Below, piece by piece: positions 1 through 64,000 of a stretch of 64,000 nt of DNA. Below the pieces are notes generated by a model, which saw only the letters and a program-made list of their open reading frames with translations, was not told where the DNA came from and made no database searches. Origin of the DNA: Anaerolineae bacterium (GTDB lineage: Bacteria > Chloroflexota > Anaerolineae > S140-20); contig JALUTT010000145.1 of the NCBI GenBank assembly GCA_027021705.1, positions 32,001 through 96,000 of the forward strand, written 5' to 3'. The position numbers and the translations under genes were made by a program. How positions within the stretch are numbered: position 1 is the stretch's first letter; every line of letters starts with the position of its first letter.

Positions 1-1
1 A

Positions 2-847
2 CGCCGGGAGGAGTGGGAGATCAATGCCTACCCGGTCCTCAATCGGGGCGGGGAGGTGGAGCAGGCGATCCTCTTTGTCCGCGATGTGACCAAACAGCGA
101 ATGCTGGAGGCCTCGTTGCACCAGTCGGAGAAGCTGGCCGCGCTGGGCCAACTGGCTGCCGGCCTGGCCCACGAGATCAATAATCCCCTCACCGCCATCC
201 TGGCCAACACCCAGCTCCTCCTGCTGGATACACCTCCCGAAGACCCCGCCTACGAGTCCTTGGACCTGATCCTGCGGGCCAGTGAACGGGCCATCCGGGT
301 GGTGCGCAACCTATTGGACTTTGCCCGGCAAGAGGCTTACGATTTCGAGCCGGTAGACCTGAATCAGACGATCCGCAATGCCCTGGACCTGGTGCGCCAT
401 CAGTTCGACCTAGCCGGCATCGAGGTCATCTGCGACCTGGCTCCGGGCCTGCCCCCCGCCTACGCTAGCCGTGATCACCTGCAGAGCGTCTGGCTGAACC
501 TTCTCCTGAACGCCCGGGATGCCCTCCTGGAGGCCGCTGAGAAGCCTCAGCGCTGGGTGCGGATCACCACATCCATCGAAGCCGACTGGTTGCAGGTCCA
601 GGTGATGGACAATGGTGTGGGCATCCCGGAGCCCCACCTGAGCCGCATCTTCGAGCCCTTTTTCACCACCAAGGCCCCCGGCAAAGGGACCGGTCTGGGC
701 CTCTCCACCTCTTATCAGATCATCCAGCAGCACCAGGGCCAGATCCTTGTGGACAGTGACCCGGATCAGGGGACGACTTTCACGGTGCTTCTACCGACCG
801 CCAGCCGCAGACCGCCGACCAGGCGGCCAAGCGGCCAAGCGGCCTAG
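2..847 (+). CDS. PAS-associated sensor histidine kinase (NtrB-like), 5' end outside window
   Basis: H-box [10 protein letters not shown]-box [29 protein letters not shown]. The frame is open to the window edge with a PAC-like tail (FVRDVT). Confidence 0.9.
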
Positions 848-927
848 CGACCTAGCGACTCGGCGGCGAACTGAGGACCGGGGACTGAGGACCGAGGACT
901 ACCTGGCCAAGCGACCATCCGACCAAA
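794..927 (+). repeat. Block of degenerate 7-mer (CCGACCG, CTGAGGA) and 8-mer (CGRCCAAG) tandem repeats
   Basis: cgaccagg cggccaag cggccaag cggcctag cgacctag ... ctgagga ccgggga ctgagga ccgagga ... tggccaag cgaccatc cgaccaaa. Confidence 0.8.
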
Positions 928-942
928 GCGAGGAGTGAGACG

Positions 943-1713
943 ATGCGCAAACCCATCATCGCCGGAAACTGGAAGATGCACAAGACGGTCGCCGAAGCAG
1001 TCCAGATGATCCGGGAGTTGATCCCGGCGCTGGCGTCGGTGGACCCGGAGGCGGTAGATGTGGTCGTCTGCCCGCCCTTCACCGCGCTCCAGGCGGTGCG
1101 CGAGGCGATTGGTCCGGCCCCCATCGGCCTGGGGGCGCAGAACATGCACTGGGAACCCCAAGGCGCTTTCACCGGCGAGATCTCCCCCCGGATGCTCAAG
1201 GAGCTCTGCCAGTACGTGATCATCGGCCATTCGGAGCGGCGGCAGTACTTCGGTGAGACGGATGAAGGGGTCAATCGGAAGCTCCAGGCGGCATTGGCCC
1301 ACGGCCTGACGCCCATCGTCTGCGTGGGGGAGAACCTGGAGCAGAACGAGGCCGGGCGGACAGAGGCGGTTGTGGGCGGACAGGTGCGGGCCGCCTTCGC
1401 CGGCCTGACGGCCGAGCAGGCTCAGCAGGTGATCTTGGCCTACGAGCCCATCTGGGCCATCGGCACGGGAAAGCCGGCCACGGGACCGGGAGCCAACGCC
1501 ATCATCGCCCAGGCGATCCGAGGCACGCTGGCCGACCTCTATGGGGAGACGGTGGCCCAGGCGATCCGGGTCCAGTACGGGGGGAGCGTGAAGCCCAACA
1601 ACATCGCCGAATTCATGGCCCAGCCAGAGATTGACGGGGCCCTGGTGGGCGGAGCATCCCTCAAGGCAGAGAGCTTCGCCGGCATCATCCGCAACGGTCT
1701 GGCCGCCCTGTAA
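943..1713 (+). CDS. tpiA: Triosephosphate isomerase
   Basis: IAGNWKM, IIGHSERR, AYEPIWAIGTG, YGGSVK, LVGGASL motifs. AGGAG RBS upstream. Confidence 0.98.
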   Translation: MRKPIIAGNWKMHKTVAEAVQMIRELIPALASVDPEAVDVVVCPPFTALQAVREAIGPAPIGLGAQNMHWEPQGAFTGEISPRMLKELCQYVIIGHSERRQYFGETDEGVNRKLQAALAHGLTPIVCVGENLEQNEAGRTEAVVGGQVRAAFAGLTAEQAQQVILAYEPIWAIGTGKPATGPGANAIIAQAIRGTLADLYGETVAQAIRVQYGGSVKPNNIAEFMAQPEIDGALVGGASLKAESFAGIIRNGLAAL

Positions 1714-1829
1714 CGTTGTGGGGGGCGGAATCGGGTTCGGTGTCCCCGCTGCACGCCGATACGCGGTAGGCGCTCAGCCGTGCGCTCCTCCTTTGGGCCG
1801 GTTCTCACGGCGCAGCAGGTTTTATCAGC

Positions 1830-1951
1830 GTAACTGTTCACCCTCCCGCAGGTTAGGCGCATTTCCGACGCGAAACCGTGCTTCCAATAGCCCATCGGGG
1901 CTGAAGGCGCCCTCGACCGGTGACCTGCGGGAGGGTAGGCTGAATAGATAC
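1830..1951 (+). mobile_element. 122-bp MITE, copy 1
   Basis: Ends GTAACTGTTCA...TGAATAGATAC (imperfect TIR). Perfect 8-bp flanking duplication TTATCAGC at 1822-1829 and 1952-1959. Three more copies in the window. Confidence 0.9.
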
Positions 1952-1963
1952 TTATCAGCAACG

Positions 1964-2764
1964 GTGGACAGCCTCCTCCTTGCCTCCAACGGTCGCCTGG
2001 AACTACTCCTCTTGGGGGTTGTGCTCACCTTCTCAGCCCTCTGGTTCGTCGTGCGCTGGATCCACCGCCACTTGCAGGGCGTGGCCCTGCTGTTGACCGG
2101 CGATCCCGACATCGCTCTCTACCTCTACGCCCTCTTGCTCTTCCCCGGCGTTCTCCTCCACGAGCTGAGCCACTGGCTGGTGGCTCGGGCGTTGGGCGTG
2201 CGCACGCGGGGATTCTCCCTGCGCCCTGCGGCCACATCCCAGGGGGCAGTCCAGTTGGGCTTCGTCGTCATCCAGCGCACCGATGTCGTCCGCTCCAGCC
2301 TCATCGGCCTGGCCCCCCTCCTGTCGGGCATCGGGGTGGTCCTGCTCATCGGGCAGCAGGTCTTCGCCGTTGAGCGGATCGCCGGGGCCCTGGTCGCCGG
2401 CGACCTGGGCCGGGCGCTGGAGGGGGCTGTCGCCGCCTTCCAGGTCCCTGATGCCTGGCTCTGGCTCTACCTCGTCTTCGCCGTCAGCAACGCCATGCTT
2501 CCCAGCGCCTCCGACCGTTCCGACTGGGGGGCGCTGGCTTTGCTCCTCCTGTCCGGTGGTGCGCTCTTCTTCTTGTTCCAGGACGGTGAGCGAGGGGGGC
2601 TCTATCGGCTGCTCCAGGGGTGGATACCCTCCCTGGAGGCGGGCCTGGCACTTCTGACCATGGCCTTCGGGACGACGCTGGCCGTGGACCTCCTCTTCGC
2701 CTTCATCATCGGCCTGCTGGAGCAGCTCATCGGCGGGCTCCGGGGACGGCGGGTGGAGTATTAG
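1964..2764 (+). CDS. Membrane protein with HExxH motif (M50-like zinc metalloprotease)
   Basis: FPGVLLHELSH, IGLAPL and PSASD motifs, several hydrophobic segments. GTG start chosen downstream of the MITE (start uncertain). Confidence 0.7.
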   Translation: MDSLLLASNGRLELLLLGVVLTFSALWFVVRWIHRHLQGVALLLTGDPDIALYLYALLLFPGVLLHELSHWLVARALGVRTRGFSLRPAATSQGAVQLGFVVIQRTDVVRSSLIGLAPLLSGIGVVLLIGQQVFAVERIAGALVAGDLGRALEGAVAAFQVPDAWLWLYLVFAVSNAMLPSASDRSDWGALALLLLSGGALFFLFQDGERGGLYRLLQGWIPSLEAGLALLTMAFGTTLAVDLLFAFIIGLLEQLIGGLRGRRVEY

Positions 2765-3800
2765 AGAGCAGGAGCAGGACGACGGCCATCACCCCCCAGA
2801 GGAGGGAGAGGGCGATAAGCTTATACAATCCTCGGGGCAGGAGCAGGGCCAGGAGGCCGAAGCCGGCGCTGAAGGCGTAGTACCCGAGCACGATGGCCCG
2901 CTGGGAGAGCCCCAGGTCCAGCAGCCGGTAGTGCAGGTGGTCTCGACCGGCGCGGGCCGGGGAGCGGCCCCGCCGCCAGCGGTCCACGATGAGCCAGGCC
3001 ACGTCCAGGATGGGGACTCCCATCACCAGCAGGGCGGTGGCGATCTTGGCCGGGGCCAGGATAGAGAGGGTGGCCAGGCCGTAGCCCAGCGTCATCGCAC
3101 CGCCGGAGCCCATAAAGATGCGGGCTGGGTGGAAGTTGAAGGGGAGGAAGCCCAGACAGGCCCCGGCCAAGGCCAGGGGGAAGAGGGCCACGATTGCCTG
3201 GCCGACGTTGCCCGTCTGGACGGCCAGTTGGTAGGCGTGGGCGGCGAAGAGGAGGGCAGCGATGGCCCCGACGCCGGCGGCCAGTCCATCCAGCCCGTCC
3301 AGCCAGTTCACCGTGTTCACCATCCCCATCACCCAGAAGAGGGTGAAGGCGATGGTCACAGGAAGGGGGAAGACGACCTCCCGACCGGTGAGCGGGTTGG
3401 TGATGCGCTCGATGAAGACGATGTGGGCGATGGCGATGAGGGCAGCCGCCGCCTGACCGAGGAACTGGAGGCCGGGGGGGAGGTCGAGGCGATCGTCCAG
3501 CAGCCCCAGGGCGAAGGCGAAGAGGGTGCCCAGCAGGACACCCCGCAGGCGGCGGGCGTCGTCGGCGATCTGGGGCGAGGCCGGGGGCTCTGCGACGTAG
3601 GCGAGGAGGTAGACCGTCAGGGCGACGGCGAAGAAAGCTCCGAAGAGGGCGATCCCACCCAGCCGGGGGGTGGGGCGGCGGTGGCCCCGCCGTCCCTGGG
3701 GCCGGTCCACGATCCCCCAGCACCGCCCCAGGTGGCCGGCCAGCGGGGTCAACAGGAGCGACAGAAAGAAGGAACTGCCGAGGACGAGGAGGGCGGGCAT
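2727..3800 (-). CDS. Polyprenyl-phosphate GlcNAc-1-phosphate transferase (WecA/TagO/MraY family)
   Basis: TPRLGG, GLLDD, NTVNWLDGLDGLA, FNFHPARIFMG, HLHYRL motifs. Confidence 0.92.
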   Translation of the reverse strand: MPALLVLGSSFFLSLLLTPLAGHLGRCWGIVDRPQGRRGHRRPTPRLGGIALFGAFFAVALTVYLLAYVAEPPASPQIADDARRLRGVLLGTLFAFALGLLDDRLDLPPGLQFLGQAAAALIAIAHIVFIERITNPLTGREVVFPLPVTIAFTLFWVMGMVNTVNWLDGLDGLAAGVGAIAALLFAAHAYQLAVQTGNVGQAIVALFPLALAGACLGFLPFNFHPARIFMGSGGAMTLGYGLATLSILAPAKIATALLVMGVPILDVAWLIVDRWRRGRSPARAGRDHLHYRLLDLGLSQRAIVLGYYAFSAGFGLLALLLPRGLYKLIALSLLWGVMAVVLLLLSNTPPAVPGARR

Positions 3801-3803
3801 CCC

Positions 3804-4430
3804 CTACCCTGTGCCAAACATCCGGTCACCGGCATCCCCTAGGCCGGGGAGGATGAATCCCGAATCGTTGAGGCGCTCGTCTATGGCGGCCACGTAGATG
3901 GGCACGTCGGGGTGGGCGGTCGTCAGTCGCTGGATCCCTTCGGGAGCGGCGATGATACCGATGAACTTGATGCGATTCGCCCCCCAGCGCTTGAGGATGT
4001 CGGCGGTGGCCACGGCCGAGCCCCCCGTGGCCAGCATCGGATCCAGGATCAAGCAGACGTCCACCGTGGGGCTGATGGGCAGCTTGTTGTAGTATTCCAC
4101 GGGGCGCAGGGTGCGCTCGTCCCGGAAGAGGCCAATGTGCCAGACCTCGGCCGAGGGCATCATCTCCCAGATGCCGTTGGCCATCCCCAGGCCGGCCCGC
4201 AGGATGGGGATCAGCCCGATCTTTTCTCTGAGCGTGTACCCTTGAGCCCTCCCCAGGGGCGTCGTCACCATCACCGGCTCCAGGGCCAGGTCTCTGGTCG
4301 CCTCGTAGGCCAGGAGGATGGCGATCTCGCGCACCAGCTCTCGAAACTTCTTCGGTTCGGTCTTCTGGTCCCGCAGTAACGTCAGCTTGTGCCGGACCAG
4401 GGGATGGGTGGAGACGTGGACCTGCTCCAT
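3804..4430 (-). CDS. upp: Uracil phosphoribosyltransferase
   Basis: [35 protein letters not shown]. Start at ATG 4430 with GGAGGAG upstream. Confidence 0.97.
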
Positions 4431-4514
4431 CAACCCGCTCCTCCGCGTCAGAGTGTGGTGACCTCTCGCTGCCATAGGGCAGATATGTCGGATGTCAGCT
4501 GCCTGACCGTGGTC

Positions 4515-4611
4515 ACCCTCCCGTAGGTCACGTGGTGCCCGGCGACGGCCACAGCTTATCGGAGGCTGCCTATGATCTGCTTCAGGCCGTGGGGGGAACC
4601 TGCGGGAGGGT
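4515..4611. repeat. Diverged relative of the MITE inner inverted repeat
   Basis: ACCCTCCCGTAGGT...ACCTGCGGGAGGGT arms span 97 bp, the same span as in the 122-bp MITE. The interior differs and the outer TIRs are absent. Confidence 0.6.
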
Positions 4612-4711
4612 CCCCCGGATTGTACCTCAACCTCCCTCCCCGGTCAACTATCTGGTGATGACCCTGGGTGGTCACCAGGGTCAACCATCGGTGGGCGGTG
4701 ACAGCCCGGCG

Positions 4712-4720
4712 TGGTATAAT
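4712..4720 (+). promoter_or_regulatory. Extended -10 promoter (TGGTATAAT) upstream of ruvB
   Basis: TGn-TATAAT ending 35 nt before the ruvB ATG. Confidence 0.55.
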
Positions 4721-4755
4721 CTCTTCGCCGGCCATCCAATTACCTCTGGCATACG

Positions 4756-5784
4756 ATGAGCGAACGAATCGTTTCCGCCCGTCCCCAAGAGAACGAGATC
4801 ACTCTGGACCGGGCCTTGCGCCCCCGCACCCTCGCCGAGTTGATCGGTCAGGATCGGGTGCGGGAGAACCTGACCATTCTGATCCAGGCGGCCAAGCAGC
4901 GGGGTGAGGCTCTGGACCACATCTTGCTCTACGGTCCTCCGGGCTTGGGCAAGACCACGCTGGCCCGCATCGTCGGCCACGAGATGGGGGTCAACGTGCG
5001 GGTGACCTCGGGGCCGGCCATCGAGCGGGCCGGCGACTTGGCTGCCATCCTGACCAACCTGCGGGCGGGCGACATCCTCTTCATTGACGAGATCCACCGT
5101 CTGGGGCGGGCGGTCGAAGAGATCCTCTACCCGGCTATGGAGGACTACGCTCTGGACATCGTCATCGGCAAGGGACCATCGGCCCGCTCCATCCGGCTGA
5201 AGCTCCCTCCCTTCACCGTGATCGGGGCCACGACCCGGCTGGCGTTGGTGACGGCCCCGTTGCGGGCTCGCTTTGGCGTCGTCCTTCGTCTCGACTTCTA
5301 CCCCCAGGAGGCCCTGGAGCAGATCGTGCATCGGGCCGCCGGCCTGCTCCAGGTCTCCATTGACGAAGCGGGCGCTCGGGAAATCGCCCGGCGTGCCCGG
5401 GGCACTCCCCGGGTGGCCTTGCGCCTCCTCAAGCGGGTGCGCGACTACGCCCAGGTCCACGGCGACGGTCGGATCACGGCGGAGATCGCCGATCGGGCCC
5501 TGGCTCTTTTGGAGGTGGACATGATGGGCCTCGATGAACTGGACCGCCGGGTGCTGCGCACCATCATCGAGAAGTTCGGCGGCGGGCCGGTGGGGCTGGA
5601 GACCATCGCTGCGTCCATCAGTGAGGAGCCGGACACCGTGATGGACGTGGTGGAGCCCTACCTGCTCCAGTTGGGCTTTCTGGAACGGACGCCCCGGGGA
5701 CGGGTGGCTACCCGCCGGGCCTACGAGCACCTCCAAATCCCCTATCCCGACGAGACGCTTCCTCGGCAACCCTCTCTGCTCTGA
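4756..5784 (+). CDS. ruvB: Holliday junction branch migration helicase RuvB
   Basis: LRP...[44 protein letters not shown]. Confidence 0.98.
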
Positions 5785-5824
5785 CGCCTAACAAAACCTT
5801 AACCGATTTTTTACCACCCTGTAA

Positions 5825-5853
5825 TTGACTTGGGGCCTGGGCTCCTATACCAT
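5825..5853 (+). promoter_or_regulatory. Putative sigma70-type promoter for the kinase gene
   Basis: TTGACT-17 nt-TACCAT, about 225 nt before the ATG. Confidence 0.5.
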
Positions 5854-6079
5854 GGTGGCGTGATCCTATGGCGGTGTGGGGACCAGGGCTGGCTTTGTCC
5901 AGTGATGGGGATTGCTGGAACCGGCGTAGATGCCCAGTATTGTGGCTCCGCCATGGATTGGGTCACCGTTCCGACAGAGCTCCATAGCCGAGGCCGGTTC
6001 TGCCGGGGGCCGACCTCGAACTGCAACGTTCCTGTGTCTGCCCGCCAACAGCTAGATCGCTTCTCAATGAGGCCACGAC

Positions 6080-8350
6080 ATGGTCGACCTAACAGGGCAA
6101 CAGATCGGTCAATACTACATTGTGGCGCGGATTAGCAAAGGGGCTACCTCGACCATCTACAAAGCGTACCAGGCCAAGCTAAACCGCTTTGTCGCCATCA
6201 AGGTTCTCTCCCCCTATTTCACCGAAGACCCGGGCTTCTTGGAGCGTTTCGCCCGGGAGGCCCAGGCCGTCGCCCGACTGGACCACCCCAACATCCTCCC
6301 CGTTTACGACTTCGACCGCAAGGGAGACCTGGCCTACCTGGTGATGAAGTATGTCGAGACCGGCACCCTGCGGGATATGCTCAAAGGGAAGCCGCTTGAC
6401 CTGGAGACCATCTACGAGATCGTCAGCCAGGTTGGCTACGCGCTGGGGTACGCCCATCAGCATGGGATCGTCCATCGGGATGTCAAGCCGGGGAACATCC
6501 TCATCGCCGAGGGCAACTGGGCGCTGCTCTCCGATTTCGGATTGGCCAAGATCCTGGAGTCCCCCAGCGATCTGACCAAATCCGGCGTGGGGTTGGGTAC
6601 TCCCGACTATATGGCCCCGGAGCAGGCCCAAGGGCTGGCCGTGGATGCTCGGACAGACATCTACGCGCTGGGTGCCGTGCTCTACGAGATGGCGACTGGC
6701 CACGTCCCCTTCGAGGCAGAGACGGCGATGGCCGTCATCGTCAAGCACCTGACGGAGCCGTTGCGCCCACCTCGCCAGCTCAACCCTGAGCTTCCCCGGG
6801 CGGTGGAGGATGTGATCCTGAAGGCGATGGCCAAAGACCCCGATCGGCGCTTCCAGTCGGCCGAGGCGATGATCGCGGCCCTGGAGCGAGCGGTCCAGCA
6901 TCAGGATAGGCCTCTGGAGATTTCGGCCAGGCTCCGACCCGCTCCTGCCGCCGAGCGAGTCCGCGATCTGTGGGACCGGGCTCGCTGGTCAGGCTCTGTG
7001 CTGCGCTCCAAGGTGGTGGCCCGTTGGCGCGATTGGTCCCCCTGGCTGCGCTCCCGGTCCCTGGTAGCTTCGACAGCCCTGCGTCGCTCCTTCCAGCGCC
7101 TTGGACCCTGGCTGCGTTTGGTGGGCGGGGCGCTTGGCGACAGGGGCCGACGAGGAGGGCAGTGGATGGCGCAGAGGGTTGCCCACCGTGCGGTCCCTCG
7201 AGCGCGCCTCCTCGGGCGCCGACTCTACGAGGGGATCTACCGGGGGTTGGATTGGCTGGGGAACAGGACACGGGATCTGGTCTTGCAGGGTGTCGGAACC
7301 GTTGGCGCCCGTTGGCAGCGGATGAGCCGCCGCACACAGCGGGCTGCAGGGCTGGTGGCGCTACTGCTCGTGCTGATCCTCTGCGGGGGGCTGGCCCTCT
7401 TCCGTCCGCCCAGCGCCGTGGGCACCGATGGCACTCCGACGGCCACCCTGACCCCGGCAGGGACCACCGAGGTCGTTGCCGCCCAGCCCACGTCCACGTC
7501 CACCTTCACACCGACACCTGCCCCAACCGCCACACCAACCCCTTCGCCAACGCCGACGATCACCCCCTCGCCCACCCCTTCTCCCACGCCGATGGCGGCG
7601 AGGTCGGGGATGGTTGCCGTGCCTGCCGGTCCGGTCTGGATTGGCAGCACGATGGACCAGATCAACGCGGCCGTCGCCTTCTGCGGGAGCGATTGTCGCC
7701 CCGAACAGTTCCTGGACGAGAACCCCATCCACCAGGTTTACGTGGACAGCTTCTACATTGACAAGTTCGAGGTCACCAACGCCCAGTTCGCCTACTTCGT
7801 CAGCAAGACGGGGTACGTCACCGATGCCGAGCGGGCGGGCGACCAGGTCACCTGGCGGACCTTCAACACACCCGACCGGAAGTACCACCCGGTGATCTAC
7901 GTGAGTTGGAACGATGCCAACGCCTTTTGTCGCTGGGTGGGGAAGCGGCTCCCCACCGAGGCGGAGTGGGAGAAGGCCGCCCGAGGGACGGATAAGCGGA
8001 TCTGGCCTTGGGGGGATGGCTGGAACCCCGGTGTGCTGAACAGCAGCGAGTACGGGGCCGGGCAGCCGCTCCGGGTGGGGAGCTTCAAGGCAGGTGTGAG
8101 CCCCTACGGGGCCTACGATATGGCCGGCAACGTCTGGGAGTGGGTGGCCGACTGGTATAGCGCCGTCTACTACCAGGAGAGCCCCGTGGCCAACCCTCGG
8201 GGGCCGGCTGACCAGGGGATGGGGAAGGTGATCAAGGGGGGATCGTGGAAGGTGCGAGGCTACGAGGCCCGGGTCTCCAGCCGTCAGCAAGCCTCTGTGG
8301 ATGGACGTTCCGACGACATCGGCTTCCGCTGTGCCCTCAGCGCGCCATAG
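6080..8350 (+). CDS. Hanks-type Ser/Thr protein kinase with TM helix, Pro/Thr linker and C-terminal FGE-sulfatase (SUMF1-like) domain
   Basis: VAIK, HRDVKPGN, DFGLAK, GTPDYMAPE. (TP)n linker. FEVTNAQF, RLPTEAEWEKAARG, DMAGNVWEW, GFRC. Confidence 0.93.
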   Translation: MVDLTGQQIGQYYIVARISKGATSTIYKAYQAKLNRFVAIKVLSPYFTEDPGFLERFAREAQAVARLDHPNILPVYDFDRKGDLAYLVMKYVETGTLRDMLKGKPLDLETIYEIVSQVGYALGYAHQHGIVHRDVKPGNILIAEGNWALLSDFGLAKILESPSDLTKSGVGLGTPDYMAPEQAQGLAVDARTDIYALGAVLYEMATGHVPFEAETAMAVIVKHLTEPLRPPRQLNPELPRAVEDVILKAMAKDPDRRFQSAEAMIAALERAVQHQDRPLEISARLRPAPAAERVRDLWDRARWSGSVLRSKVVARWRDWSPWLRSRSLVASTALRRSFQRLGPWLRLVGGALGDRGRRGGQWMAQRVAHRAVPRARLLGRRLYEGIYRGLDWLGNRTRDLVLQGVGTVGARWQRMSRRTQRAAGLVALLLVLILCGGLALFRPPSAVGTDGTPTATLTPAGTTEVVAAQPTSTSTFTPTPAPTATPTPSPTPTITPSPTPSPTPMAARSGMVAVPAGPVWIGSTMDQINAAVAFCGSDCRPEQFLDENPIHQVYVDSFYIDKFEVTNAQFAYFVSKTGYVTDAERAGDQVTWRTFNTPDRKYHPVIYVSWNDANAFCRWVGKRLPTEAEWEKAARGTDKRIWPWGDGWNPGVLNSSEYGAGQPLRVGSFKAGVSPYGAYDMAGNVWEWVADWYSAVYYQESPVANPRGPADQGMGKVIKGGSWKVRGYEARVSSRQQASVDGRSDDIGFRCALSAP

Positions 8351-8398
8351 GACCGCCATCGGTCGCTGAGGGGCCGGGAGATTCAAAGACATCTCGCG

Positions 8399-8433
8399 CA
8401 CAGCCCTGGGCTACACCCAGGGCTGTGGTTTTT
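8399..8433 (+). terminator. Probable intrinsic terminator after the kinase
   Basis: CACAGCCCTGGG-ctaca-CCCAGGGCTGTG hairpin followed by GTTTTT. Confidence 0.7.
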
Positions 8434-8462
8434 CCTGTGTCAGCCGTCAACGAATGTCCAAC

Positions 8463-9003
8463 GAGTGTGACCAAAATGGGTTGGAGGCGGTAGAAGCGCA
8501 ACGCCCCTGCATCTTTCCCCCAACAGCCTCCGATCACGCTCGGTCCAAAAGCCCCCGGAATCACTGAAGCACTGAGGGAAGTGAAGACACTGAGCCGTCG
8601 TCTCCCATCCGTTCAATCCGTTCCCCAATCCGTTGACAGCTCGTCCGCTCCGGCCACGGCGAGAGACACAAAGGGCACCAAGAGCTCAAAGGGCACGAAG
8701 CGGTGCGAAAGGCTGGACAAGCCCTCTTGGGAGCACCACCCCCCCATCCGTTCCAAATCCGTTCAATCCGTTCCCAATCCGTTGACAGCTATCCGTTCCC
8801 CAATCCGTTGACAGCTTGTCCGTCCGCCAACCAAGCCCTCAGAATCACTGACGCACTGAGGGAGGTGAAGACACCGAGCCTTGGGCAGTGCGGCCCAGGT
8901 CGTCGGCAAGGCCGTGACCCGACGCCGGGGAGGGAGTGCATCACTCCTCAGTGAGCTCATTTCTCTCAGCGCTTCAGTGGTTCAACAGCTTTTGGTCACG
9001 CTC
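8463..9003. mobile_element. 541-bp composite non-autonomous element, copy 1 (one 175-bp unit)
   Basis: TIRs GAGTGTGACCAAAA / TTTTGGTCACGCTC. 9-bp duplication ATGTCCAAC (8454-8462) / ATATCCAAC (9004-9012). Closely similar to 22716-23606. Confidence 0.9.
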
Positions 9004-9038
9004 ATATCCAACGAATAAGCGAATGCGAATGGATGGTG

Positions 9039-9067
9039 TTGACGAGGCTCCGGCTTTGCGTTACACT
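9039..9067 (+). promoter_or_regulatory. Putative sigma70-type promoter for rpiA
   Basis: TTGACG-17 nt-TACACT. Confidence 0.6.
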
Positions 9068-9186
9068 TGGGGTGGTCGGTTGTCGGGGCTCCCTGCTGGT
9101 CTGCCGTCCACCGGGCCACCGAATGGCGAACCCGGCGGGAGCAGAGAGGTGGGAGCGGACACGCGCGATGAGAACAAGGAGGCTTG

Positions 9187-9879
9187 ATGGACGTTCAGCA
9201 ACTCAAACGGCAGGCTGCCGAACGGGCCGTGGAGTTCGTGGAATCGGGGATGGTGGTGGGGCTGGGCCACGGCAGCACCACCGCCTTCGCCCTGCGCCGC
9301 CTGGCCCAACTCCTCCAAGGCGGTCGGCTCCACGACATCCTGGGGGTTCCTTGCTCCTCCCACACCGAGGCAGAGGCGCGGCGGCTGGGCATCCCGTTGA
9401 CCACGCTGGAAGAGCACCCGGTCGTGGACCTGACCATTGACGGGGCCGATGAGGTGGACCCGGCCCTGAACCTGATCAAGGGAGGAGGTGGGGCGCTGCT
9501 GCGGGAGAAGATCGTCGCCCAGGCCAGCCGCCGGGAGATCATCGTGGTGGACGAATCCAAGCTCTCGCCCGCCCTGGGCACCCGCTGGGCCGTGCCGGTT
9601 GAGGTGATCCCCTTCGGCTGGCGCTCCCAGGCCGCTTACCTGGAGTCCCTGGGCGCCGAGGTCGTCCTGCGACGCCGCGAGGACGGGACGCCCTTTCGGA
9701 CCGACCAGGGCAACCTGATCCTCGACTGTCGCTTCGGTCCCATACCCGATCCGGCTCCCCTGGCCGCCCGCATCAAGGCGCGAACCGGCATCGTGGAGCA
9801 TGGGCTCTTCCTGGGGATGGCGACCGATGTCATCGTCGCCGGACGGGAGGGGATCCGCCACCTGCGACGTGACGGGTAG
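9187..9879 (+). CDS. rpiA: Ribose-5-phosphate isomerase A
   Basis: [55 protein letters not shown]. Confidence 0.97.
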
Positions 9880-9881
9880 GG

Positions 9882-11027
9882 ATGCACATTCTCCTCTGCG
9901 AGCCCTACTTCACCGGCTCTCACCGGGCCTGGGCCGAGGGGTACGCCCGCCACAGCCGCCATCGGGTTACCCTCCTCACCCACGCCGGCCGCTTCTGGAA
10001 GTGGCGGATGCAGGGTGCGGCCCTCACCCTCGCCCAGGCCGCCCGGTCCCTCGTGGCCCGCGACGGTCCCCCCGACCTGCTCCTGGCCACCGATATGCTC
10101 CACCTGCCCGCCTTCCTGGGCTTCACCCGCCGCTTTCTGGGCGATCCCCCCGTCGCCCTCTACATGCACGAGAACCAGCTCACCTATCCGCCCCCACCCG
10201 GCACGAAGCCGGACCTGACCTACGCGATGATCAACTGGCTGAGCATGGCGGCCGCCGACCGCATCTTCTTCAACTCCGCCTACCACCGGGCGGTCTTCTT
10301 CGAGGCCCTGCCCCGCCTGCTCAAGCATTTCCCCGACTACACCCATACCCCCCTGATCGAGGCGGTCGCTGCCCGCTGTGAGGTGCTCCCCGTGGGGGTG
10401 GACCTGCGCCGGCTGGATGGCCCCTGCCCCGACCGCGCCGATGGGCCGACCGTCATCCTCTGGAACCAGCGTTGGGAGTACGACAAGGACCCGGCCACCT
10501 TCTTCGCCGCCCTCTACCGGCTGGCCGACGAAGGGCTCCCCTTCCGCCTCATCCTGGCCGGCGAGAACTTCCGGCGCAGTCCCCAGGAGTTCGAGGAGGC
10601 CCGGCGGCGGCTGGCCGACCGGCTGCTCCACTTCGGCTACGCCGAGCCGGAAGTCTACCCCTGCCTGTTACGCCAGGCTGACGTGGTGGTCAGCGCCGCC
10701 CGGCAGGAGTTCTTCGGCGTCGCCGTCGTCGAGGCGATCTACGCAGGCGCCTTCCCCGTCCTGCCCCGCCGCCTCACCTATCCCGACCTCATCCCACCCG
10801 CCTACCACGACCGGTGCCTCTACGACGACTTGGAGGGGCTGGTGACGCGACTGCGCTGGGCCGTGATCCACCGGGAGCGAGCACGAGCCATCGCCCGGGC
10901 GCTACGTCCCATCGTCGCTTCTTTCGATTGGGCCGAACTGGCACCTCGCTACGACGAACGGCTGGCCGCCCTCCGGCAGGCCGACGAGGATCGGCCGCCT
11001 CCTGCAGCCCATCCCCCAGCAGGTTGA
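9882..11027 (+). CDS. GT-B glycosyltransferase of the GTDC1/DUF3524 family
   Basis: [61 protein letters not shown]. Confidence 0.85.
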
Positions 11028-11775
11028 CGGCCAGGACGGTGAGGGAGAGGGCCAGGCCCGGCGCGACGGCGATCCAGGGGGCCGTCCGCAGGTAGGTCCG
11101 CCCCTCGTTGAGCATTGCCCCCCACTCCGGCGTGCCTAGGGGGGGGCCTAGCCCCAGGAAGCTGAGGGCCGAGACGTTGAGGATTGCCCAGCCCAGTTGG
11201 AGGGTGGCCATCACCAGGACGGGGCCGGCCACGTTGGGCAGCAGGTAGCGCCGCAGCAACCGGAGGTGCCCCACCCCCACCGCCCGGGCGGCCAGGATGT
11301 AGGGCTGGCGGGAGACGGTGCGGGTGGCGCTGCGGACGACGCGCACGACGCCGGGAAGCCCCGTCAGCCCCGTCGCCAGGGCGATGTTGCCCATCCCCGG
11401 TCCCAGCAGGGCGACGACGCCCAACGCCAGCAGCAGGTGGGGGAAGGCCAGGAGCAGGTCCATCCCCCGGCCGATCAGTTCGTCCAGCACGCCCTCGTAG
11501 AAGCCGGAGAGCAGCCCCAGCAGGACGCCGGGCAGCGTCGCCAGGGCGGCTGCCAGGAGCCCCACCCCCAGCGTCCAGCGCCCGCCGTAGAGGAGCCGAA
11601 TCAGCAGGTCCCGGCCCAGCAGGTCGGTCCCCAGGGGGTGAGCCGGGCTGGGGGGGGCCAGCGGATGCTGGGGGTCCGTCGCCAGAGGGTCGAGGTGGAG
11701 CAGGGAGGGCAGGAGCCCGACGGCCAGGCCGGTGAGGAGAAGCCAGGCCAGGGCGATCCGGGTCTTGCCGGTCAC
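10789..11775 (-). CDS. Peptide/nickel ABC transporter permease (DppC-like)
   Basis: [14 protein letters not shown]-loop-like [26 protein letters not shown] start overlaps the upstream stop. Long C-terminal read-through. Confidence 0.9.
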
Positions 11776-12701
11776 CAGGACGCCTCCCGCAGGCGGGGGT
11801 CCAACCAGAGCTGGGCCAGGTCGGCGAGCAGGTTGACCAGGGTATAGACGGCGGCCCCCAGCAGGACGATGCCCTGGACGAGGGGCAGGTCGTGGACGAG
11901 GACGGCATTGAGGGCCAGTCGCCCCAGCCCCGGACGGGCGAAGATCGTCTCGGTGATCACCGTCCCGCCCAGCAGGAAGCCGGACTGGAGGGCCAGGAGG
12001 GTGAGGATGGGGGGCAGGGCGACGGTTCCGACGTGGCGGAGGAGGACTTGCCGCCAGGGGAGTCCTTTGGCCTGGGCGACGGTGACGTACCGCTGGCCCA
12101 GCACCTCCAATAGGCTGGCGCGAACCATGCGGGCGATGGAACCCGCCGAGGTCCAGCCCAGGGTGAGGGCCGGGAGGACCAAGGAGAGGGGGCCTTCCCG
12201 GCCCGAGGCGGGCAGCCATCCCAGCCAGACGCTGAAGAGGAGGATGCCCAGCAGGCCGGACCAGGCGACGGGCGAGGAGAGGCCGGTCAGGGCCAGGGCC
12301 ATACAGCCGGCGTCCCAGCGGCTCCCCGCCCGCAGCGCGGCCACCGTCCCCAGCACCCCGCCGATCAGGAGGGCGAGTCCCAGGGCGGCTACCGCCAGCT
12401 CGAAGGTCGCCGGAACGGCGTCGGCCAGCACCTGGAGGACGGGGCGGTTGTCGGACCAGGAGCGGCCCAGGTCCCCTTGCAGCAGCCGCGTCAGGAAGCG
12501 CAGGTACTGGGTTGCCAGGGGATCATCCCAGCCCAGGGCCGCCCGCCGCCGGGCGATCTGGGCGGCCGAGGCACCGGAGCGGGCCATCTGCACCGTCACC
12601 GGGTCGCCGGGCAGCAGGTGCAGGGCCAGGAAGGTGAGGGTGGCCGCTGCCCACAGGACCAGGAGGCCGGCCAGAAATCGTCGCACGAGGATACGGAGCA
12701 T
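11772..12701 (-). CDS. Peptide/nickel ABC transporter permease (DppB-like)
   Basis: LPGDP, GDLGRS, YVTVAQAKGL, ETIFARPGLGRL, DLPLVQG, LDPR. Confidence 0.92.
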   Translation of the reverse strand: MLRILVRRFLAGLLVLWAAATLTFLALHLLPGDPVTVQMARSGASAAQIARRRAALGWDDPLATQYLRFLTRLLQGDLGRSWSDNRPVLQVLADAVPATFELAVAALGLALLIGGVLGTVAALRAGSRWDAGCMALALTGLSSPVAWSGLLGILLFSVWLGWLPASGREGPLSLVLPALTLGWTSAGSIARMVRASLLEVLGQRYVTVAQAKGLPWRQVLLRHVGTVALPPILTLLALQSGFLLGGTVITETIFARPGLGRLALNAVLVHDLPLVQGIVLLGAAVYTLVNLLADLAQLWLDPRLREASW

Positions 12702-12721
12702 ATCTCCCCCGTTGAATCGGC

Positions 12722-14326
12722 TCACCGGGACGCCGATGGAGCCCACTCCAGGTCCACCAGCCAGGGGAACCAGCCCCGGGCGTCGTAGCGCAACCCTCGC
12801 AGCCGGGCGTCGGCCACGTTCAGGTTCACGTAGTCCCGGATGGGCAGGATCCAGGCTTCTTCCATGATGCGCTGCTGCACCCGGCGGTAGAGGGCGGTTC
12901 GGGCTGCCGGGTCCTGCTCCCGCGCAGCCTGGTCCAGCCAGCCGTCCACCTCGGCGTCGGCGACGCGGGCCATGTTGAAGCCTCCCTCCGAGTGGAAGAA
13001 GGTGCGCAGGAGGTCTGGGTCGCTGCCGGAGAGGAAGAAGGCGGCCAGGTGGTGAGCTCCCTTGCCCGTTGCCTCCAGCAGCTCCCCGAAGGGGACCACC
13101 CGGGCGTTCACCCGGATGCCCACCTGCTGCCACTGGTCCTGGAGGAGCTGGGTCACCTCCGGCAGGAAGCCCCAGCTGCCGATGTAGACCTCCAGTTGCA
13201 GGGGCTGCCCATCCCGCTCCCGCACCCCGTCGCCGTCGGCGTCGGTCCAGCCGGCCTCCTCCAGCAGCGCCCTGGCCCGGTCGGGGTCGTAGGGGTAGAA
13301 CTGCCGGACCGCCGGGTCGTACCCCAGCGTCACCGCCGTCAGCGGTCCGTAGGCCACCGGGGAGGTGCCGCCGAAGACCGTCTGGACGATGGCCTCCCGG
13401 TCGGTGGCATAGAGGAGGGCCTGGCGGATCCGGCGGTCGTCGGTGGGGGCTTTCTGGGTGTTGATGTGGAACTGGAGGGACATCCCCGGGATGGGGACGG
13501 GGTAGAGGCGGAATCGCTCGTCGGCCTCCAGCCGCTGGGCGTCCTGGGGCGGGACTTCACCCATCACCTGGGCCTCACCCGATTCCAGGGCCAGGGCGCG
13601 GGTGGCCGGGTCCACGTAGAAGCGGAACTCGATCTCCTCGATGGCCGGCGGCCCCTGGCGGGCGAAGAGGGAGGGCCCCCACCGGTAGTCCGGGTTGCGT
13701 CGTAGGAGCAGGTGGTCGTTGGGGACGTACTCAACGAAACGATAGGGGCCGGTTCCCACCTGGTGGAACTGGTAGTCGGCCCCCCACCGGCGGAGGGCGG
13801 CCGGTGAGGCCATCCCCAGGTAGACCTGGCTGAGCCCGTCCAGCAGCGGGGCGTAGGGTTCCTTCAGGTGGATGCGGACCGTTCGCTCGTCCACCACCTC
13901 GGTGCGGTCGTAGGGGCCTAGCAGGAAGACGGCCTTGCGGGAGCCAGTCTCCGGGTCGGCGATGCGGTCCAGGTTCACCTTCACCGCCTCGGCGTTGAAG
14001 GGGGTGCCATCGTGGAAGTGGACGTCGGAGCGCAGGTAGAAGGTGTAGGTGCGCCCGTCGTCGGAGACCTCCCAGCGTTCCGCCAGCCCTGGGACGAAGG
14101 CGCCGGTCTCCGGGTCCTGGTAGACGAGGGTGTCGTAGACGCTGGTGAGGGGGATGCCCAGCTCCGAGGAGGCCCCGATGTGGGGGTCGAAGCCGGAGAC
14201 GGGGGCCAGGGTCAGGCCGTAGACGATGCGGGTGGGCTCTTTGGCCTGTCGGGAGGTGCAGCCCACCAGAAGCAGGGAGAAGATCACGAGAAGGCTTGGG
14301 ATGCGCAGGCATTGCCGTGGCTTCAT
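12722..14326 (-). CDS. Family-5 ABC substrate-binding lipoprotein (DppA-like)
   Basis: Lipobox LLVGC. VYDTLV, PGLAERW, FHDGTPFNAEAV, GTGPY. Confidence 0.92.
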   Translation of the reverse strand: MKPRQCLRIPSLLVIFSLLLVGCTSRQAKEPTRIVYGLTLAPVSGFDPHIGASSELGIPLTSVYDTLVYQDPETGAFVPGLAERWEVSDDGRTYTFYLRSDVHFHDGTPFNAEAVKVNLDRIADPETGSRKAVFLLGPYDRTEVVDERTVRIHLKEPYAPLLDGLSQVYLGMASPAALRRWGADYQFHQVGTGPYRFVEYVPNDHLLLRRNPDYRWGPSLFARQGPPAIEEIEFRFYVDPATRALALESGEAQVMGEVPPQDAQRLEADERFRLYPVPIPGMSLQFHINTQKAPTDDRRIRQALLYATDREAIVQTVFGGTSPVAYGPLTAVTLGYDPAVRQFYPYDPDRARALLEEAGWTDADGDGVRERDGQPLQLEVYIGSWGFLPEVTQLLQDQWQQVGIRVNARVVPFGELLEATGKGAHHLAAFFLSGSDPDLLRTFFHSEGGFNMARVADAEVDGWLDQAAREQDPAARTALYRRVQQRIMEEAWILPIRDYVNLNVADARLRGLRYDARGWFPWLVDLEWAPSASR

Positions 14327-14823
14327 CGCGTTCCTCCGGGGTTGTGGGTGATCGCTGTCCAGCGGTCGCCGGCCCGCGTCCACTCTTGGCGGTGGCCGAG
14401 GCCGGCCCGGTTGTCAATCCAACGCAGCCAATGCGGGGTGATGCGGTATAGGGCTGCCTGGGAGAGGGCGCGGAACAGGGCGGGGTCGGTGAGGACGAAG
14501 GGGAACTTGGCCGTGTAGCGGACCCAAGCCCTGGTCCGCTCCCCGCCGGTGACCCGGTGGCAGAGGCCCTCCATTTGGAGGCCCCGGATCTCCCGCCAGT
14601 GGGCCGAGGTGGCGTGGATGGTGACGGCCACCCGGGGGTCCCGGGCCACGTTGGCCGCGTGGCGGCTGTCGGTTGCCGAGACGAAGTAGAGGATCAGGTC
14701 GTCGGTCTCGGCGTAGTAGAGGTCGGCGGCCTGGGGTTCTCCGTCAGGACCGACGGTGGCGAGGGTGAGGGTGGTGTGGTCGGCCAGGAAGGCCCGAATC
14801 TGGGCGGGGAGGGGGTGGGTCAC
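14323..14823 (-). CDS. Pyridoxamine 5'-phosphate oxidase-like split-barrel protein (YhbP-like)
   Basis: LTLATV, SRHAANV..DPRVAVTI, IRGLQMEG, IDNRAGLGH. GTG start overlaps the ubiX stop. Confidence 0.8.
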   Translation of the reverse strand: MTHPLPAQIRAFLADHTTLTLATVGPDGEPQAADLYYAETDDLILYFVSATDSRHAANVARDPRVAVTIHATSAHWREIRGLQMEGLCHRVTGGERTRAWVRYTAKFPFVLTDPALFRALSQAALYRITPHWLRWIDNRAGLGHRQEWTRAGDRWTAITHNPGGTR

Positions 14824-15401
14824 CGGTCTGCCAGTCCTTTCCACGGGGTGAAAAGGTGGTTCTCGATTCCCAGGCGGGCCAGGATGCGGCCCACGGTCTG
14901 GTCCACCAGCGCCTCTACGGATGGGGGGCGGGCGTAGAAGGCGGGGACGGGGGGGAAGATGATGGCGCCCAGTTCGGCGGCCTGGACCATCAGCCGCAGG
15001 TGGCCCAGGTGCAGAGGGGCTTCGCGCACGACGAGGAGCAGTGGCCGGCCCTCTTTGAGGGTGACGTCGGCGGCGCGGGTGAGGAGGTCGGCGGCGTAGC
15101 TGTGGGCGATGGCGCTGAGGGTCTTGATGCTGCACGGGATGACGACCATGCCGTCGGTGGGGAAGGAGCCGCTGGCGATGGCGGCCCCGATGTCGTGGGG
15201 TTTGTAGACGACGTCGGCCAGGGCCTCGATAGCGTGCAGCGGGCGGTCGGTCTCGCTGCGAAGGGTGATGCGAGCAGCCGGGCTGATGATCAGGTGGGTC
15301 TCGACGGTGCTGTCTTGGGCTAAGGCATCCAGCAGCCGGACGGCGAGGATGGCGCCGCTGGCCCCGGAGATGCCGACGATCAGCCGTTTGGGTGAGGACA
15401 T
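14820..15401 (-). CDS. ubiX: Flavin prenyltransferase UbiX
   Basis: VGISGASG, IASGS, PCSIKTLSAIA, RAADVTLKE, PPVPAFY. Confidence 0.95.
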   Translation of the reverse strand: MSSPKRLIVGISGASGAILAVRLLDALAQDSTVETHLIISPAARITLRSETDRPLHAIEALADVVYKPHDIGAAIASGSFPTDGMVVIPCSIKTLSAIAHSYAADLLTRAADVTLKEGRPLLLVVREAPLHLGHLRLMVQAAELGAIIFPPVPAFYARPPSVEALVDQTVGRILARLGIENHLFTPWKGLADR

Positions 15402-15421
15402 TAATGTTCCTCGGCGTCCAA

Positions 15422-15477
15422 GGTAGTCGGGTGGTCGGGTGGTCGCTTGGTCAGGTGGTCAGGTGCTCGTTTGCTCA
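15422..15477. repeat. 8-mer tandem repeat block, left arm of an inverted pair
   Basis: ggtagtcg ggtggtcg ggtggtcg cttggtca ggtggtca ggtgctcg tttgctca. Approximate reverse complement of 16871-16926. Confidence 0.85.
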
Positions 15478-15510
15478 GATAGCGTCGGAATGTGAAACCT
15501 GATTACCTCC

Positions 15511-15738
15511 TCATAGCAACTCCAGAAAATCCTCCACACTCAATCGTGCCTGTTTCAAGATGTGTGCTAATGTGGAACGCTTGACAGGACGGTGCGCCGG
15601 GACAACGATCTTGAGCACCTCATCTCCCACACGCTTCTGTAACCGAATATGACTCCCCCGTTGGCGTACCACGGTCCAACCATCCCTTTGCAGGGCACGA
15701 ATGATGCGGTAGTATGGCAAGCTGGGCACTTTGCTCAC
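15511..15738 (-). CDS. hicA: HicA-family toxin
   Basis: GWTVVRQRGSH, VPAH, TLAHILKQA. GTGA overlap with hicB. Confidence 0.9.
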   Translation of the reverse strand: MSKVPSLPYYRIIRALQRDGWTVVRQRGSHIRLQKRVGDEVLKIVVPAHRPVKRSTLAHILKQARLSVEDFLELL

Positions 15739-15944
15739 AGCTCGACCTCCTGCACTACCGCACTCTCCCGCAGCAGCGGGATCAAATCATCTTCCACTGG
15801 TTCTAGATACAGCTCGATCGCTTCTTGAATATTTTTCAAAGCTTCCTCTACCGTCTCTCCCTCGCTGATGCAACCGGGCAGAGAAGGAACATATACGGTA
15901 TATCCACCCTCCTCACTGGGTTCAAGCACTACTTTGAAGCGCAT
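15735..15944 (-). CDS. hicB: HicB-family antitoxin (short form)
   Basis: EEGGYTVYVPSLPGCISEGETVEEALKNIQEAIELYLE. GGGGAGG RBS. Confidence 0.9.
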   Translation of the reverse strand: MRFKVVLEPSEEGGYTVYVPSLPGCISEGETVEEALKNIQEAIELYLEPVEDDLIPLLRESAVVQEVEL

Positions 15945-16052
15945 TGCGACCTCCCCTTGACCGAATTATCTTCAGCATAGTAAGACACTGCAGGCTTCAG
16001 TGCTACTACTGCCTGCCACAACCCCTCACGGGAATCCTTGCATCCGAGTGGC

Positions 16053-16397
16053 TTACCGACGGTTTTGGATGATGATCTCAGAGAGTAGACGGTTCAGATC
16101 GTTCAGCTTTGTCTGGAGAGCTTGCCTTCGTTCTTCGGGCAACTCACGCCAGCGCCGGGCGCGGGCACGCATCTCGGGAGTAGGTCGAGCGATGGGCATA
16201 CCGTGGGCCTCGAGCCAGGCGATGAGTTCGTCGCGGGTGGGCTCCCGCCCTTCGAGCAGCCAGATGGGGGGCTCGGCGACCGGGGAAGGTTCCTCTCGCC
16301 CCCGTCGCAGCTCGGCCACCGTCCGCTCTAGGACTTGTACTCGCGCTTCTAGTTCTTCCAGCCTTTCTTTTACTGAGAGGGAGGGTTGATGATCCAA
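16053..16397 (-). CDS. Hypothetical antitoxin-like protein, start uncertain, no toxin downstream
   Basis: N-terminal coiled coil (RLEELEARVQVLE) like the 16538-16834 product. The C-terminal LSEIIIQNRR resembles VapB-type tails. Confidence 0.5.
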   Translation of the reverse strand: MDHQPSLSVKERLEELEARVQVLERTVAELRRGREEPSPVAEPPIWLLEGREPTRDELIAWLEAHGMPIARPTPEMRARARRWRELPEERRQALQTKLNDLNRLLSEIIIQNRR

Positions 16398-16551
16398 TGG
16401 CGTTCTAGTCCTTGTACTCTGTCGAAATCTGTGTCGTCAGATGCGATAGCTGTCAGACCCAGGCGTTGGATGATTGCCATATGCAGCGCATCGCGCGGGA
16501 GTAGTTAGTATCCACATATACCGAGCCGCTATGCACTTCATCGAGCTTCAT
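16370..16551 (-). pseudogene. PIN-domain (VapC-like) toxin with large internal deletion and frameshift
   Basis: MKLDEVHSGSVYVDTN is joined out of frame to LPRDALHMAIIQRLGLTAIASDDTDFDRV...PPSQ*. These are the N- and C-terminal PIN motifs with the middle missing. Confidence 0.8.
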
Positions 16552-16834
16552 AGAGGCCACCGATTTTCAGGGAGAAATCATAGTCTGCGGCTTTCTCTTG
16601 CCCTAGGCATCCGGCCAATTCGTCCAGTATCTCTTCGGGCTGGGGAGCCTCCATAGGGAGAATGCGGATTTCGCCCGCTTCAATGACGATTCGCACTTGC
16701 TTGCCCAAGCCGGCTGCTTGTAGAGTCTCCTGGTTGATGATCAGATTCCCTGGGTGGCTTACTTGTTTCAGTTCCGCTACGGTTTGCTCCAACCGGCGGA
16801 CGCGCTTCTCCAGCTCTTCCAGTGTTGTTGCCAT
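16538..16834 (-). CDS. Putative antitoxin (coiled coil plus AbrB-like strands) upstream of the vapC remnant
   Basis: GGAGGAG RBS, MATTLEELEKRV, AbrB-like LQAAGLGKQVRIVIEAGEIRILP. Overlaps the PIN start. Confidence 0.65.
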   Translation of the reverse strand: MATTLEELEKRVRRLEQTVAELKQVSHPGNLIINQETLQAAGLGKQVRIVIEAGEIRILPMEAPQPEEILDELAGCLGQEKAADYDFSLKIGGLYEAR

Positions 16835-16847
16835 CGTCTCTCCTCCG

Positions 16848-16926
16848 CTGACCGCCGACCGCCGACCATTCGACCAGGCGACCACCTGACCACTCGACCA
16901 AGCGACCACCTGACCACCCGACCAAA
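16848..16926. repeat. 7-mer plus 8-mer tandem repeat block, right arm of an inverted pair
   Basis: ctgaccg ccgaccg ccgacc att cgaccagg cgaccacc tgaccact cgaccaag cgaccacc tgaccacc cgaccaaa. Confidence 0.85.
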
Positions 16927-16954
16927 TTATAACCGCCCTTCTTCCCCCCGTCAA
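16926..16954 (-). promoter_or_regulatory. Near-consensus sigma70-type promoter reading into the TA cassette
   Basis: TTGACG (16954-16949)-17 nt-TATAAT (16931-16926) on the minus strand. Confidence 0.75.
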
Positions 16955-17691
16955 TCGGCCTGACGCCAGGGGCAGAGCCGGCGGTCGAGGCCGTCTACGA
17001 CGAAGTAGAGGGTCAGGCCCAGCAGGCTCATCGCCAGCACGCCGGCGTACATCTGGGCGTAGCGCAACGCCCCCCAGCTCTCGACGATGATGTAGTAGCC
17101 CAACCCGGAGGTCGTGGCGTAGGTCTCGGCGATGAAGAGGACGGCGATGGCGGTCCCCACGCTGACCCGCAGGGCGGTGAGGACGGCCGGCAGGGAGGCC
17201 GGCAGGTAGACGTACCGGAAGAGCGCCCGCCGCCCCGCGCCCAGGGAGCGCACGGAGAGGATGAGCTCCGGGCGCAGGCCGGCCGCCTCGTCGCGCACGA
17301 CGACGAGGATCTGGAAGAAGAGGATCAAGGCGATGAGGAAGACCTTGCTCCCGTTGCCGGATCCGAGGAGGACGAGGATGACGGGCAGGAAGACGATCTT
17401 GGGGATGGGGTGCACGATGTAGATCAGAGGCGAGAAGAGGCGGTCGAGGGTGCGGATCTGGCCTAGCCCCAGCCCCGCCGGCACGGCGACCAGGACGGCC
17501 AGGACGATGGCGGCCACGACCCGCCCGGCGCTGACCAGCAGGTGTCGGCCCAGGTCGCCCGGGAGCTGGCGGGCGAAGACGAGGAGCACCACCGTCGGCG
17601 GCGGGAAGACGGGCCGGGCGATGAGCAGGGAGAGCAGTTCCCACAGGATCAAGGTGGCGACGAACCCCAGAGCCGCATCACGCCAGCGCAT
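16951..17691 (-). CDS. NitT/TauT-family ABC transporter permease
   Basis: FPPPTVV, PIPKIVFLP, SVRSLGAG, LPASLP, IAE...GLGY. Confidence 0.9.
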   Translation of the reverse strand: MRWRDAALGFVATLILWELLSLLIARPVFPPPTVVLLVFARQLPGDLGRHLLVSAGRVVAAIVLAVLVAVPAGLGLGQIRTLDRLFSPLIYIVHPIPKIVFLPVILVLLGSGNGSKVFLIALILFFQILVVVRDEAAGLRPELILSVRSLGAGRRALFRYVYLPASLPAVLTALRVSVGTAIAVLFIAETYATTSGLGYYIIVESWGALRYAQMYAGVLAMSLLGLTLYFVVDGLDRRLCPWRQAD

Positions 17692-18475
17692 TGGCCTCCT
17701 CTCCCATCAGCGTTCGCAGTTCGTTGCAGCGGGTGAAAAAGCGTTCCTGGTGGCGGTAGCCGGGCTCGCCGGCCTGGGGGTTGGAGACGACGACGGCCTC
17801 CCGATGGGGCGGGTGGCCCAGGACCAGAATCTTCTCGCCGATGAAAACGGCTTCCTCGATGTTGTGGGTGACCAGGATGGTCGTCAGGTGCTGCTCGGCG
17901 TGCAGCTCCCGGGTGAGGTTCTGGAGGTCCTCCCGCGTCAGGGCGTCCAGGGCACCGAAGGGCTCGTCCATCAGCAGCAGGTCGGGGTGCAGGGCCAGGG
18001 TGCGGGCGATGGCGGTCCGCTGGCGTTGGCCGCCGCTGATCTGGTGGGGGTAGAGGTGGGCGACGTGGGCGATGCCCAGCCGGCGAAGCCAGTAGGCCAC
18101 CCGGTCCTGGGCGTCGTCAAACCGCTCGTCGGCCGGGGCGTGCACGCCGTCGGGGCCGTAGAAGGCACGGATCTTCAGCCCCAGGGCCGCGTTCTCCTCG
18201 ACGGTGGCCCAGGGGAGCAGGCCGTAGTCCTGCAAGATCAGGCCGGTGCGGGGGCGGGGGCGGGTGAGGGGCCGGCCGTCCACCAGGACCCGGCCGGCGG
18301 TGGGGCGGCGCAGGCCCGCCAGCAGGTAGAGCAGCGTCGTCTTACCGCAGCCGCTGGGACCGATGACCGCCCAGGCTTCTCCCCGCTCGACGCTCCAGGA
18401 GAAACCCTCGAAGAGGGTGATGCCGCTGGGATAGGCGAAGGTGAGGTCCTGGACCTGGATCATCGGATCGTTCAT
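17678..18475 (-). CDS. NitT/TauT-family ABC transporter ATPase
   Basis: GPSGCGKTT, LLPWATV, ISGGQRQR, LLLMDEPFGALD, VTHNIEEA. Confidence 0.93.
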   Translation of the reverse strand: MNDPMIQVQDLTFAYPSGITLFEGFSWSVERGEAWAVIGPSGCGKTTLLYLLAGLRRPTAGRVLVDGRPLTRPRPRTGLILQDYGLLPWATVEENAALGLKIRAFYGPDGVHAPADERFDDAQDRVAYWLRRLGIAHVAHLYPHQISGGQRQRTAIARTLALHPDLLLMDEPFGALDALTREDLQNLTRELHAEQHLTTILVTHNIEEAVFIGEKILVLGHPPHREAVVVSNPQAGEPGYRHQERFFTRCNELRTLMGEEANALA

Positions 18476-19335
18476 CGCGCGTACAGGGCGAGCAGCGTGG
18501 CGACGAAGAGGGTGACGGCGATGTAGCCGTTGACGTTGAAGAAGGCGACGTTCACCCGGGAGAGGTCGGTGGGCGAGACCAGGGAGTGCTCGTAGATGAG
18601 CAGGCCGGCGGTGATGGCCAGCCCCAGCCAGTAGGGCCAGCCCAGCCCCACGCTCCGGCCGACGGCGGCCAGGAAGCCGACGGTCAGGAGGTGGTTGGCC
18701 CGGGCCAGGCGCAGGGCGACGGCGTTGCCGAAGCGGGCCGGCACGGCGTGGAGCCCTTCGGCCCGGTCGAATTCGGTGTCCTGGCAGGCGTAGATGAGGT
18801 CGAAGCCGGCGATCCAGAAGGTGACGGCAGCCAGGAGGAGCCAGGCGGGGCGGTCGGCCGGCGTGAAGAGGCTGGCCCGCACGGCGACCCAGGCCCCCAT
18901 CGGGGCCAGCCCATCGGTGAAGCCCAGCACCCAGTGGCTGAGCCAGGTGAAGCGCTTGGTGAAGCTGTAGCCGACGAGGAAGAGCAGCGCTCCCGGCAGC
19001 AGCTTCAGGGCCAGCGGGTTGAGCTGCCAGGCGGCGATGGTCAGGACGACGGCGGCGACGAGGCCATAGGCCAGCGTTGCCCGGGGGGAGAGCCGGCCGC
19101 TGGGGATGGGGCGGTGGGCCGTGCGGGGGTTACGGGCGTCGTAGACCCGGTCGGCCCAGCGGTTGACGGCGAAGGCGACCGTCCGGGCCGCGGCCATCGC
19201 CACGGTGATCCAGAAAAAGTGGCGTAGGGAAGGCCAGCCTCCGGCGGCCAGCACCATCCCTAGGTAGGCGAAGGGCAGGGCGAAGACGGTGTGCTCGAAG
19301 CGGATGGTCTCCAGGAAGAGGCGGAGGGAGGTCAT
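18472..19335 (-). CDS. mqnP: UbiA-family prenyltransferase (MqnP-like)
   Basis: IRFEHTVFALPFA, NRWADRVYDARNPRT..RPIP, YSFTKRFT, GFDLIYACQD..FD, AFFNVNG. Confidence 0.85.
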   Translation of the reverse strand: MTSLRLFLETIRFEHTVFALPFAYLGMVLAAGGWPSLRHFFWITVAMAAARTVAFAVNRWADRVYDARNPRTAHRPIPSGRLSPRATLAYGLVAAVVLTIAAWQLNPLALKLLPGALLFLVGYSFTKRFTWLSHWVLGFTDGLAPMGAWVAVRASLFTPADRPAWLLLAAVTFWIAGFDLIYACQDTEFDRAEGLHAVPARFGNAVALRLARANHLLTVGFLAAVGRSVGLGWPYWLGLAITAGLLIYEHSLVSPTDLSRVNVAFFNVNGYIAVTLFVATLLALYAR

Positions 19336-20807
19336 CGGATGCCGTACTCGTCCCAGCGTCGGTCTACCAGTGCCTTGATCTCAGGGCTCATCACGATCTC
19401 GTCGGGCCAGCCGCGCTTGTGGCCGTCCTCAGGGCCCTTGGCGGTCGCGTCCACGCCGATCTTGCCGCCGTAGGAGTGGCGGACGGCGCTGTGGTCCAGA
19501 TGGTCCACCGGCCCCTCCACGATGACCACATCCCGACGCCAGTCCACGTTGCCCAGGACCCGCCAGGCGACTTCGGAGAGGTCGTGGACGTTGACGTCGT
19601 GGTCCACGACGACGATGGCCTTGGCCAGCATCATCAGCCCCAGCCCCCACAGGCCGTGGATCACCTTGCGGGGGTGGCCGGGGTAGCGCTTCCTGATGCT
19701 GACGATGACCAGGTTGTGGAAGACGCCCTCGGCGGGCATGTTCACGTCCACAATCTCGCCGAGGAATAGGCGCATCAGGGGTAGGAAGAGCCGTTCGGTG
19801 GCCTTGCCCATCCAGTAGTCCTCCATCGGCGGGCGGCCGACGACGGTGGTGGGGTAGATGGGCTCCCGGCGGTGGGTGACGGCGGTGACGTGGAAGACGG
19901 GGAAGGGCTCGGCCGGCGTGTAGAAGCCGGTGTGGTCGCCGAAGGGGCCTTCGAGCCGGTGTTCGTGGGGGTCCACGTAGCCCTCGATGACGATCTCGGC
20001 GTCGGCGGGCACCTCCAGCGGCTGGGTGACGCAACGCACCAGGTGGACGGGCCGGCCCCGCAGCCAGCCGGCCAGGAGGTACTCGTCCACGTCGGGGGGG
20101 AGGGGGGCCGAGGCGCACCAGATCTCGGCGGGGTCGCCGCCCAGGACGACGGCGGCCGGGATGTGCTCGACACCTCGCTCCCGGGCCACTCGTTCGTGCT
20201 CCGCGCCCCCTTTGTGGCGCTGCCAGTGCATCCCCAGCAGGGGAGGGCGGCCCGGTGCCCCGGCGTCGAAGAGCTGGAGGCGGTACATCCCGACGTTGCG
20301 CCGACCGGTGACCGGGTCGCGGGTGACCACCTGGGGGAGGGTGATGTAGCGGCCGGCATCCCCGGGCCAGCACTTGAGGATGGGGAGCCAGTCCAGGGTG
20401 GGGTTCTCCGTCTCGACGACCTCCTGACAGGGGCCGGATTTCACGATGCGGGGGCCGATGCGGGCCACATCCAGCATCTCCAGCCCCCGGCGCAGCTTCT
20501 CCCCCAGGGTGCGGGGCATCGTCAGGTCCAGCACCTTCTCCAGGTTCCGGCCCAGGTCGTCCAGCGCCTCGACGCCCAGGGCCCAGGCCATCCGCCGGGC
20601 GGAGCCGAAGGCGTTGATGAGGAGGGGGACGGTGGAGCCGGTGACCTGCTCGAAGAGGAGCGCCTTGTTCTGGGCCGGCGGCCCCTTGACCACCCGGTCG
20701 GCGATCTCGGTGATCTCCAGTTCGGGGCTGACGGGAACCCGGACGCGCACCAGTTGGTCGCGCTCCTCCAGGAGCCGGATGAACTCACGAAGGTCTTTGA
20801 AGGCCAT
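19332..20807 (-). CDS. mqnL: UbiD-family menaquinone biosynthesis decarboxylase (MqnL-like)
   Basis: LEITEIADR, RNVGMYRLQ, MHWQRHKGG, EGPFGDHTGFY, GRPPMED, GPVDHLDH, GVDATAK. Confidence 0.85.
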   Translation of the reverse strand: MAFKDLREFIRLLEERDQLVRVRVPVSPELEITEIADRVVKGPPAQNKALLFEQVTGSTVPLLINAFGSARRMAWALGVEALDDLGRNLEKVLDLTMPRTLGEKLRRGLEMLDVARIGPRIVKSGPCQEVVETENPTLDWLPILKCWPGDAGRYITLPQVVTRDPVTGRRNVGMYRLQLFDAGAPGRPPLLGMHWQRHKGGAEHERVARERGVEHIPAAVVLGGDPAEIWCASAPLPPDVDEYLLAGWLRGRPVHLVRCVTQPLEVPADAEIVIEGYVDPHEHRLEGPFGDHTGFYTPAEPFPVFHVTAVTHRREPIYPTTVVGRPPMEDYWMGKATERLFLPLMRLFLGEIVDVNMPAEGVFHNLVIVSIRKRYPGHPRKVIHGLWGLGLMMLAKAIVVVDHDVNVHDLSEVAWRVLGNVDWRRDVVIVEGPVDHLDHSAVRHSYGGKIGVDATAKGPEDGHKRGWPDEIVMSPEIKALVDRRWDEYGIR

Positions 20808-20816
20808 CGTTGGGGC

Positions 20817-21077
20817 TTATCCGCCGATTGCCTGCACGGCTGAGTACTGAGGCACGGCCAGGTAGCGCTCAGGGCGGTGGCGGTGGTATTCGCTCAGGAA
20901 CTGGTCCAGTTTCTCCGAGATGTTCGCTGAGATATATGCCTCCCCACATTGCTCGCAGACATCGGCCGGGACATCGCGGATGATGATGAGGTCTTCCCCG
21001 CGCCAAATTTCCAGTGTCGTCGTTCCGGGCCCTAGTTCTCCTCCACAAAGGTCGCAGCGATCCAGGTGTTCGTTCAT
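20817..21077 (-). CDS. YgiT/MqsA-type zinc-finger protein (antitoxin-like)
   Basis: CDLCGG...IIRDVPADVCEQCGEAY. Confidence 0.85.
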   Translation of the reverse strand: MNEHLDRCDLCGGELGPGTTTLEIWRGEDLIIIRDVPADVCEQCGEAYISANISEKLDQFLSEYHRHRPERYLAVPQYSAVQAIGG

Positions 21078-21116
21078 TTTTGCACCTTCCGTGTCTTGTA
21101 ATCGCTTTCCCATAGC
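21074..21116 (-). pseudogene. C-terminal remnant of a DUF4258-like toxin
   Basis: LWESDYKTRKVQK* overlaps the YgiT start as ATGA. It resembles the W.DYRRRR tail of the intact pair at 31917-32237. Confidence 0.5.
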
Positions 21117-21134
21117 CTGTCAGAAGAGGCTTGC

Positions 21135-22361
21135 TCATTGCTTCTCGTAAGGCTTGCCGATGGCCGCCGGCGGGATGGAGCGCCCGATGACGCCGGCCAG
21201 GACGATGACGGTGAGCACATAGGGGACCATCTGGAGGAACTCGGCGGGGATGCCCACCCCCAGGATCTGCATCTTGTCCTGGAGGGCATCGGCGAAGCCG
21301 AAGAGCATCCCGGCTCCCAGCCCACCCAACGCCGTCCACTTGCCGAAGATGAGGGCGGCCAGCGCGACGAAGCCCTTGCCGTTGGTCATCGCGTCCTCGA
21401 AGCGGCCCACCTCGCCCAGGGAGAAGTAGGCCCCACCGATGCCGGCGATCAGCCCGCCGATGAGGACGTTGATGTAGCGGGTGCGGTTGACGTGGACGCC
21501 CAAGGTGTCGGCGGCCTGGGGATGCTCGCCCACCGCCCGCGTGCGCAGCCCCCACCGGGTGTGAAAGAGGACGACGTGGACGATGACCACCAGCACCATC
21601 ATCAGGTAGACCGTCGGCTGGTGCAGGAAGAAGATGGGGCCGATGAAGGGAATCTTGGAGAGGCCGGGGATGGCGAAGGCGGTGAAGGTTCCCGGCGCGT
21701 TGTGGCCGCTGGGCGTCAGCAGCCGGACGTTGAGGTAGCGGGTCGCCCCCACGGCCAGGATGTTGATGACGGTGCCGCTGATGATCTGGTCCACCTTGTA
21801 GCGGATGGAGAGGACGGCGTGCAGGGCGGCCATCAGGGCGCTGACCAGCATGGCCGCGCCGACGCCCACCCAGTGGCTGCCGCTGAGGGAGGCGGCGGCG
21901 ACGGCGGTGAAAGCTCCGGTGAGCATCATCCCTTCAATGGCGATGTTGATGACGCCGGAACGCTCGCACCAGAGGCCGCTGAGGGCTCCCAGCACCAAGG
22001 GGGTGGACCGCACGATGGACTCGCGAAGCATCCCCAGCAGGCTCAGGCTCCGCCCCCGGGTGAGCCAGACCAGGAAGGCGCTCACGATGAAGAGGGAGAC
22101 CAGCCCCAGCAGCAGGTCGCTCCAGCGGTCTCCCTTGGCCCACTGAACGCCGGCGGCGAAGAGGGAGAGCAGGGCCAGGACGTAGAGGGCGGCCCGGGTG
22201 GGCAGGGTGACCAGCGGAGTGTCGGCGTCGAATTGGGTGAAGGCGGAGCGGTGGGCCGGCGTCACCGTCAACGCGGTCACCAGCAGGATGATGATCCCGC
22301 CGGCCAGGAAGAGCAGGCTCAGCAGTCGCTCGCGGGGGATCCCCTTGGATGTTGGACTCAC
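21135..22361 (-). CDS. Nucleoside/simple-sugar (CUT2) ABC permease, NupC-like, copy 2
   Basis: ERSGVINIAIEGMML, GLRTRAVGEHP.AADTLG, GFVALAALIFGKW, PAAIGKPY. Confidence 0.9.
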   Translation of the reverse strand: MSPTSKGIPRERLLSLLFLAGGIIILLVTALTVTPAHRSAFTQFDADTPLVTLPTRAALYVLALLSLFAAGVQWAKGDRWSDLLLGLVSLFIVSAFLVWLTRGRSLSLLGMLRESIVRSTPLVLGALSGLWCERSGVINIAIEGMMLTGAFTAVAAASLSGSHWVGVGAAMLVSALMAALHAVLSIRYKVDQIISGTVINILAVGATRYLNVRLLTPSGHNAPGTFTAFAIPGLSKIPFIGPIFFLHQPTVYLMMVLVVIVHVVLFHTRWGLRTRAVGEHPQAADTLGVHVNRTRYINVLIGGLIAGIGGAYFSLGEVGRFEDAMTNGKGFVALAALIFGKWTALGGLGAGMLFGFADALQDKMQILGVGIPAEFLQMVPYVLTVIVLAGVIGRSIPPAAIGKPYEKQ

Positions 22362-22456
22362 TTCGGCATATCTCCTTGCTTCTGACCTTGAGCTTCGCCT
22401 CAGGCGACCGTCTCCTTCCGGGTTCCGTCTGGGACAAAGGCACCAGGATGCCTTGG

Positions 22457-22693
22457 CTATTTGGGGGGCGGAGCTACCAGGATTCTTGCCTGGACCGATT
22501 CCAGGAAGAAATCCCGCAGGAACGTGCTCGCGTTCAAAATCTCGATGCCAATGAGTTCGCCTCGATCGTTCAACTCGGCGGTCACGTTGGGATGGATTTC
22601 GACGCTGCCCGCTTCTGGTTCATCGGAGAAAGCGAGGTGCAGGACATCCTCTTGCTCAAAATACACCATCCGGGTCGTCCTCTTGTCGCTCAT
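22457..22693 (-). CDS. DUF2283-family protein (antitoxin-like)
   Basis: YFEQEDVLHLAF...SVEIHPNVTAELNDRGELIGIEILNAS. GAGG upstream of ATG 22693. Confidence 0.8.
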   Translation of the reverse strand: MSDKRTTRMVYFEQEDVLHLAFSDEPEAGSVEIHPNVTAELNDRGELIGIEILNASTFLRDFFLESVQARILVAPPPK

Positions 22694-22715
22694 GCAAGTA
22701 CCTCTGATTTCAAAC

Positions 22716-23606
22716 GAGTGTGACCAAAATGGGTTGGAGGCGGTAGAAGCGCAACGCCCCTGCATCTTTACCCCAGCAGCTTCCGGTCACGCTCGGTTCA
22801 AAAGCCCCCGGAATCACTGACGCACTGAGGGAAGTGAAGACACTGAACCGTCATCCCCCATCCGTTCAATCCGTTCCCCAATCCGTTGACAGCTCGTCCG
22901 CTCCGGCCACGGCGGGAGACACGAAGGACACCAAGAGCTCAAAGAGCACGAAGCGGTGCGAAGGTCTGGACAAGCCCTCTTGGGGGCACCACCCCCCCAT
23001 CCGTTCCCAATCCGTTCAATCCGTTCCCAATCCGTTGACAGCTATCCGTTCCCCAATCCGTTGACAGCTCGTCCGCTCCGGCCACGGCGGGAGACACGAA
23101 GGACACCAAGAGCTCAAAGAGCACGAAGCGGTGCGAAGGTCTGGACAAACCCTCTTGGGGGCACCACCCCCCCATCCGTTCCCAATCCGTTCAATCCGTT
23201 CCCAATCCGTTGACAGCTATCCGTTCCCCAATCCGTTGACAGCTCGTCCGCTCCGGCCACGGCGGGAGACACGAAGGACACCAAGAGCTCAAAGAGCACG
23301 AAGCGGTGCGAAGGTCTGGACAAACCCTCTTGGGAGCACCAACCCCCCATCCGCTCCAAATCCGTTCAATCCGTTCCCAATCCGTTGACAGCTATCCGTT
23401 CCCCAATCCGTTGACAGCTTGTCCGTCCGCCAACCAAGCCCTCAGAATCACTGACGCACTGAGGGAGATGAAGACACTGAGCCTTGTGCAGGGCGGCCCA
23501 GGTCGTCGGCAAGGCCGTGACCCGACGGTGGGGAGGGGGCACACAACCCCTCAGTGAGCTCATTTCTTTCAGTTGCTCAGTGATTCAACGGCTTTTGGTC
23601 ACGCTC
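22716..23606. mobile_element. 891-bp composite non-autonomous element, copy 2 (three 175-bp units)
   Basis: Same TIRs as 8463-9003. Perfect 9-bp duplication ATTTCAAAC at 22707-22715 and 23607-23615. Interrupts a DUF86-like frame. Confidence 0.92.
22869..23419 (+). repeat. 175-bp tandem repeat (three units plus a partial)
   Basis: ATCCGTTCCCCAATCCGTTGACAGCT recurs at 22869, 23044, 23219 and 23394, with near-identical intervening sequence. Confidence 0.95.
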
Positions 23607-23743
23607 ATTTCAAACTTCCTCACGACAGCGCTTGCCGTCTTGTCATCTGCGCAAAATGTCTCAAAATCCATTCCCTCTACAAATGTCTCGATGCTCTCCA
23701 TGGCGGCTAGGATGTCCTTCAGGTACAATCGGTAGTCTCTCAT
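23607..23743 (-). pseudogene. N-terminal fragment of HepT/DUF86 (HEPN) toxin
   Basis: MRDYRLYLKDILAAMESIETFVEGMDFETFCADDKTASAVVRKFE. The expected IGEA segment and Rx4H region are absent. It is preceded by an MntA-like tail VLSEVVPI* overlapping as ATGA. Confidence 0.8.
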
Positions 23744-23783
23744 ATCGGTACGACCTCCGACAGTACCCCCAAACCGTCCTTTG

Positions 23784-24986
23784 CTACGCTCCCCACCCCC
23801 GGCTGAAGACGACTTCCTCTTCCTCGACCCGCCGGGGCGGGCGCAGGCGGAAGAGCCCTCGGATGATGGCAGGGGCGGCAATGAAGATGATGACCATCGC
23901 CTGGACGATCTGGACGATCTCGATGGGGATGGAGGCGACGGACTGCATCCGGGTGCCGCCGGCCCGCAGGAAGCCGAAGAGCAGCGCGGCCAGGGTGACG
24001 CCCAGGGGGTGGCTCTTGCCCAGCAGGGCCAGGGCGATGCTGTCGAAGCCGTAGCCGGCCGAGAAGCCCAGCGCCATGTTGTGGGTCACGCCCAGCACCT
24101 GGACGGCACCCGCCATCCCCGCCAGCGCTCCGCTCAGGAACATGGCCAGGACGAAGCTGCGGGCGACGTTGATGCCCCCGTAGCGGGCTGCGTTGGGGTT
24201 GGCCCCCACCGTCCGCAGCTCGAAGCCCCACACCGTCTTCCAGAGGAACCACCAGACGAAGAAGGCGGCTGCCAGGGCGATGAAGAAGCCGGCGTGGAAG
24301 CGGATGGGGTGGGGCAGGAAACGGGGCAGGACGGCCGTGGGGGCGATCTCCGGCGTGCGGGCGGTTCCCTTCATCCCCTCCATCGGCCCGTTGAGGAGCC
24401 ACTCGCTCAGCTTGAAGGCGATGTAGTTGAACATAATGGTGTTGATCACCTCGTGGGCTCCGGTGCGGGCCTTCAGGTAGCCGGGGACGGCCCCCCACAG
24501 CCCGGCGCCGACGATGCCGGCCAGGAGGGCCAGGGAGACGTGGAGCAGGGCGGGGAGGCCGGTGACGGCGTAGCCCACGTAGGCGGTGCAGAGCCCACCG
24601 ATGACCAATTGGCCTTCGGCCCCGATGTTGAAGAGGCCGGCCCGGAAACCGAGGGCGACGGCCAGCCCGGCGAAGATGTAGGGCACCGAGTTGACCAGGC
24701 TCTCGCTGAAGGGGCGCAGGGCCGAATAGAGCTTGCGGGGGTTCCCACTGCTGCGCCACTCGCCGAAGGCGCTGGTGATACGGGCCGGGCTGCCAAAGGC
24801 CCCCTCGAAGAGGGTGACGTAGGCTTGCCAGGCTTTCTGGCCGGCCAGCTTGAGCACTTGGCCGGCCGGCTCTTGCCCCGTCGCCTCGATCACCTCGGGG
24901 TCGGTGACGATGACGATGAGGCCGGCGATGAGCAATGCCGTGAGGACGGCCAGGACCGGGACGGTGAAGGTCGTCAGTTTGCGCAT
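23784..24986 (-). CDS. CUT2 ABC permease, NupB-like, copy 2
   Basis: GLFNIGAEGQ, AHEVINTIM, GFELRTVGANPNAARYGG, GFDSIALALLGKSHP. Confidence 0.9.
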   Translation of the reverse strand: MRKLTTFTVPVLAVLTALLIAGLIVIVTDPEVIEATGQEPAGQVLKLAGQKAWQAYVTLFEGAFGSPARITSAFGEWRSSGNPRKLYSALRPFSESLVNSVPYIFAGLAVALGFRAGLFNIGAEGQLVIGGLCTAYVGYAVTGLPALLHVSLALLAGIVGAGLWGAVPGYLKARTGAHEVINTIMFNYIAFKLSEWLLNGPMEGMKGTARTPEIAPTAVLPRFLPHPIRFHAGFFIALAAAFFVWWFLWKTVWGFELRTVGANPNAARYGGINVARSFVLAMFLSGALAGMAGAVQVLGVTHNMALGFSAGYGFDSIALALLGKSHPLGVTLAALLFGFLRAGGTRMQSVASIPIEIVQIVQAMVIIFIAAPAIIRGLFRLRPPRRVEEEEVVFSRGWGA

Positions 24987-25020
24987 AGGCGGACTCGCAG
25001 GAACGCTTGGATGGTCTGGG

Positions 25021-26283
25021 TCAGGCTTTCTCGTAGGGTTGACCGTCGGCGGCGGGCGGGATGGCGCGGCCAACGATGCCGGCCAGCGTGATCATCGTCG
25101 CCAGGTAGGGAGCCATCAACAGGAACTCCGAGGGGATGGGGACCTTGAGGATGGCCAGCTTCGTCTGCAGGGAGTCGGCCAGGCCGAAGATGAGGGAGGC
25201 GGCGAAGCCCCCGAAGGGGTTCCACTTGCCGAAGATCATCGCGGCCAGGCCGATGAAGCCCTTGCCGGCCGTCATCACCTCGTCGAAGCGGCCCACGGAC
25301 CCCAGGGTGAAGTAGGCCCCGCCCAGGCCGGCGATGCAGCCGCCGATGATGACGTTGACGTAGCGGGTGCGGAAGACGTTGATGCCCAGCGTGTCGGCCG
25401 CCTTGGGATGCTCCCCCACCGCCCGCGTGCGCAGCCCCCAGCGGGTGTAGAAGAGCACGACGTGGGTAATGATGACCAGCAGGAGCGTCAGGTAGACGAC
25501 CAGGTTGGTGTTGAAGAAGACCGGCCCCAGCACGGGGATCTTCGCCAGCAGGGGGATGGGGACGGGGCGGAAGTTGACCGAGGCGTTGAGGCGCTCGTTG
25601 GTCGCCAGCCAGCTCGCGCTCAGAAAGCTGGTCAGCCCCACGGCGAAGATGTTGATGGCCGTGCCCGCGACGATCTGGTCTACTTTGAAACGGATGGCCA
25701 GGACGGCCAGGACGGCGGCCAGCAGGCCGCCGGTGATGAGGGCCACGATGAGCCCCAGGAGCAACCCGGTCGTCGTCCCCAGCCCCCAGATGTTCTGGGC
25801 TGCGCTGGAGACGATGACGCTGGTGAAGGCGGCGCTGAGCATCATCCCCTCGATGGCGATGTTGATGACCGCCGAGCGCTCGCACCAGACGCCGCTCAGG
25901 GCGCCCAGGGTGATGGGGGTGGCCCGCAAGAGGGTGCTGACCAACATCCCCGTCAGGCTGAAGGATTTACCCCGGGCCGCCCAGGTGAGAAAGGCGAAGA
26001 CGAAGACCAGGAGCAGCGTGCCCAGCACGGCGTTGACCGCTCTGAAGCCGCGCACGAGCTGCCAGCCGCCGACGAAGGCGCACAGCAGCCCCAGCACGTA
26101 GATGGTTGTCCGGGTCGGCAGTACCAAGTCGGGCACCGGGATGGGCGGCGTCTTGGTCACGAGGTTGAGCACGAAGGTCGAGCGCTGGTCGGGGGCCGCA
26201 TCCGGTCCGAAAAGGTAGATGATCGCAATGCCGATGAGGGCGAAGACCACCCCCATCGCCCGGTCACGGCGCTTCGTAGGCAT
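25021..26283 (-). CDS. CUT2 ABC permease, NupC-like, copy 1
   Basis: ERSAVINIAIEGMML, GLRTRAVGEHP, GFIGLAAMIFGKWNP. Paralogous to 21135-22361. Confidence 0.9.
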   Translation of the reverse strand: MPTKRRDRAMGVVFALIGIAIIYLFGPDAAPDQRSTFVLNLVTKTPPIPVPDLVLPTRTTIYVLGLLCAFVGGWQLVRGFRAVNAVLGTLLLVFVFAFLTWAARGKSFSLTGMLVSTLLRATPITLGALSGVWCERSAVINIAIEGMMLSAAFTSVIVSSAAQNIWGLGTTTGLLLGLIVALITGGLLAAVLAVLAIRFKVDQIVAGTAINIFAVGLTSFLSASWLATNERLNASVNFRPVPIPLLAKIPVLGPVFFNTNLVVYLTLLLVIITHVVLFYTRWGLRTRAVGEHPKAADTLGINVFRTRYVNVIIGGCIAGLGGAYFTLGSVGRFDEVMTAGKGFIGLAAMIFGKWNPFGGFAASLIFGLADSLQTKLAILKVPIPSEFLLMAPYLATMITLAGIVGRAIPPAADGQPYEKA

Positions 26284-26303
26284 TCTCGTTCCTTAACGTT
26301 CCT

Positions 26304-26419
26304 GTAACTGTTCGCCCTCCCGCAGGTTAGGCGCGTTTCCGCCGCGAAACCGTGCTTCCAATAGCCCATCGGGGCTGCAAGCACCCTCGACCGGTGACCT
26401 GCGGGAGGGTAGGCTGAAT
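26304..26419 (+). mobile_element. 122-bp MITE, copy 2 (right end eroded, no TSD seen)
   Basis: GTAACTGTTCGCCCTCCCGCAGG...GGGAGGGTAGGCTGAAT abuts the permease stop codon. Confidence 0.85.
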
Positions 26420-27694
26420 TTATGCTCCCCATCCCCGGGTGAAAACCGGTCCGACCTCTTCCCGCTCTTCCCGCAGCCGGTAGAGCCAGCGGATGATGGC
26501 CGGCGCGGCGACGAAGACGATGACCATCGCCTGAACGATCTGGATGATGTCAATGGGGATGCGGGCGCTGGACTGCATACGGATGGCTCCGGCCCGCAGG
26601 AAACCCCACAGCAGGGAGGCCAGGACCACGCCCAGAGGGTGGCTCTTGCCCAGCAGGGCCAGGGCGATGCTGTCGAAGCCATAGCCGGAGGAGAAGGCCT
26701 GGGCCATAAAGTGGTTCACCCCCAGCACCTCGTTGGTGCCGGCCAATCCGGCCAGCGCCCCGCTCAGGGCCATCGCCAGGACGAAGTTGCGGGTCACGCT
26801 CATCCCGGCGTAGCGGGCCGCGTTGGGGTTGGCCCCCACGGTCCGAATCTCGAAGCCCAGCGTTGTCTTCCACAGGAACCAGTAGACCAGCCAGGCCACC
26901 CCTAGGGCGACGAAGAAGCCGGCGTGGAAGCGCAATGGGTCGGGGAAGAAGCGGGGTAGGTAGGCGCTGGGCAGGATCGGGGGGCTGACGGGGTTGAAGC
27001 CGGAGCGCTGCATCGGCCCGGTCAGCAGCCAGTCGCTGAGCCGGAAGGCGATGTAGTTCATCATAATGGTGTTGATGACCTCGTGGGCTCCCGTCTTGGC
27101 CTTCAGGTAGCCGGGGATGGCTCCCCAGACCGCCCCGCCCAGGGCGCCGGCCAGCAAGGCCAAAGGCAGGTGGAGGAGCCAGGGCAGGCCGGTGATGGTG
27201 TAACCCACCCAGGTGGAAACGAGGGCTCCGATGAAGAGCTGCCCTTCCGCCCCGATGTTGAAGAGGCCACACTGGAAGCCCAGGGCGACGGCCAGCCCGG
27301 CGAAGATGTAGGGGGTGGTGGCGACCAGGCTCTCGCTCAGGGGGTAGAGGGCCTGGAGCAGCCGAGCGTTGCCACGCCCGGCCAGCCAGTCGGCCAGCCC
27401 ACCGATCAACTCCTTCGGATTGCCGATGGAGCCCTCCAGCAGCGCCCCATAGGCGTCCAGGAGCCGGGCAGCGCTCAGGCGCAGGGCCTGACCCGGAGCC
27501 TGGAAGAAGCGCCCCCAGGCCCCCAGCACTTCGGTGTCGGAGATGAGGATGAAGATGCTGCTGATGACGAGGGCGGTGACGATGGCCAGCACGGGGATGA
27601 GGAGGGACCGGAGCCAGGCCGACCAGCGTCGAGGACGCCGGGGCACGGGCGCTTCGACCGGTTCCCTCTCAACGGCGATCTCTGCCTGGGCCAT
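26420..27694 (-). CDS. CUT2 ABC permease, NupB-like, copy 1
   Basis: GLFNIGAEGQ, AHEVINTIMMN, GFDSIALALLGKSHP. Paralogous to 23784-24986. Confidence 0.9.
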   Translation of the reverse strand: MAQAEIAVEREPVEAPVPRRPRRWSAWLRSLLIPVLAIVTALVISSIFILISDTEVLGAWGRFFQAPGQALRLSAARLLDAYGALLEGSIGNPKELIGGLADWLAGRGNARLLQALYPLSESLVATTPYIFAGLAVALGFQCGLFNIGAEGQLFIGALVSTWVGYTITGLPWLLHLPLALLAGALGGAVWGAIPGYLKAKTGAHEVINTIMMNYIAFRLSDWLLTGPMQRSGFNPVSPPILPSAYLPRFFPDPLRFHAGFFVALGVAWLVYWFLWKTTLGFEIRTVGANPNAARYAGMSVTRNFVLAMALSGALAGLAGTNEVLGVNHFMAQAFSSGYGFDSIALALLGKSHPLGVVLASLLWGFLRAGAIRMQSSARIPIDIIQIVQAMVIVFVAAPAIIRWLYRLREEREEVGPVFTRGWGA

Positions 27695-27764
27695 AATCTT
27701 CTTTGCTCCTCAGCTTGGGCTCGCTTCCCAAAAGGGCTTTTCGTCTGATCCCAGGACCAGGGTG

Positions 27765-29339
27765 TCATCCATCCTGGTCCCTCTCGGCCCCATCGTCGCT
27801 CCCTCGTGGTCCGACATCGCCTTCGGGCGCGGAGGCGATCCCTGCCATCAGGAGCCCCAACTGCTCTCGGGTTGCCTGTTCGGCCGACAGGATGTCCATG
27901 ATGTGCCCTTCGTACATCACGGCGATGCGGTCGGAGAGGGCTATGATCTCGTCCAGCTCCGTGGAGACGAGGAGCACCGCGCAGCCCTGGTCGCGCTTCT
28001 CCAGCAGTCGCCGGTGGATGTACTCGATGGAGCCTACGTCCAGCCCCCGGGTGGGCTGGGCGGCGATGAGCAGCCGGATGGGGCGGGAGAACTCCCGCGC
28101 CACGATCACCTTCTGCTGGTTGCCGCCCGAGAGGCTGGCGACGGGGGTGTAGATGCTGGGGGTGCGCACGTCGAACTGACGCACCCGCTCCTCGGCGGCC
28201 CGTTCGATGGCCGGCCGCTGGATGACGACGCCCTGGGCGAAGGGGGGGAGGTAGTAGGTGTTGAGCACCAGGTTGTCCATCACCGGGAAGGGCAACACCA
28301 GTCCATCCCGCTGCCGGTCCTCAGGGACGTGGGCGACGCCCTTCTCCAGGATCTGGCGGGGGGTGGCGTGGGTTGTCTCCTCACCGAGGATGCGCACCCG
28401 GCCGCTCTCGATGGGGCGCAGGCCGGTCAGCGCTTCCACCAACTCGGTCTGGCCGTTGCCCTGGACGCCGGCGATGCCCAGCACCTCGCCGGCCTCGATG
28501 GTGAAGCTGACGCCGTCCACGGCCACGTTCCCCAGGTCGTCCAGCACCCGCAGCTCTTCCACCTCCAGGACGGGGCCGGCCAGCTGAGCGGGCTGCTTCT
28601 CCACTTCCAGCATCACCTCCCGGCCTACCATCATCGCCGCGAGCTGGCGCTCGTCCGTCTCGGCCGGCCTGGTCGTGCCCACCACCCGCCCCTGGCGCAG
28701 CACGGTGATCCGGTCGGCGATGGTGAGCACCTCCTTCAGCTTGTGGGAGATGAAGATGACCGACTTTCCCTGGCTCACCAGGGAGCGGATGATGGCGAAG
28801 AGGTCTTCCACCTCCTGGGGGGTCAGCACCGCCGTCGGCTCGTCCAGGATGAGGATGTCGGCGTGACGGTAGAGGATCTTGATGATCTCCACCCGCTGCT
28901 GGACGCCCACGGGCAGGTCTTTGATGTAGGCGTCGGGGTTCACTTTGAGACCGTACTGCTCGGAGATCTCCCGGATGCGCTGAGCAGCCGCGGCCCGGTC
29001 CAGGAAGAGGCCTCCCCGCACCGACTCGACGCCCAGCATCACGTTCTCCGTCACCGTCATCACCGGGATGAGCATGAAGTGCTGGTGGACCATCCCGATG
29101 CCCTGGGCGATGGCATCGCGGGGCTCGTGGATCTCCACCCGCCGGCCTCGGATGTAGATCTCCCCCTCGTCGGGCGTGTAGAGGCCGTAGAGGATGTTCA
29201 TCAGGGTCGTCTTCCCGGCACCGTTCTCACCCAGCAGGGCGTGGACCTCCCCTTCTTCCAGCGTGAGGTCAATGTGGTCGTTGGCCAGGACGCCGGGAAA
29301 GGCTTTGGTGATGCCTCGTAGCTCAAGTACTGGGGGCAT
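27765..29339 (-). CDS. CUT2 ABC ATPase with two nucleotide-binding domains (NupA-like)
   Basis: LLGENGAGKTT, GMVHQHF, ILDEPT, GVQGNGQ, LSGGNQQK, QPTRGLDVG. Confidence 0.93.
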   Translation of the reverse strand: MPPVLELRGITKAFPGVLANDHIDLTLEEGEVHALLGENGAGKTTLMNILYGLYTPDEGEIYIRGRRVEIHEPRDAIAQGIGMVHQHFMLIPVMTVTENVMLGVESVRGGLFLDRAAAAQRIREISEQYGLKVNPDAYIKDLPVGVQQRVEIIKILYRHADILILDEPTAVLTPQEVEDLFAIIRSLVSQGKSVIFISHKLKEVLTIADRITVLRQGRVVGTTRPAETDERQLAAMMVGREVMLEVEKQPAQLAGPVLEVEELRVLDDLGNVAVDGVSFTIEAGEVLGIAGVQGNGQTELVEALTGLRPIESGRVRILGEETTHATPRQILEKGVAHVPEDRQRDGLVLPFPVMDNLVLNTYYLPPFAQGVVIQRPAIERAAEERVRQFDVRTPSIYTPVASLSGGNQQKVIVAREFSRPIRLLIAAQPTRGLDVGSIEYIHRRLLEKRDQGCAVLLVSTELDEIIALSDRIAVMYEGHIMDILSAEQATREQLGLLMAGIASAPEGDVGPRGSDDGAERDQDG

Positions 29340-29367
29340 GGCTACCCTCGTCTGTGCGGTGGTAATT

Positions 29368-29403
29368 CTTCGGCGGTGTCGGGCTAGCCCGACACCGCCG
29401 AAG
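29368..29403. terminator. Perfect 36-bp palindrome between the binding-protein and ATPase genes (mRNA-stabilising or attenuating hairpin)
   Basis: CTTCGGCGGTGTCGGGCT/AGCCCGACACCGCCGAAG. No long U-tract. Confidence 0.55.
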
Positions 29404-29437
29404 TCCATGTTCCGCCGGTGGTCGGACGATGAACCAT

Positions 29438-31543
29438 CTACCCGGTGGGCCAGCCCGTCTTGATGGTGCCGTCAATGATCCCCTGGCGGATCTCCTCCAG
29501 GTCCTTCTTGATCTGATCCGGCACCCGGTCCTCCCAGTCGTGGAAGGGGGCCAGGCCGACGCCGTCGTTGGCCAGCGTGCCCACGTAGACGCCGCAGCCG
29601 TTGAAGTTGCCCTCCACGGCTTGCTTGACGGTGTTGAAGACGGCGTTGTTCAACCGCTTCTCGACGCTGGTGATCAGGATGCCCTTCTCCTGGGGCAGGG
29701 TGTAGTACTGGTCCACGTCCACGCCGATGCCGCCCACGTTGGCTCCGGCCTCGGCCCGCTCGCGGACGGCGACCAGGGCCCCGTTGCCGGTCTTGCCGCC
29801 GGCCCCGAAGAGCACGTCAATCCCCTCATCTAGCAGCGAGTTGGCTGCGGCCTTCCCCTTCTCCGGGGCCTCGAAGTCGCCCACGTAGGTCTTGGAGAAA
29901 GAGACGTTGGCCCCGTACTTTTCGTTGTAGTAGTTGATGCCGCTCTCGAAGCCGACGGCGAACTGGACGACGGGCGGGATCTCCATCCCGAAGACGGCCC
30001 CTACCTTCGGATCATCGGGGTCCAGCTCCGTGGCCATCGCGGCGGCCAGGTAGCCGCCCAGGAAGGCCGCCTCGTCGGAGGCGAAGACGATCCCCTGGAC
30101 GTTCTCGATGCAGGGGTCGTAGGCGAAGTCCACGATGGCGAACTTGATGTCCGGGTAGAGAGGGGCCATCTTGGCCGTGGCGTCGGCCAGCAAGAAGCCG
30201 ACGGTGATGATCATGTCGTAGCCCTGCTCGGCGAACTCGGTGATGTTGTTCTCGTAGTCGGCCTGGGCCTGGGACTCGATGAACTGGGCCTCGACGCCGG
30301 GGATCTCCTTGGCCGCCCGCGCCAGCCCCTCCCAGGTGCTCTGGTTGAAGCTGGCGTCGTCAATGCCGCCCACATCGGAGATCATCCCCACGCGGAAGGG
30401 CTTGACCTCCCCTTCCTCCTTCGGGGGCTTCGCCTCGCCCAGCGGCCAGCCGGTGTTGATGGTGCCGTCAATGATGCCCTGGCGGACCTCTTCCAGCTCG
30501 GCCTTCAGGTCGTCAGGCACCTGGTCCTCGAAGTCGTGGAAGGGGGCGATCCCGACGCCGTTGTTCTTCAGGGTGCCCACGTAGGTGCCGCCCTTGAAGG
30601 TGCCGTCCAGCACCGCCTTGATGGCGTCGAAGACGGCCACGTCCATGTTCTTGAGGATGGAGGTGAGGTAGACCTCTTTATACTCGGGGGCGGAGACGTA
30701 CCAGTCGGTGTCCACGCCGATCATCATCGCGCCCCGCTCCTTGACGGCGGCGGCGGTGCCCAGGCCAACGGGGCCGGCGACGGGCAGGATGATGTCGGCT
30801 CCCTCGTCCATCAGCGATTCGGCGAAGCGGCGGCCGTCATCGGTGGACTCGAAGTTGCCGGTGAAGAGGCCGTCGCCTTCGGCGTTGCTCCAGCCCAGCA
30901 CTTCGACGTTGGTACCGTGCTTCTGGTTGTAGTACTCGACGCCCGACTCGAAGCCGACCATAAAGATGGTCACCGGCGGGATGTTGATGCCGCCGAAGGT
31001 GCCCACCTTGCCCGTCTTGGTCATCCCGGCGGCCAGGTAGCCGGCCAAGAAGGCGGCCTCATCGGTGGAGAAGGTCAGCCCCAGGACGTTGTCCAGCGGC
31101 GGGTCGTAGGCGAAGTCCACGATGGCGAACTTCTGATCGGGGTAGGCTTCAGCGGCCGCTTTGGTGGCGTCGCCCAACAGGAAGCCGACGGTGATGATCA
31201 GGTCGCAACCCTGCTGGATGAACTCGTTGAGGTTGCGCTCGTAGTCCGTCTGCTGCTGGGACTCCAGGTACTGACCGTCAACGCCCAGCTTTTCCATCGC
31301 GTCCTGGACGCCCTTCCAAGCGGTGGCGTTGAAGCTGCGATCGTCAATGCCGCCCACGTCGGTCACCTGGCAGATCTTGGCCTTCTTCTCCGGCTTGGGC
31401 ATCTCGACCGGTTTGGTTGGCTCCTCCTTGGGGGCCATCTCCTTGGTGGGCGTGGGGGTCGGGGCTGCGCCGCCGCCACAGGCGGTCAGCACCAGCGCGA
31501 CCACCGTCAGCAGGCTGAAGAAGATGAGAACCGTTTTGCGCAT
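29438..31543 (-). CDS. BMP-family (PnrA/TmpC-like) lipoprotein with two tandem BMP domains
   Basis: Lipobox LTAC. DVGGIDDRSFN and DVGGIDDASFN start two homologous halves, each ending IIDGTI.TGWP. Confidence 0.92.
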   Translation of the reverse strand: MRKTVLIFFSLLTVVALVLTACGGGAAPTPTPTKEMAPKEEPTKPVEMPKPEKKAKICQVTDVGGIDDRSFNATAWKGVQDAMEKLGVDGQYLESQQQTDYERNLNEFIQQGCDLIITVGFLLGDATKAAAEAYPDQKFAIVDFAYDPPLDNVLGLTFSTDEAAFLAGYLAAGMTKTGKVGTFGGINIPPVTIFMVGFESGVEYYNQKHGTNVEVLGWSNAEGDGLFTGNFESTDDGRRFAESLMDEGADIILPVAGPVGLGTAAAVKERGAMMIGVDTDWYVSAPEYKEVYLTSILKNMDVAVFDAIKAVLDGTFKGGTYVGTLKNNGVGIAPFHDFEDQVPDDLKAELEEVRQGIIDGTINTGWPLGEAKPPKEEGEVKPFRVGMISDVGGIDDASFNQSTWEGLARAAKEIPGVEAQFIESQAQADYENNITEFAEQGYDMIITVGFLLADATAKMAPLYPDIKFAIVDFAYDPCIENVQGIVFASDEAAFLGGYLAAAMATELDPDDPKVGAVFGMEIPPVVQFAVGFESGINYYNEKYGANVSFSKTYVGDFEAPEKGKAAANSLLDEGIDVLFGAGGKTGNGALVAVRERAEAGANVGGIGVDVDQYYTLPQEKGILITSVEKRLNNAVFNTVKQAVEGNFNGCGVYVGTLANDGVGLAPFHDWEDRVPDQIKKDLEEIRQGIIDGTIKTGWPTG

Positions 31544-31621
31544 CTTTGCTCCTCCTTTGTGGACTCACAAGGGTTGGTGTACACACAAGAGCGTGGGCTG
31601 GCGCCCGTCGGCACCCCCGCT

Positions 31622-31649
31622 ATTTTACCAAAAGTGGGCCAAAGGGCAA
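31622..31649 (-). promoter_or_regulatory. Putative promoter of the BMP transporter operon
   Basis: TTGCCC-16 nt-TAAAAT with TG extension. Confidence 0.5.
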
Positions 31650-31677
31650 GGGAAACGTGCGTCGGGGCGCAAGCTGT

Positions 31678-31920
31678 TCAGCGGTAGAGCAGGACCTTGC
31701 CTAACTCCTGCAATTCGAGCTTGCCTTCCCGCTTCTTTTGAAGCTCCTGTTCGACCTCCTCCAGGAAGTGCATGGTCTGGCGGCTGTAATAGCGCTCTCC
31801 GCAAGATTGACAAACCAAGACGTGAATGGGGACATAGACGATGTCTTGTCCTACTTTCAGCTCCTCGTACACCTCTCTGGTCTGAATATCATCGCTATGG
31901 CAGACAATGCATTTCATCAT
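31678..31920 (-). CDS. YgiT/MqsA-type zinc-finger protein
   Basis: MKCIVCH...VLVCQSCGERYY. Confidence 0.85.
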   Translation of the reverse strand: MMKCIVCHSDDIQTREVYEELKVGQDIVYVPIHVLVCQSCGERYYSRQTMHFLEEVEQELQKKREGKLELQELGKVLLYR

Positions 31921-32237
31921 CTTCTCCTTCTGTAGTCAATCCATCGTCCGGGATCAGGGTGGTAGACGGTTATGATGATTGCCAGGTTCTCTTCTGCATT
32001 GTAAGCACAGACAATGTGGAGAGGGCGATTGGCGTGGGTCCGACCATATAGCAGCACGCTTGGATAAGGTGTATCGTCGGGATATTCTTCGATGACCTCG
32101 CCGGACAAAACGGCTTCATACACTTCCTGCTCGCTGATCGCGCCAAAGGGTTCATTTTGCATTTCACGGCGGGCGTGGCTCGTGTAGAGCACAGCATCGG
32201 CTTGGAAACACCGGATGAGGATACGAATCCAGTCCAT
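31917..32237 (-). CDS. DUF4258-family protein (putative toxin)
   Basis: YTSHARREM, GEVIEEYPDDTPYPSVLLYG, PLHIVC, IITVYHPDP..W. Start overlaps the ftsK stop (TAATG). Confidence 0.88.
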   Translation of the reverse strand: MDWIRILIRCFQADAVLYTSHARREMQNEPFGAISEQEVYEAVLSGEVIEEYPDDTPYPSVLLYGRTHANRPLHIVCAYNAEENLAIIITVYHPDPGRWIDYRRRR

Positions 32238-34555
32238 TAAGACGTCTCCTCGGGAGGGATGAGGACTTCTCGCCCTTGTCCACCCTCCGTGGCCGGCCCG
32301 ATGATCCCCTTCTCCTCCATCCGGTCTATTAGCCGGGCAGCACGGGTGTAGCCGATGCGGAGCCGGCGCTGAAGCAATGAGATGGATGCCCGCCGCGTCT
32401 TGCGGACGATGGCAACGGCTTCTTCCCACAGGGCGTCTTCCTGCTCCCGCTGCGAGACGCGCGATGGCCCCTGCAGTTCTTTCCACAGCGGCGGCTGGGT
32501 GACCGAGGAAGACGGTTGCTGGGATGGCGCTCTCTGCTTGCCCGCCTTCTCCTGGTCCTGAGTTCCCCGCGCCCCCTTCCAGTAGCGGATCAACCGGCGC
32601 GTCTCCGCATCGGAGACGAAGGCCCCTTGCAGGCGGACCGGCTGGCTGGCGTCGGGAGCCAGGTAGAGCATGTCTCCCCGCCCCAACAGCCGCTCTGCTC
32701 CCGTCATGTCCAGGATGACCCGGGAGTCCACCGCCGAGGCGGTGGCGAAGGAGATGCGGGCCGGGAAGTTGGCCTTGATCAGCCCCGTCACCACGTCCAC
32801 GCTGGGGCGCTGGGTGGCGATCACCAGGTGGATGCCGGTAGCCCGGGCCATCTGGGCCAGGCGGGTGATGGTCCGTTCCGTCTCGTCCGGAGCCAGCATC
32901 ATCAGGTCGGCCAACTCGTCAATGATGACGACGATGTAGGGCATCAGGTCACCCTCGCCGCGCTTCACCACCTGTTGGTTGTAGTCGGCGATGTTGCGGG
33001 CCCCGGCCTTGGCGAAGCGTCGGTATCGTTTGTCCATCTCCCGGGTCACCCATTGCAGGACCCCCACCACCCGCTCCAGGTCCACCACCACCGGTGTGAG
33101 CAGGTGGGGGATGCCGTTGTACTGGGTCAGCTCCACCCGCTTGGGGTCCACCATCAGGAGCTTGAGCTGGTCCGGCGTGTTGAAGGCCAGGAGACAGGCG
33201 ATGATGGCGTTGATGCAGACCGATTTGCCGGACCCGGTGGTGCCGGCGATGAGCAGGTGGGGCATAGCCGTCAGGTCGGCGACCACCGGCTGCCCGGAGA
33301 CGTCCTGGCCCAGAGCGAGCCGCAGGGGGGAGCGGAGCTTGCGGAAGGGCTCCGACTCGACGATGTCGCGCAGAGCGACCAAGGCAACCTCGGCGTTGGG
33401 GACCTCGATGCCCACGATGGACTTGCCGGGCACAGGGGCTTCGATGCGGATGGAGGGGGCGGCCAGGGCCAGGGCCAGGTCGTCGGCCAGGGCGCTGATG
33501 CGGCTGACCTTGACCTTGGTGCGCTTTCCCCCGCGCCCCTCGATGAAACCGGGCTCGACGCCAAACTGGGTGATGACCGGCCCCCGGTTGACCTCGACCA
33601 CGCGACCGGGCACGCCGAGGCTCTGCAGGGTCTGCTCGATGATCTGGACCCGTTCCCGGATCTCGGCCTCGCTCAGGTCCTGCTCGCCCCCCGGCTCGAA
33701 GATGGCGGTGATGTCGGGGAGCTGCCAGCGCTGCTGCCCGCCGATGATGCGGGGGTGGAGGAGTGGAGGGGGCTCCGTCGGCGCAGTCGTCGGCGGCTTT
33801 TTCGAGGGTTCACGGCCGGCGGGGCGGGCCGGTGAGGGTGGCGCTTTAGAGGGGGCAGGGCGACGTCGGGAGGTGGGCTTGGCCGGCGGGGGTTGGGCCT
33901 CCGGGGCCGGTGGGGGCTCCGACGGCGCCGGGGGAAGCCAGTCGGCCGGCTTGGAGGGCCATACCCGCCGGTAGAGGCGGGCGCTCCCCTGGATGATCTC
34001 CGCCGGGGAGAGGCTGAAGGCGAGCATCCCCCCGATCACCAGCAGGCCCAGCAGGACGAGGATGGCGCCGGCCGTCCCCACGGCTCCCTGGAGCAGTTGG
34101 GCGAGGATCATTCCCAGGTATCCCCCGCCGACCCCGCGCTCGGCCAGGTCGGGCCAGGGCTGGTCGTAGAAGGGGCCGGCGAGCATGTGGAAGCCGGCCA
34201 GGGCGGTCAGGAAGAGGAGGACGGCTCCGATCATCCGTTCCCCTTCGACCTGGGGCAGCCGGTCGCCGAAGTGGCGGAGCACCAGCCAGAGGCCGGCCCC
34301 TCCCATCCCCAGGGGCACGACGTAGACCCCCCAGCCGAAGGTCTGGCTCAGGAGCCGGAGCCACAGGCCGGTCAGCGCCCCCTGGCTGGCGGAGAGGAAG
34401 CTGAGGATGGTCAGCAGGGCCAGGAGCACCAACCCGACCCCCAGGATGTCCAGCCACTGGTCCAGGGTGAGCGTCAGAGGGGGCTTCCGGGGGGTGCCCT
34501 TCTTCCGCGACTTCCCCTTCTTCGATTTCGATGAGCGGCCCTTTCGCTTCGTCAT
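32237..34555 (-). CDS. ftsK: DNA translocase FtsK/SpoIIIE
   Basis: N-terminal TM domain. PHLLIAGTTGSGKS, DPKRVEL, IDELADLM, ATQRPSVDV, gamma domain SLLQRRLRIGYTRAARL. Confidence 0.97.
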   Translation of the reverse strand: MTKRKGRSSKSKKGKSRKKGTPRKPPLTLTLDQWLDILGVGLVLLALLTILSFLSASQGALTGLWLRLLSQTFGWGVYVVPLGMGGAGLWLVLRHFGDRLPQVEGERMIGAVLLFLTALAGFHMLAGPFYDQPWPDLAERGVGGGYLGMILAQLLQGAVGTAGAILVLLGLLVIGGMLAFSLSPAEIIQGSARLYRRVWPSKPADWLPPAPSEPPPAPEAQPPPAKPTSRRRPAPSKAPPSPARPAGREPSKKPPTTAPTEPPPLLHPRIIGGQQRWQLPDITAIFEPGGEQDLSEAEIRERVQIIEQTLQSLGVPGRVVEVNRGPVITQFGVEPGFIEGRGGKRTKVKVSRISALADDLALALAAPSIRIEAPVPGKSIVGIEVPNAEVALVALRDIVESEPFRKLRSPLRLALGQDVSGQPVVADLTAMPHLLIAGTTGSGKSVCINAIIACLLAFNTPDQLKLLMVDPKRVELTQYNGIPHLLTPVVVDLERVVGVLQWVTREMDKRYRRFAKAGARNIADYNQQVVKRGEGDLMPYIVVIIDELADLMMLAPDETERTITRLAQMARATGIHLVIATQRPSVDVVTGLIKANFPARISFATASAVDSRVILDMTGAERLLGRGDMLYLAPDASQPVRLQGAFVSDAETRRLIRYWKGARGTQDQEKAGKQRAPSQQPSSSVTQPPLWKELQGPSRVSQREQEDALWEEAVAIVRKTRRASISLLQRRLRIGYTRAARLIDRMEEKGIIGPATEGGQGREVLIPPEETS

Positions 34556-34631
34556 CTGTCGGATCTTAGGAAAAGGCAGCGAGCGGTTGGCCGGGTGCGT
34601 TATCCGGCAGGAGTGGGTAAGGAGAGAGTGT

Positions 34632-35021
34632 CTACGTTGGAGAGAGTTCAGGCTCAAGCAGATGTTCTAGCATCAGTTTTTCCAGAGTAACGTCTCCGCG
34701 CAGGGTGGTCACCGGCTCCGCTTGTCCAGGGAGGGGGGCAATCTTCAAATAAAGGCTTACGGGCGGACGTGTCAGGATCCTCCAGACGATCTGGCGGAGT
34801 TCGGGGGGAAAGTCATCCAGTCGAGAGAGGGGAAGTGGCCTTGGGTGGTGCACAAGGTTGGAGAAGTCTAGCAGGGTTAGGCCTACCGCTTCCCCGGTTG
34901 GAGCGTCAAATCGCAGGACGATGTTGTCATTGAGGGAGACACTGCTTCCTTTCTGGCCTTTTGCGAAAGAGATGTACAGAACATCACCTTCGGCATCGTA
35001 AGAGAGATGTAGTTCTCGCAT
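34632..35021 (-). CDS. DUF2283-family protein with C-terminal extension
   Basis: SYDAEGDVLYISF...NIVLRFD..TGEAVGLTLLDFS. Confidence 0.8.
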   Translation of the reverse strand: MRELHLSYDAEGDVLYISFAKGQKGSSVSLNDNIVLRFDAPTGEAVGLTLLDFSNLVHHPRPLPLSRLDDFPPELRQIVWRILTRPPVSLYLKIAPLPGQAEPVTTLRGDVTLEKLMLEHLLEPELSPT

Positions 35022-35022
35022 T

Positions 35023-35328
35023 TCACTTCCTCGGGATGTAGTCCTGATAGGCCGTTACGACGAACCGATCTTTAGGCGGACGAAGTACAACCACCACGAC
35101 GATGCAATTGTTCCACTCCTGCAACCCTTCGACTTCCCATCCGACGTAAAACCACTTGTGAGGGTTGAGAGGGTCTTGGCGTCGCCTTGCTGTGCGGACG
35201 ATCCGGCGCATAGCCTCAAAAAAGGGCTCCATTTCAGGATGGAATTCGACGATGTGGGACCATCGTTCCCAGGTTAGGTAGATTTCGTGACCATATCTGT
35301 CCTTGACGATCCAGGCTTTACCCCTCAT
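35023..35328 (-). CDS. Putative RelE/BECR-fold toxin paired with DUF2283
   Basis: DRYGHEIYLTWERWSHI..HPEM and C-terminal FVVTAY. Probably leaderless. Confidence 0.65.
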   Translation of the reverse strand: MRGKAWIVKDRYGHEIYLTWERWSHIVEFHPEMEPFFEAMRRIVRTARRRQDPLNPHKWFYVGWEVEGLQEWNNCIVVVVVLRPPKDRFVVTAYQDYIPRK

Positions 35329-35335
35329 AGGGAGC

Positions 35336-35364
35336 ATTATAAGCGTCCTTGCCAGGACCGTCAA
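35336..35364 (-). promoter_or_regulatory. Near-consensus promoter placing +1 at or near the ATG at 35328
   Basis: TTGACG-17 nt-TATAAT, with the -10 box ending 7 nt before the ATG. Confidence 0.7.
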
Positions 35365-35470
35365 GGCAGCCGTCTTTTCGTGATCACCCATATCTCGGGA
35401 GTCCGCCCGGCCCGCCCAGACCTGGAAGGTCCGGGCTGAGAGAAGCAAAGCCCTAGGGGTGGCTCCTTAA

Positions 35471-35502
35471 ATCCGCGCATTCGTGCCCCATTCGTGGACG
35501 GC
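35471..35502 (-). repeat. Dispersed CGRAT-trimer motif
   Basis: GCCGTCCACGAATGGGGCACGAATGCGCGGAT resembles the motif split by the 541-bp element and the motifs inside it. Confidence 0.55.
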
Positions 35503-35531
35503 CCATCTCCCCGCCTCCAGGATACGGGTAA

Positions 35532-36308
35532 TCACCGGGACCGCCGCTCTCCGGCTCTGGGGGAACACCCTCGCTCCCGCAGGACGAGCAGCACGAAGTG
35601 GGGGAGGGCGAGCTGACGCCGCCAGCGCCAGGGCTGGCGCAGGAGCCGGTAGAACCACTCCAGCCCCAGGCGTCGGACCCAGGGCGGGGCCCGCCGCACG
35701 ACGCCGGCAAAGTAGTCCAGCGCCCCGCCCACCCCCATCGCCACGGGAACGCCCAGCCGCTGCTGATTGCGGGCGATCCAGAGGTCCTGGGCCGGCGCTC
35801 CATAGGCGACGAAGAGCACGTGGGGCCGGGCAGCCCGGATGCGGGCGACGATCTCCGCCTCGTCGTCGGGGCGGGGCGAACCGGCGTAGCAGCCGGCGAC
35901 GGTTAGGCCGGGATAGCGCCGTTGTAAGGCCGCGCCGGCCCGCTCCGCCACCCCCGGCGCCGCCCCCAGCAGGAAGAGCCGCCAGCCCTGCCGGGCCGCC
36001 CGGGCGGCGATCTTCTCGGCCAGGTCCACGCCGGCCACCTGCTCCCGCAGGGGATGGCCCAGCCGCCGGGCTGCCCAGAGCACGCCGACGCTGTCGGGCA
36101 CGCAGAGGGCGGCCTGATCGAGCACCCGACGGAAACGGGGGTGACGCCGGGCCGTCATAATGAACTCGACGTTGACGGTGGCGATCTGGTGGGGCCGGCC
36201 GTCGGCGATGAACCCGGCGATCCGGGCCAGGGCCTCCTCGTGGGTCACGTCGTCCACCCGCACCCCGAGGATTCGGATGGAACGGACTTGTAGACCGGTG
36301 CTCACCAT
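35532..36308 (-). CDS. WecB/TagA/CpsF-family glycosyltransferase
   Basis: ATVNVEF, PDSVG, VAGVDL, VAYGAPAQD, GVGGALD, GLEWFYRL..QPWRWRR. Confidence 0.93.
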   Translation of the reverse strand: MVSTGLQVRSIRILGVRVDDVTHEEALARIAGFIADGRPHQIATVNVEFIMTARRHPRFRRVLDQAALCVPDSVGVLWAARRLGHPLREQVAGVDLAEKIAARAARQGWRLFLLGAAPGVAERAGAALQRRYPGLTVAGCYAGSPRPDDEAEIVARIRAARPHVLFVAYGAPAQDLWIARNQQRLGVPVAMGVGGALDYFAGVVRRAPPWVRRLGLEWFYRLLRQPWRWRRQLALPHFVLLVLRERGCSPRAGERRSR

Positions 36309-36321
36309 CTCGCTCCTCGCC

Positions 36322-37506
36322 TCACGTTGCCTTGGCCCGCCGTTCCTCGTCCAGCACCCGACCCATCACCTCCAGGACGGTCTGGGCGCAGGATTCCCAG
36401 GAAAAGCGGCGGACGTTGGCCCGTCCCCGCTCGATCAGCGTCGCCCGCAGCCCCGGCTCCGTCACCACCCGGTACAGGGCAGCGGCCAGGGCCTCCACAT
36501 CCATCGGATCCACCAGCAGGGCCGCGTCGCCGGCCACCTCGGGCAGCGAGGACCGGTCGCTGCAGACCACCGGCGTGCCGCAGACCTGGGCCTCCAGCAC
36601 GGGGAAGCCGAACCCCTCGTAGAGGGAGGGGAAGACGAAGGCCAGCGCCCCGCTGAGCAACGCGGCTTTGTCCGCGTCGTCCACGTAGCCGGGGAAGAGG
36701 ACCCGCCCCTCCAGCCCCAGCGTCCGCACCCGCCGGAAGAGGCCGTCGTAAAGCCAGCCTCGCCGACCGGCCAGGACCAGGGAGAGCCCCCGGTCATCGG
36801 GGTCCAGGCGTGACTGCAGCCGGGCGAAGGCCTCCACCAGCCGGACCAGGTTCTTGCGCGGCTGGAGCGTCCCCAGGTAGAGCAGGTAGGGCCGGCGGAT
36901 GCCGTACCGGGCCAGCGTCCGCGCGATGCGCTGGGGGTCCCGGGCGGGGGCCAGCGTCGGGTCCAGGCCGGGGTAGGCGACGACGATCCGGTCGGGATCG
37001 GTCCCGTAGTGGCGGGTCAGGTCGGCCCGTGTCGCCTCGGAGTCGGCCAGGATGGCGGCGGCCCGCCGGGCGTTGTGGCGGGTGGACCATTCCAAATACC
37101 AGCGCTGACCGGGGGGGTGGGCTTCCGGGAAGTGGCGGTAGCCCAGGTCGTGGACGGTGACGAGGGCCGGTGGGCGGGTCCAGAGGGGCAGGACGTGGGC
37201 CGGCACGAAGAGCAGATCGGGCGGGTGGTGGGCCACCTCCCAACCCAGCCGCAGGTGGGTCCAGAGGCGGGGGAAGGGGATCACCCGGTGCTCTACGTGG
37301 GGATGGTCAGTGAAGAGGGAGGACGACGCCGGGGGGCGGTTGAAGTAGAGCCGCCAGCGGAGGGTCCGGGAGCGCCCCTGCACCACCAGCCGATCCTGAG
37401 CGATCAGCGCTCCGATGAGGTGGCGGGAGTAGCGCTCCGTGCCCGTGGGCCGTTCGGAGACGGCCCGGCTGGCGTCCACACCGATGCAGAGCGGGTTCCC
37501 AGTCAT
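36322..37506 (-). CDS. GT4-family glycosyltransferase
   Basis: TGTERY, VTVHDL, GTLQPRKN, FPSLYEGFGFPVLEA, SLPEVAG. Confidence 0.92.
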   Translation of the reverse strand: MTGNPLCIGVDASRAVSERPTGTERYSRHLIGALIAQDRLVVQGRSRTLRWRLYFNRPPASSSLFTDHPHVEHRVIPFPRLWTHLRLGWEVAHHPPDLLFVPAHVLPLWTRPPALVTVHDLGYRHFPEAHPPGQRWYLEWSTRHNARRAAAILADSEATRADLTRHYGTDPDRIVVAYPGLDPTLAPARDPQRIARTLARYGIRRPYLLYLGTLQPRKNLVRLVEAFARLQSRLDPDDRGLSLVLAGRRGWLYDGLFRRVRTLGLEGRVLFPGYVDDADKAALLSGALAFVFPSLYEGFGFPVLEAQVCGTPVVCSDRSSLPEVAGDAALLVDPMDVEALAAALYRVVTEPGLRATLIERGRANVRRFSWESCAQTVLEVMGRVLDEERRAKAT

Positions 37507-38048
37507 CCCTTGCCGCGCTGGAGGAGCCAGCTCAGACCGGCGAGGATGAGGAGCAGAGGCCAGAAGCGCAGCAGCGGGGCCAGGGATGCCGCCAGGCCCA
37601 GGGTGAAGACGAAAGCGATCAGCCCGACGAGGACGCTCCAAAAGCCCGCTTGCAGGGCCTCTCGGTCGCGCAGCCCTCCCAGCACGTACTGGGATAGGAA
37701 GGCGATACCGGCAATGAGGAAGAAGGCCGGCCAGAGCACCCTCATATCTCCCCAATCCACCCGCCCCACCTGCTCGAAAGGCAGGGTGATCCCCTCCAGC
37801 GTGAAGAGCAGGAAGAAGGCCCCCAGGAGGGTGGTCGAAACGCCGACGAAGATGAGGCCGGGGTCCCGGTCGGCACCGCTGGCGTACTGGAACAGGAAGG
37901 CCAGACCGGCCAATAGGATAAAGCCTGGCCAGAGTTCCCCCAGGCTGGGAAACCGCACGCCCTCGAGCAGCCCCAGGTTGTCCAGAAGGAAGTAGACCCC
38001 CAACAGGATCAGGATGAGCGCCGGAAGAAGAGACCTGCGTTGTTTCAT
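37503..38048 (-). CDS. Membrane protein with repeated LiaF/DUF5668-like WP motifs
   Basis: LILLGVYFLLDNLG, LWPGFILLAG, LWPAFFLIAG, FWPLLLILAG. Confidence 0.7.
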   Translation of the reverse strand: MKQRRSLLPALILILLGVYFLLDNLGLLEGVRFPSLGELWPGFILLAGLAFLFQYASGADRDPGLIFVGVSTTLLGAFFLLFTLEGITLPFEQVGRVDWGDMRVLWPAFFLIAGIAFLSQYVLGGLRDREALQAGFWSVLVGLIAFVFTLGLAASLAPLLRFWPLLLILAGLSWLLQRGKG

Positions 38049-38680
38049 TGCTCTCCTCTCAAGAAACCAAGTTCTCGGCGGATTTCCGATGCGGGGATCG
38101 CCCCCTCCCGCAGCAGGCGTGGCGGGTCCACGGTGCAGTCCACCACGGTGGAAGGAACTCCGCCGGGACAGGGGCCGCCGTCCAAGATGAGGGGAACCCG
38201 TCCGCCCAATTGGGCCAGGGCCTCCTGAGCGGTGCGGGGGCTGGGCTGTCCGGAGCGGTTGGCGCTGGTGGCGGCCAGCGGTGCGCCGGCCGCCCGGATG
38301 AGGGCCCGGACTCCCTCGTGGTCGGGCAGCCGGACGGCGACGGTCGGCCCAGGGCTGACCTCGGCGGGAACCTCCGGGCGCTTGGGCAGGACCAGGGTCA
38401 GCCCGCCGGGCCAGAAGCGGGCGATGAGTCGCCGGGCTGCCGGCGTCACCTTTGTCACTGCCTGTTCCAGGTCCTCAGGATCGGCGATCAGGAGGGGGAT
38501 GGCCTTCTCTCCGGGCCGGTCCTTGACCCGGTAGAGGCGGGCGACGGCCTGAGGGTGGGTGATCAGCGCCCCAACGCCGTAGACGGTGTCGGTGGGGAAG
38601 ATCACCAGGTCGCCGGACCGCAGCAGGGCGGCGGCCTGGGCGATGGCCTCTTCGCTCAGGGTGAGGATCCGGGTTTCCAC
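38045..38680 (-). CDS. tsaC: L-threonylcarbamoyladenylate synthase (TsaC/Sua5 YrdC domain)
   Basis: FPTDTVYG, KDRP..K, FWPGGLT, AATSANRSG, PSTVVD, LREGAI. Confidence 0.93.
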   Translation of the reverse strand: METRILTLSEEAIAQAAALLRSGDLVIFPTDTVYGVGALITHPQAVARLYRVKDRPGEKAIPLLIADPEDLEQAVTKVTPAARRLIARFWPGGLTLVLPKRPEVPAEVSPGPTVAVRLPDHEGVRALIRAAGAPLAATSANRSGQPSPRTAQEALAQLGGRVPLILDGGPCPGGVPSTVVDCTVDPPRLLREGAIPASEIRRELGFLRGEQ

Positions 38681-38695
38681 TCGGACCTCCGAGGT

Positions 38696-39769
38696 CTAAA
38701 TCTGCTCCAGGTAGGGGGCGATGGCCTCTAGGGTGGCAGGAATGGAGGCCGGGTTCCCTGCCTGCTGCATCGCCGTATCCGGGTCTTTCAGGCCGTGGCC
38801 GGTGAGCACGGCCACGACGACCTTTCCTTGCACCGAGAGCCGTCCGGCGGCCACCTCCTGGGCCAGGCCGGCCAGGCCCGTCGCCGAGGCCGGCTCGACG
38901 AAGACCCCCTCGATCCGGGCCAGGAGCGACCAGGTCCGCAGGATTGCCTCGTCGGGGACGGCCACGACCTGCCCGCCCGACTCCTCCAGGGCGGCCGCGG
39001 CCTCCCGCCACCGGGCCGGATTGCCGATGCGGATGGCCGTGGCCACCGTTTCCGGGTGCGGGATGGGGTGACCACGCACCAACGGGGCCGCACCCTCGGC
39101 CTGCACCCCCAGCAGGCGGGGCAGCCGGGCGATCTGCCCCATCGCGTGGTACTGGGTGAAACCCATCCAATAGGCGGTGATGTTGCCGGCGTTGCCCACG
39201 GGGAGCACCAGCCAGTCGGGGGCGTCTCCCAACTGGTCGCAGACCTCGAAGGCGGCGGTCTTCTGTCCCTCCAGCCGGTAGGGGTTGAGGGAGTTGACCA
39301 GGGCGACGGGGTAGCGCTCGACGGCCTCCCGGACCAGGCGGAGCCCCTCGTCGAAGGAGCCATCAATGGCCAGCACCTGAGCTCCGTAGGCCAAGGAGGC
39401 GGCCAGCTTGCCCAGGGCGATCTTGCCGCCGGGCACCACGACGATGCCCCGCACGCCGGCGCGGGCCGCGTAGGCGGCCGCCGAGGCCGCCGTGTTGCCC
39501 GTGCTGGCACAGATCACCGCCCTGGCCCCTTCGGCCACGGCCTGGCTGACGGCCACCGTCATCCCTCGGTCCTTGAAGGAACCGGTTGGATTCAGCCCTT
39601 CGTACTTGAGATAGAGAGCACAAGAGAGCCCCAGAGCTTCGGCCAGACGGGGAGCCGGGATGAGGGGGGTGTTGCCCTCCAGCAGGGTGATGGCTGGCGC
39701 GTCGGGGGCGAGCCGGATTAGCGAACGATAGCGGGCGATGACCCCTGGCCAAGGGCTCCTTTCTTCCAT
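38696..39769 (-). CDS. thrC: Threonine synthase
   Basis: EGNTPL, EGLNPTGSFKDRG, CASTGNT, EGQKT, PVGNAGN, EPASA, TGHGLKDP. Confidence 0.95.
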   Translation of the reverse strand: MEERSPWPGVIARYRSLIRLAPDAPAITLLEGNTPLIPAPRLAEALGLSCALYLKYEGLNPTGSFKDRGMTVAVSQAVAEGARAVICASTGNTAASAAAYAARAGVRGIVVVPGGKIALGKLAASLAYGAQVLAIDGSFDEGLRLVREAVERYPVALVNSLNPYRLEGQKTAAFEVCDQLGDAPDWLVLPVGNAGNITAYWMGFTQYHAMGQIARLPRLLGVQAEGAAPLVRGHPIPHPETVATAIRIGNPARWREAAAALEESGGQVVAVPDEAILRTWSLLARIEGVFVEPASATGLAGLAQEVAAGRLSVQGKVVVAVLTGHGLKDPDTAMQQAGNPASIPATLEAIAPYLEQI

Positions 39770-39779
39770 ACTGGACCTC

Positions 39780-40937
39780 TTACCCGCTCGTGATGGGGAT
39801 CTGGACGGTGAAGGTGCTGCCCTTGCCCTCCTCGCTCTCCACACGGATCTCCCCTTTGTGAAGCTGGACCACGTGCTGAGCCAGGGGGAGCCCCAGGCCG
39901 ATACCCCCGAAGAGACGATCCCCGATCCGCTCCCGACGGGTAAAGGGCTCGAAGATTTTGTCCAGGAACTCGGCCGGGATACCTACTCCGTGATCGGTGA
40001 TCCGGACTTGGGCCATGTTGTCCGTCCGTCCTACGTGGACGATGATCTCGCCTCCTCCCTGGCCGAACTTCACTGCGTTGTCCATCAGAGCCATCAGAGC
40101 CCGACGCAGCCCCTCGGCGTCCCCCAGGATAGGCGGAAGCCCGGGCTCCACCGAAAAGCGGATCTCCAGGCCCGCCTCGTCGGCCTTGGGGCGGATGGCC
40201 TGGAGGGCCTCCATGGCGACCTCCGCGAGAGAGACGGGCTCGAAATCGGGGGTGATGAGGTCCAGCTCCTGGAGGAAGAGGATGTTGTTCACCAGGTGAA
40301 CGACGGTCTCCACGTTTTTGAGCACCGTCTCCAGCGTCTGTTGGAGCTGCTCTCCCTGCACGAGGCCCTTGGAGGCAAGCTGAAGGTACCCTTTGGCGGT
40401 GGTCAGCGGCGTGCGCAGTTCGTGGGCCACCGTGGTGAGGAATTCGGAGCGGAGTCGCTGCTGTTCCTCTAGCTGGGCGTTCTTCAGGCGTAACTCGGCG
40501 ATGGCCCGCTGGTCGGCATCCCGTAGCCGGGCCGTGACCTTGCGCACGATGGCCAAGGCCAGGCCAGGGCTCTGTTGGAGCAGGGCCTCGAAGTCCTCCT
40601 TGCTGATCTCCAGGAAGGTGCTCTCTGCCACGGTGCGTACTGTGGCCGCCCGAGGCTGCTCTTCGATCAGGGCCATCTCCCCGAAGAACTCGCCGGGACC
40701 GTGGTGCTGGAGGAGCAGGTGTTCTTTGCCCTCCAGGTGTTTGGTCACCCTCACCTCTCCGTCGCAGATGATGTAGAAAGTGTCCTCCATCTCGCCTTCG
40801 TGACAGAGGATGGTGTCAGGAGGGTAGGTCCGGCGACGGGAGACCCGGAGCAGGGCCTTCAGTTCCTCGTCCTCCAGCATAGGAAAGAGATCCTGCAGCA
40901 TTGCCAGCAACTTCTCATTCTCGTCCATCGTCGTCAC
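39780..40937 (-). CDS. Cyclic-nucleotide-binding-domain sensor histidine kinase
   Basis: GEFFGEMAL..PRAATVR (CNBD). AHELRTPL, DNAVKF, DHGVGI, GIGLGL. Confidence 0.9.
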   Translation of the reverse strand: MTTMDENEKLLAMLQDLFPMLEDEELKALLRVSRRRTYPPDTILCHEGEMEDTFYIICDGEVRVTKHLEGKEHLLLQHHGPGEFFGEMALIEEQPRAATVRTVAESTFLEISKEDFEALLQQSPGLALAIVRKVTARLRDADQRAIAELRLKNAQLEEQQRLRSEFLTTVAHELRTPLTTAKGYLQLASKGLVQGEQLQQTLETVLKNVETVVHLVNNILFLQELDLITPDFEPVSLAEVAMEALQAIRPKADEAGLEIRFSVEPGLPPILGDAEGLRRALMALMDNAVKFGQGGGEIIVHVGRTDNMAQVRITDHGVGIPAEFLDKIFEPFTRRERIGDRLFGGIGLGLPLAQHVVQLHKGEIRVESEEGKGSTFTVQIPITSG

Positions 40938-41053
40938 TCCTTACCCGGTTCTACGGACCCCATAGCGTGCACACCGGTAAGCGTCAGCCCGGGGAGGTGG
41001 CTTCGATGCCTATTATACCATAACTCCCCTGAGAGCAAACCTGACAGGGGAGA

Positions 41054-41082
41054 TTGACACAAAGGGGAGGGCGTTGTACAAT
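41054..41082 (+). promoter_or_regulatory. Near-consensus sigma70-type promoter for the roadblock gene
   Basis: TTGACA-17 nt-TACAAT. Confidence 0.7.
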
Positions 41083-41131
41083 GGAGCCGTCCCCAATCCC
41101 ACCGCTCAGCTCAGGAAGGCGAGGTTCCCCT

Positions 41132-41548
41132 ATGGCCACCAAGTACCGGGAAGAGCAGTTGGAACGGATGCTGCGGGAGGAGATCCACGAGCGCATCGAG
41201 GGCGTGCGGGGCTCTGTGGTCATCACCACCAACGGCCTGGTGGTGGCCAGCTACCCCTCGGTGCGGGGTCAGGACCCGCAGGCGGATCCGGCCAGCGGCC
41301 ATTGGGTGGCCGCTCTGGCGGCCGAGATTATCTCCCAGAGCCGGAAGGCCTTTGGCCGGCTGGCTCAAGGGCGCGTCCGGCGCGTCCTGGTGGAAGGCGA
41401 GACCGGTAGCATGATCGTCGTGCCGGCCGGCGATCACGCTGCCCTGGCCGTGATGATCGCCCCCGAGGTCAAGCTGGGGCTGGCGATGTTCCAGATCGGT
41501 CAGGTGGCGGAGCGGGTTGGTGCTTTCCTCGTCCGGGCCGGTCGGTAG
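41132..41548 (+). CDS. Roadblock/LC7 (MglB-like) protein
   Basis: GVRGSVVITTNGLVVAS, VAALAA, LAQGRVRRVLVEGETG, VKLGL. Confidence 0.85.
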   Translation: MATKYREEQLERMLREEIHERIEGVRGSVVITTNGLVVASYPSVRGQDPQADPASGHWVAALAAEIISQSRKAFGRLAQGRVRRVLVEGETGSMIVVPAGDHAALAVMIAPEVKLGLAMFQIGQVAERVGAFLVRAGR

Positions 41549-41623
41549 GAGTCGCCTGGAGAGGATGGAGGGCTGGTCTCCATCGGTGAACGGCGGCCTT
41601 GGGAAAGCCGGGGAGGTCGGCGG

Positions 41624-42790
41624 CTACCGCTTTCGGAGACGGGCCAGCCGGCGGGTAGCCTCCCGAAGGGTGCTCTCCCGTTTGGCGAAGGTGAAGCGTA
41701 CCGTCTGAGCGCCGTCGGCCGGCCGGTGGTAGAAGCTGGAGCCGGGGACGACGGCCACACCGATCTCCCTCACCAGGTGGGTGGCGAAGGCCCAATCGTC
41801 GGCGAAGCCGAAGGGCGTGATCTCGGCCATCACGTAGTAGGCCCCCTGGGGTGGGGTGAAGGGGAACCCGGTCGCCTCCAACGCCTCCAGCAGGATCGCC
41901 CGCCGACGGTGGTAGTCGGCCCTGAGCTGGTCGTAGTAGGTCGGTGGGAGCCTCAGCGCGGTGATGCCGGCCACCTGAAAGGGGGTGGGGGCGCAGATGG
42001 TCAGGTAGTCGTGGGCCTTGCGGATGAGGGCGGTGAGGGATGGGGCCGCCACCGTCCAGCCCACCCGCCATCCGGTCACCGCGTAGCTTTTCCCCAGTCC
42101 GCTCACCGTCACCGTGCGTTCGGCCATGCTCGGCAGCGTGGCCAGGCTGATGTGACGGTGCTCCCCGTAGGTGATGTACTCGTAGATCTCGTCCACCACG
42201 GCGATCACGTTCCGCCGGACGCAGAAGTCGGCGATGGCGGCCAGCTCCTCTCGGCGGAAGACACGACCTGTCGGGTTGTCGGGGTTGGTCAGCAGGAGCA
42301 GCCGGGTGCGGGGGCTCCAGGCTGCCTCCAGCTCCTCGGGATCGAGGGTGTAGGCCGGGGGGCGCAGGGAGACGTAGCGAGGGATGAGGCCGGCCATCAG
42401 ACAGGCCGGGACGTAGTTCTCGTAGTAGGGCTCCAGGATGATCGCCTCGTCGCCGGGGTCGCTCAGGGCCAGGACGGCGGCAACCACCCCTTCGGAGACG
42501 CCACAGGTAACGGTGACCTCTTGCTCCGGATCCACCTCCAGATCGTTGTCCCGGCGGTACTTCTCGGCGATGGCGGCCCGGAAGCGGGGGTCTCCCCAGG
42601 TGAAGCTGTACTGGTTGGCTCCCTGCCGAAGGGCCTCGATGGCAGCGGCCCGGACGGGCTCCGGTGGGTCGAAGTCGGGCAGCCCCTGGGAGAGGTTGAC
42701 GGCGGCGTGCTCCTCGGCCAGCCGGGTCATCTCCCGGATGACCGATTCGATGAAGGGCTGGGTACGGGCGGCGAGGGGCGGTGGGGTCAT
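41624..42790 (-). CDS. PLP-dependent class I/II aminotransferase
   Basis: ESVIREMT, NLSQGLPD, NPDNPTG, DEIYE, GLGKSYAVTGWRVG. Confidence 0.92.
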   Translation of the reverse strand: MTPPPLAARTQPFIESVIREMTRLAEEHAAVNLSQGLPDFDPPEPVRAAAIEALRQGANQYSFTWGDPRFRAAIAEKYRRDNDLEVDPEQEVTVTCGVSEGVVAAVLALSDPGDEAIILEPYYENYVPACLMAGLIPRYVSLRPPAYTLDPEELEAAWSPRTRLLLLTNPDNPTGRVFRREELAAIADFCVRRNVIAVVDEIYEYITYGEHRHISLATLPSMAERTVTVSGLGKSYAVTGWRVGWTVAAPSLTALIRKAHDYLTICAPTPFQVAGITALRLPPTYYDQLRADYHRRRAILLEALEATGFPFTPPQGAYYVMAEITPFGFADDWAFATHLVREIGVAVVPGSSFYHRPADGAQTVRFTFAKRESTLREATRRLARLRKR

Positions 42791-43803
42791 CGGTGGAACG
42801 CTTCCACGGTCTGTCGCCAGAAGGCGTCGTCCTGGCCGGGGACGAAGGGAAGGTAGTAGGCGACACGGTCCAGCAGGCCCTGATAGCGGGCCTGGACCTG
42901 TTCGGCCAGGGCCTCGGGCGGGGCGATGACGGCGAAGCTCTCCAGCATCTCGTCGCTGATGAGGGCCGGCATCTCGCCCCATCGCTGCCGTGCCGCCAGC
43001 CGGGAGAGCTGTTCTCCGACCTCCCCCCAACCGTGCACCTCCAGCACAGGGCGGTAGGAGGGGGTGGAGGCGTAGAAGGCGATCTGGGCGCGGACCTCCT
43101 CCCGGCGGCGGACCATTTCTTCCTCGTCCCGGCCGGTGATGACGAAAATGGAACTGGTCAGGGCGATCTCCTCGCGGCGGCGACCGGTCCGGGTCAGGCC
43201 CTCCTCGATGGCCGGCAGGATTCGCTCCCGCAGGTAGCGCACCGAGTGGTAGGGGTGGACGTGGAAGCCGTCGGCCAACTCGCCGGCCAGCCGACAGAGA
43301 TGGCGGTTGGTGCCGGCGATGTAGATGGGGATGCGAGGATGGGGGATGGGGCCGGGGTTGAAGAAGGGGCTCATCAGCGTGAGCTTGTAGAAGCGCCCTC
43401 GGTAGTTGAGGCGCGTTCCCTCCTGCCAACAGCGCCAGACGGCCCGGATCGCCTCAATGACCTCGCGTAGCCGTGGAGCGGGGGCCTCCCAAGGCATCCC
43501 GAAGCGGCGTTCGATGTGGGCCTTGACCTGGGTGCCCAATCCCAGGATGAAGCGGCCTTCGGAGAGGGCGGCCAGGTCCCAGGCGGTGTAGGCGATCTCG
43601 GTGGGGCTGCGGGTGAAGGCCAGGGCGATGGCCGTTCCCAGCTCGATGCGTCGGGTCGCCTGGGCGGCCAGGGCCAGCAGCAGGAAGGGATCGTGGGTGG
43701 TCTGGGGCACCCAGAGGCCATCAAAGCCCAGCGCTTCGGCGGCTTGGGCGATGGCCGGGACCTCCTGGGGACGTTGAACGTTCAGGATGGCATCAATTTT
43801 CAT
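42787..43803 (-). CDS. LLM-class (probably F420-dependent) oxidoreductase
   Basis: HDPFL, IALAFTRSP, FILGLGTQVKAHIERRFG, LMSPFFNPGP, IAFYASTPSY. Confidence 0.88.
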   Translation of the reverse strand: MKIDAILNVQRPQEVPAIAQAAEALGFDGLWVPQTTHDPFLLLALAAQATRRIELGTAIALAFTRSPTEIAYTAWDLAALSEGRFILGLGTQVKAHIERRFGMPWEAPAPRLREVIEAIRAVWRCWQEGTRLNYRGRFYKLTLMSPFFNPGPIPHPRIPIYIAGTNRHLCRLAGELADGFHVHPYHSVRYLRERILPAIEEGLTRTGRRREEIALTSSIFVITGRDEEEMVRRREEVRAQIAFYASTPSYRPVLEVHGWGEVGEQLSRLAARQRWGEMPALISDEMLESFAVIAPPEALAEQVQARYQGLLDRVAYYLPFVPGQDDAFWRQTVEAFHR

Positions 43804-43822
43804 TGCGGTGTGTCGTTGGGGA

Positions 43823-44512
43823 TTATGGGTCCGGCAGGAAACGGGTTTGGGCGTAGATGAGATCGTCCCGATCCTCCCGGATGAAGACGACATCTATGTA
43901 GACCCAATAGCCGGGTGGGGCATCACCGATGTTCATCGTGCAGGCGGCTACCCCGTCAATGTTGGTGAAGGTCCGGCAGTAGTCGGTGCGTCCTGTTGGA
44001 TAGCGCCAGGTCATCCCGACCTGGGTGTAGCGGGCCGGCTTCCCCTCCAGGTAGAGGCTGGCGTAGGCGGTGATCGTCTCCCCAGGGGCCGGCCACCAGT
44101 TGTCCACCCAAGCCCAGGCGCTGATAGGGGCCAGGGTCGCGCGGGGGCGGGGGGTTGCCGTGGGCCGGGGCGTCGGCGTGGCCGTCGGGGGTGGGGTCGG
44201 TGAGGGGAGAGGGGACTGGAAGGGTGTAGCCGTCGGTGTGGCCGTTGGCGTAGGCGTCTTCGTCGGTGTGGGTGAGGGGGACAGGGTGGCTGTTGCTGTC
44301 GCCGTAGGGGTCGTCGTTGCCGTCGGGGTGATGGTGGGAGAGGTCTGGAGCGCCGCCTTCGCCTTCGAAGGCACGACCGGAGGCGCTGCCTGGATGGCAG
44401 TTCCCCAAGCCAATAACACACAGGCCAGCAGCGCGAGAAAGAGGCCCGTGACCAGCATCAGCAGGAAAAGGCGGAGCTGAGGGCGGATGGGATGGGCGTA
44501 GGCGTCCATCAT
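43823..44512 (-). CDS. Secreted or membrane-anchored Pro/Thr-rich hypothetical protein
   Basis: Hydrophobic N-terminus, (TPTAT)n linker, small beta-rich C-terminal domain with two Cys. Confidence 0.65.
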   Translation of the reverse strand: MMDAYAHPIRPQLRLFLLMLVTGLFLALLACVLLAWGTAIQAAPPVVPSKAKAALQTSPTITPTATTTPTATATATLSPSPTPTKTPTPTATPTATPFQSPLPSPTPPPTATPTPRPTATPRPRATLAPISAWAWVDNWWPAPGETITAYASLYLEGKPARYTQVGMTWRYPTGRTDYCRTFTNIDGVAACTMNIGDAPPGYWVYIDVVFIREDRDDLIYAQTRFLPDP

Positions 44513-44556
44513 CAGTATCCTCGGAAAGGGCTGACATCGGGAGCGATACACCGCTC

Positions 44557-44674
44557 GTGTTCACCCTCCCGCGGGTTAGGCGCGTTTCCGACGCGAAACC
44601 GCGCTTCAAATAGCCCATCGGGGCTGAAAGCGCCTTCGACCGGTAACCTGCAGGAGGGGAGGCTGAATAGATAC
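44557..44674 (+). mobile_element. 122-bp MITE, copy 3 (4-nt deletion in left TIR)
   Basis: Perfect 8-bp duplication CACCGCTC at 44549-44556 and 44675-44682. Confidence 0.88.
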
Positions 44675-44682
44675 CACCGCTC

Positions 44683-44710
44683 ATTTTAGCACAGTTTGGG
44701 GGGAAGGCAA
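44683..44710 (-). promoter_or_regulatory. Putative promoter abutting MITE copy 3
   Basis: TTGCCT-16 nt-TAAAAT with TG extension. The TSD starts directly after the -10 box. Confidence 0.55.
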
Positions 44711-44808
44711 GGGAGCGTCGAGTTCTCAAAGCAGGCTTTCCCGACCGCGGGTGCCAACCGTGTACGGGTTCGCCATCGGTTGGGCGGGGTAGAGGCTCAC
44801 GCCGGGCC

Positions 44809-44851
44809 GGGGGTTCCAGGGCTGCGGGAAGCTTTGCAGCCCCGGAACCCC
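44809..44851. terminator. GC-rich hairpin downstream of the beta-propeller gene
   Basis: GGGGTTCCAGGGCTGC...GCAGCCCCGGAACCCC. Confidence 0.4.
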
Positions 44852-44942
44852 TGTTTCAAAATGGCGTCGGGGTCGCAGATCCTCGGAGATGCCCGGATGC
44901 TTCACCTGCGCCCGAACTCGACCTCCGCCGTCCGTCCCCCGA

Positions 44943-46790
44943 TCAGGGGTTCTTGAGGGTGACGGGTAGGTAGACCCGTCGCGTCTCACCCAGCACGGCG
45001 AAGAGAGAGAGATGGCTGAGGGGAGCCGTCACCGTGTTGTCGGCAGCATCCACCACGCTGCCGGCCTCTTTTGTCCACTGGCTCCCCGTCCAGTAGTAGA
45101 GCGCCAACGTGCTCTCGATGGCCGGCCCTTTTTCCTCGTCGTTGTAGGAGATGGTGATGGTGTAGCTCTTCCCGGAGGCGGGTTGGGCGGGGAGGCCCGT
45201 GGCCTCATAGACGGCCTCGATGTCGAAGAAGCGGTCTATGCCGGTTAGGTCGCTCCCCGGCGACGGAGCGTTCTCGGATGCACGGGCTGTGCAGGTCACC
45301 ACCGCCGTGTCGGTGAAGGTGTTCGGCGGGAAGTCCAGGACGATGCCGGAGGCTGCCAGCAGCCCGCCGGAGGTCGGGATGGTCATCGCCACGGGGCTTC
45401 GGACCTGCCTGTCGCGGACAAAGATGTCCCGCTGGTTATTGGTGTCGCCTGAGACCAGGTTGCTGGCGTCGGATCCGAAAGCGACATAGTGGCCGTCGGC
45501 CGACACTGAGGGATTCCAACTGTCACCGTAGGCCTCGGTTCCATCGGAAGCGATAGAGACACAGGCGGTTTGGTTGGTTGACCGGTCCCGGACGAAGACG
45601 TGTCGGGCGGCATAGCTGCAGGTCGAGTCCAGATCGTAGGCGTTCGACACGAAGGCGATAAACCGACCGTTGAAGGAGATGGATGGGGCCTCGCTGAACC
45701 CGTCCCCTTCCGAGCCGCTGGAGGAGACGGAGATGCGGGTGGTAGTTCCACCCCTCCAGTCGCGGAGAAAGATGTCCGCGTATCCGTTGGTGTCGGAGGA
45801 GACCAGGTTGGTGGCAGAGGAGGCGAAGGCCACGTAGCGCCCATCGGCCGAGATGGAAGCGCTCGTGCTGTTGCCGTTGCCCTCCGTCCCGTCGGAGGCG
45901 ACGCTGATGCGGATGGTGCTGATTCCTCCCGGCTCGTCGAAGACCCCATCCTCATCGGCATCCCGGTCGTGGAGGAAGATGTCGGTCTGGGAATTGGTGT
46001 CTCCGGTGACCAGGTTGTCGGCGCCGGACTCGAAGACGACGAAACGGCCATCGGCGGAGATGTCGGGGTAGTAGCTGTCGCCGTTCGCCTGGGTGCCGTC
46101 GGAGGCGACGCTGACGCGGACGGTGCTCACCTTCCCCGACTCGTCGAAGACGCCATTCCCATCGGTATCCCGGTCGTGGACAAAGATGTCGCAGGCGCTG
46201 TTGGTATCCGAAGCGACCAGGTTTGTGGCGCAGGACCAGAAGGCCACGAAGCGGCCGTCGGCGGAGATGGCGGGGTCGTTGGAGCCTCCGTATTGGCCCT
46301 GGGAGCCATCGCTGGCCACACTGACCCGGACGGTCTTGCCGAGTTCTCTGTCGCGCACGAACACATCCACCCAGTTGTTGGTGTCTCCGCTCACCAGGTT
46401 GGTGGCGTAGGAGGCAAAGGCCACGAAGCGGCCATCGGCGGAGATGGCGGGGGCGTAGCTGTGCCCGTTGGCCTCACTCCCGTCGCTGGCCACGCTGACC
46501 CGGCTGAGGGAGCGCATCGCCCGGTCGTAGACGAAGATGTCGTCCCGGCCGTTGTTGTCACCGAGGACGAGGTTGGTGGCATTGGACGCGAAAGCGACGA
46601 AGCGGCTGTTGGCGGAGATGGCGGGGAAGGAGCTGCCCCCGTTGGCCTCCTCGCTGTAGAGCCCAAGGGAGATGCGCTGGGTCGCACCGCCCGATTGAGC
46701 CCCTGCGTCCTTCGGCGGGCTGCCGAGAGCCCCCACCATCAGGCTCGCGGACAGCAAGCAGACGACAAGTATCGTGGTATGGGGTTTCAT
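44943..46790 (-). CDS. Secreted TolB-like beta-propeller repeat protein with C-terminal VYLPV motif
   Basis: Signal peptide. Seven repeats of the type RVSVASDG..NG.S..PAISADGRFVAF.S.ATNLV.GDTN. Ends RRVYLPVTLKNP. Confidence 0.88.
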   Translation of the reverse strand: MKPHTTILVVCLLSASLMVGALGSPPKDAGAQSGGATQRISLGLYSEEANGGSSFPAISANSRFVAFASNATNLVLGDNNGRDDIFVYDRAMRSLSRVSVASDGSEANGHSYAPAISADGRFVAFASYATNLVSGDTNNWVDVFVRDRELGKTVRVSVASDGSQGQYGGSNDPAISADGRFVAFWSCATNLVASDTNSACDIFVHDRDTDGNGVFDESGKVSTVRVSVASDGTQANGDSYYPDISADGRFVVFESGADNLVTGDTNSQTDIFLHDRDADEDGVFDEPGGISTIRISVASDGTEGNGNSTSASISADGRYVAFASSATNLVSSDTNGYADIFLRDWRGGTTTRISVSSSGSEGDGFSEAPSISFNGRFIAFVSNAYDLDSTCSYAARHVFVRDRSTNQTACVSIASDGTEAYGDSWNPSVSADGHYVAFGSDASNLVSGDTNNQRDIFVRDRQVRSPVAMTIPTSGGLLAASGIVLDFPPNTFTDTAVVTCTARASENAPSPGSDLTGIDRFFDIEAVYEATGLPAQPASGKSYTITISYNDEEKGPAIESTLALYYWTGSQWTKEAGSVVDAADNTVTAPLSHLSLFAVLGETRRVYLPVTLKNP

Positions 46791-46962
46791 TGTTGGCTCC
46801 TTTGGTAGGCTCTGCTGGTCAAGCCAGCCAGATCCGCGACGCACTCCGTGACGGTGTGCGTTGGGGTATCGTCGCTTTTCCGGCTGCCTCATCGGGCAGT
46901 CCGTAAGGACGACAACTCCCGGACGGGGGCCCTGCATCTATGTGGCTTGTTAAGGTGTTCTT

Positions 46963-47679
46963 CTACCCTCCTTCTGGATGTGAATCGGGGGCCGATCCGA
47001 GGAGGCCCAGGGCGGTCAGTGCTTCGATCACCGGCGGAGGGTGCCAGAGCCAGGCGACCTTCAGCCAGAAGCCGGTCAGGATGGCGGAGCGGTAGACGCC
47101 TTCGGCGTCGGGAGGGACGAGGCGATAGCGGCCCCGGTCGTCCAACCGGTAGAACTCGGCCCGCTCGGTGAGGGGGTCAATGAGCCAGTACTCGGGGATG
47201 CCGGCCTCTTCGTACTCGTAAAACTTCTCGCCTCGGTCGCGCCCCACGCTTTCGGGGGAGACGATCTCGACGGCCAAGTCGGCGGGGCCGTCGAGGTAGG
47301 TCGTCTTCAGCCGGTCCAGATGGTCTTTGGCAACGAAGATCAGGTCGGGCTCCCGCCCTGAGCGGGAGAGCTTCATCTGAAAGGGTGCGCTGAGCACCAC
47401 CCCCAGGTCCCGGTGTTCCACGAAGAGGCGTGTCAAGACGAGGAGGAAGTCGGCGATCTCCTGATGACGCTTTGAGGCCGGGCTGTAGGTGATGACCTTG
47501 CCGTCCACCCATTCGGCCAGGGTGTCCTCGTCGGCCCATTCCAGGAAGGCCTCGTAGCTCATCCGCCGCTCCTGGGGTGGCGCGAGGAGCAGCTCGATCA
47601 GCTCCCGACGCAGTTCGTCGGTAAGCACTCCCGGCTCCCGCAGCAGGGCCAGCGCCTTTTCCCCTTGGGTTGCCATCAT
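46963..47679 (-). CDS. Uma2/DUF820 PD-(D/E)XK endonuclease family protein
   Basis: EWVDG, REPDLIFV, GPADLAVEIVSP, KFYEYEEAGIPEYWLIDP. Confidence 0.92.
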   Translation of the reverse strand: MMATQGEKALALLREPGVLTDELRRELIELLLAPPQERRMSYEAFLEWADEDTLAEWVDGKVITYSPASKRHQEIADFLLVLTRLFVEHRDLGVVLSAPFQMKLSRSGREPDLIFVAKDHLDRLKTTYLDGPADLAVEIVSPESVGRDRGEKFYEYEEAGIPEYWLIDPLTERAEFYRLDDRGRYRLVPPDAEGVYRSAILTGFWLKVAWLWHPPPVIEALTALGLLGSAPDSHPEGG

Positions 47680-47768
47680 CCAGACCTCCTGGGCGACGGA
47701 CCATTGTCGCCGGGCGATCTGCAGGTCGGCTCTCCACCAGAAGCGGAAGGCTACACCTCTCAGAGGGA

Positions 47769-47797
47769 ATTATAGAATGAAAAGGCAATCCCGACAA
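47769..47797 (-). promoter_or_regulatory. Putative promoter for the Uma2 gene
   Basis: TTGTCG-17 nt-TATAAT. Confidence 0.6.
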
Positions 47798-47839
47798 AGG
47801 GGTGATTCCCTATGAGTCGTCGTTGTGGCAAGCCGTCCA

Positions 47840-48928
47840 CTACCAGAGGAGATGACGGTTGCCGATGTGGACGTGGCGCAGGCCGGCCGCTCGGGCGGCT
47901 TCCTCTGCCTCCTCGGCGTGGCGTCGGGGGGTGCGGGGCAGGTCGGGCATGACGAAGTGGGGAGCGAAGGCGAGCAGGGAGTAGGGGATCTCCGGGTTGA
48001 TCTCGGCGATGAAGCGGGCGATGCGGCCTACCTCCTCCGGTGTCACGTAGCCGGGCACCAGGAGCGTGCTCGCCACCACCAGGGGGGGCTCCGGGCGCTC
48101 GGAGAAGCGGGCAGCAGCCCGGGCGAAGTTCTCCAGCGTCTGACGATTGCTCCCTCCGGTGAGGGCGGTGTGGAGCCCCTCGTCGTAGGCTTTCAGGTCG
48201 AACTTGACGATGCCCCCGGTCTCCAAGGAGAGCTGGACGGCCCGGTCCATCAGGCGGGGATGGGCGGTGCCGGCCGTCTCCCAGCAGACGACGACCCCCT
48301 TCTCCGCCAGCAGCTTGGCGGAGGCCAGGGCGTGGGGCATCTGACTGGCAGGGTCGCCGCCGAAGTAGCAGACGCAGTAGGTGCGGGGATTGGCAACCTC
48401 GGCCAACTGGCGGGCGCTCATCATCTCGGAACGGACGGGATCGGCCTCCCGGTAGTGCCAGTTCTGGCAGAAGAGGCAGTCGAGGACGCAACTGGCGTAG
48501 AAGACGGCCAGGTTGTGGTAGCCCCGCATCCGATGGCCGGAGCAGACCCAATCGGCGACGCAGTTGGTGGGGAGCGGATCGCGATACCAGTGCAGGAGGC
48601 CACGCCGGGGGGTGCCGGCCAGGTGAACCAGCCGGCCCCCCCGGACGGTTCGCAGGCCGCAGAACCCCCGCTCCCCTTCGCCGATCCGACAGTCCTGAAC
48701 ACAAAGGCCGCACCGCACCCCATTCTCGGTTCGAGGAGGCGCTTGGGGCAGATCGAAGAGGCGGCGGGCAGCGGCGTGGGCAGCCCTGGCCCGGGTCAGG
48801 GCCTCTTGGGGGTGCTCCAGGATGCAGGCCCGGCAGAGGCCCAGGTAGGCGGCGATGGAGGGGGAGGTGCGTCCGCAGAGGTGGCAGCGCTGCTCATCTT
48901 CGATCGGCTCTGGAGGGATGCGCCACAT
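47840..48928 (-). CDS. Radical SAM protein (AmmeMemoRadiSam/PFL-activase-like)
   Basis: CVLDCLFCQNW (CxxxCxxC), extra N-terminal Cys clusters, FGGDP, KFDLKA, STLLVPG, IGN. Confidence 0.88.
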   Translation of the reverse strand: MWRIPPEPIEDEQRCHLCGRTSPSIAAYLGLCRACILEHPQEALTRARAAHAAARRLFDLPQAPPRTENGVRCGLCVQDCRIGEGERGFCGLRTVRGGRLVHLAGTPRRGLLHWYRDPLPTNCVADWVCSGHRMRGYHNLAVFYASCVLDCLFCQNWHYREADPVRSEMMSARQLAEVANPRTYCVCYFGGDPASQMPHALASAKLLAEKGVVVCWETAGTAHPRLMDRAVQLSLETGGIVKFDLKAYDEGLHTALTGGSNRQTLENFARAAARFSERPEPPLVVASTLLVPGYVTPEEVGRIARFIAEINPEIPYSLLAFAPHFVMPDLPRTPRRHAEEAEEAARAAGLRHVHIGNRHLLW

Positions 48929-48948
48929 CGCTCTCCCCTGGATCACCT

Positions 48949-49191
48949 TCAGGGCAGGGTGCCCATCTCTTCGCCGACGATGGCCCTGCCCTTCTCGGTG
49001 ATCCCGTAGACGGGCGTGGCCAGGCTTTTGCGCACCAGCCCGGCCGCTGCCATCCGCTCCAGGGCAGCGGCGACGGTTCGGCCATCGGCACCGATATGGC
49101 GTCCGATCTCGTAGGGGCTGTGGTAGCCCCGATGCTGGTGCATGTAGTCCAGGATCAGCAGGTCCAGGTCGGAAAGCTCCAGCTCAGCCAT
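48949..49191 (-). CDS. Small winged helix-turn-helix protein
   Basis: LSDLDLLIL, SPYEIGRHIG, LERMAAAGLV, YGITEKG. AAAGGAGG RBS. Confidence 0.75.
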   Translation of the reverse strand: MAELELSDLDLLILDYMHQHRGYHSPYEIGRHIGADGRTVAAALERMAAAGLVRKSLATPVYGITEKGRAIVGEEMGTLP

Positions 49192-49351
49192 TGTCGTGCC
49201 TCCTTTCCGGGGCGGTGGTGCCGCCCTTCACAGTCTGGAGGTAGGATGGAGGCCGGGTTGAGGCGGTTTCCCAGGATCTGATCTCAACGCCGCCCCTGTG
49301 CCCTGCTGCTCAGTCCGACCTGGAGGCCGTTGGCTGGAGAGGCCGTCCGGC

Positions 49352-50455
49352 CTACTCCAGCGCCTCCCATCGGCCGGCCAGCCGTTCCATCACCTGGGGC
49401 ATGGTCGTGTACTCCATCTCCTCCATCGGGAGGCGGTGAGGCTCGAAGGGGCCGTGGCGGCGCAGGTGGTCAGCAATGAGGTTGCAGAGGCGACGCGCCT
49501 CGTCGAAGCTGGGATCGTCGAACATATCCCGGGGGCCAACGAGCCGCCCATCGGCGATCTGAAAGCCCAGGCCGACGACCCGAGGGGGGCCGTCGAAGCG
49601 GCTGGGGTTGGCCTCCCGGACGGAGACGGGCATCAGCGGACCATGGTGGGAGCCCCGCATCCATCCCTCGACGATGTGAGGCGTCGCGAAGGGCTCTAGA
49701 ACCTCGCCCACCGCCGGGAACTGGGACTGGGTACGGACGATGCAGACGGGATCGTCCTTGCCCACGTAGCGGCCGGCGATGAGGGAGAGCCGCTCTGTGG
49801 AAGAGACGGCTGCGATCTCGTTGTCCTTCTTGGTGTAGACCGCCTTGATGGCGTAACGGCTCGGTGCTCCGATGAAGACCAACAGGTCGTAGGACTCCTC
49901 GGGGGTGTCGAAGAAGATGCGGCGGTGTTCCTTCACGTCGTGGACTTCAAAGCGGAAGCCATCGTGCAGGGCGGGCGAGATGACCAGGCCGGCGGTGTTG
50001 AAGGGATCGGCGAAGATCTTGTACAGGGGGAGGTTCCAGGCACCGGCCGAGGTCTTGTCGGCCATAAAGATCAGCACAGGCTCCGCTTTGCGCTCCACAA
50101 AGCTCATCTCGGCCACCCCCGGTCCCATCCCTCGGATGTTGCCGGAGAAGGCGTCGCTCAACAGGTCTTGTCCGGCTCCGTAGAGCTTCAGGTCCCTGGC
50201 CACCTGAGTGCAGCGTTCAAAGACCTCCCAGGCCAGGCCGTGGATCGTGGCGTTGTCGGTCCCCTGGGTGTGGGTCATGATGAGCTGCAGGTCGTCACCG
50301 CAGTGGGTCACGTAGAAGTCTACAATGGTGCCCTTCCGCTGCGCTTGCTCCAGTTGCTCCCGAGATGCTTCCTCCAGATTGGGGTGGATGCTGGAATGGC
50401 CAACGTAGCCGCCGATGTCGGCTTTGATGACGCTGAGGGTGATTTCCTGAGCCAT
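49352..50455 (-). CDS. fbp: Bifunctional fructose-1,6-bisphosphate aldolase/phosphatase (class V)
   Basis: IKADIGG.VGH, GDD, LYGAGQDLL.D, ADKT, GRYVGKDDP, GWMRGSH, EMEYTT. Confidence 0.95.
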   Translation of the reverse strand: MAQEITLSVIKADIGGYVGHSSIHPNLEEASREQLEQAQRKGTIVDFYVTHCGDDLQLIMTHTQGTDNATIHGLAWEVFERCTQVARDLKLYGAGQDLLSDAFSGNIRGMGPGVAEMSFVERKAEPVLIFMADKTSAGAWNLPLYKIFADPFNTAGLVISPALHDGFRFEVHDVKEHRRIFFDTPEESYDLLVFIGAPSRYAIKAVYTKKDNEIAAVSSTERLSLIAGRYVGKDDPVCIVRTQSQFPAVGEVLEPFATPHIVEGWMRGSHHGPLMPVSVREANPSRFDGPPRVVGLGFQIADGRLVGPRDMFDDPSFDEARRLCNLIADHLRRHGPFEPHRLPMEEMEYTTMPQVMERLAGRWEALE

Positions 50456-50551
50456 AGCAACCTCCTTGCTCTGTTGGGTGGGATGTTGATCGGATCACTC
50501 ACAGGCCTGGGCCTGCCTGTTGCTGTGGCGGGAGGGTCGTGTCGTGGGCGG

Positions 50552-51490
50552 TCAGCGGAAGAGAGCACTCACGGAGCGCTCTTCGTGGATGCGGCGGATC
50601 GCTTCAGCGAAGAGAGGAGCGACGCTGAGAACGGTCAGACCGGGCCAGTGCTGATCAGGACGGAGAGGGATGGTGTCGGTCACAACGATCTGTCGAAGGG
50701 GCGACTGACGCAGCCGCTCTGCGGCATCGCCGGCGAAGACGGGGTGGGTGGCGCAGGCGTAGACGGCCCTGGCTCCTCGCGCCAGCAGGATCTCGGTGGT
50801 CTGGAGCAGGGTGCCACCGCTGGAGATCATATCGTCTATGATGATGGCCGTCTTCCCCTCCACGTCCCCGACGATGCCCAGGATGTGCGGTTCGTCAAAG
50901 GCGGGCCGGTGTTTGGTGATGAAGACGACGGGGGTCTCCAGGCGGTGGGCGAAGTCCAAGGCACGGCGCACCCCGCCCGCATCGGGTGCGACAGTGATTG
51001 CATCGTCCAAGCTCAAGTCTCGGAAGTAAGCAGCCATCAGCGGGGTGGCCGGCAGGTTGTCCACGGGGATGTGGAAGAAGCCGGCGATGGCCGGGGCGTG
51101 CAGGTCCAGCGTCAACAGCCGCTCGGCCCCGGCCGTCATCAACAGGTCGGCCACCAGCTTGGCGGTGATCGGCTCTCGCCCGATGGTCATCTTCTCCTGG
51201 CGGGCGTAGCCGTAGTAGGGAACTACTGCCGTGATCCGCCCGGCCGACGAACGGCGCAGGGCGTCTATGAGGATCAGTAGCTCCATCAGGTGCTCGTTCA
51301 CCGGCGGGCAGGTGGGCTGGATGACGAAGGCATCCCGCCCCCGCACATTCTCGCGGATCTGCACCCGCGTCTCCCCATCGGGAAAGCGGTCTACCCGTGC
51401 TTTGCCCAGGGGGACGCCCAGCTCTTCGGCAATGGCTGCGGCAAGAGCGGGGTTGGCATTGCCGGTGAAGAGGACCAGTTCATGGCTCAT
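50552..51490 (-). CDS. prs: Ribose-phosphate pyrophosphokinase
   Basis: FPDGE, PYYGYARQ, DLHA, APDAGGV, DDMISSGGT, CATH. Confidence 0.96.
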   Translation of the reverse strand: MSHELVLFTGNANPALAAAIAEELGVPLGKARVDRFPDGETRVQIRENVRGRDAFVIQPTCPPVNEHLMELLILIDALRRSSAGRITAVVPYYGYARQEKMTIGREPITAKLVADLLMTAGAERLLTLDLHAPAIAGFFHIPVDNLPATPLMAAYFRDLSLDDAITVAPDAGGVRRALDFAHRLETPVVFITKHRPAFDEPHILGIVGDVEGKTAIIIDDMISSGGTLLQTTEILLARGARAVYACATHPVFAGDAAERLRQSPLRQIVVTDTIPLRPDQHWPGLTVLSVAPLFAEAIRRIHEERSVSALFR

Positions 51491-53954
51491 CCCCCTCCTC
51501 GTCTTCGCCTTCGGCTTCGGAGGCGCTGCTCGATGCCCTCTCTTCCTCTTCTCCTTCTCGTCGGGTTGCCCGCCGCAGTTCCTCGGCCAGCTCAGCCAGC
51601 CGTTGGGAGACGGCCCAGTTGACCGTTCCCTCGGGGTAGGTGCCGTCCTCCTGCAACTCGCCGGCCGGAACGCCCGTGAGGATCTCGATCCCTTCGTCCA
51701 CCGTCCGCACCGGCCAGATGTGGAACTCACCCTCCCGGACCGCTTCGATCACGTCCTCCCGCAGCATCAGGTTGCGGACATTGCCGACCGGGATGATCAC
51801 GCCCTGATCACCTGTCAGCCCTTTGGCCTTGCAGATGTCGAAGAACCCCTCGATCTTCTCGTTGATCCCCCCGACGGGCTGGAGCTCGCCGTGCTGGTTC
51901 ACCGAGCCGGTGACGGCGATCCCCTGTTTGATAGGGTAGCCAGAAAGGCTGGAGAGGATGGCATAGAGCTCGGTCGAGGAGGCGCTGTCCCCTTCCACAC
52001 CCTCGTAGGACTGCTCGAAGACCAAGCTGGCCGAGAGGGTCAGGGGGGCGTTCTGGGCGTACTTACGGCCCAAGTAGCTGCTCAGGATGAGCACGCCCTT
52101 GCTGTGGATGGGACCGCTGAGCTCCACTTCGCGCTCGATGTTGACGACGCCGGCCTTGCCCACGAAGGTGTTGGCCGTCACCCGAGAGGGCCGACCGAAG
52201 GTATAGTCCCCCAGCAGGATTACCGAGAGGCCGTTGATCTGACCCACCCGCTCGCCGGTGGTGTCAATCATCACCGTCCCTTGGGTGATGAGCTCTTTGA
52301 TCCGCTCCTCCAGCAGGTTGCTGCGGAAGGTCTTTTCCTCGATAGCGCGGCGGACGTCGTCGGCGGTGACCACCGAGTGGCCGTTGCGGCTGGCCCAGAA
52401 GCTGGCTTCTCGGACCAGGTCGGCGATCTCCCCAAAGCGGGTGGAGAGCTTGTACTGGTCCTCCACCAGCCGGGAACTGTGCTCGATCACCTGGGCCACC
52501 GCCCCCCGGTCGAAGGGGAGCAGTCCGTCCTCCTGACAGATGGTGCGCACGAAGAGGGCGTACTGATACTCCGTCTCCGGCGTGCGGTCCATCTGGGTGG
52601 CGAAGTCGGCCTTCACCTTGAAGAGCTTTTGGAAGTCTTCCTCGTAGTAGTAGAGCAGATAGTAGAGCAGGGGGCTGCCGATGAGGACGACCTTCACGTC
52701 CAGCGGGATGGGCTCCGGCTCCAGCGTGACGGTGCTGACCAAGCTGAGCTGGGTGCCCAGCTCCTCGATGCGGATGCAGCGGTCCTTCAGCGAGCGCTTC
52801 AGGCCGTCCCAGGCGAAGGGGTTGAGGAGCACATCTCGCACGGGGAGGATCAGGTAGCCCCCGTTGGCCCGGTGCAGCGCCCCCGGCTTGATCATCGTGA
52901 AGTCGGTGGAGAAGACGCCCATCACCGCTTGGTGCTCGATCCGCCCGATGAGGTTGTGGTAGGTGGGGTTCGTCTCCACGACCACCGGTGCTCCCTTCTC
53001 CTCGCTGCGGTCCACCAGCACGTTCACCTCGTAGCGGGTGAAGGGGGAACGCTCAACGGGGAGGGGGATGCCGGCGATCTGGGCCTTAGGCTTCTCCTCG
53101 CCGGCCTTGAAGAGGTCCACGTTCTCCACGATGTCATCCCGCACACTGTCCAGGTAGGCCAGCACCTCATCCAGCCCTTCGTACTTTTCCTTCAGGTCCT
53201 CGATGAGGTGGCCGACGGCGAAGAGGGTGGTCTCCCGGTCCAGTTGGCGGAGCTTCTCCCGCATCTCCTTCTCCAGCTCACGGATGCGGCGCAGGCCCTG
53301 CTCGACTTTCTGCTCCAGCTTCTCGCGCAGTTTCTGGACCTTGGCCCGGCGCTCTTCGGAGAGTTGCTGCAGTTGGGCCTCGGTGAGGGGTTTGCCTTCC
53401 ACCGCCGGGGTGAGGACTAGGCCACCGGGTACTTTGATGAGGGCGAAGCCCCACTCCTGGGCCTCCTTCTGCAGGGCCTCGAAGGCGGCGGCCTGCTGAT
53501 CTTGGGTCTCCTTGATGATCTTCTCGCGGGCCTCCTGGTATTCCTCGCTCTCGAAGGCGCGGGGAATGTCCTGACGGCAGCGGTCCACCAGCTCGGCCAT
53601 ATCGTTGCGCAAGACGATGCCTTGGCCAGGGGGCAGGCGGAGCGCCTTGGGATGGTGGGGGTCGGCGAAGTTGTTCACGTAGCACCAGTCGGAGGGCACA
53701 TCTTCCTCGCTGGCGATGCGCTCTAGGTGCTTGCGGACCAGGGTGGTTCTGCCGGAGCCGGGGAGCCCCAGGGCGAAGACGTTGAAGCCATAGCTAGCGA
53801 TCCCTGCCCCGAAGTCCACCGCCCGCATCGCCCGCTCCTGGCCGATGAAATCCTGCAAGGTGGGCAGGTCGTCGGTCGTCTCAAAATCGAAGGTAGAGGG
53901 ATCACAGATGCGACGGAGTTGCTCAGGCCTGAGTTCGATGGTCTGGTTGGGCAT
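51480..53954 (-). CDS. LonC-type (AAA_32 plus Lon_C) protease
   Basis: IGQERA, degenerate Walker A GLPGSGRT, GALHRANGG, GQINGL, catalytic EGDSASS and GINEKIEGF. Confidence 0.9.
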   Translation of the reverse strand: MPNQTIELRPEQLRRICDPSTFDFETTDDLPTLQDFIGQERAMRAVDFGAGIASYGFNVFALGLPGSGRTTLVRKHLERIASEEDVPSDWCYVNNFADPHHPKALRLPPGQGIVLRNDMAELVDRCRQDIPRAFESEEYQEAREKIIKETQDQQAAAFEALQKEAQEWGFALIKVPGGLVLTPAVEGKPLTEAQLQQLSEERRAKVQKLREKLEQKVEQGLRRIRELEKEMREKLRQLDRETTLFAVGHLIEDLKEKYEGLDEVLAYLDSVRDDIVENVDLFKAGEEKPKAQIAGIPLPVERSPFTRYEVNVLVDRSEEKGAPVVVETNPTYHNLIGRIEHQAVMGVFSTDFTMIKPGALHRANGGYLILPVRDVLLNPFAWDGLKRSLKDRCIRIEELGTQLSLVSTVTLEPEPIPLDVKVVLIGSPLLYYLLYYYEEDFQKLFKVKADFATQMDRTPETEYQYALFVRTICQEDGLLPFDRGAVAQVIEHSSRLVEDQYKLSTRFGEIADLVREASFWASRNGHSVVTADDVRRAIEEKTFRSNLLEERIKELITQGTVMIDTTGERVGQINGLSVILLGDYTFGRPSRVTANTFVGKAGVVNIEREVELSGPIHSKGVLILSSYLGRKYAQNAPLTLSASLVFEQSYEGVEGDSASSTELYAILSSLSGYPIKQGIAVTGSVNQHGELQPVGGINEKIEGFFDICKAKGLTGDQGVIIPVGNVRNLMLREDVIEAVREGEFHIWPVRTVDEGIEILTGVPAGELQEDGTYPEGTVNWAVSQRLAELAEELRRATRREGEEEERASSSASEAEGEDEEGDEP

Positions 53955-54001
53955 CGCGCCTCCTTCCCCCATCACGTTCCTTGCATCACCTTTCACTATT
54001 C

Positions 54002-54066
54002 ATCTTAGCACATCTGGCGAGGAAAGTCAACGACCCGTTGCCCTTCGTGCTCATTTGTGTTACACT
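54002..54066. promoter_or_regulatory. Back-to-back divergent promoters (LonC operon and dynamin operon)
   Basis: Minus strand: TTGACT-17-TAAGAT (54030-54002). Plus strand: TTGCCC-17-TACACT (54038-54066). Both have TG extensions. Confidence 0.55.
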
Positions 54067-54086
54067 AGAGGGGCGTTTCCTCAAGG

Positions 54087-54208
54087 GTGGCTATTCAGCC
54101 TACCCTCCCGCAGGTCACCGGTCGAGGGCGCTTTCGGCCCCGATGGGCTATTGGAAGCACGGTTTCGCGTCGGAAACACGCCTAACCTGCGGGAGGGTGG
54201 ACAGTTAC
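54087..54208 (-). mobile_element. 122-bp MITE, copy 4 (reverse orientation)
   Basis: Reverse complement of copy 1. Flanks CCTCAAGG (54079-54086) and CTTCAAGG (54209-54216). Confidence 0.88.
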
Positions 54209-54233
54209 CTTCAAGGGCTCGGAAGCGGAGGGG

Positions 54234-55982
54234 ATGATGCTTGACGTGCGCTTGACGCCGGCGCAGGAACGGTTGGTGGACCAGGTACGCCAGTGGCTGG
54301 AAGCGTTGCAGGCCGCTCTGGTCGAGTTGAAGGCTACAGCGGAGGACCAGGAGGCCCTGGATCAGTCCTTGCGTCAGTTGGACGACTTCTTCCTCTTGGT
54401 TGTCGTGGGAGAGTTCAACGCGGGCAAGTCTGCCTTCATCAACGCGCTCCTGGGCCATCCCTTGCTGGAGGAGGGCGTTACCCCCACTACCCGGGCCATC
54501 CACTTGCTGCGCTACGGCGAGGAACCGGATCGCACCTTCCAGGATGGCCTCTGGATCCAGACGGCTCCTTTGGACCTGCTCCGCACCATCCACATTGTGG
54601 ACACGCCGGGGACCAACGCGGTCCTGCGGGAGCACGAGGCCATCACCGAGGCTTTCGTCCCCCGCAGCGATCTGGTTCTCTTCGTCACCTCGGCCGACCG
54701 CCCCTTCACCGAGAGCGAGCGCCGTTTCCTGGAGAAGGTACGGGCCTGGGGGAAGAAGATCCTCTTCGTCGTCAACAAGATTGACATCCTCCCCGATGAG
54801 GACGCCATCCAAAAGGTGACCGATTTCGTGGCCCAGAACGCTCAGCGGCTGCTGGGGGTGACGCCGGTGGTCTTTCCCATCTCCGCCCGGTGGGCGTTGC
54901 GGGCGCGGGAGACGGGGGACCGGGCGGTGCTGGCCGGCAGCCGCTTCCCGGCCCTGGAGCGCTACATCCGGGAGACCCTGGACGAGGCCGGCCGCTTCCG
55001 CCTCAAGCTGCTCAACCCCCTGGGTGTGGGCCGACGACTGGCGAACCACTACCGGGAGGCGGTCGAGGCGGAGCTGGCCCTGCTGGCCGCCGACCGAGAG
55101 GCCATTGACGGCCTGGAGCGCCAACTGGCCCTCTACGAGGCCGACGTCCGACGGGATTTCCGCCTGCGGTTGAGCGAGATGGACAACTGGCTCCACGAGA
55201 TGGAGAAGCGAGGGCGGCTCTTCTTCGACGAGACGCTGCGGCTGGCCCGGCTCTTCGACCTGATGAAGAAGGAACGGGTGCAGAAAGCCTTCGCCGAGCA
55301 GGTGGTTGCCGATACGCCGGAGCGGATCGAGACGGCCATCGAGGACCTGATTGACTGGCTGGTGGACCAGGACCTGCGCCAATGGCAGGCGGTGACCGGT
55401 TACCTGGAGGCTCAGGTGAAGGCTTACGAAGACCGGCTGGTGGGGCCGACAGGGGCGCTGGGGGGAGCGCTGGCTCAGGACCGCCGCCGGCTGCTGGAAT
55501 CGGTGGGGCAGGCAGCCCGCCGGACCATCGCCGGCTACGACCGGGAGGCGGAGGCGGCGATGCTGGCCGAGACGGCCCAGCGGGCCGTGGCCGAGTCGGC
55601 CCTCTTCGAGGTGGGGGCGGTGGGGTTGGGCACGTTGTTGACCTTGGTGCTGACCTCGACGGCGGCCGACCTGACGGGGCTGGCGGCGGCCGGCACCGTC
55701 GCCCTGATGGGCTTCCTGGTCATCCCCACCCGTCGGCGCCAGGCCAAGGCCCGGCTGGAGGAGAAGGTCGGGCAGTTGCGTCGCCGGCTGGTGCAGGAGC
55801 TGACCCACCACTTCGAGCGGGAGTTCAACCACAGCCTGCAGCGGATCCGCGACGCCGTGGCCCCTTACACCCGCTTCGTGCGGGCGGAGACGGCCCGGCT
55901 GGAGGCCCAACAGGCCCGCCTGGCCGAGATCGTGGAGGCGCTGCAGGCCCTGCAGGTCGAGGTGGAGCGGTGGAAGGGCTGA
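54234..55982 (+). CDS. Bacterial dynamin-like GTPase with C-terminal hydrophobic hairpin
   Basis: G1 GEFNAGKS, G2 GVTPTT, G3 DTPG, G4 NKID, helical stalk, two hydrophobic segments. Confidence 0.9.
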   Translation: MMLDVRLTPAQERLVDQVRQWLEALQAALVELKATAEDQEALDQSLRQLDDFFLLVVVGEFNAGKSAFINALLGHPLLEEGVTPTTRAIHLLRYGEEPDRTFQDGLWIQTAPLDLLRTIHIVDTPGTNAVLREHEAITEAFVPRSDLVLFVTSADRPFTESERRFLEKVRAWGKKILFVVNKIDILPDEDAIQKVTDFVAQNAQRLLGVTPVVFPISARWALRARETGDRAVLAGSRFPALERYIRETLDEAGRFRLKLLNPLGVGRRLANHYREAVEAELALLAADREAIDGLERQLALYEADVRRDFRLRLSEMDNWLHEMEKRGRLFFDETLRLARLFDLMKKERVQKAFAEQVVADTPERIETAIEDLIDWLVDQDLRQWQAVTGYLEAQVKAYEDRLVGPTGALGGALAQDRRRLLESVGQAARRTIAGYDREAEAAMLAETAQRAVAESALFEVGAVGLGTLLTLVLTSTAADLTGLAAAGTVALMGFLVIPTRRRQAKARLEEKVGQLRRRLVQELTHHFEREFNHSLQRIRDAVAPYTRFVRAETARLEAQQARLAEIVEALQALQVEVERWKG

Positions 55983-57538
55983 TGGGGGAGCAGGCTCCTG
56001 GGATGGTGCGCCGGGACTTCTGGCGGTTGGCCTGGGACTTGCTGGTTCACGACATCACCCTGGCCCTCTTGCTGGTCGGGGTGGCCTTGACCTCTTTGCT
56101 CCTCGCCGTGCTCCCTCAGATGCCGGCCGGCGGGCCGGCGGGTGACCCTTCGGCCTACGCCCGCTGGATCAGCGAGGTGACCCGCACCTGGGGGCGGTGG
56201 CGAGGGCTCCTGGAGGGGGCGGGGCTCTTCGCCATTGGGCGGGCGGTCTGGTTTCGCCTCCTCCTGGCGGCGACGGCCTTGAGCTTGGGGTTGCGGGGTG
56301 TCCGGGCGATCTGGCAGCTCTGGGAGGGGCGGCAGCCCGTCGCGTCGCCGCCGGCGGGCCTGCCCAGGGCATCGCTGGAGGGGACACCCTCGGCGCTGGC
56401 CCGGCGGCTCCGGCAACAGCGCTGGCGGCTCCGCACCGCCCCCGACGACGACACCCACACCCTCTACCTGGCCGACCGCTGGCCTTGGGGGCCGCTCGGC
56501 GGCCTGTTGGCCCATTGGGGGCCGCTCCTCTGGCTGGTCGGCCTGCTCCTCTGGGCGACCGGCGGCTGGGAGGTGCGGGAGATCCGGCTGGCGGCGGGCC
56601 AGGCAGCCGCGCTGGGGGGCGGGACCGACTACACGGTCGAGTTGCACGCCCTGGATGCGGCCTCCTCTCAGGCCCAAGTGATCCTCTGGAGTCGAGGGGT
56701 GGCGGTGGGGCAGGGAACCGTCGGGTCGGGACAGGTCCTGCGGACGGGGGGGCTGGTCGTGCGCCTGACGGCCGTCCGCTACGCCCTGGAGGTCGAGGGC
56801 ACCACGGCCGATGGGGAGCCGTTGCCCCTGCGCATCGCCGCCAGTGCCAACCCCGAGGAGCGCCTCTTCCTGCTCTTTGCGCCGGATCAGGTGGACCAGT
56901 ACTTCGCAGCGCCGGAGGCGGAGTTCGCCGCCCAGGTCACGCTGACCGACCTGGAGGCGCCGGTGCCTCGGCTGCGCATCTACCGCAGCCGGACGGGAGC
57001 CCCCGTCTACGACGCCCCGTTGCCGGAGGATGGGGTGGTCGCCCTCTCCAACGCCACCCTGCACTTCCGACCTACCCACTACGCCGTGCTGGAGGCGGTG
57101 CGCAACCCCGGCCTGCCCTGGCAAGGGGTTGGGCTGACCCTGACCGGGGTGGGGGTGCTGGGGATGCTCTTCTGGCCGGCCTGGCGTCTCTGGTTGCGGG
57201 AAGGTGGCACCGAGGGGGAAGAGGACGAGGCCCGGCCGCGCACCGAGGTGGTGGGCGAGCCGCCGGCGGCCTTGGTCTGGCTGGAGGGGTGGGCGGCCGG
57301 TGGGGAGGCGACGCAGGGTTGGCGTCCTCGGCTCCTGGGGTGGGGGCCGTCCTTCTTGGTGGCCCTGGTCACGTTGGGGTTGCTGGGGGTGGCCGCCGGA
57401 GGGATGGTGACGCAGGGACGTTTCCCGGCCCGACCGATGGAGTGGGAGGCGTTGGCCGGGTGGCTCCTCCTGGTGGCAGGGGGGCTGTGTCGGAGGACAC
57501 TGCTCGCTCGCAAATGGCGCCCCCCAGATGGTCTATGA
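55982..57538 (+). CDS. ResB/Ccs1-like cytochrome c biogenesis membrane protein
   Basis: TM...LPQ, GLF..GRAVWF.LLL, LLAHWG (conserved His position), NPGLP plus TM. TGATG coupling to the dynamin gene. Confidence 0.6.
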   Translation: MGEQAPGMVRRDFWRLAWDLLVHDITLALLLVGVALTSLLLAVLPQMPAGGPAGDPSAYARWISEVTRTWGRWRGLLEGAGLFAIGRAVWFRLLLAATALSLGLRGVRAIWQLWEGRQPVASPPAGLPRASLEGTPSALARRLRQQRWRLRTAPDDDTHTLYLADRWPWGPLGGLLAHWGPLLWLVGLLLWATGGWEVREIRLAAGQAAALGGGTDYTVELHALDAASSQAQVILWSRGVAVGQGTVGSGQVLRTGGLVVRLTAVRYALEVEGTTADGEPLPLRIAASANPEERLFLLFAPDQVDQYFAAPEAEFAAQVTLTDLEAPVPRLRIYRSRTGAPVYDAPLPEDGVVALSNATLHFRPTHYAVLEAVRNPGLPWQGVGLTLTGVGVLGMLFWPAWRLWLREGGTEGEEDEARPRTEVVGEPPAALVWLEGWAAGGEATQGWRPRLLGWGPSFLVALVTLGLLGVAAGGMVTQGRFPARPMEWEALAGWLLLVAGGLCRRTLLARKWRPPDGL

Positions 57539-57583
57539 GCTGAGCACTCCTGGGCCTTTTGAACACACCTGTGGGGAGGGCGT

Positions 57584-57814
57584 GTGAATGCGCCGGCCAT
57601 CTCTCGTGCCGTCTCTGCCTACGCAGCCCAGTTGAGCTTGGGAACCAGCGTGGTAGAGTATTTGAAGATCCCTGTTTGGGATCCGGCGAACTCCATTCAT
57701 CGGCGATTGGCGCAACTGGCCAAGGAGATAACTGCAAGGGGGAAACCGCCTACGCAGGGTGAGATCCGCGAGGTAGACCGGCTGGCTATGAAAATCCTCG
57801 ACCCGAGAGCGTGA
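57584..57814 (+). pseudogene. Possible C-terminal remnant of a Type IIG-like restriction-modification protein
   Basis: NAPAI...LKIPVWDPANSIHRRLAQLA...EVDRLA resembles the C-termini of N6-methylase/endonuclease fusions. More AT-rich than its flanks. Confidence 0.45.
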
Positions 57815-57866
57815 AGTGGACCTAGCACCTCTCGTCCGCACGACGCCGCGTGAACTTTAGCTTGAT

Positions 57867-58112
57867 ATGAAGACGGTGGTTGTGGAAGCAGAAGTGCAGG
57901 AGGACGGCCGGCTGCGCCTGGATACACCGGTGGACCTGCCGCCGGGCAGAGTTGAGGTCGTCCTGGTCATTCAGCCGACTGAGACCTCCGGTCCTCCTTA
58001 CCCAACCTTGGCAGGGCGCTGGCGCGACCTGTTTCCTCTCGATTTCGACCTGGACCGTGCACTGCACGAGATCCGCCATGCATGGGAGCAGGAGTGGGAG
58101 AGCTTAGGGTAG
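57867..58112 (+). CDS. Small antitoxin-like hypothetical protein (no toxin adjacent)
   Basis: EAEVQEDGRLRL.TP.DLPPGRVEVVLV, LAGRW, LHEIRHAW. Confidence 0.6.
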   Translation: MKTVVVEAEVQEDGRLRLDTPVDLPPGRVEVVLVIQPTETSGPPYPTLAGRWRDLFPLDFDLDRALHEIRHAWEQEWESLG

Positions 58113-60199
58113 GTGGACCGGGGCTAGAAAGAGCGCTGCTCTCCGTCGCCCGGCGGTTCTGGCCCGCCCTGGGGACGATGGAGGGGCGGGAACGGACCGT
58201 CGGGGTGGGGGATGTGGTGGGCGTCCTCTACAGCCTCCCCCTGCTGCTGGGGGGCTTGGCCTGGTTGGCCGCCGCTACCGACCCGGCGGTCCTGCGGCAA
58301 GCCTGGCCAGTGCTCCTGCTCCTCTTCCTCCTCCTCTTCCTCTTCCAGCGGCTTGCGTTTTACCTCTTCGTCGAGATCAGGCCGGGGACCTTCGCCAACT
58401 TCGAGGGAACGCTGGGGGCCGTGGTCGTCTGGTCGGCGGCCCTCATCTTCGGCCCGACGGCCCTGTGGCCCCTGGTCCTCCGCCAGGCCATCGGCTTCGC
58501 CCGGCACTGGCGGCGGGCTGCCTCCCCCGGCCTGCGCTGGAACCTGGCCCGCAATGCGACGCTGGGGATCGCGGAGGCGGCCGTCAGCAGCCTGACCGCC
58601 CTGGCCCTCTACGAACGCTGGGGCGGCCTCTTCCCCCTGCCGGGGCTGCGGCCCGATGCGGCCCTGCTGGCCCTCGCCGCGACCTTCATCCGCTTCCTGC
58701 TGGCGGCCCTGATCTGGATGCCCTTGGTGGTCTACTTCGCCACCGCCCGGCCCCTGGCCCTGGCCGAGAGTGCGGCCGCGCTGAGGACCTTCGTCGGCTT
58801 CCTGGTGATGGCGCTGGGCTGGCCGGCCCTGGTGGATCCCTTCGCCATCCTGGCGGCGGGCCTCTACGCCCAGAGCGGGGTGGGGGCCTACCTCTTCTTC
58901 ATCCTCGGGCTGCTCCTGACCAGCCTCTTGGCCCACCGGTTGAGCCAGGCCGTCGAGCGGAGCCAGCAGCGCTCCCGCGAGCTGGCGAAGCTGGAGGCCC
59001 TGGGCCGCGCGGTGATCAAGGCCCCGCCCGATGCCTCCACCCTGCCCGACCTCCTGCGCGAGCACGTCCCCGCCATGTTCCCGGAGAGCCGGATCGCCAT
59101 CCGCCTCTTCCCCGACCGGACCCTCCTGCGCTATCCCCGGGGAGAGCCGCCGGTGGCCGACGCCGCCTGGACGTGGCTGGAGACGGCGGACGAGGCCCGT
59201 TGCTTCCTGCCGGGGGCGGCGCTGCCCTGGGACGGGCGGCCGACCGAGAGGGCGTTGGTGGTGGCCCCCATCCTCGACGTGGAGCGGGGGGAGCCCATCG
59301 GGGGGATCTGCCTGTCGCCGCTGCGGGAGCCCAAGGCGGCGGTGGGGCTGCTCCCGGCGGTGCAGGCCCTGGCCGCCCAGGTCGCCTCGGCCCTGCACGG
59401 TGCCGAGGTCTACGCCCGGACCCTGGCCCACCAGCGGGTGGCTCAGGAGCTGGCCCTGGCGGGGAGGATCCAGGCCAGCTTCCTGCCGGGAGCCTTGCCG
59501 GAGGTCCCCGGGTGGCAGGTGGCGGCGGTGCTGGAGCCGGCCCGGGAGACCTCGGGCGACTTTTACGACTTCATCCCCCTGTCCGACGGGCGGTTGGGCC
59601 TCCTGGTCGCCGACGTGGCCGACAAAGGGGTGGGGGCGGCCCTCTACATGGCCCTCAGCCGCACCCTCCTGCGCACCTACGCGGTCGAGTACGCGACCCG
59701 GCCCGAACGGGTGCTCGCCGCCGCCAACCGGCGCATCCTGGCCGACGCCCAGGCGGGCCTCTTCATCACCGTCTTCTACGGCGTGCTCGACCCGCCCAGC
59801 GGGAGGCTCACCTACGCCAGCGCCGGCCACAACCCGCCCTACCTCGTCCGGGCGGCCGGCGAAGCGGGGAGAGCGGTGCAGACCCTGCGGAGGACGGGCA
59901 TCCCCCTGGGCATCCTCGACGAAGGGACCTGGGAGCGGCGGACGGTCCACCTGGCCCCCGGCGACCTGCTGGTGCTCTATACCGACGGCGTCACCGAGGC
60001 CCAGAACGCCCAGGGGCGTTTCTTCGGCGAGGAGCGGCTGCTGGCGGTCCTGCAGGCCCATCGGGAACGCCCGGCCCAGGCGGTGTGCGACGCGCTGTTG
60101 ACGGCGGTCCGGGAGTTCGCCGGGGGAGCCCCTCCGTCGGACGACATCACCCTGGTCGTCGTGGCACGACAGGGAGCGCGGAAGGAGGCAGAGACCTGA
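58082..60199 (+). CDS. Membrane-bound PP2C/SpoIIE (RsbU-like) phosphatase with GAF-like region, start uncertain
   Basis: Multi-TM N-terminus. IQASFLP, SGDFYD, ADVADKG, SAGHNPP, YTDGVTEA, DDITL. Confidence 0.9.
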   Translation: MGAGVGELRVGGPGLERALLSVARRFWPALGTMEGRERTVGVGDVVGVLYSLPLLLGGLAWLAAATDPAVLRQAWPVLLLLFLLLFLFQRLAFYLFVEIRPGTFANFEGTLGAVVVWSAALIFGPTALWPLVLRQAIGFARHWRRAASPGLRWNLARNATLGIAEAAVSSLTALALYERWGGLFPLPGLRPDAALLALAATFIRFLLAALIWMPLVVYFATARPLALAESAAALRTFVGFLVMALGWPALVDPFAILAAGLYAQSGVGAYLFFILGLLLTSLLAHRLSQAVERSQQRSRELAKLEALGRAVIKAPPDASTLPDLLREHVPAMFPESRIAIRLFPDRTLLRYPRGEPPVADAAWTWLETADEARCFLPGAALPWDGRPTERALVVAPILDVERGEPIGGICLSPLREPKAAVGLLPAVQALAAQVASALHGAEVYARTLAHQRVAQELALAGRIQASFLPGALPEVPGWQVAAVLEPARETSGDFYDFIPLSDGRLGLLVADVADKGVGAALYMALSRTLLRTYAVEYATRPERVLAAANRRILADAQAGLFITVFYGVLDPPSGRLTYASAGHNPPYLVRAAGEAGRAVQTLRRTGIPLGILDEGTWERRTVHLAPGDLLVLYTDGVTEAQNAQGRFFGEERLLAVLQAHRERPAQAVCDALLTAVREFAGGAPPSDDITLVVVARQGARKEAET

Positions 60200-61329
60200 T
60201 GGACGACGTGGTCATTGTCGCAGCGGTGCGGACGCCGGTGGGGCGGGGGAAGCCCGATGGAGCGCTGAGCGCCATCCCGCCGGTCAAGCTGCTGGCCTTG
60301 GTGCTGCGGGAGGTCGTGCGCCGGGCCGGCGTCGAGCCGGGGCAGGTGGAAGATGTGATCGTCGGCTGCGTCACCCAGACGGGGGAGCAGGGGGCCAACA
60401 TCGCCCGCCTGGCGGCCCTCTACGCCGGCTTCCCCGTGGAGGTGCCGGCCCTCAGCCTCAACCGGATGTGCGGCTCCAGCCAACAGGCGGCCCACTTCGC
60501 CGCCCAGGCCATCCTGGCGGGCGATATGGAGCTGGTCATCGCCGCCGGCGTCGAGAGCATGAGCCGGGTGCCGATGGGGAGCGACTGGCCCTCCCAGTGG
60601 CCCGCCGACTTCCCCTACCCACTGGTCCATCAGGGGATCAGCGCCGAGATGATGGCCGAGCGGTGGGGGCTCTCGCGGGAGGAGCTGGACGACTTTTCTT
60701 TCGAGAGCCACCGGAAGGCGGCGGCGGCCACCCGGGCCGGCCACTTCCAGGCCGAGATCGTGCCGGTGGAGACGGAGCGGGGGGAGGTCACGGTGGACGA
60801 GGGGATCCGCTTCGAGCCCGATCGGGAGAAGATGGCGGCCCTGAAGCCGGTCTTCAAGGCGGACGGCGTCATCACGGCCGGCAACGCCAGCCAGATCTCC
60901 GACGGGGCGGCGGCCCTGCTGCTGGCCTCGGGGCGGCGGGCGGCCGCGCTGGGGCTGCGACCGCTGGCGGTGGTGCGGGCGCGGGCGGTGGTGGGGACCG
61001 ACCCGGTGCTGATGCTGGACGGGCCGATCCCGGCGACCCGGGCGGTGTTGCAGCGGGCGGGGCTTCGCCTGGCCGACATAGACAGCTTCGAGGTGAACGA
61101 AGCCTTCGCCTCGGTGCCCCTGGCCTGGGCCCGGGAACTCCGGCCCCCGATGGAGCGGGTGAACCCCGACGGCGGGGCCATCGCCCTGGGCCATCCCCTG
61201 GGGGCGACGGGGGCGCGGCTGATGACGACGCTGGCCCACCGGCTGGTCCGCACCGGAGCCCGCTATGGCCTGCAGACGATGTGCATCGGCCACGGCATGG
61301 CCACGGCGACGATCCTGGAGCGGGCGTAG
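60199..61329 (+). CDS. Thiolase (acetyl-CoA acyltransferase)
   Basis: AVRTP, NRMCGSS, GVESMS, TAGNASQISDGA, NEAFA, GGAIALGHP.GATG, MCIGHG. Confidence 0.95.
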   Translation: MDDVVIVAAVRTPVGRGKPDGALSAIPPVKLLALVLREVVRRAGVEPGQVEDVIVGCVTQTGEQGANIARLAALYAGFPVEVPALSLNRMCGSSQQAAHFAAQAILAGDMELVIAAGVESMSRVPMGSDWPSQWPADFPYPLVHQGISAEMMAERWGLSREELDDFSFESHRKAAAATRAGHFQAEIVPVETERGEVTVDEGIRFEPDREKMAALKPVFKADGVITAGNASQISDGAAALLLASGRRAAALGLRPLAVVRARAVVGTDPVLMLDGPIPATRAVLQRAGLRLADIDSFEVNEAFASVPLAWARELRPPMERVNPDGGAIALGHPLGATGARLMTTLAHRLVRTGARYGLQTMCIGHGMATATILERA

Positions 61330-61348
61330 GGCATGTCTGGAGACGCCG

Positions 61349-61377
61349 TTGTCGAAACCGCCTCGCTGTACTATAAT
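61349..61377 (+). promoter_or_regulatory. Putative sigma70-type promoter
   Basis: TTGTCG-17 nt-TATAAT. Confidence 0.65.
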
Positions 61378-61406
61378 CCTTAACAGACCTGGCGAGGAGA
61401 GGTGAG

Positions 61407-63761
61407 ATGCGTTACGACATCCAGGCGATGCCCAAAGTGCTGGCTGTCTACCTGCGGCTCTCCGAGTACCCCATCCTGGCCCGGAGGATTCGGGAGCGGA
61501 TGCGCCAGGAGCTCTTTGCCCGGGGCATCATCAGCCGTGAGCAGTTCGAGGCCGAGGTGCGGGCCAAGGCCATCCACACTCAGAAGGAAGAGGGGCTCTC
61601 GAACCCCCTGGTCCAGGAGTCGGCCGAGGAGTGGGAGGAGCGGGTCCGCATCATCCGCGACCACCTCACCGACTTCTACTTTGCCCTGAACCTCCCCTAT
61701 ACCCTCTTCGAGGAGATCGTCCGCTCCGTCCTCAGCCCTCGGAGGCCGGGGGAGGAGATCATCCTGACCTTCAACCCCGAGCTGGCCCCCTGGGACATCC
61801 TCTTCGCCCAGGCCGAAGAGTACGAGAAGCTGCCGCCGGAGAAGAAGGCCAAGATCCACCATCACCTCCAGGAGATCATCGTCGTCCTGACCCGGGGGAT
61901 GATCAGCGACCAGTTGGACTTCATCGCCCTGGCCCGGACCCATTTCAACATCTTTGACCTGAAGCGGATCTACCAGAGCCGCATCGGGCGGGGCAAGATC
62001 GGGGGCAAGGCGGCGGGGATCATGCTGGCCTACAAGATCCTGCGGGAGGATGATCCCGAGGACCCTCTGCCCATCAGTCAGCATGTCGCCGTCCCAGAGT
62101 CCTACTTCCTGGGGGCCGACGTCTTCTACGACTTCCTGGCCTACAACGAGCTCTTTCCCTACTTCAATCAGAAGTACAGGACGCGGGAGGAGATCGAGGC
62201 CAGCTACCCCCGGATTTACCACAACTTCATTCAGGGCCACTTCCCCGAGGATGTGGTGGAGCGGCTGGAGGCGCTGCTAGAGCGGGTGGGGAACCGTCCG
62301 CTGATCGTGCGCTCCTCCAGTCTGCTGGAGGACAACTTTGGCTACTCCTTCGCCGGCAAGTACGACAGCTTCTTCTGCCCCAACCAGGGGACGCCGGAGG
62401 AGAACCTGCGGGCGCTGCTCAACGCCATCCGCCGCGTCTACGCCAGCACCCTGAAGCCTGATGCTCTCTTCTACCGCCAGCAGGTGGGGCTGGTGGACTA
62501 TGACGAACGGATGGCCGTCCTGATCCAGCGGGTCGAGGGCTTCCAGTATGGGCGTTACTTCTTCCCGCCTGTGGCTGGCGTTGGGTTCAGCCGCAACCCC
62601 TTCCGCTGGAACCGGCGCATCCGACGGGAGGATGGCTTCCTGCGGCTGGTCTGGGGGCTGGGGACCCGGGCGGTGGACCGGGTGGCCAACGACTACCCCC
62701 GCATCGTCGCCCTCAGCCACCCTCAGCTTCGCCCGGAGATGACGGCGGCGAAGATCAAGAAGTACTCCCAGCGCTTTGTGGACGTGATAGACCTGGAGGA
62801 GAACCGCTTCAAGACCCTGCCTGTCGCCGAGGTAATCTCCAGCGACTATCCGGGCATCGAGTTGCTGGCCTCGGTGGACGAGGGGGACTACCTGCGGCCC
62901 CTCCACTTCCGGGAGCCGAACCTGCCGCCCCGGTCGCTGGTGCTCACTTTCGACCGCCTGCTTCGGGAGAAGAGCTTTACCACCCTGATGCGGGCGATCC
63001 TGAAGAAGCTGGAGTGGGCCTACGGCCGGCCGGTGGACATCGAGTTCGCCCTGGAGATTGTGCCGGATTACCCGCACCCTCGGTTCGTCGTTCACCTGCT
63101 CCAGTGCCGGCCCCTGAGCAGTTGGGAGCCCCAGCGGGTCTACCAGCTCCCTCAGCACGTCTCGGAGCGGGACATCGTCTTCGTCGCCACCCGCCTGGTG
63201 CCTGAGGGGGTTGTCTCCCGGGTCGAGTACGTGGTCTACGTGGATCCCCACAAGTACGACGCCATCCCGGACCACGCGACCAAGTACGCCATCGGTCGGG
63301 TCATCGGACGCTTGAACAAGAAGCTGGAGGGCCACCCCTACATCTTGATCGGACCGGGCCGGTGGGGGAGTTCCAACATTGACCTGGGGGTGAAAGTGAC
63401 GTATGCGGACATCTACAACGCTTCGATGCTGGTCGAGGTCGCCTTCGCCGGCGCCGAGGGGACGCCCGAGGTCTCCTACGGCACCCACTTCTTCCAAGAC
63501 CTGATCGAGGCCAACATCTATCCACTGCCCCTCTACCCCGACGAGGATGGCGCGGTCTTCAACCGGACCTTCTTCGAGACCTCGCCCAACGTGCTGACGC
63601 GGTTCCTGCCGGAGGATGCCCGGTACGCCGACTACGTTCGGGTCATTGACGTCCGGGAGGTGGCGGGCGGTCGGCTGTTGGAGGTGGTGATGAGCGCCGA
63701 TGAGGAGCGGGCGGTGGCCTACCTACGCCGCTATCCCGATGATGGACGCGATGGGAGGTGA
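61407..63761 (+). CDS. PEP-synthase/PPDK N-terminal (ATP-grasp) domain protein lacking His-swivel and PEP-binding domains
   Basis: IGGKAAG, VRSSSLLED, FAGKYDS, GLGTRAV, DIEFA, LQCRP, GPGRWGS, SYGTHFF. Confidence 0.85.
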   Translation: MRYDIQAMPKVLAVYLRLSEYPILARRIRERMRQELFARGIISREQFEAEVRAKAIHTQKEEGLSNPLVQESAEEWEERVRIIRDHLTDFYFALNLPYTLFEEIVRSVLSPRRPGEEIILTFNPELAPWDILFAQAEEYEKLPPEKKAKIHHHLQEIIVVLTRGMISDQLDFIALARTHFNIFDLKRIYQSRIGRGKIGGKAAGIMLAYKILREDDPEDPLPISQHVAVPESYFLGADVFYDFLAYNELFPYFNQKYRTREEIEASYPRIYHNFIQGHFPEDVVERLEALLERVGNRPLIVRSSSLLEDNFGYSFAGKYDSFFCPNQGTPEENLRALLNAIRRVYASTLKPDALFYRQQVGLVDYDERMAVLIQRVEGFQYGRYFFPPVAGVGFSRNPFRWNRRIRREDGFLRLVWGLGTRAVDRVANDYPRIVALSHPQLRPEMTAAKIKKYSQRFVDVIDLEENRFKTLPVAEVISSDYPGIELLASVDEGDYLRPLHFREPNLPPRSLVLTFDRLLREKSFTTLMRAILKKLEWAYGRPVDIEFALEIVPDYPHPRFVVHLLQCRPLSSWEPQRVYQLPQHVSERDIVFVATRLVPEGVVSRVEYVVYVDPHKYDAIPDHATKYAIGRVIGRLNKKLEGHPYILIGPGRWGSSNIDLGVKVTYADIYNASMLVEVAFAGAEGTPEVSYGTHFFQDLIEANIYPLPLYPDEDGAVFNRTFFETSPNVLTRFLPEDARYADYVRVIDVREVAGGRLLEVVMSADEERAVAYLRRYPDDGRDGR

Positions 63762-63769
63762 TCTCGGAG

Positions 63770-64000
63770 ATGTCAGCTTCAGACGTGGGAGCCGAAAAGG
63801 GTCTGACGGTCTACGGCACCACCTGGTGTCCCAGCGTGCGGCGTGTCCGGCGTTTCCTGGACCGCCGTCAGATCCCGTACCGGTGGGTGGACATTGACGA
63901 AGACGCCGAGGGGCGGGCCTTCGTCGAACAAGTCAACAACGGGATGCGCAGCGTGCCCACCATCGTCTTTGAGGATCGTTCGATCCTGGTGGAGCCCAGC
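63770..64000 (+). CDS. Glutaredoxin-like (mycoredoxin/NrdH-like) protein, runs off the window
   Basis: Own translation: MSASDVGAEKGLTVYGTTWCPSVRRVRRFL...WVDIDED...NNGMRSVPTIVF...LVEPS. GGAGGTG RBS. Confidence 0.85.
   Translation, partial: MSASDVGAEKGLTVYGTTWCPSVRRVRRFLDRRQIPYRWVDIDEDAEGRAFVEQVNNGMRSVPTIVFEDRSILVEPS

Follow-up and report, generated by a model that had tools for sequence, protein, structure and literature searches.

Inverted arrays of octamer repeats enclose a toxin-antitoxin cluster in the spacer of a quinone-synthesis operon

The DNA analyzed here, referred to below as the window, is a stretch of 64,000 nucleotides from an Anaerolineae bacterium. On its minus strand, a gene for a ubiX-type flavoprotein (14820..15401; PF02441, 1.8e-39) lies downstream of an ABC transporter permease gene (16951..17691; PF00528, 3.4e-20). 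UbiA and UbiD genes are found upstream of ubiX in the same direction; the gene string reads ubiD-ubiA-ABC-ubiX, and the setting is a quinone-synthesis operon. The original prediction had placed about 1.4 kb of more AT-rich DNA between the permease and ubiX genes, and this description holds. Two inverted repeat arms enclose 1395 nt with a GC content of 0.48-0.60, compared with 0.67-0.76 in the flanks, the exception being a patch at 16100-16400 that reaches 0.64-0.68. Likewise, GC3 is 0.52-0.65 in the enclosed cargo genes versus 0.87-0.96 in the host genes.

The block carries a promoter-like site on the same strand (16926..16954), in which TTGACG (16954-16949) and TATAAT (16931-16926) are separated by a 17-nt spacer. 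With 11/12 matches, it is the sole such site in 14700-17800, where shuffled sequences average 0.4. The -35 box shares bases with the permease stop codon (16953-16951), and transcription is expected to start within the opening repeat unit of the right arm, in agreement with the earlier proposal of a promoter firing into that arm. We found no intrinsic terminators around the block. Rfam searches of 14000-18500 with E up to 1 gave no credible match and one chance snoRNA row, while the whole window yielded no match to Rfam families, including rRNA, at gathering score and contains no tRNA genes.

All cargo genes lie on the minus strand. The first is a vapB-like gene of 98 aa (16538..16834) that overlaps the start of a vapC (PIN) remnant (16370..16551) by 14 nt. 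Its product matches no family in Pfam, NCBIfam or PADLOC, and comparison with MazE_antitoxin structures returned weak rows only (TM 0.37-0.43). Because no family model matches, its antitoxin label is positional and rests on its place in the cluster and the vapC overlap. The vapC remnant has lost about 110 internal codons and is frameshifted, so that the first ~16 codons (ATG at 16551) are out of frame to the last 44 (16504-16373). The 44-aa C-terminal piece has 107 protein matches, nearly all of them PF01850 proteins of ~170 aa, the best at 95% identity, a level reached by the full-length VapC proteins P0001 and P0002. In P0001, the termini match both pieces, including the N-terminal 16 residues, and the closest named relative is from Anaerolineae.

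The remnant is followed by an ORF of 114 aa without a family (16053..16397), whose GC of 0.62 and GC3 of 0.65 are above those of the rest of the cargo. Its nearest clusters are unnamed, with Chloroflexota commonest (score 0.91), and its N-terminal 20-aa helix recurs in the vapB-like protein (14/20 identical). Neither of these two proteins has a significant match in Pfam, NCBIfam, PADLOC, PDB sequences or the ESM Atlas. The last two genes encode a short-form HicB antitoxin of 69 aa (15735..15944; PF15919, 1.9e-13) and a HicA toxin of 75 aa (15511..15738; PF07927, 1.1e-15). Of the type II toxin-antitoxin (TA) systems, hicBA is present as a neighboring pair of small genes that both carry their family signature, and vapC as a remnant only. 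The cargo list first drawn up for this block keeps its broken vapC and its hicBA, supported by Pfam, but both of its other antitoxin labels lack a family match and one is positional only. The cargo is a foreign, horizontally acquired and partly decayed TA cluster.

The arms that bound this cluster are both arrays of GGTGGTCR octamers with a period of 8 and a superperiod of 24 nt. On the cargo sense strand, the right arm (16845..16925, minus) is the 5' arm and runs from about eight octamers through two or three GGCGGTC heptamers to the Shine-Dalgarno sequence (SD) and start of the first cargo gene, with a period of 24 at 16856-16925 and of 7 at 16845-16867. Its octamers are of the GGTGGTCR type in sense, and the 51-nt core contains 24 G and 10 C. 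The left arm (15422..15478, minus) is the 3' arm, with about seven octamers of the YGACCACC type in sense and 23 C to 10 G. It stops 20 nt short of the start codon of ubiX, which has an SD, GAGGAA, in front of it at 15412-15407. A repeat search pairs 15426-15476 with 16872-16922 (51 nt, 86% complementary, seven mismatches), whereas the wider span given earlier (15422-15476 with 16864-16918) covers 55 nt at 76%. The motif GGTC-N4-GGTC-N4-GGTC occurs eight times in the window, always within one of these arms, where shuffled sequences would lead one to expect 0.08 occurrences. Of the 34 gene units in the window that we tested, the TA cassette alone has flanking inverted arms (23/24; others at most 18/24). 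In a sense transcript, the arms are predicted to form an RNA duplex of ~50 bp at -95.3 kcal/mol.

The arms are real and aligned in register, as originally described, but a special relation between them did not survive comparison with a null model. Their best 48-nt match is 42/48, and arrays assembled at random from the same units reach 40.5 +/- 2.1 (P=0.32). Against arrays of other genomes, the right arm scores as well or better (45-46 of 48), and we rejected a pair-specific relation on these grounds. The in-register match, variant unit included, is a family-level property, and the arms are members of a dispersed array family that is not private to the cassette.

A third member of this family, unpaired, lies at 806..930 on the plus strand of the window, and all three arrays are intergenic. 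It passes from CCGCCGA/GACC and GGCC octamers through ACTGAGG heptamers to GACCA octamers, a composite make-up that recurs in another genome (locus L055), and it ends 14 nt before the start codon of tpiA (PF00121, 943-1710). We collected at least 118 loci from other genomes, an arbitrary subset restricted to octamers with a GACCA core. About 20 of the 118 matches listed are accompanied by an inverted partner, in most cases at a distance of 1-160 nt (BLAST finds 17), and the order among the matches listed is G-first at 12 loci and clearly C-first at two. At L106, a csoR stop codon is followed by a GGTC array, a loop, a GACC array, an SD and copZ; this hairpin (-82.6 kcal/mol, z = -8.05) is what we propose as the empty state. 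Other arrays stand alone before genes. GACC-sense arrays are followed, 8-23 nt further on, by an SD and start codon at L006, L024, L035, L045, L052, L055, L062, L082, L089, L100 and L106, as well as at tpiA and ubiX in the window, and in its layout the left arm corresponds to a normal leader array for ubiX. Start codons follow 21 arrays in GACC sense and 11 in GGTC sense, by crude gene calls in which some of the GGTC cases look spurious.

The closest parallel to the window pair comes from IVP genes, the genes of 23S rRNA intervening sequences (IVS), where these occur outside rRNA. In several phyla, they occupy operon spacers in the order G-rich array, small co-oriented gene, complementary array. 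One locus (L063) reads pheS, arm, IVP gene, arm, pheT; another (L076) has 37-nt arms that are 97% complementary; at a third (L015), the arms around the IVP gene use a different repeat unit. All 10 loaded pairs, those with a gene between the arms, are G-first, and the window pair has the same polarity. A tblastn search for plasmid IVP genes, from which 15 were fetched and 14 could be evaluated, showed inverted arms around 11/14 (score of 19/24 or more). The arms consist of 7-8-nt repeats whose unit differs in most loci, and in Nostoc, Calothrix and Anabaena plasmids they are heptamer arrays. As a control, we examined 50 kb of a Nostoc plasmid, in which the IVP gene scored 24/24 and the other 36 CDSs at most 17/24 (0/36 armed). 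Many 5' arms are purine-rich. We abandoned the idea that GGTGGTC and GACCACC mimic Shine-Dalgarno and anti-Shine-Dalgarno sequences, since the arms of other genomes are made of unrelated units.

The window itself contains no IVP gene or remnant, as judged by a profile of 10 IVP proteins against six-frame ORFs and by tblastn. Conversely, we found no TA genes at the other loaded sites, the two TA pairs on the Nostoc control plasmid have no arms (14/24), and neither does a second TA-like pair in the window. Because these sites and pairs lack the combination, the TA cargo described here is a singleton, which counts against the foldback reading set out below, in which TA genes would be an unusual passenger of an IVP-type foldback. 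A search of mostly open literature found no description of TA genes, or of IVP genes outside rRNA, enclosed by inverted arms of tandem repeats, which is weak evidence.

Our preferred reading, held tentatively and with slightly less than even confidence, is that the block is a cargo-bearing foldback, two inverted octamer arrays around a TA cluster, which is probably excised from RNA in the manner of an IVS. The foldback would occupy the permease-ubiX spacer with its G-rich array on the 5' side and its C-rich array on the 3' side. Its arms would not be parts of the TA systems, and the pair would be akin to the empty array hairpins in the spacers of other genomes. The cargo would be transcribed from the promoter-like site at 16926-16954 and by read-through from the operon. 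Arm pairing, which would have to span 1.4 kb of translated mRNA, would produce a duplex of ~50 bp open to cleavage by a double-strand-specific RNase such as RNase III, as in rRNA intervening sequences. For classical rRNA IVS, cutting at the stem by RNase III is described in PMC4990558. By analogy, the cut would excise the insert from the operon transcript and separate the cargo RNA from the ubiX message. Neither SD site would be part of the stem, so both would survive the cut and the operon would tolerate an insert in its midst. A hairpin may already have existed at this junction, in which case the cargo could have entered its loop; alternatively, it could have arrived by recombination between arrays.

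The original prediction had also raised the possibility that an RNA stem removes the cargo, as a loop, from the operon mRNA. The IVS precedent, with arms of the same kind, speaks for this part of it, but we saw no selection for sense-RNA pairing. The seven mismatches between the window arms include one G.U and four A.C, and 10 arm pairs together show 10 G.U versus 19 A.C. Arm complementarity could come from a palindromic origin at the DNA level alone.

Another reading, which revives the earlier idea of a gene capture or exchange site and which we consider unlikely, is that the block is a non-autonomous mobile cassette whose arms, as terminal inverted repeats or as portable homology, move with the cargo. 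A recombinase or transposase from another locus could mobilize it, or RecA could do so through a double crossover between its arms and those of empty array hairpins at other places in the genome. Evidence of this kind comes from Acidobacteriota, in which five loci in four MAGs (L014, L029, L064, L076 and L084, of which L076 is loaded) have the same short terminal motif at both ends, and from one Bradymonadaceae MAG with three copies of a ~250-bp palindromic element with octamer outer arms. Additionally, six MAGs give two or more loci each among the 118 matches listed (several two or three), and IVP genes occupy many unrelated operon spacers. The arm units that flank the cargo are of a type common in lower-GC Anaerolineae MAGs, and Anaerolineae is likewise the source of the nearest named VapC relative, so arms and cargo could have arrived together. 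Against mobility of this sort, we saw no target-site duplication at the Acidobacteriota copies or at the outer arm ends of the window block, which read ...GTCCAA on the left side and ATTATAA... on the other, and a scan of 41 window ORFs found no transposase or integrase family, which upholds the earlier remark that no recombinase and no duplication are visible. Nothing in the cargo is known to move DNA, and arrays of the same units also occur unpaired as plain gene leaders. Neither the cassette DNA nor the 114-aa protein nor the VapC relative P0001 has a match in the plasmid collection, and there is no second cassette copy among the 118 array matches listed.

That arrays serve as simple leaders also lends some weight to coincidence, in which the arms are two independent leaders, the left array belonging to ubiX and the right one to the incoming vapB-like operon, and their inverted proximity has no function. 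The arm-arm match is no better than that of random family arrays, single arrays do stand before genes, and the chance that two of three arrays in 64 kb fall in inverted orientation 1.4 kb apart is, by a rough estimate, ~0.07. We nevertheless regard this account as quite improbable. Inverted pairs recur among the matches listed and flank most of the plasmid IVP genes versus none of the control genes; the right arm has the rarer orientation for a leader directly before a start codon; and the window pair shares the G-first order of the loaded pairs. An operator function, with the octamers as binding sites through which the cassette antitoxin(s) autoregulate at the promoter-proximal right arm, is very improbable. 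Operators of type II TA systems usually lie between the -10 box and the SD, and the right arm has this position relative to the first cargo gene. However, the same units precede tpiA, copZ, a macro-domain gene and other unrelated genes, the left arm lies downstream of the cassette, and an 8-bp period would not keep the sites on one helix face.

The foldback reading can be extended beyond this locus to a view that we find possible though rather doubtful: that inverted arms of tandem repeats mark widespread and undescribed IVS-like cassettes in operon spacers, with IVP genes as the usual cargo and TA genes as another. The proposed class would range from Chloroflexota and Acidobacteriota to cyanobacterial plasmids, and rRNA IVS would be a special case of it. 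Its arms would allow RNA excision and, given that empty hairpins of these arrays are dispersed, might also act as landing or exchange sites. If the foldback reading is right, it would connect three subjects so far kept apart: the unexplained 7-8-nt tandem arrays of many bacterial genomes, the likewise unexplained IVS of 23S rRNA with their four-helix-bundle genes, and the manner in which small selfish genes, here a TA cluster, can sit in an essential operon without breaking it. It also carries a caution for guilt-by-association screens. On three plasmids that we examined, IVP genes lie inside cas operons, and a figure legend in PMC10910872 includes 23S_rRNA_IVP (Pfam) among CRISPR-linked domains; if IVP genes are inserts, such CRISPR/cas linkage may not reflect function.

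Several known systems share part of this architecture. Integron cassettes are small, often promoterless and frequently carry TA genes; each has one attC in direct orientation, with an integrase and attI nearby. The window block also holds TA cargo delimited by structured repeats, but it has none of these integron features: its arms are inverted tandem arrays rather than a single imperfect palindrome, and no integrase family was found among the 41 window ORFs scanned. Eukaryotic Foldback transposons have long terminal inverted repeats built from short tandem repeats and carry variable cargo or none. They resemble the block in their repeat-built inverted ends, but they are eukaryotic, of another scale and mobilized by a transposase. 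MITEs, mobile insertion cassettes and REPIN doublets are intergenic, transposase-less elements bounded by inverted repeats; they often form hairpins and are co-transcribed, and they sometimes carry passenger genes. The block has terminal inverted repeats, as do MITEs and mobile insertion cassettes; unlike a MITE, it shows no target-site duplication, and its arms are tandem arrays instead of unique terminal repeats. In terms of copy number, the 64-kb window holds one further, unpaired array and no transposase family in its 41 ORFs, and we know of no cognate transposase for arms of this type.

The arrays as such are closest to the STRR of filamentous cyanobacteria, heptamer arrays that are dispersed between genes in either orientation and often stand in leaders. 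Those of the window are likewise short tandem units, intergenic and dispersed, but because their unit is 8 nt, not 7, we class them as an STRR variant; the genome, at 67% GC, is also not cyanobacterial. For the block as a whole, the nearest relative is the 23S rRNA IVS with its S23p/23S_rRNA_IVP ORF. The window block lies in an mRNA operon spacer instead of an rRNA helix, and its cargo is a 1.4-kb TA cluster with no four-helix-bundle ORF of the PF05635/TIGR02436 kind. Its arms are tandem octamers throughout, at ~50 nt, and their excision is predicted by analogy. In both cases, however, small ORFs occupy the loop of a long inverted-repeat stem (here 51 nt at 86%, -95.3 kcal/mol) within a host transcription unit with which they are, or in the window would be, co-transcribed, and the IVS has short tandem repeats at its 5' end too, heptamers in that of Coxiella. 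Non-rRNA copies of the IVS gene family have arms built like those of the window. To call the block an undescribed system, as the original prediction did, is too strong, because its architecture has a known relative in IVP genes set between repeat-built arms.

From ubiD (20807) to a PNPOx-like gene (14326), every gene lies on the minus strand, and Pfam matches identify UbiD, UbiA, an ABC ATPase, an ABC permease and a UbiX-type flavoprotein. The block sits where the original prediction placed it, in the spacer bounded by the stop codon of the permease (16951-16953) and the start of ubiX (15401). Read along the minus strand, the spacer opens with the predicted TTGACG-17-TATAAT sequence, a promoter-like site with 11 of 12 matches and a -35 box that overlaps that stop codon. 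The right arm separates this site from a 98-aa gene (16541-16834) that has no family match and only weak MazE-like structural matches. A vapC remnant (a PF01850-type C-terminal piece), a 114-aa gene (16056-16397) with no family assignment, and hicB and hicA, both identified by Pfam as claimed, come next in that order, followed by the left arm and the ubiX Shine-Dalgarno (SD) sequence.

The vapC gene is indeed broken: about 110 codons are gone and the frame is shifted, and both termini match full-length relatives. Its last 44 residues match 107 proteins, nearly all PF01850 members of about 170 aa, with identity up to 95%, and its first 16 match the N-terminus of the full-length relative P0001. 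The nearest named VapC relative comes from Anaerolineae, and the 114-aa protein has its nearest clusters most often in Chloroflexota. The 98-aa and 114-aa proteins have a 20-aa N-terminal helix in common (14/20 identical, E 2e-5), pointing to a shared module or to partial duplication inside the cassette. Because GC3 is 0.52-0.65 in the cargo genes and 0.87-0.96 in the host genes, we conclude that the cargo is foreign DNA. Elsewhere in the window, a second dispersed repeat family has a 175-nt unit in 3.2 copies at 22869-23429 (region 22860-23430) and one partial copy near 8.7 kb (8680-8870), each copy containing ATCCGTTCC-type 11-mers and a TTGACAGCT motif. Around these repeats (20800-29300), the longest ORFs have GC3 of 0.49-0.72 and match nothing in Pfam at 1e-5; this stretch may be another foreign island, or its ORFs may be mis-called.

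The two inverted arms are real. A repeat search of the window recovered them at 15426-15476 and 16872-16922 (51 nt, 86% complementary, 1395 nt between), and Tandem Repeats Finder assigns each a period of 8 with a 24-nt superperiod. Triple GGTC cores at 8-nt spacing occur eight times in the 64-kb window, exclusively in the arms, against an expected 0.08. When 34 units of the window were scored for flanking inverted arms, the four-gene cassette, scored as one unit, was alone in having them (23/24), and the remaining 33 scored at most 18/24. One unit at 34635-35448, in which a small ORF adjoins a DUF2283 gene (PF10049), appears to be a second toxin-antitoxin-like pair; it lacks inverted arms (17/24).

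The in-register match of the arms, read originally as a special pairing, is unexceptional: their best 48-nt match is 42/48, and random arrays drawn from their own unit pool reach 40.5 ± 2.1 of 48 (P=0.32). The right arm matches arrays of other genomes at 45/48 (locus L055) and 46/48 (L089). Judged by these matches, the arms are members of an array family and not a private pair. To survey this family we scanned other genomes for four GACCA cores spaced 8 nt apart (19 specified bases), a pattern for which our own arithmetic, assuming uniform base composition, gives about 4 chance matches in the collection. The sample comprised at least 118 loci, an arbitrary subset from outside the source genome, 80 of them with 3-kb flanks. 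The matches listed are true arrays from many phyla, with Chloroflexota MAGs frequent and six MAGs giving two or three loci each.

Some of these arrays are laid out as leaders. At eleven loci an SD and start codon follow a GACC-sense array at a distance of 8-23 nt, and among the matches listed a start codon follows the array at 21 loci in GACC sense vs 11 in GGTC sense, by crude gene calls of which some GGTC-sense ones look spurious. In the direction of ubiX, the left arm likewise reads as an array of GACC type and stops 20 nt short of the ubiX start, and a third, unpaired family array in the window (806-930) ends 14 nt before the tpiA start. This third array is a composite of short tandem repeats in fixed order (CCGCCGA/GACC units, GGCC octamers, ACTGAGG heptamers, GACCA octamers, SD) that recurs at L055 (1540-1735) ahead of an unrelated membrane-protein gene; the composite has the look of a leader module that is portable. 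Since arm units also precede unrelated genes, we rejected the reading of the arms as antitoxin operators.

Among the matches listed, about 20 of 118 loci have an inverted partner array (17 by BLAST), mostly 1-160 nt away and forming hairpins; the GGTC-type array comes first at 12 loci and the GACC-type clearly first at 2. Locus L106 represents the proposed empty state, running from the csoR stop through GGTC array, loop, GACC array and SD to copZ, and its hairpin folds at -82.6 kcal/mol (z = -8.05). A roughly 250-bp palindromic element present three times in one Bradymonadaceae MAG has outer arms of CCGCTGGT-type octamers and a palindromic interior, and resembles a MITE or REPIN. At L015, two C-first array hairpins (2290-2400 and 2960-3040) between glycosyltransferase-like coding stretches happen to leave a 1098-aa frame open.

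Two of the listed pairs have a wide gap, and each encloses a gene of the 23S-rRNA-IVS-protein (IVP), four-helix-bundle family (PF05635, TIGR02436). At L063 the IVP gene stands between its two arms in the pheS-pheT spacer, with all three genes on the same strand; at L076 the IVP gene lies between periplasmic-binding-protein and MqnA-like genes, with 37-nt arms 97% complementary. A third IVP gene, at L015, has arms of a different unit (27 nt, 89%). Querying with the L063 protein yielded 20 plasmid records, of which 15 were fetched and 14 were evaluable, one being cut by the record start. Arm scores reached at least 19/24 in 11 of the 14; three of these loci are copies of one, leaving about nine independent cases. 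Their arms consist of 7-8-nt tandem repeats, with a different unit at most loci. The exceptions are a gene with direct arrays on either side and an inverted partner upstream, one with an array only 3' and an ISL3 transposase gene on its 5' side, and the gene at L128. In a 50-kb control from a Nostoc plasmid, the IVP gene scored 24/24 and the other 36 CDSs at most 17/24, with two toxin-antitoxin pairs at 14/24. The IVP genes lie between operon genes, co-oriented with their neighbours. On three cyanobacterial plasmids they stand among cas genes (cas10-IVP-cmr3 once, cas6-IVP-cas4 twice); if these are inserts, they could explain why a figure legend in PMC10910872 lists 23S_rRNA_IVP among CRISPR-linked domains. 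On the cargo sense strand, G exceeds C in the 5' arm and C exceeds G in the 3' arm of every loaded pair (ten in all, counting that of the window). A G-first palindrome reads G-first on either strand, so this polarity belongs to the hairpin type and not to cargo orientation.

How the cassette came to lie between such arms admits other readings. It could be mobile, with the arms as its ends or as portable homology, and dispersed copies with conserved termini do exist elsewhere, in Acidobacteriota MAGs. However, we found no target-site duplication, no second copy in the plasmid collection or among the 118 loci listed and, in the 41 window ORFs scanned, no family of transposases or integrases, in agreement with the original prediction on duplication and recombinase, and we consider mobility unlikely. 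The null result of the arm match would also permit two independent leader arrays that flank the cargo by coincidence, but inverted pairing recurs around inserted genes, which makes coincidence quite improbable.

We instead favor an RNA-level role resembling that of an rRNA intervening sequence (IVS). The arms would pair in the sense transcript (predicted duplex, -95.3 kcal/mol) and the stem would be cleaved. The first cargo gene has its SD within the loop, and the ubiX SD lies outside the stem, 3' of it, so that cleavage would part the cargo message from the ubiX message and damage neither; we take such an IVS-like separation as the likeliest reading. Sense-strand mismatches show no G.U enrichment (1 G.U vs 4 A.C in the window, 10 vs 19 across ten pairs). 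This argues against selection at the RNA level, and the complementarity may instead be a legacy of the DNA.

The literature we covered, which is incomplete, contained no description of toxin-antitoxin or non-rRNA IVP genes between inverted tandem-repeat arms, and PMC4692102 calls reports of prokaryotic 6-9-nt repeats rare. The closest documented system is the rRNA IVS. According to PMC4990558, the Coxiella IVS carries an S23p ORF in the loop of a 28-bp stem of terminal inverted repeats, has tandem heptamers at its 5' end, and is excised in vitro by RNase III. The window's cargo is likewise enclosed by inverted repeats predicted to pair as a stem. Unlike an rRNA IVS, it is a toxin-antitoxin cluster in a different setting. 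We regard the block as an IVS-like architecture with new cargo in a new setting.
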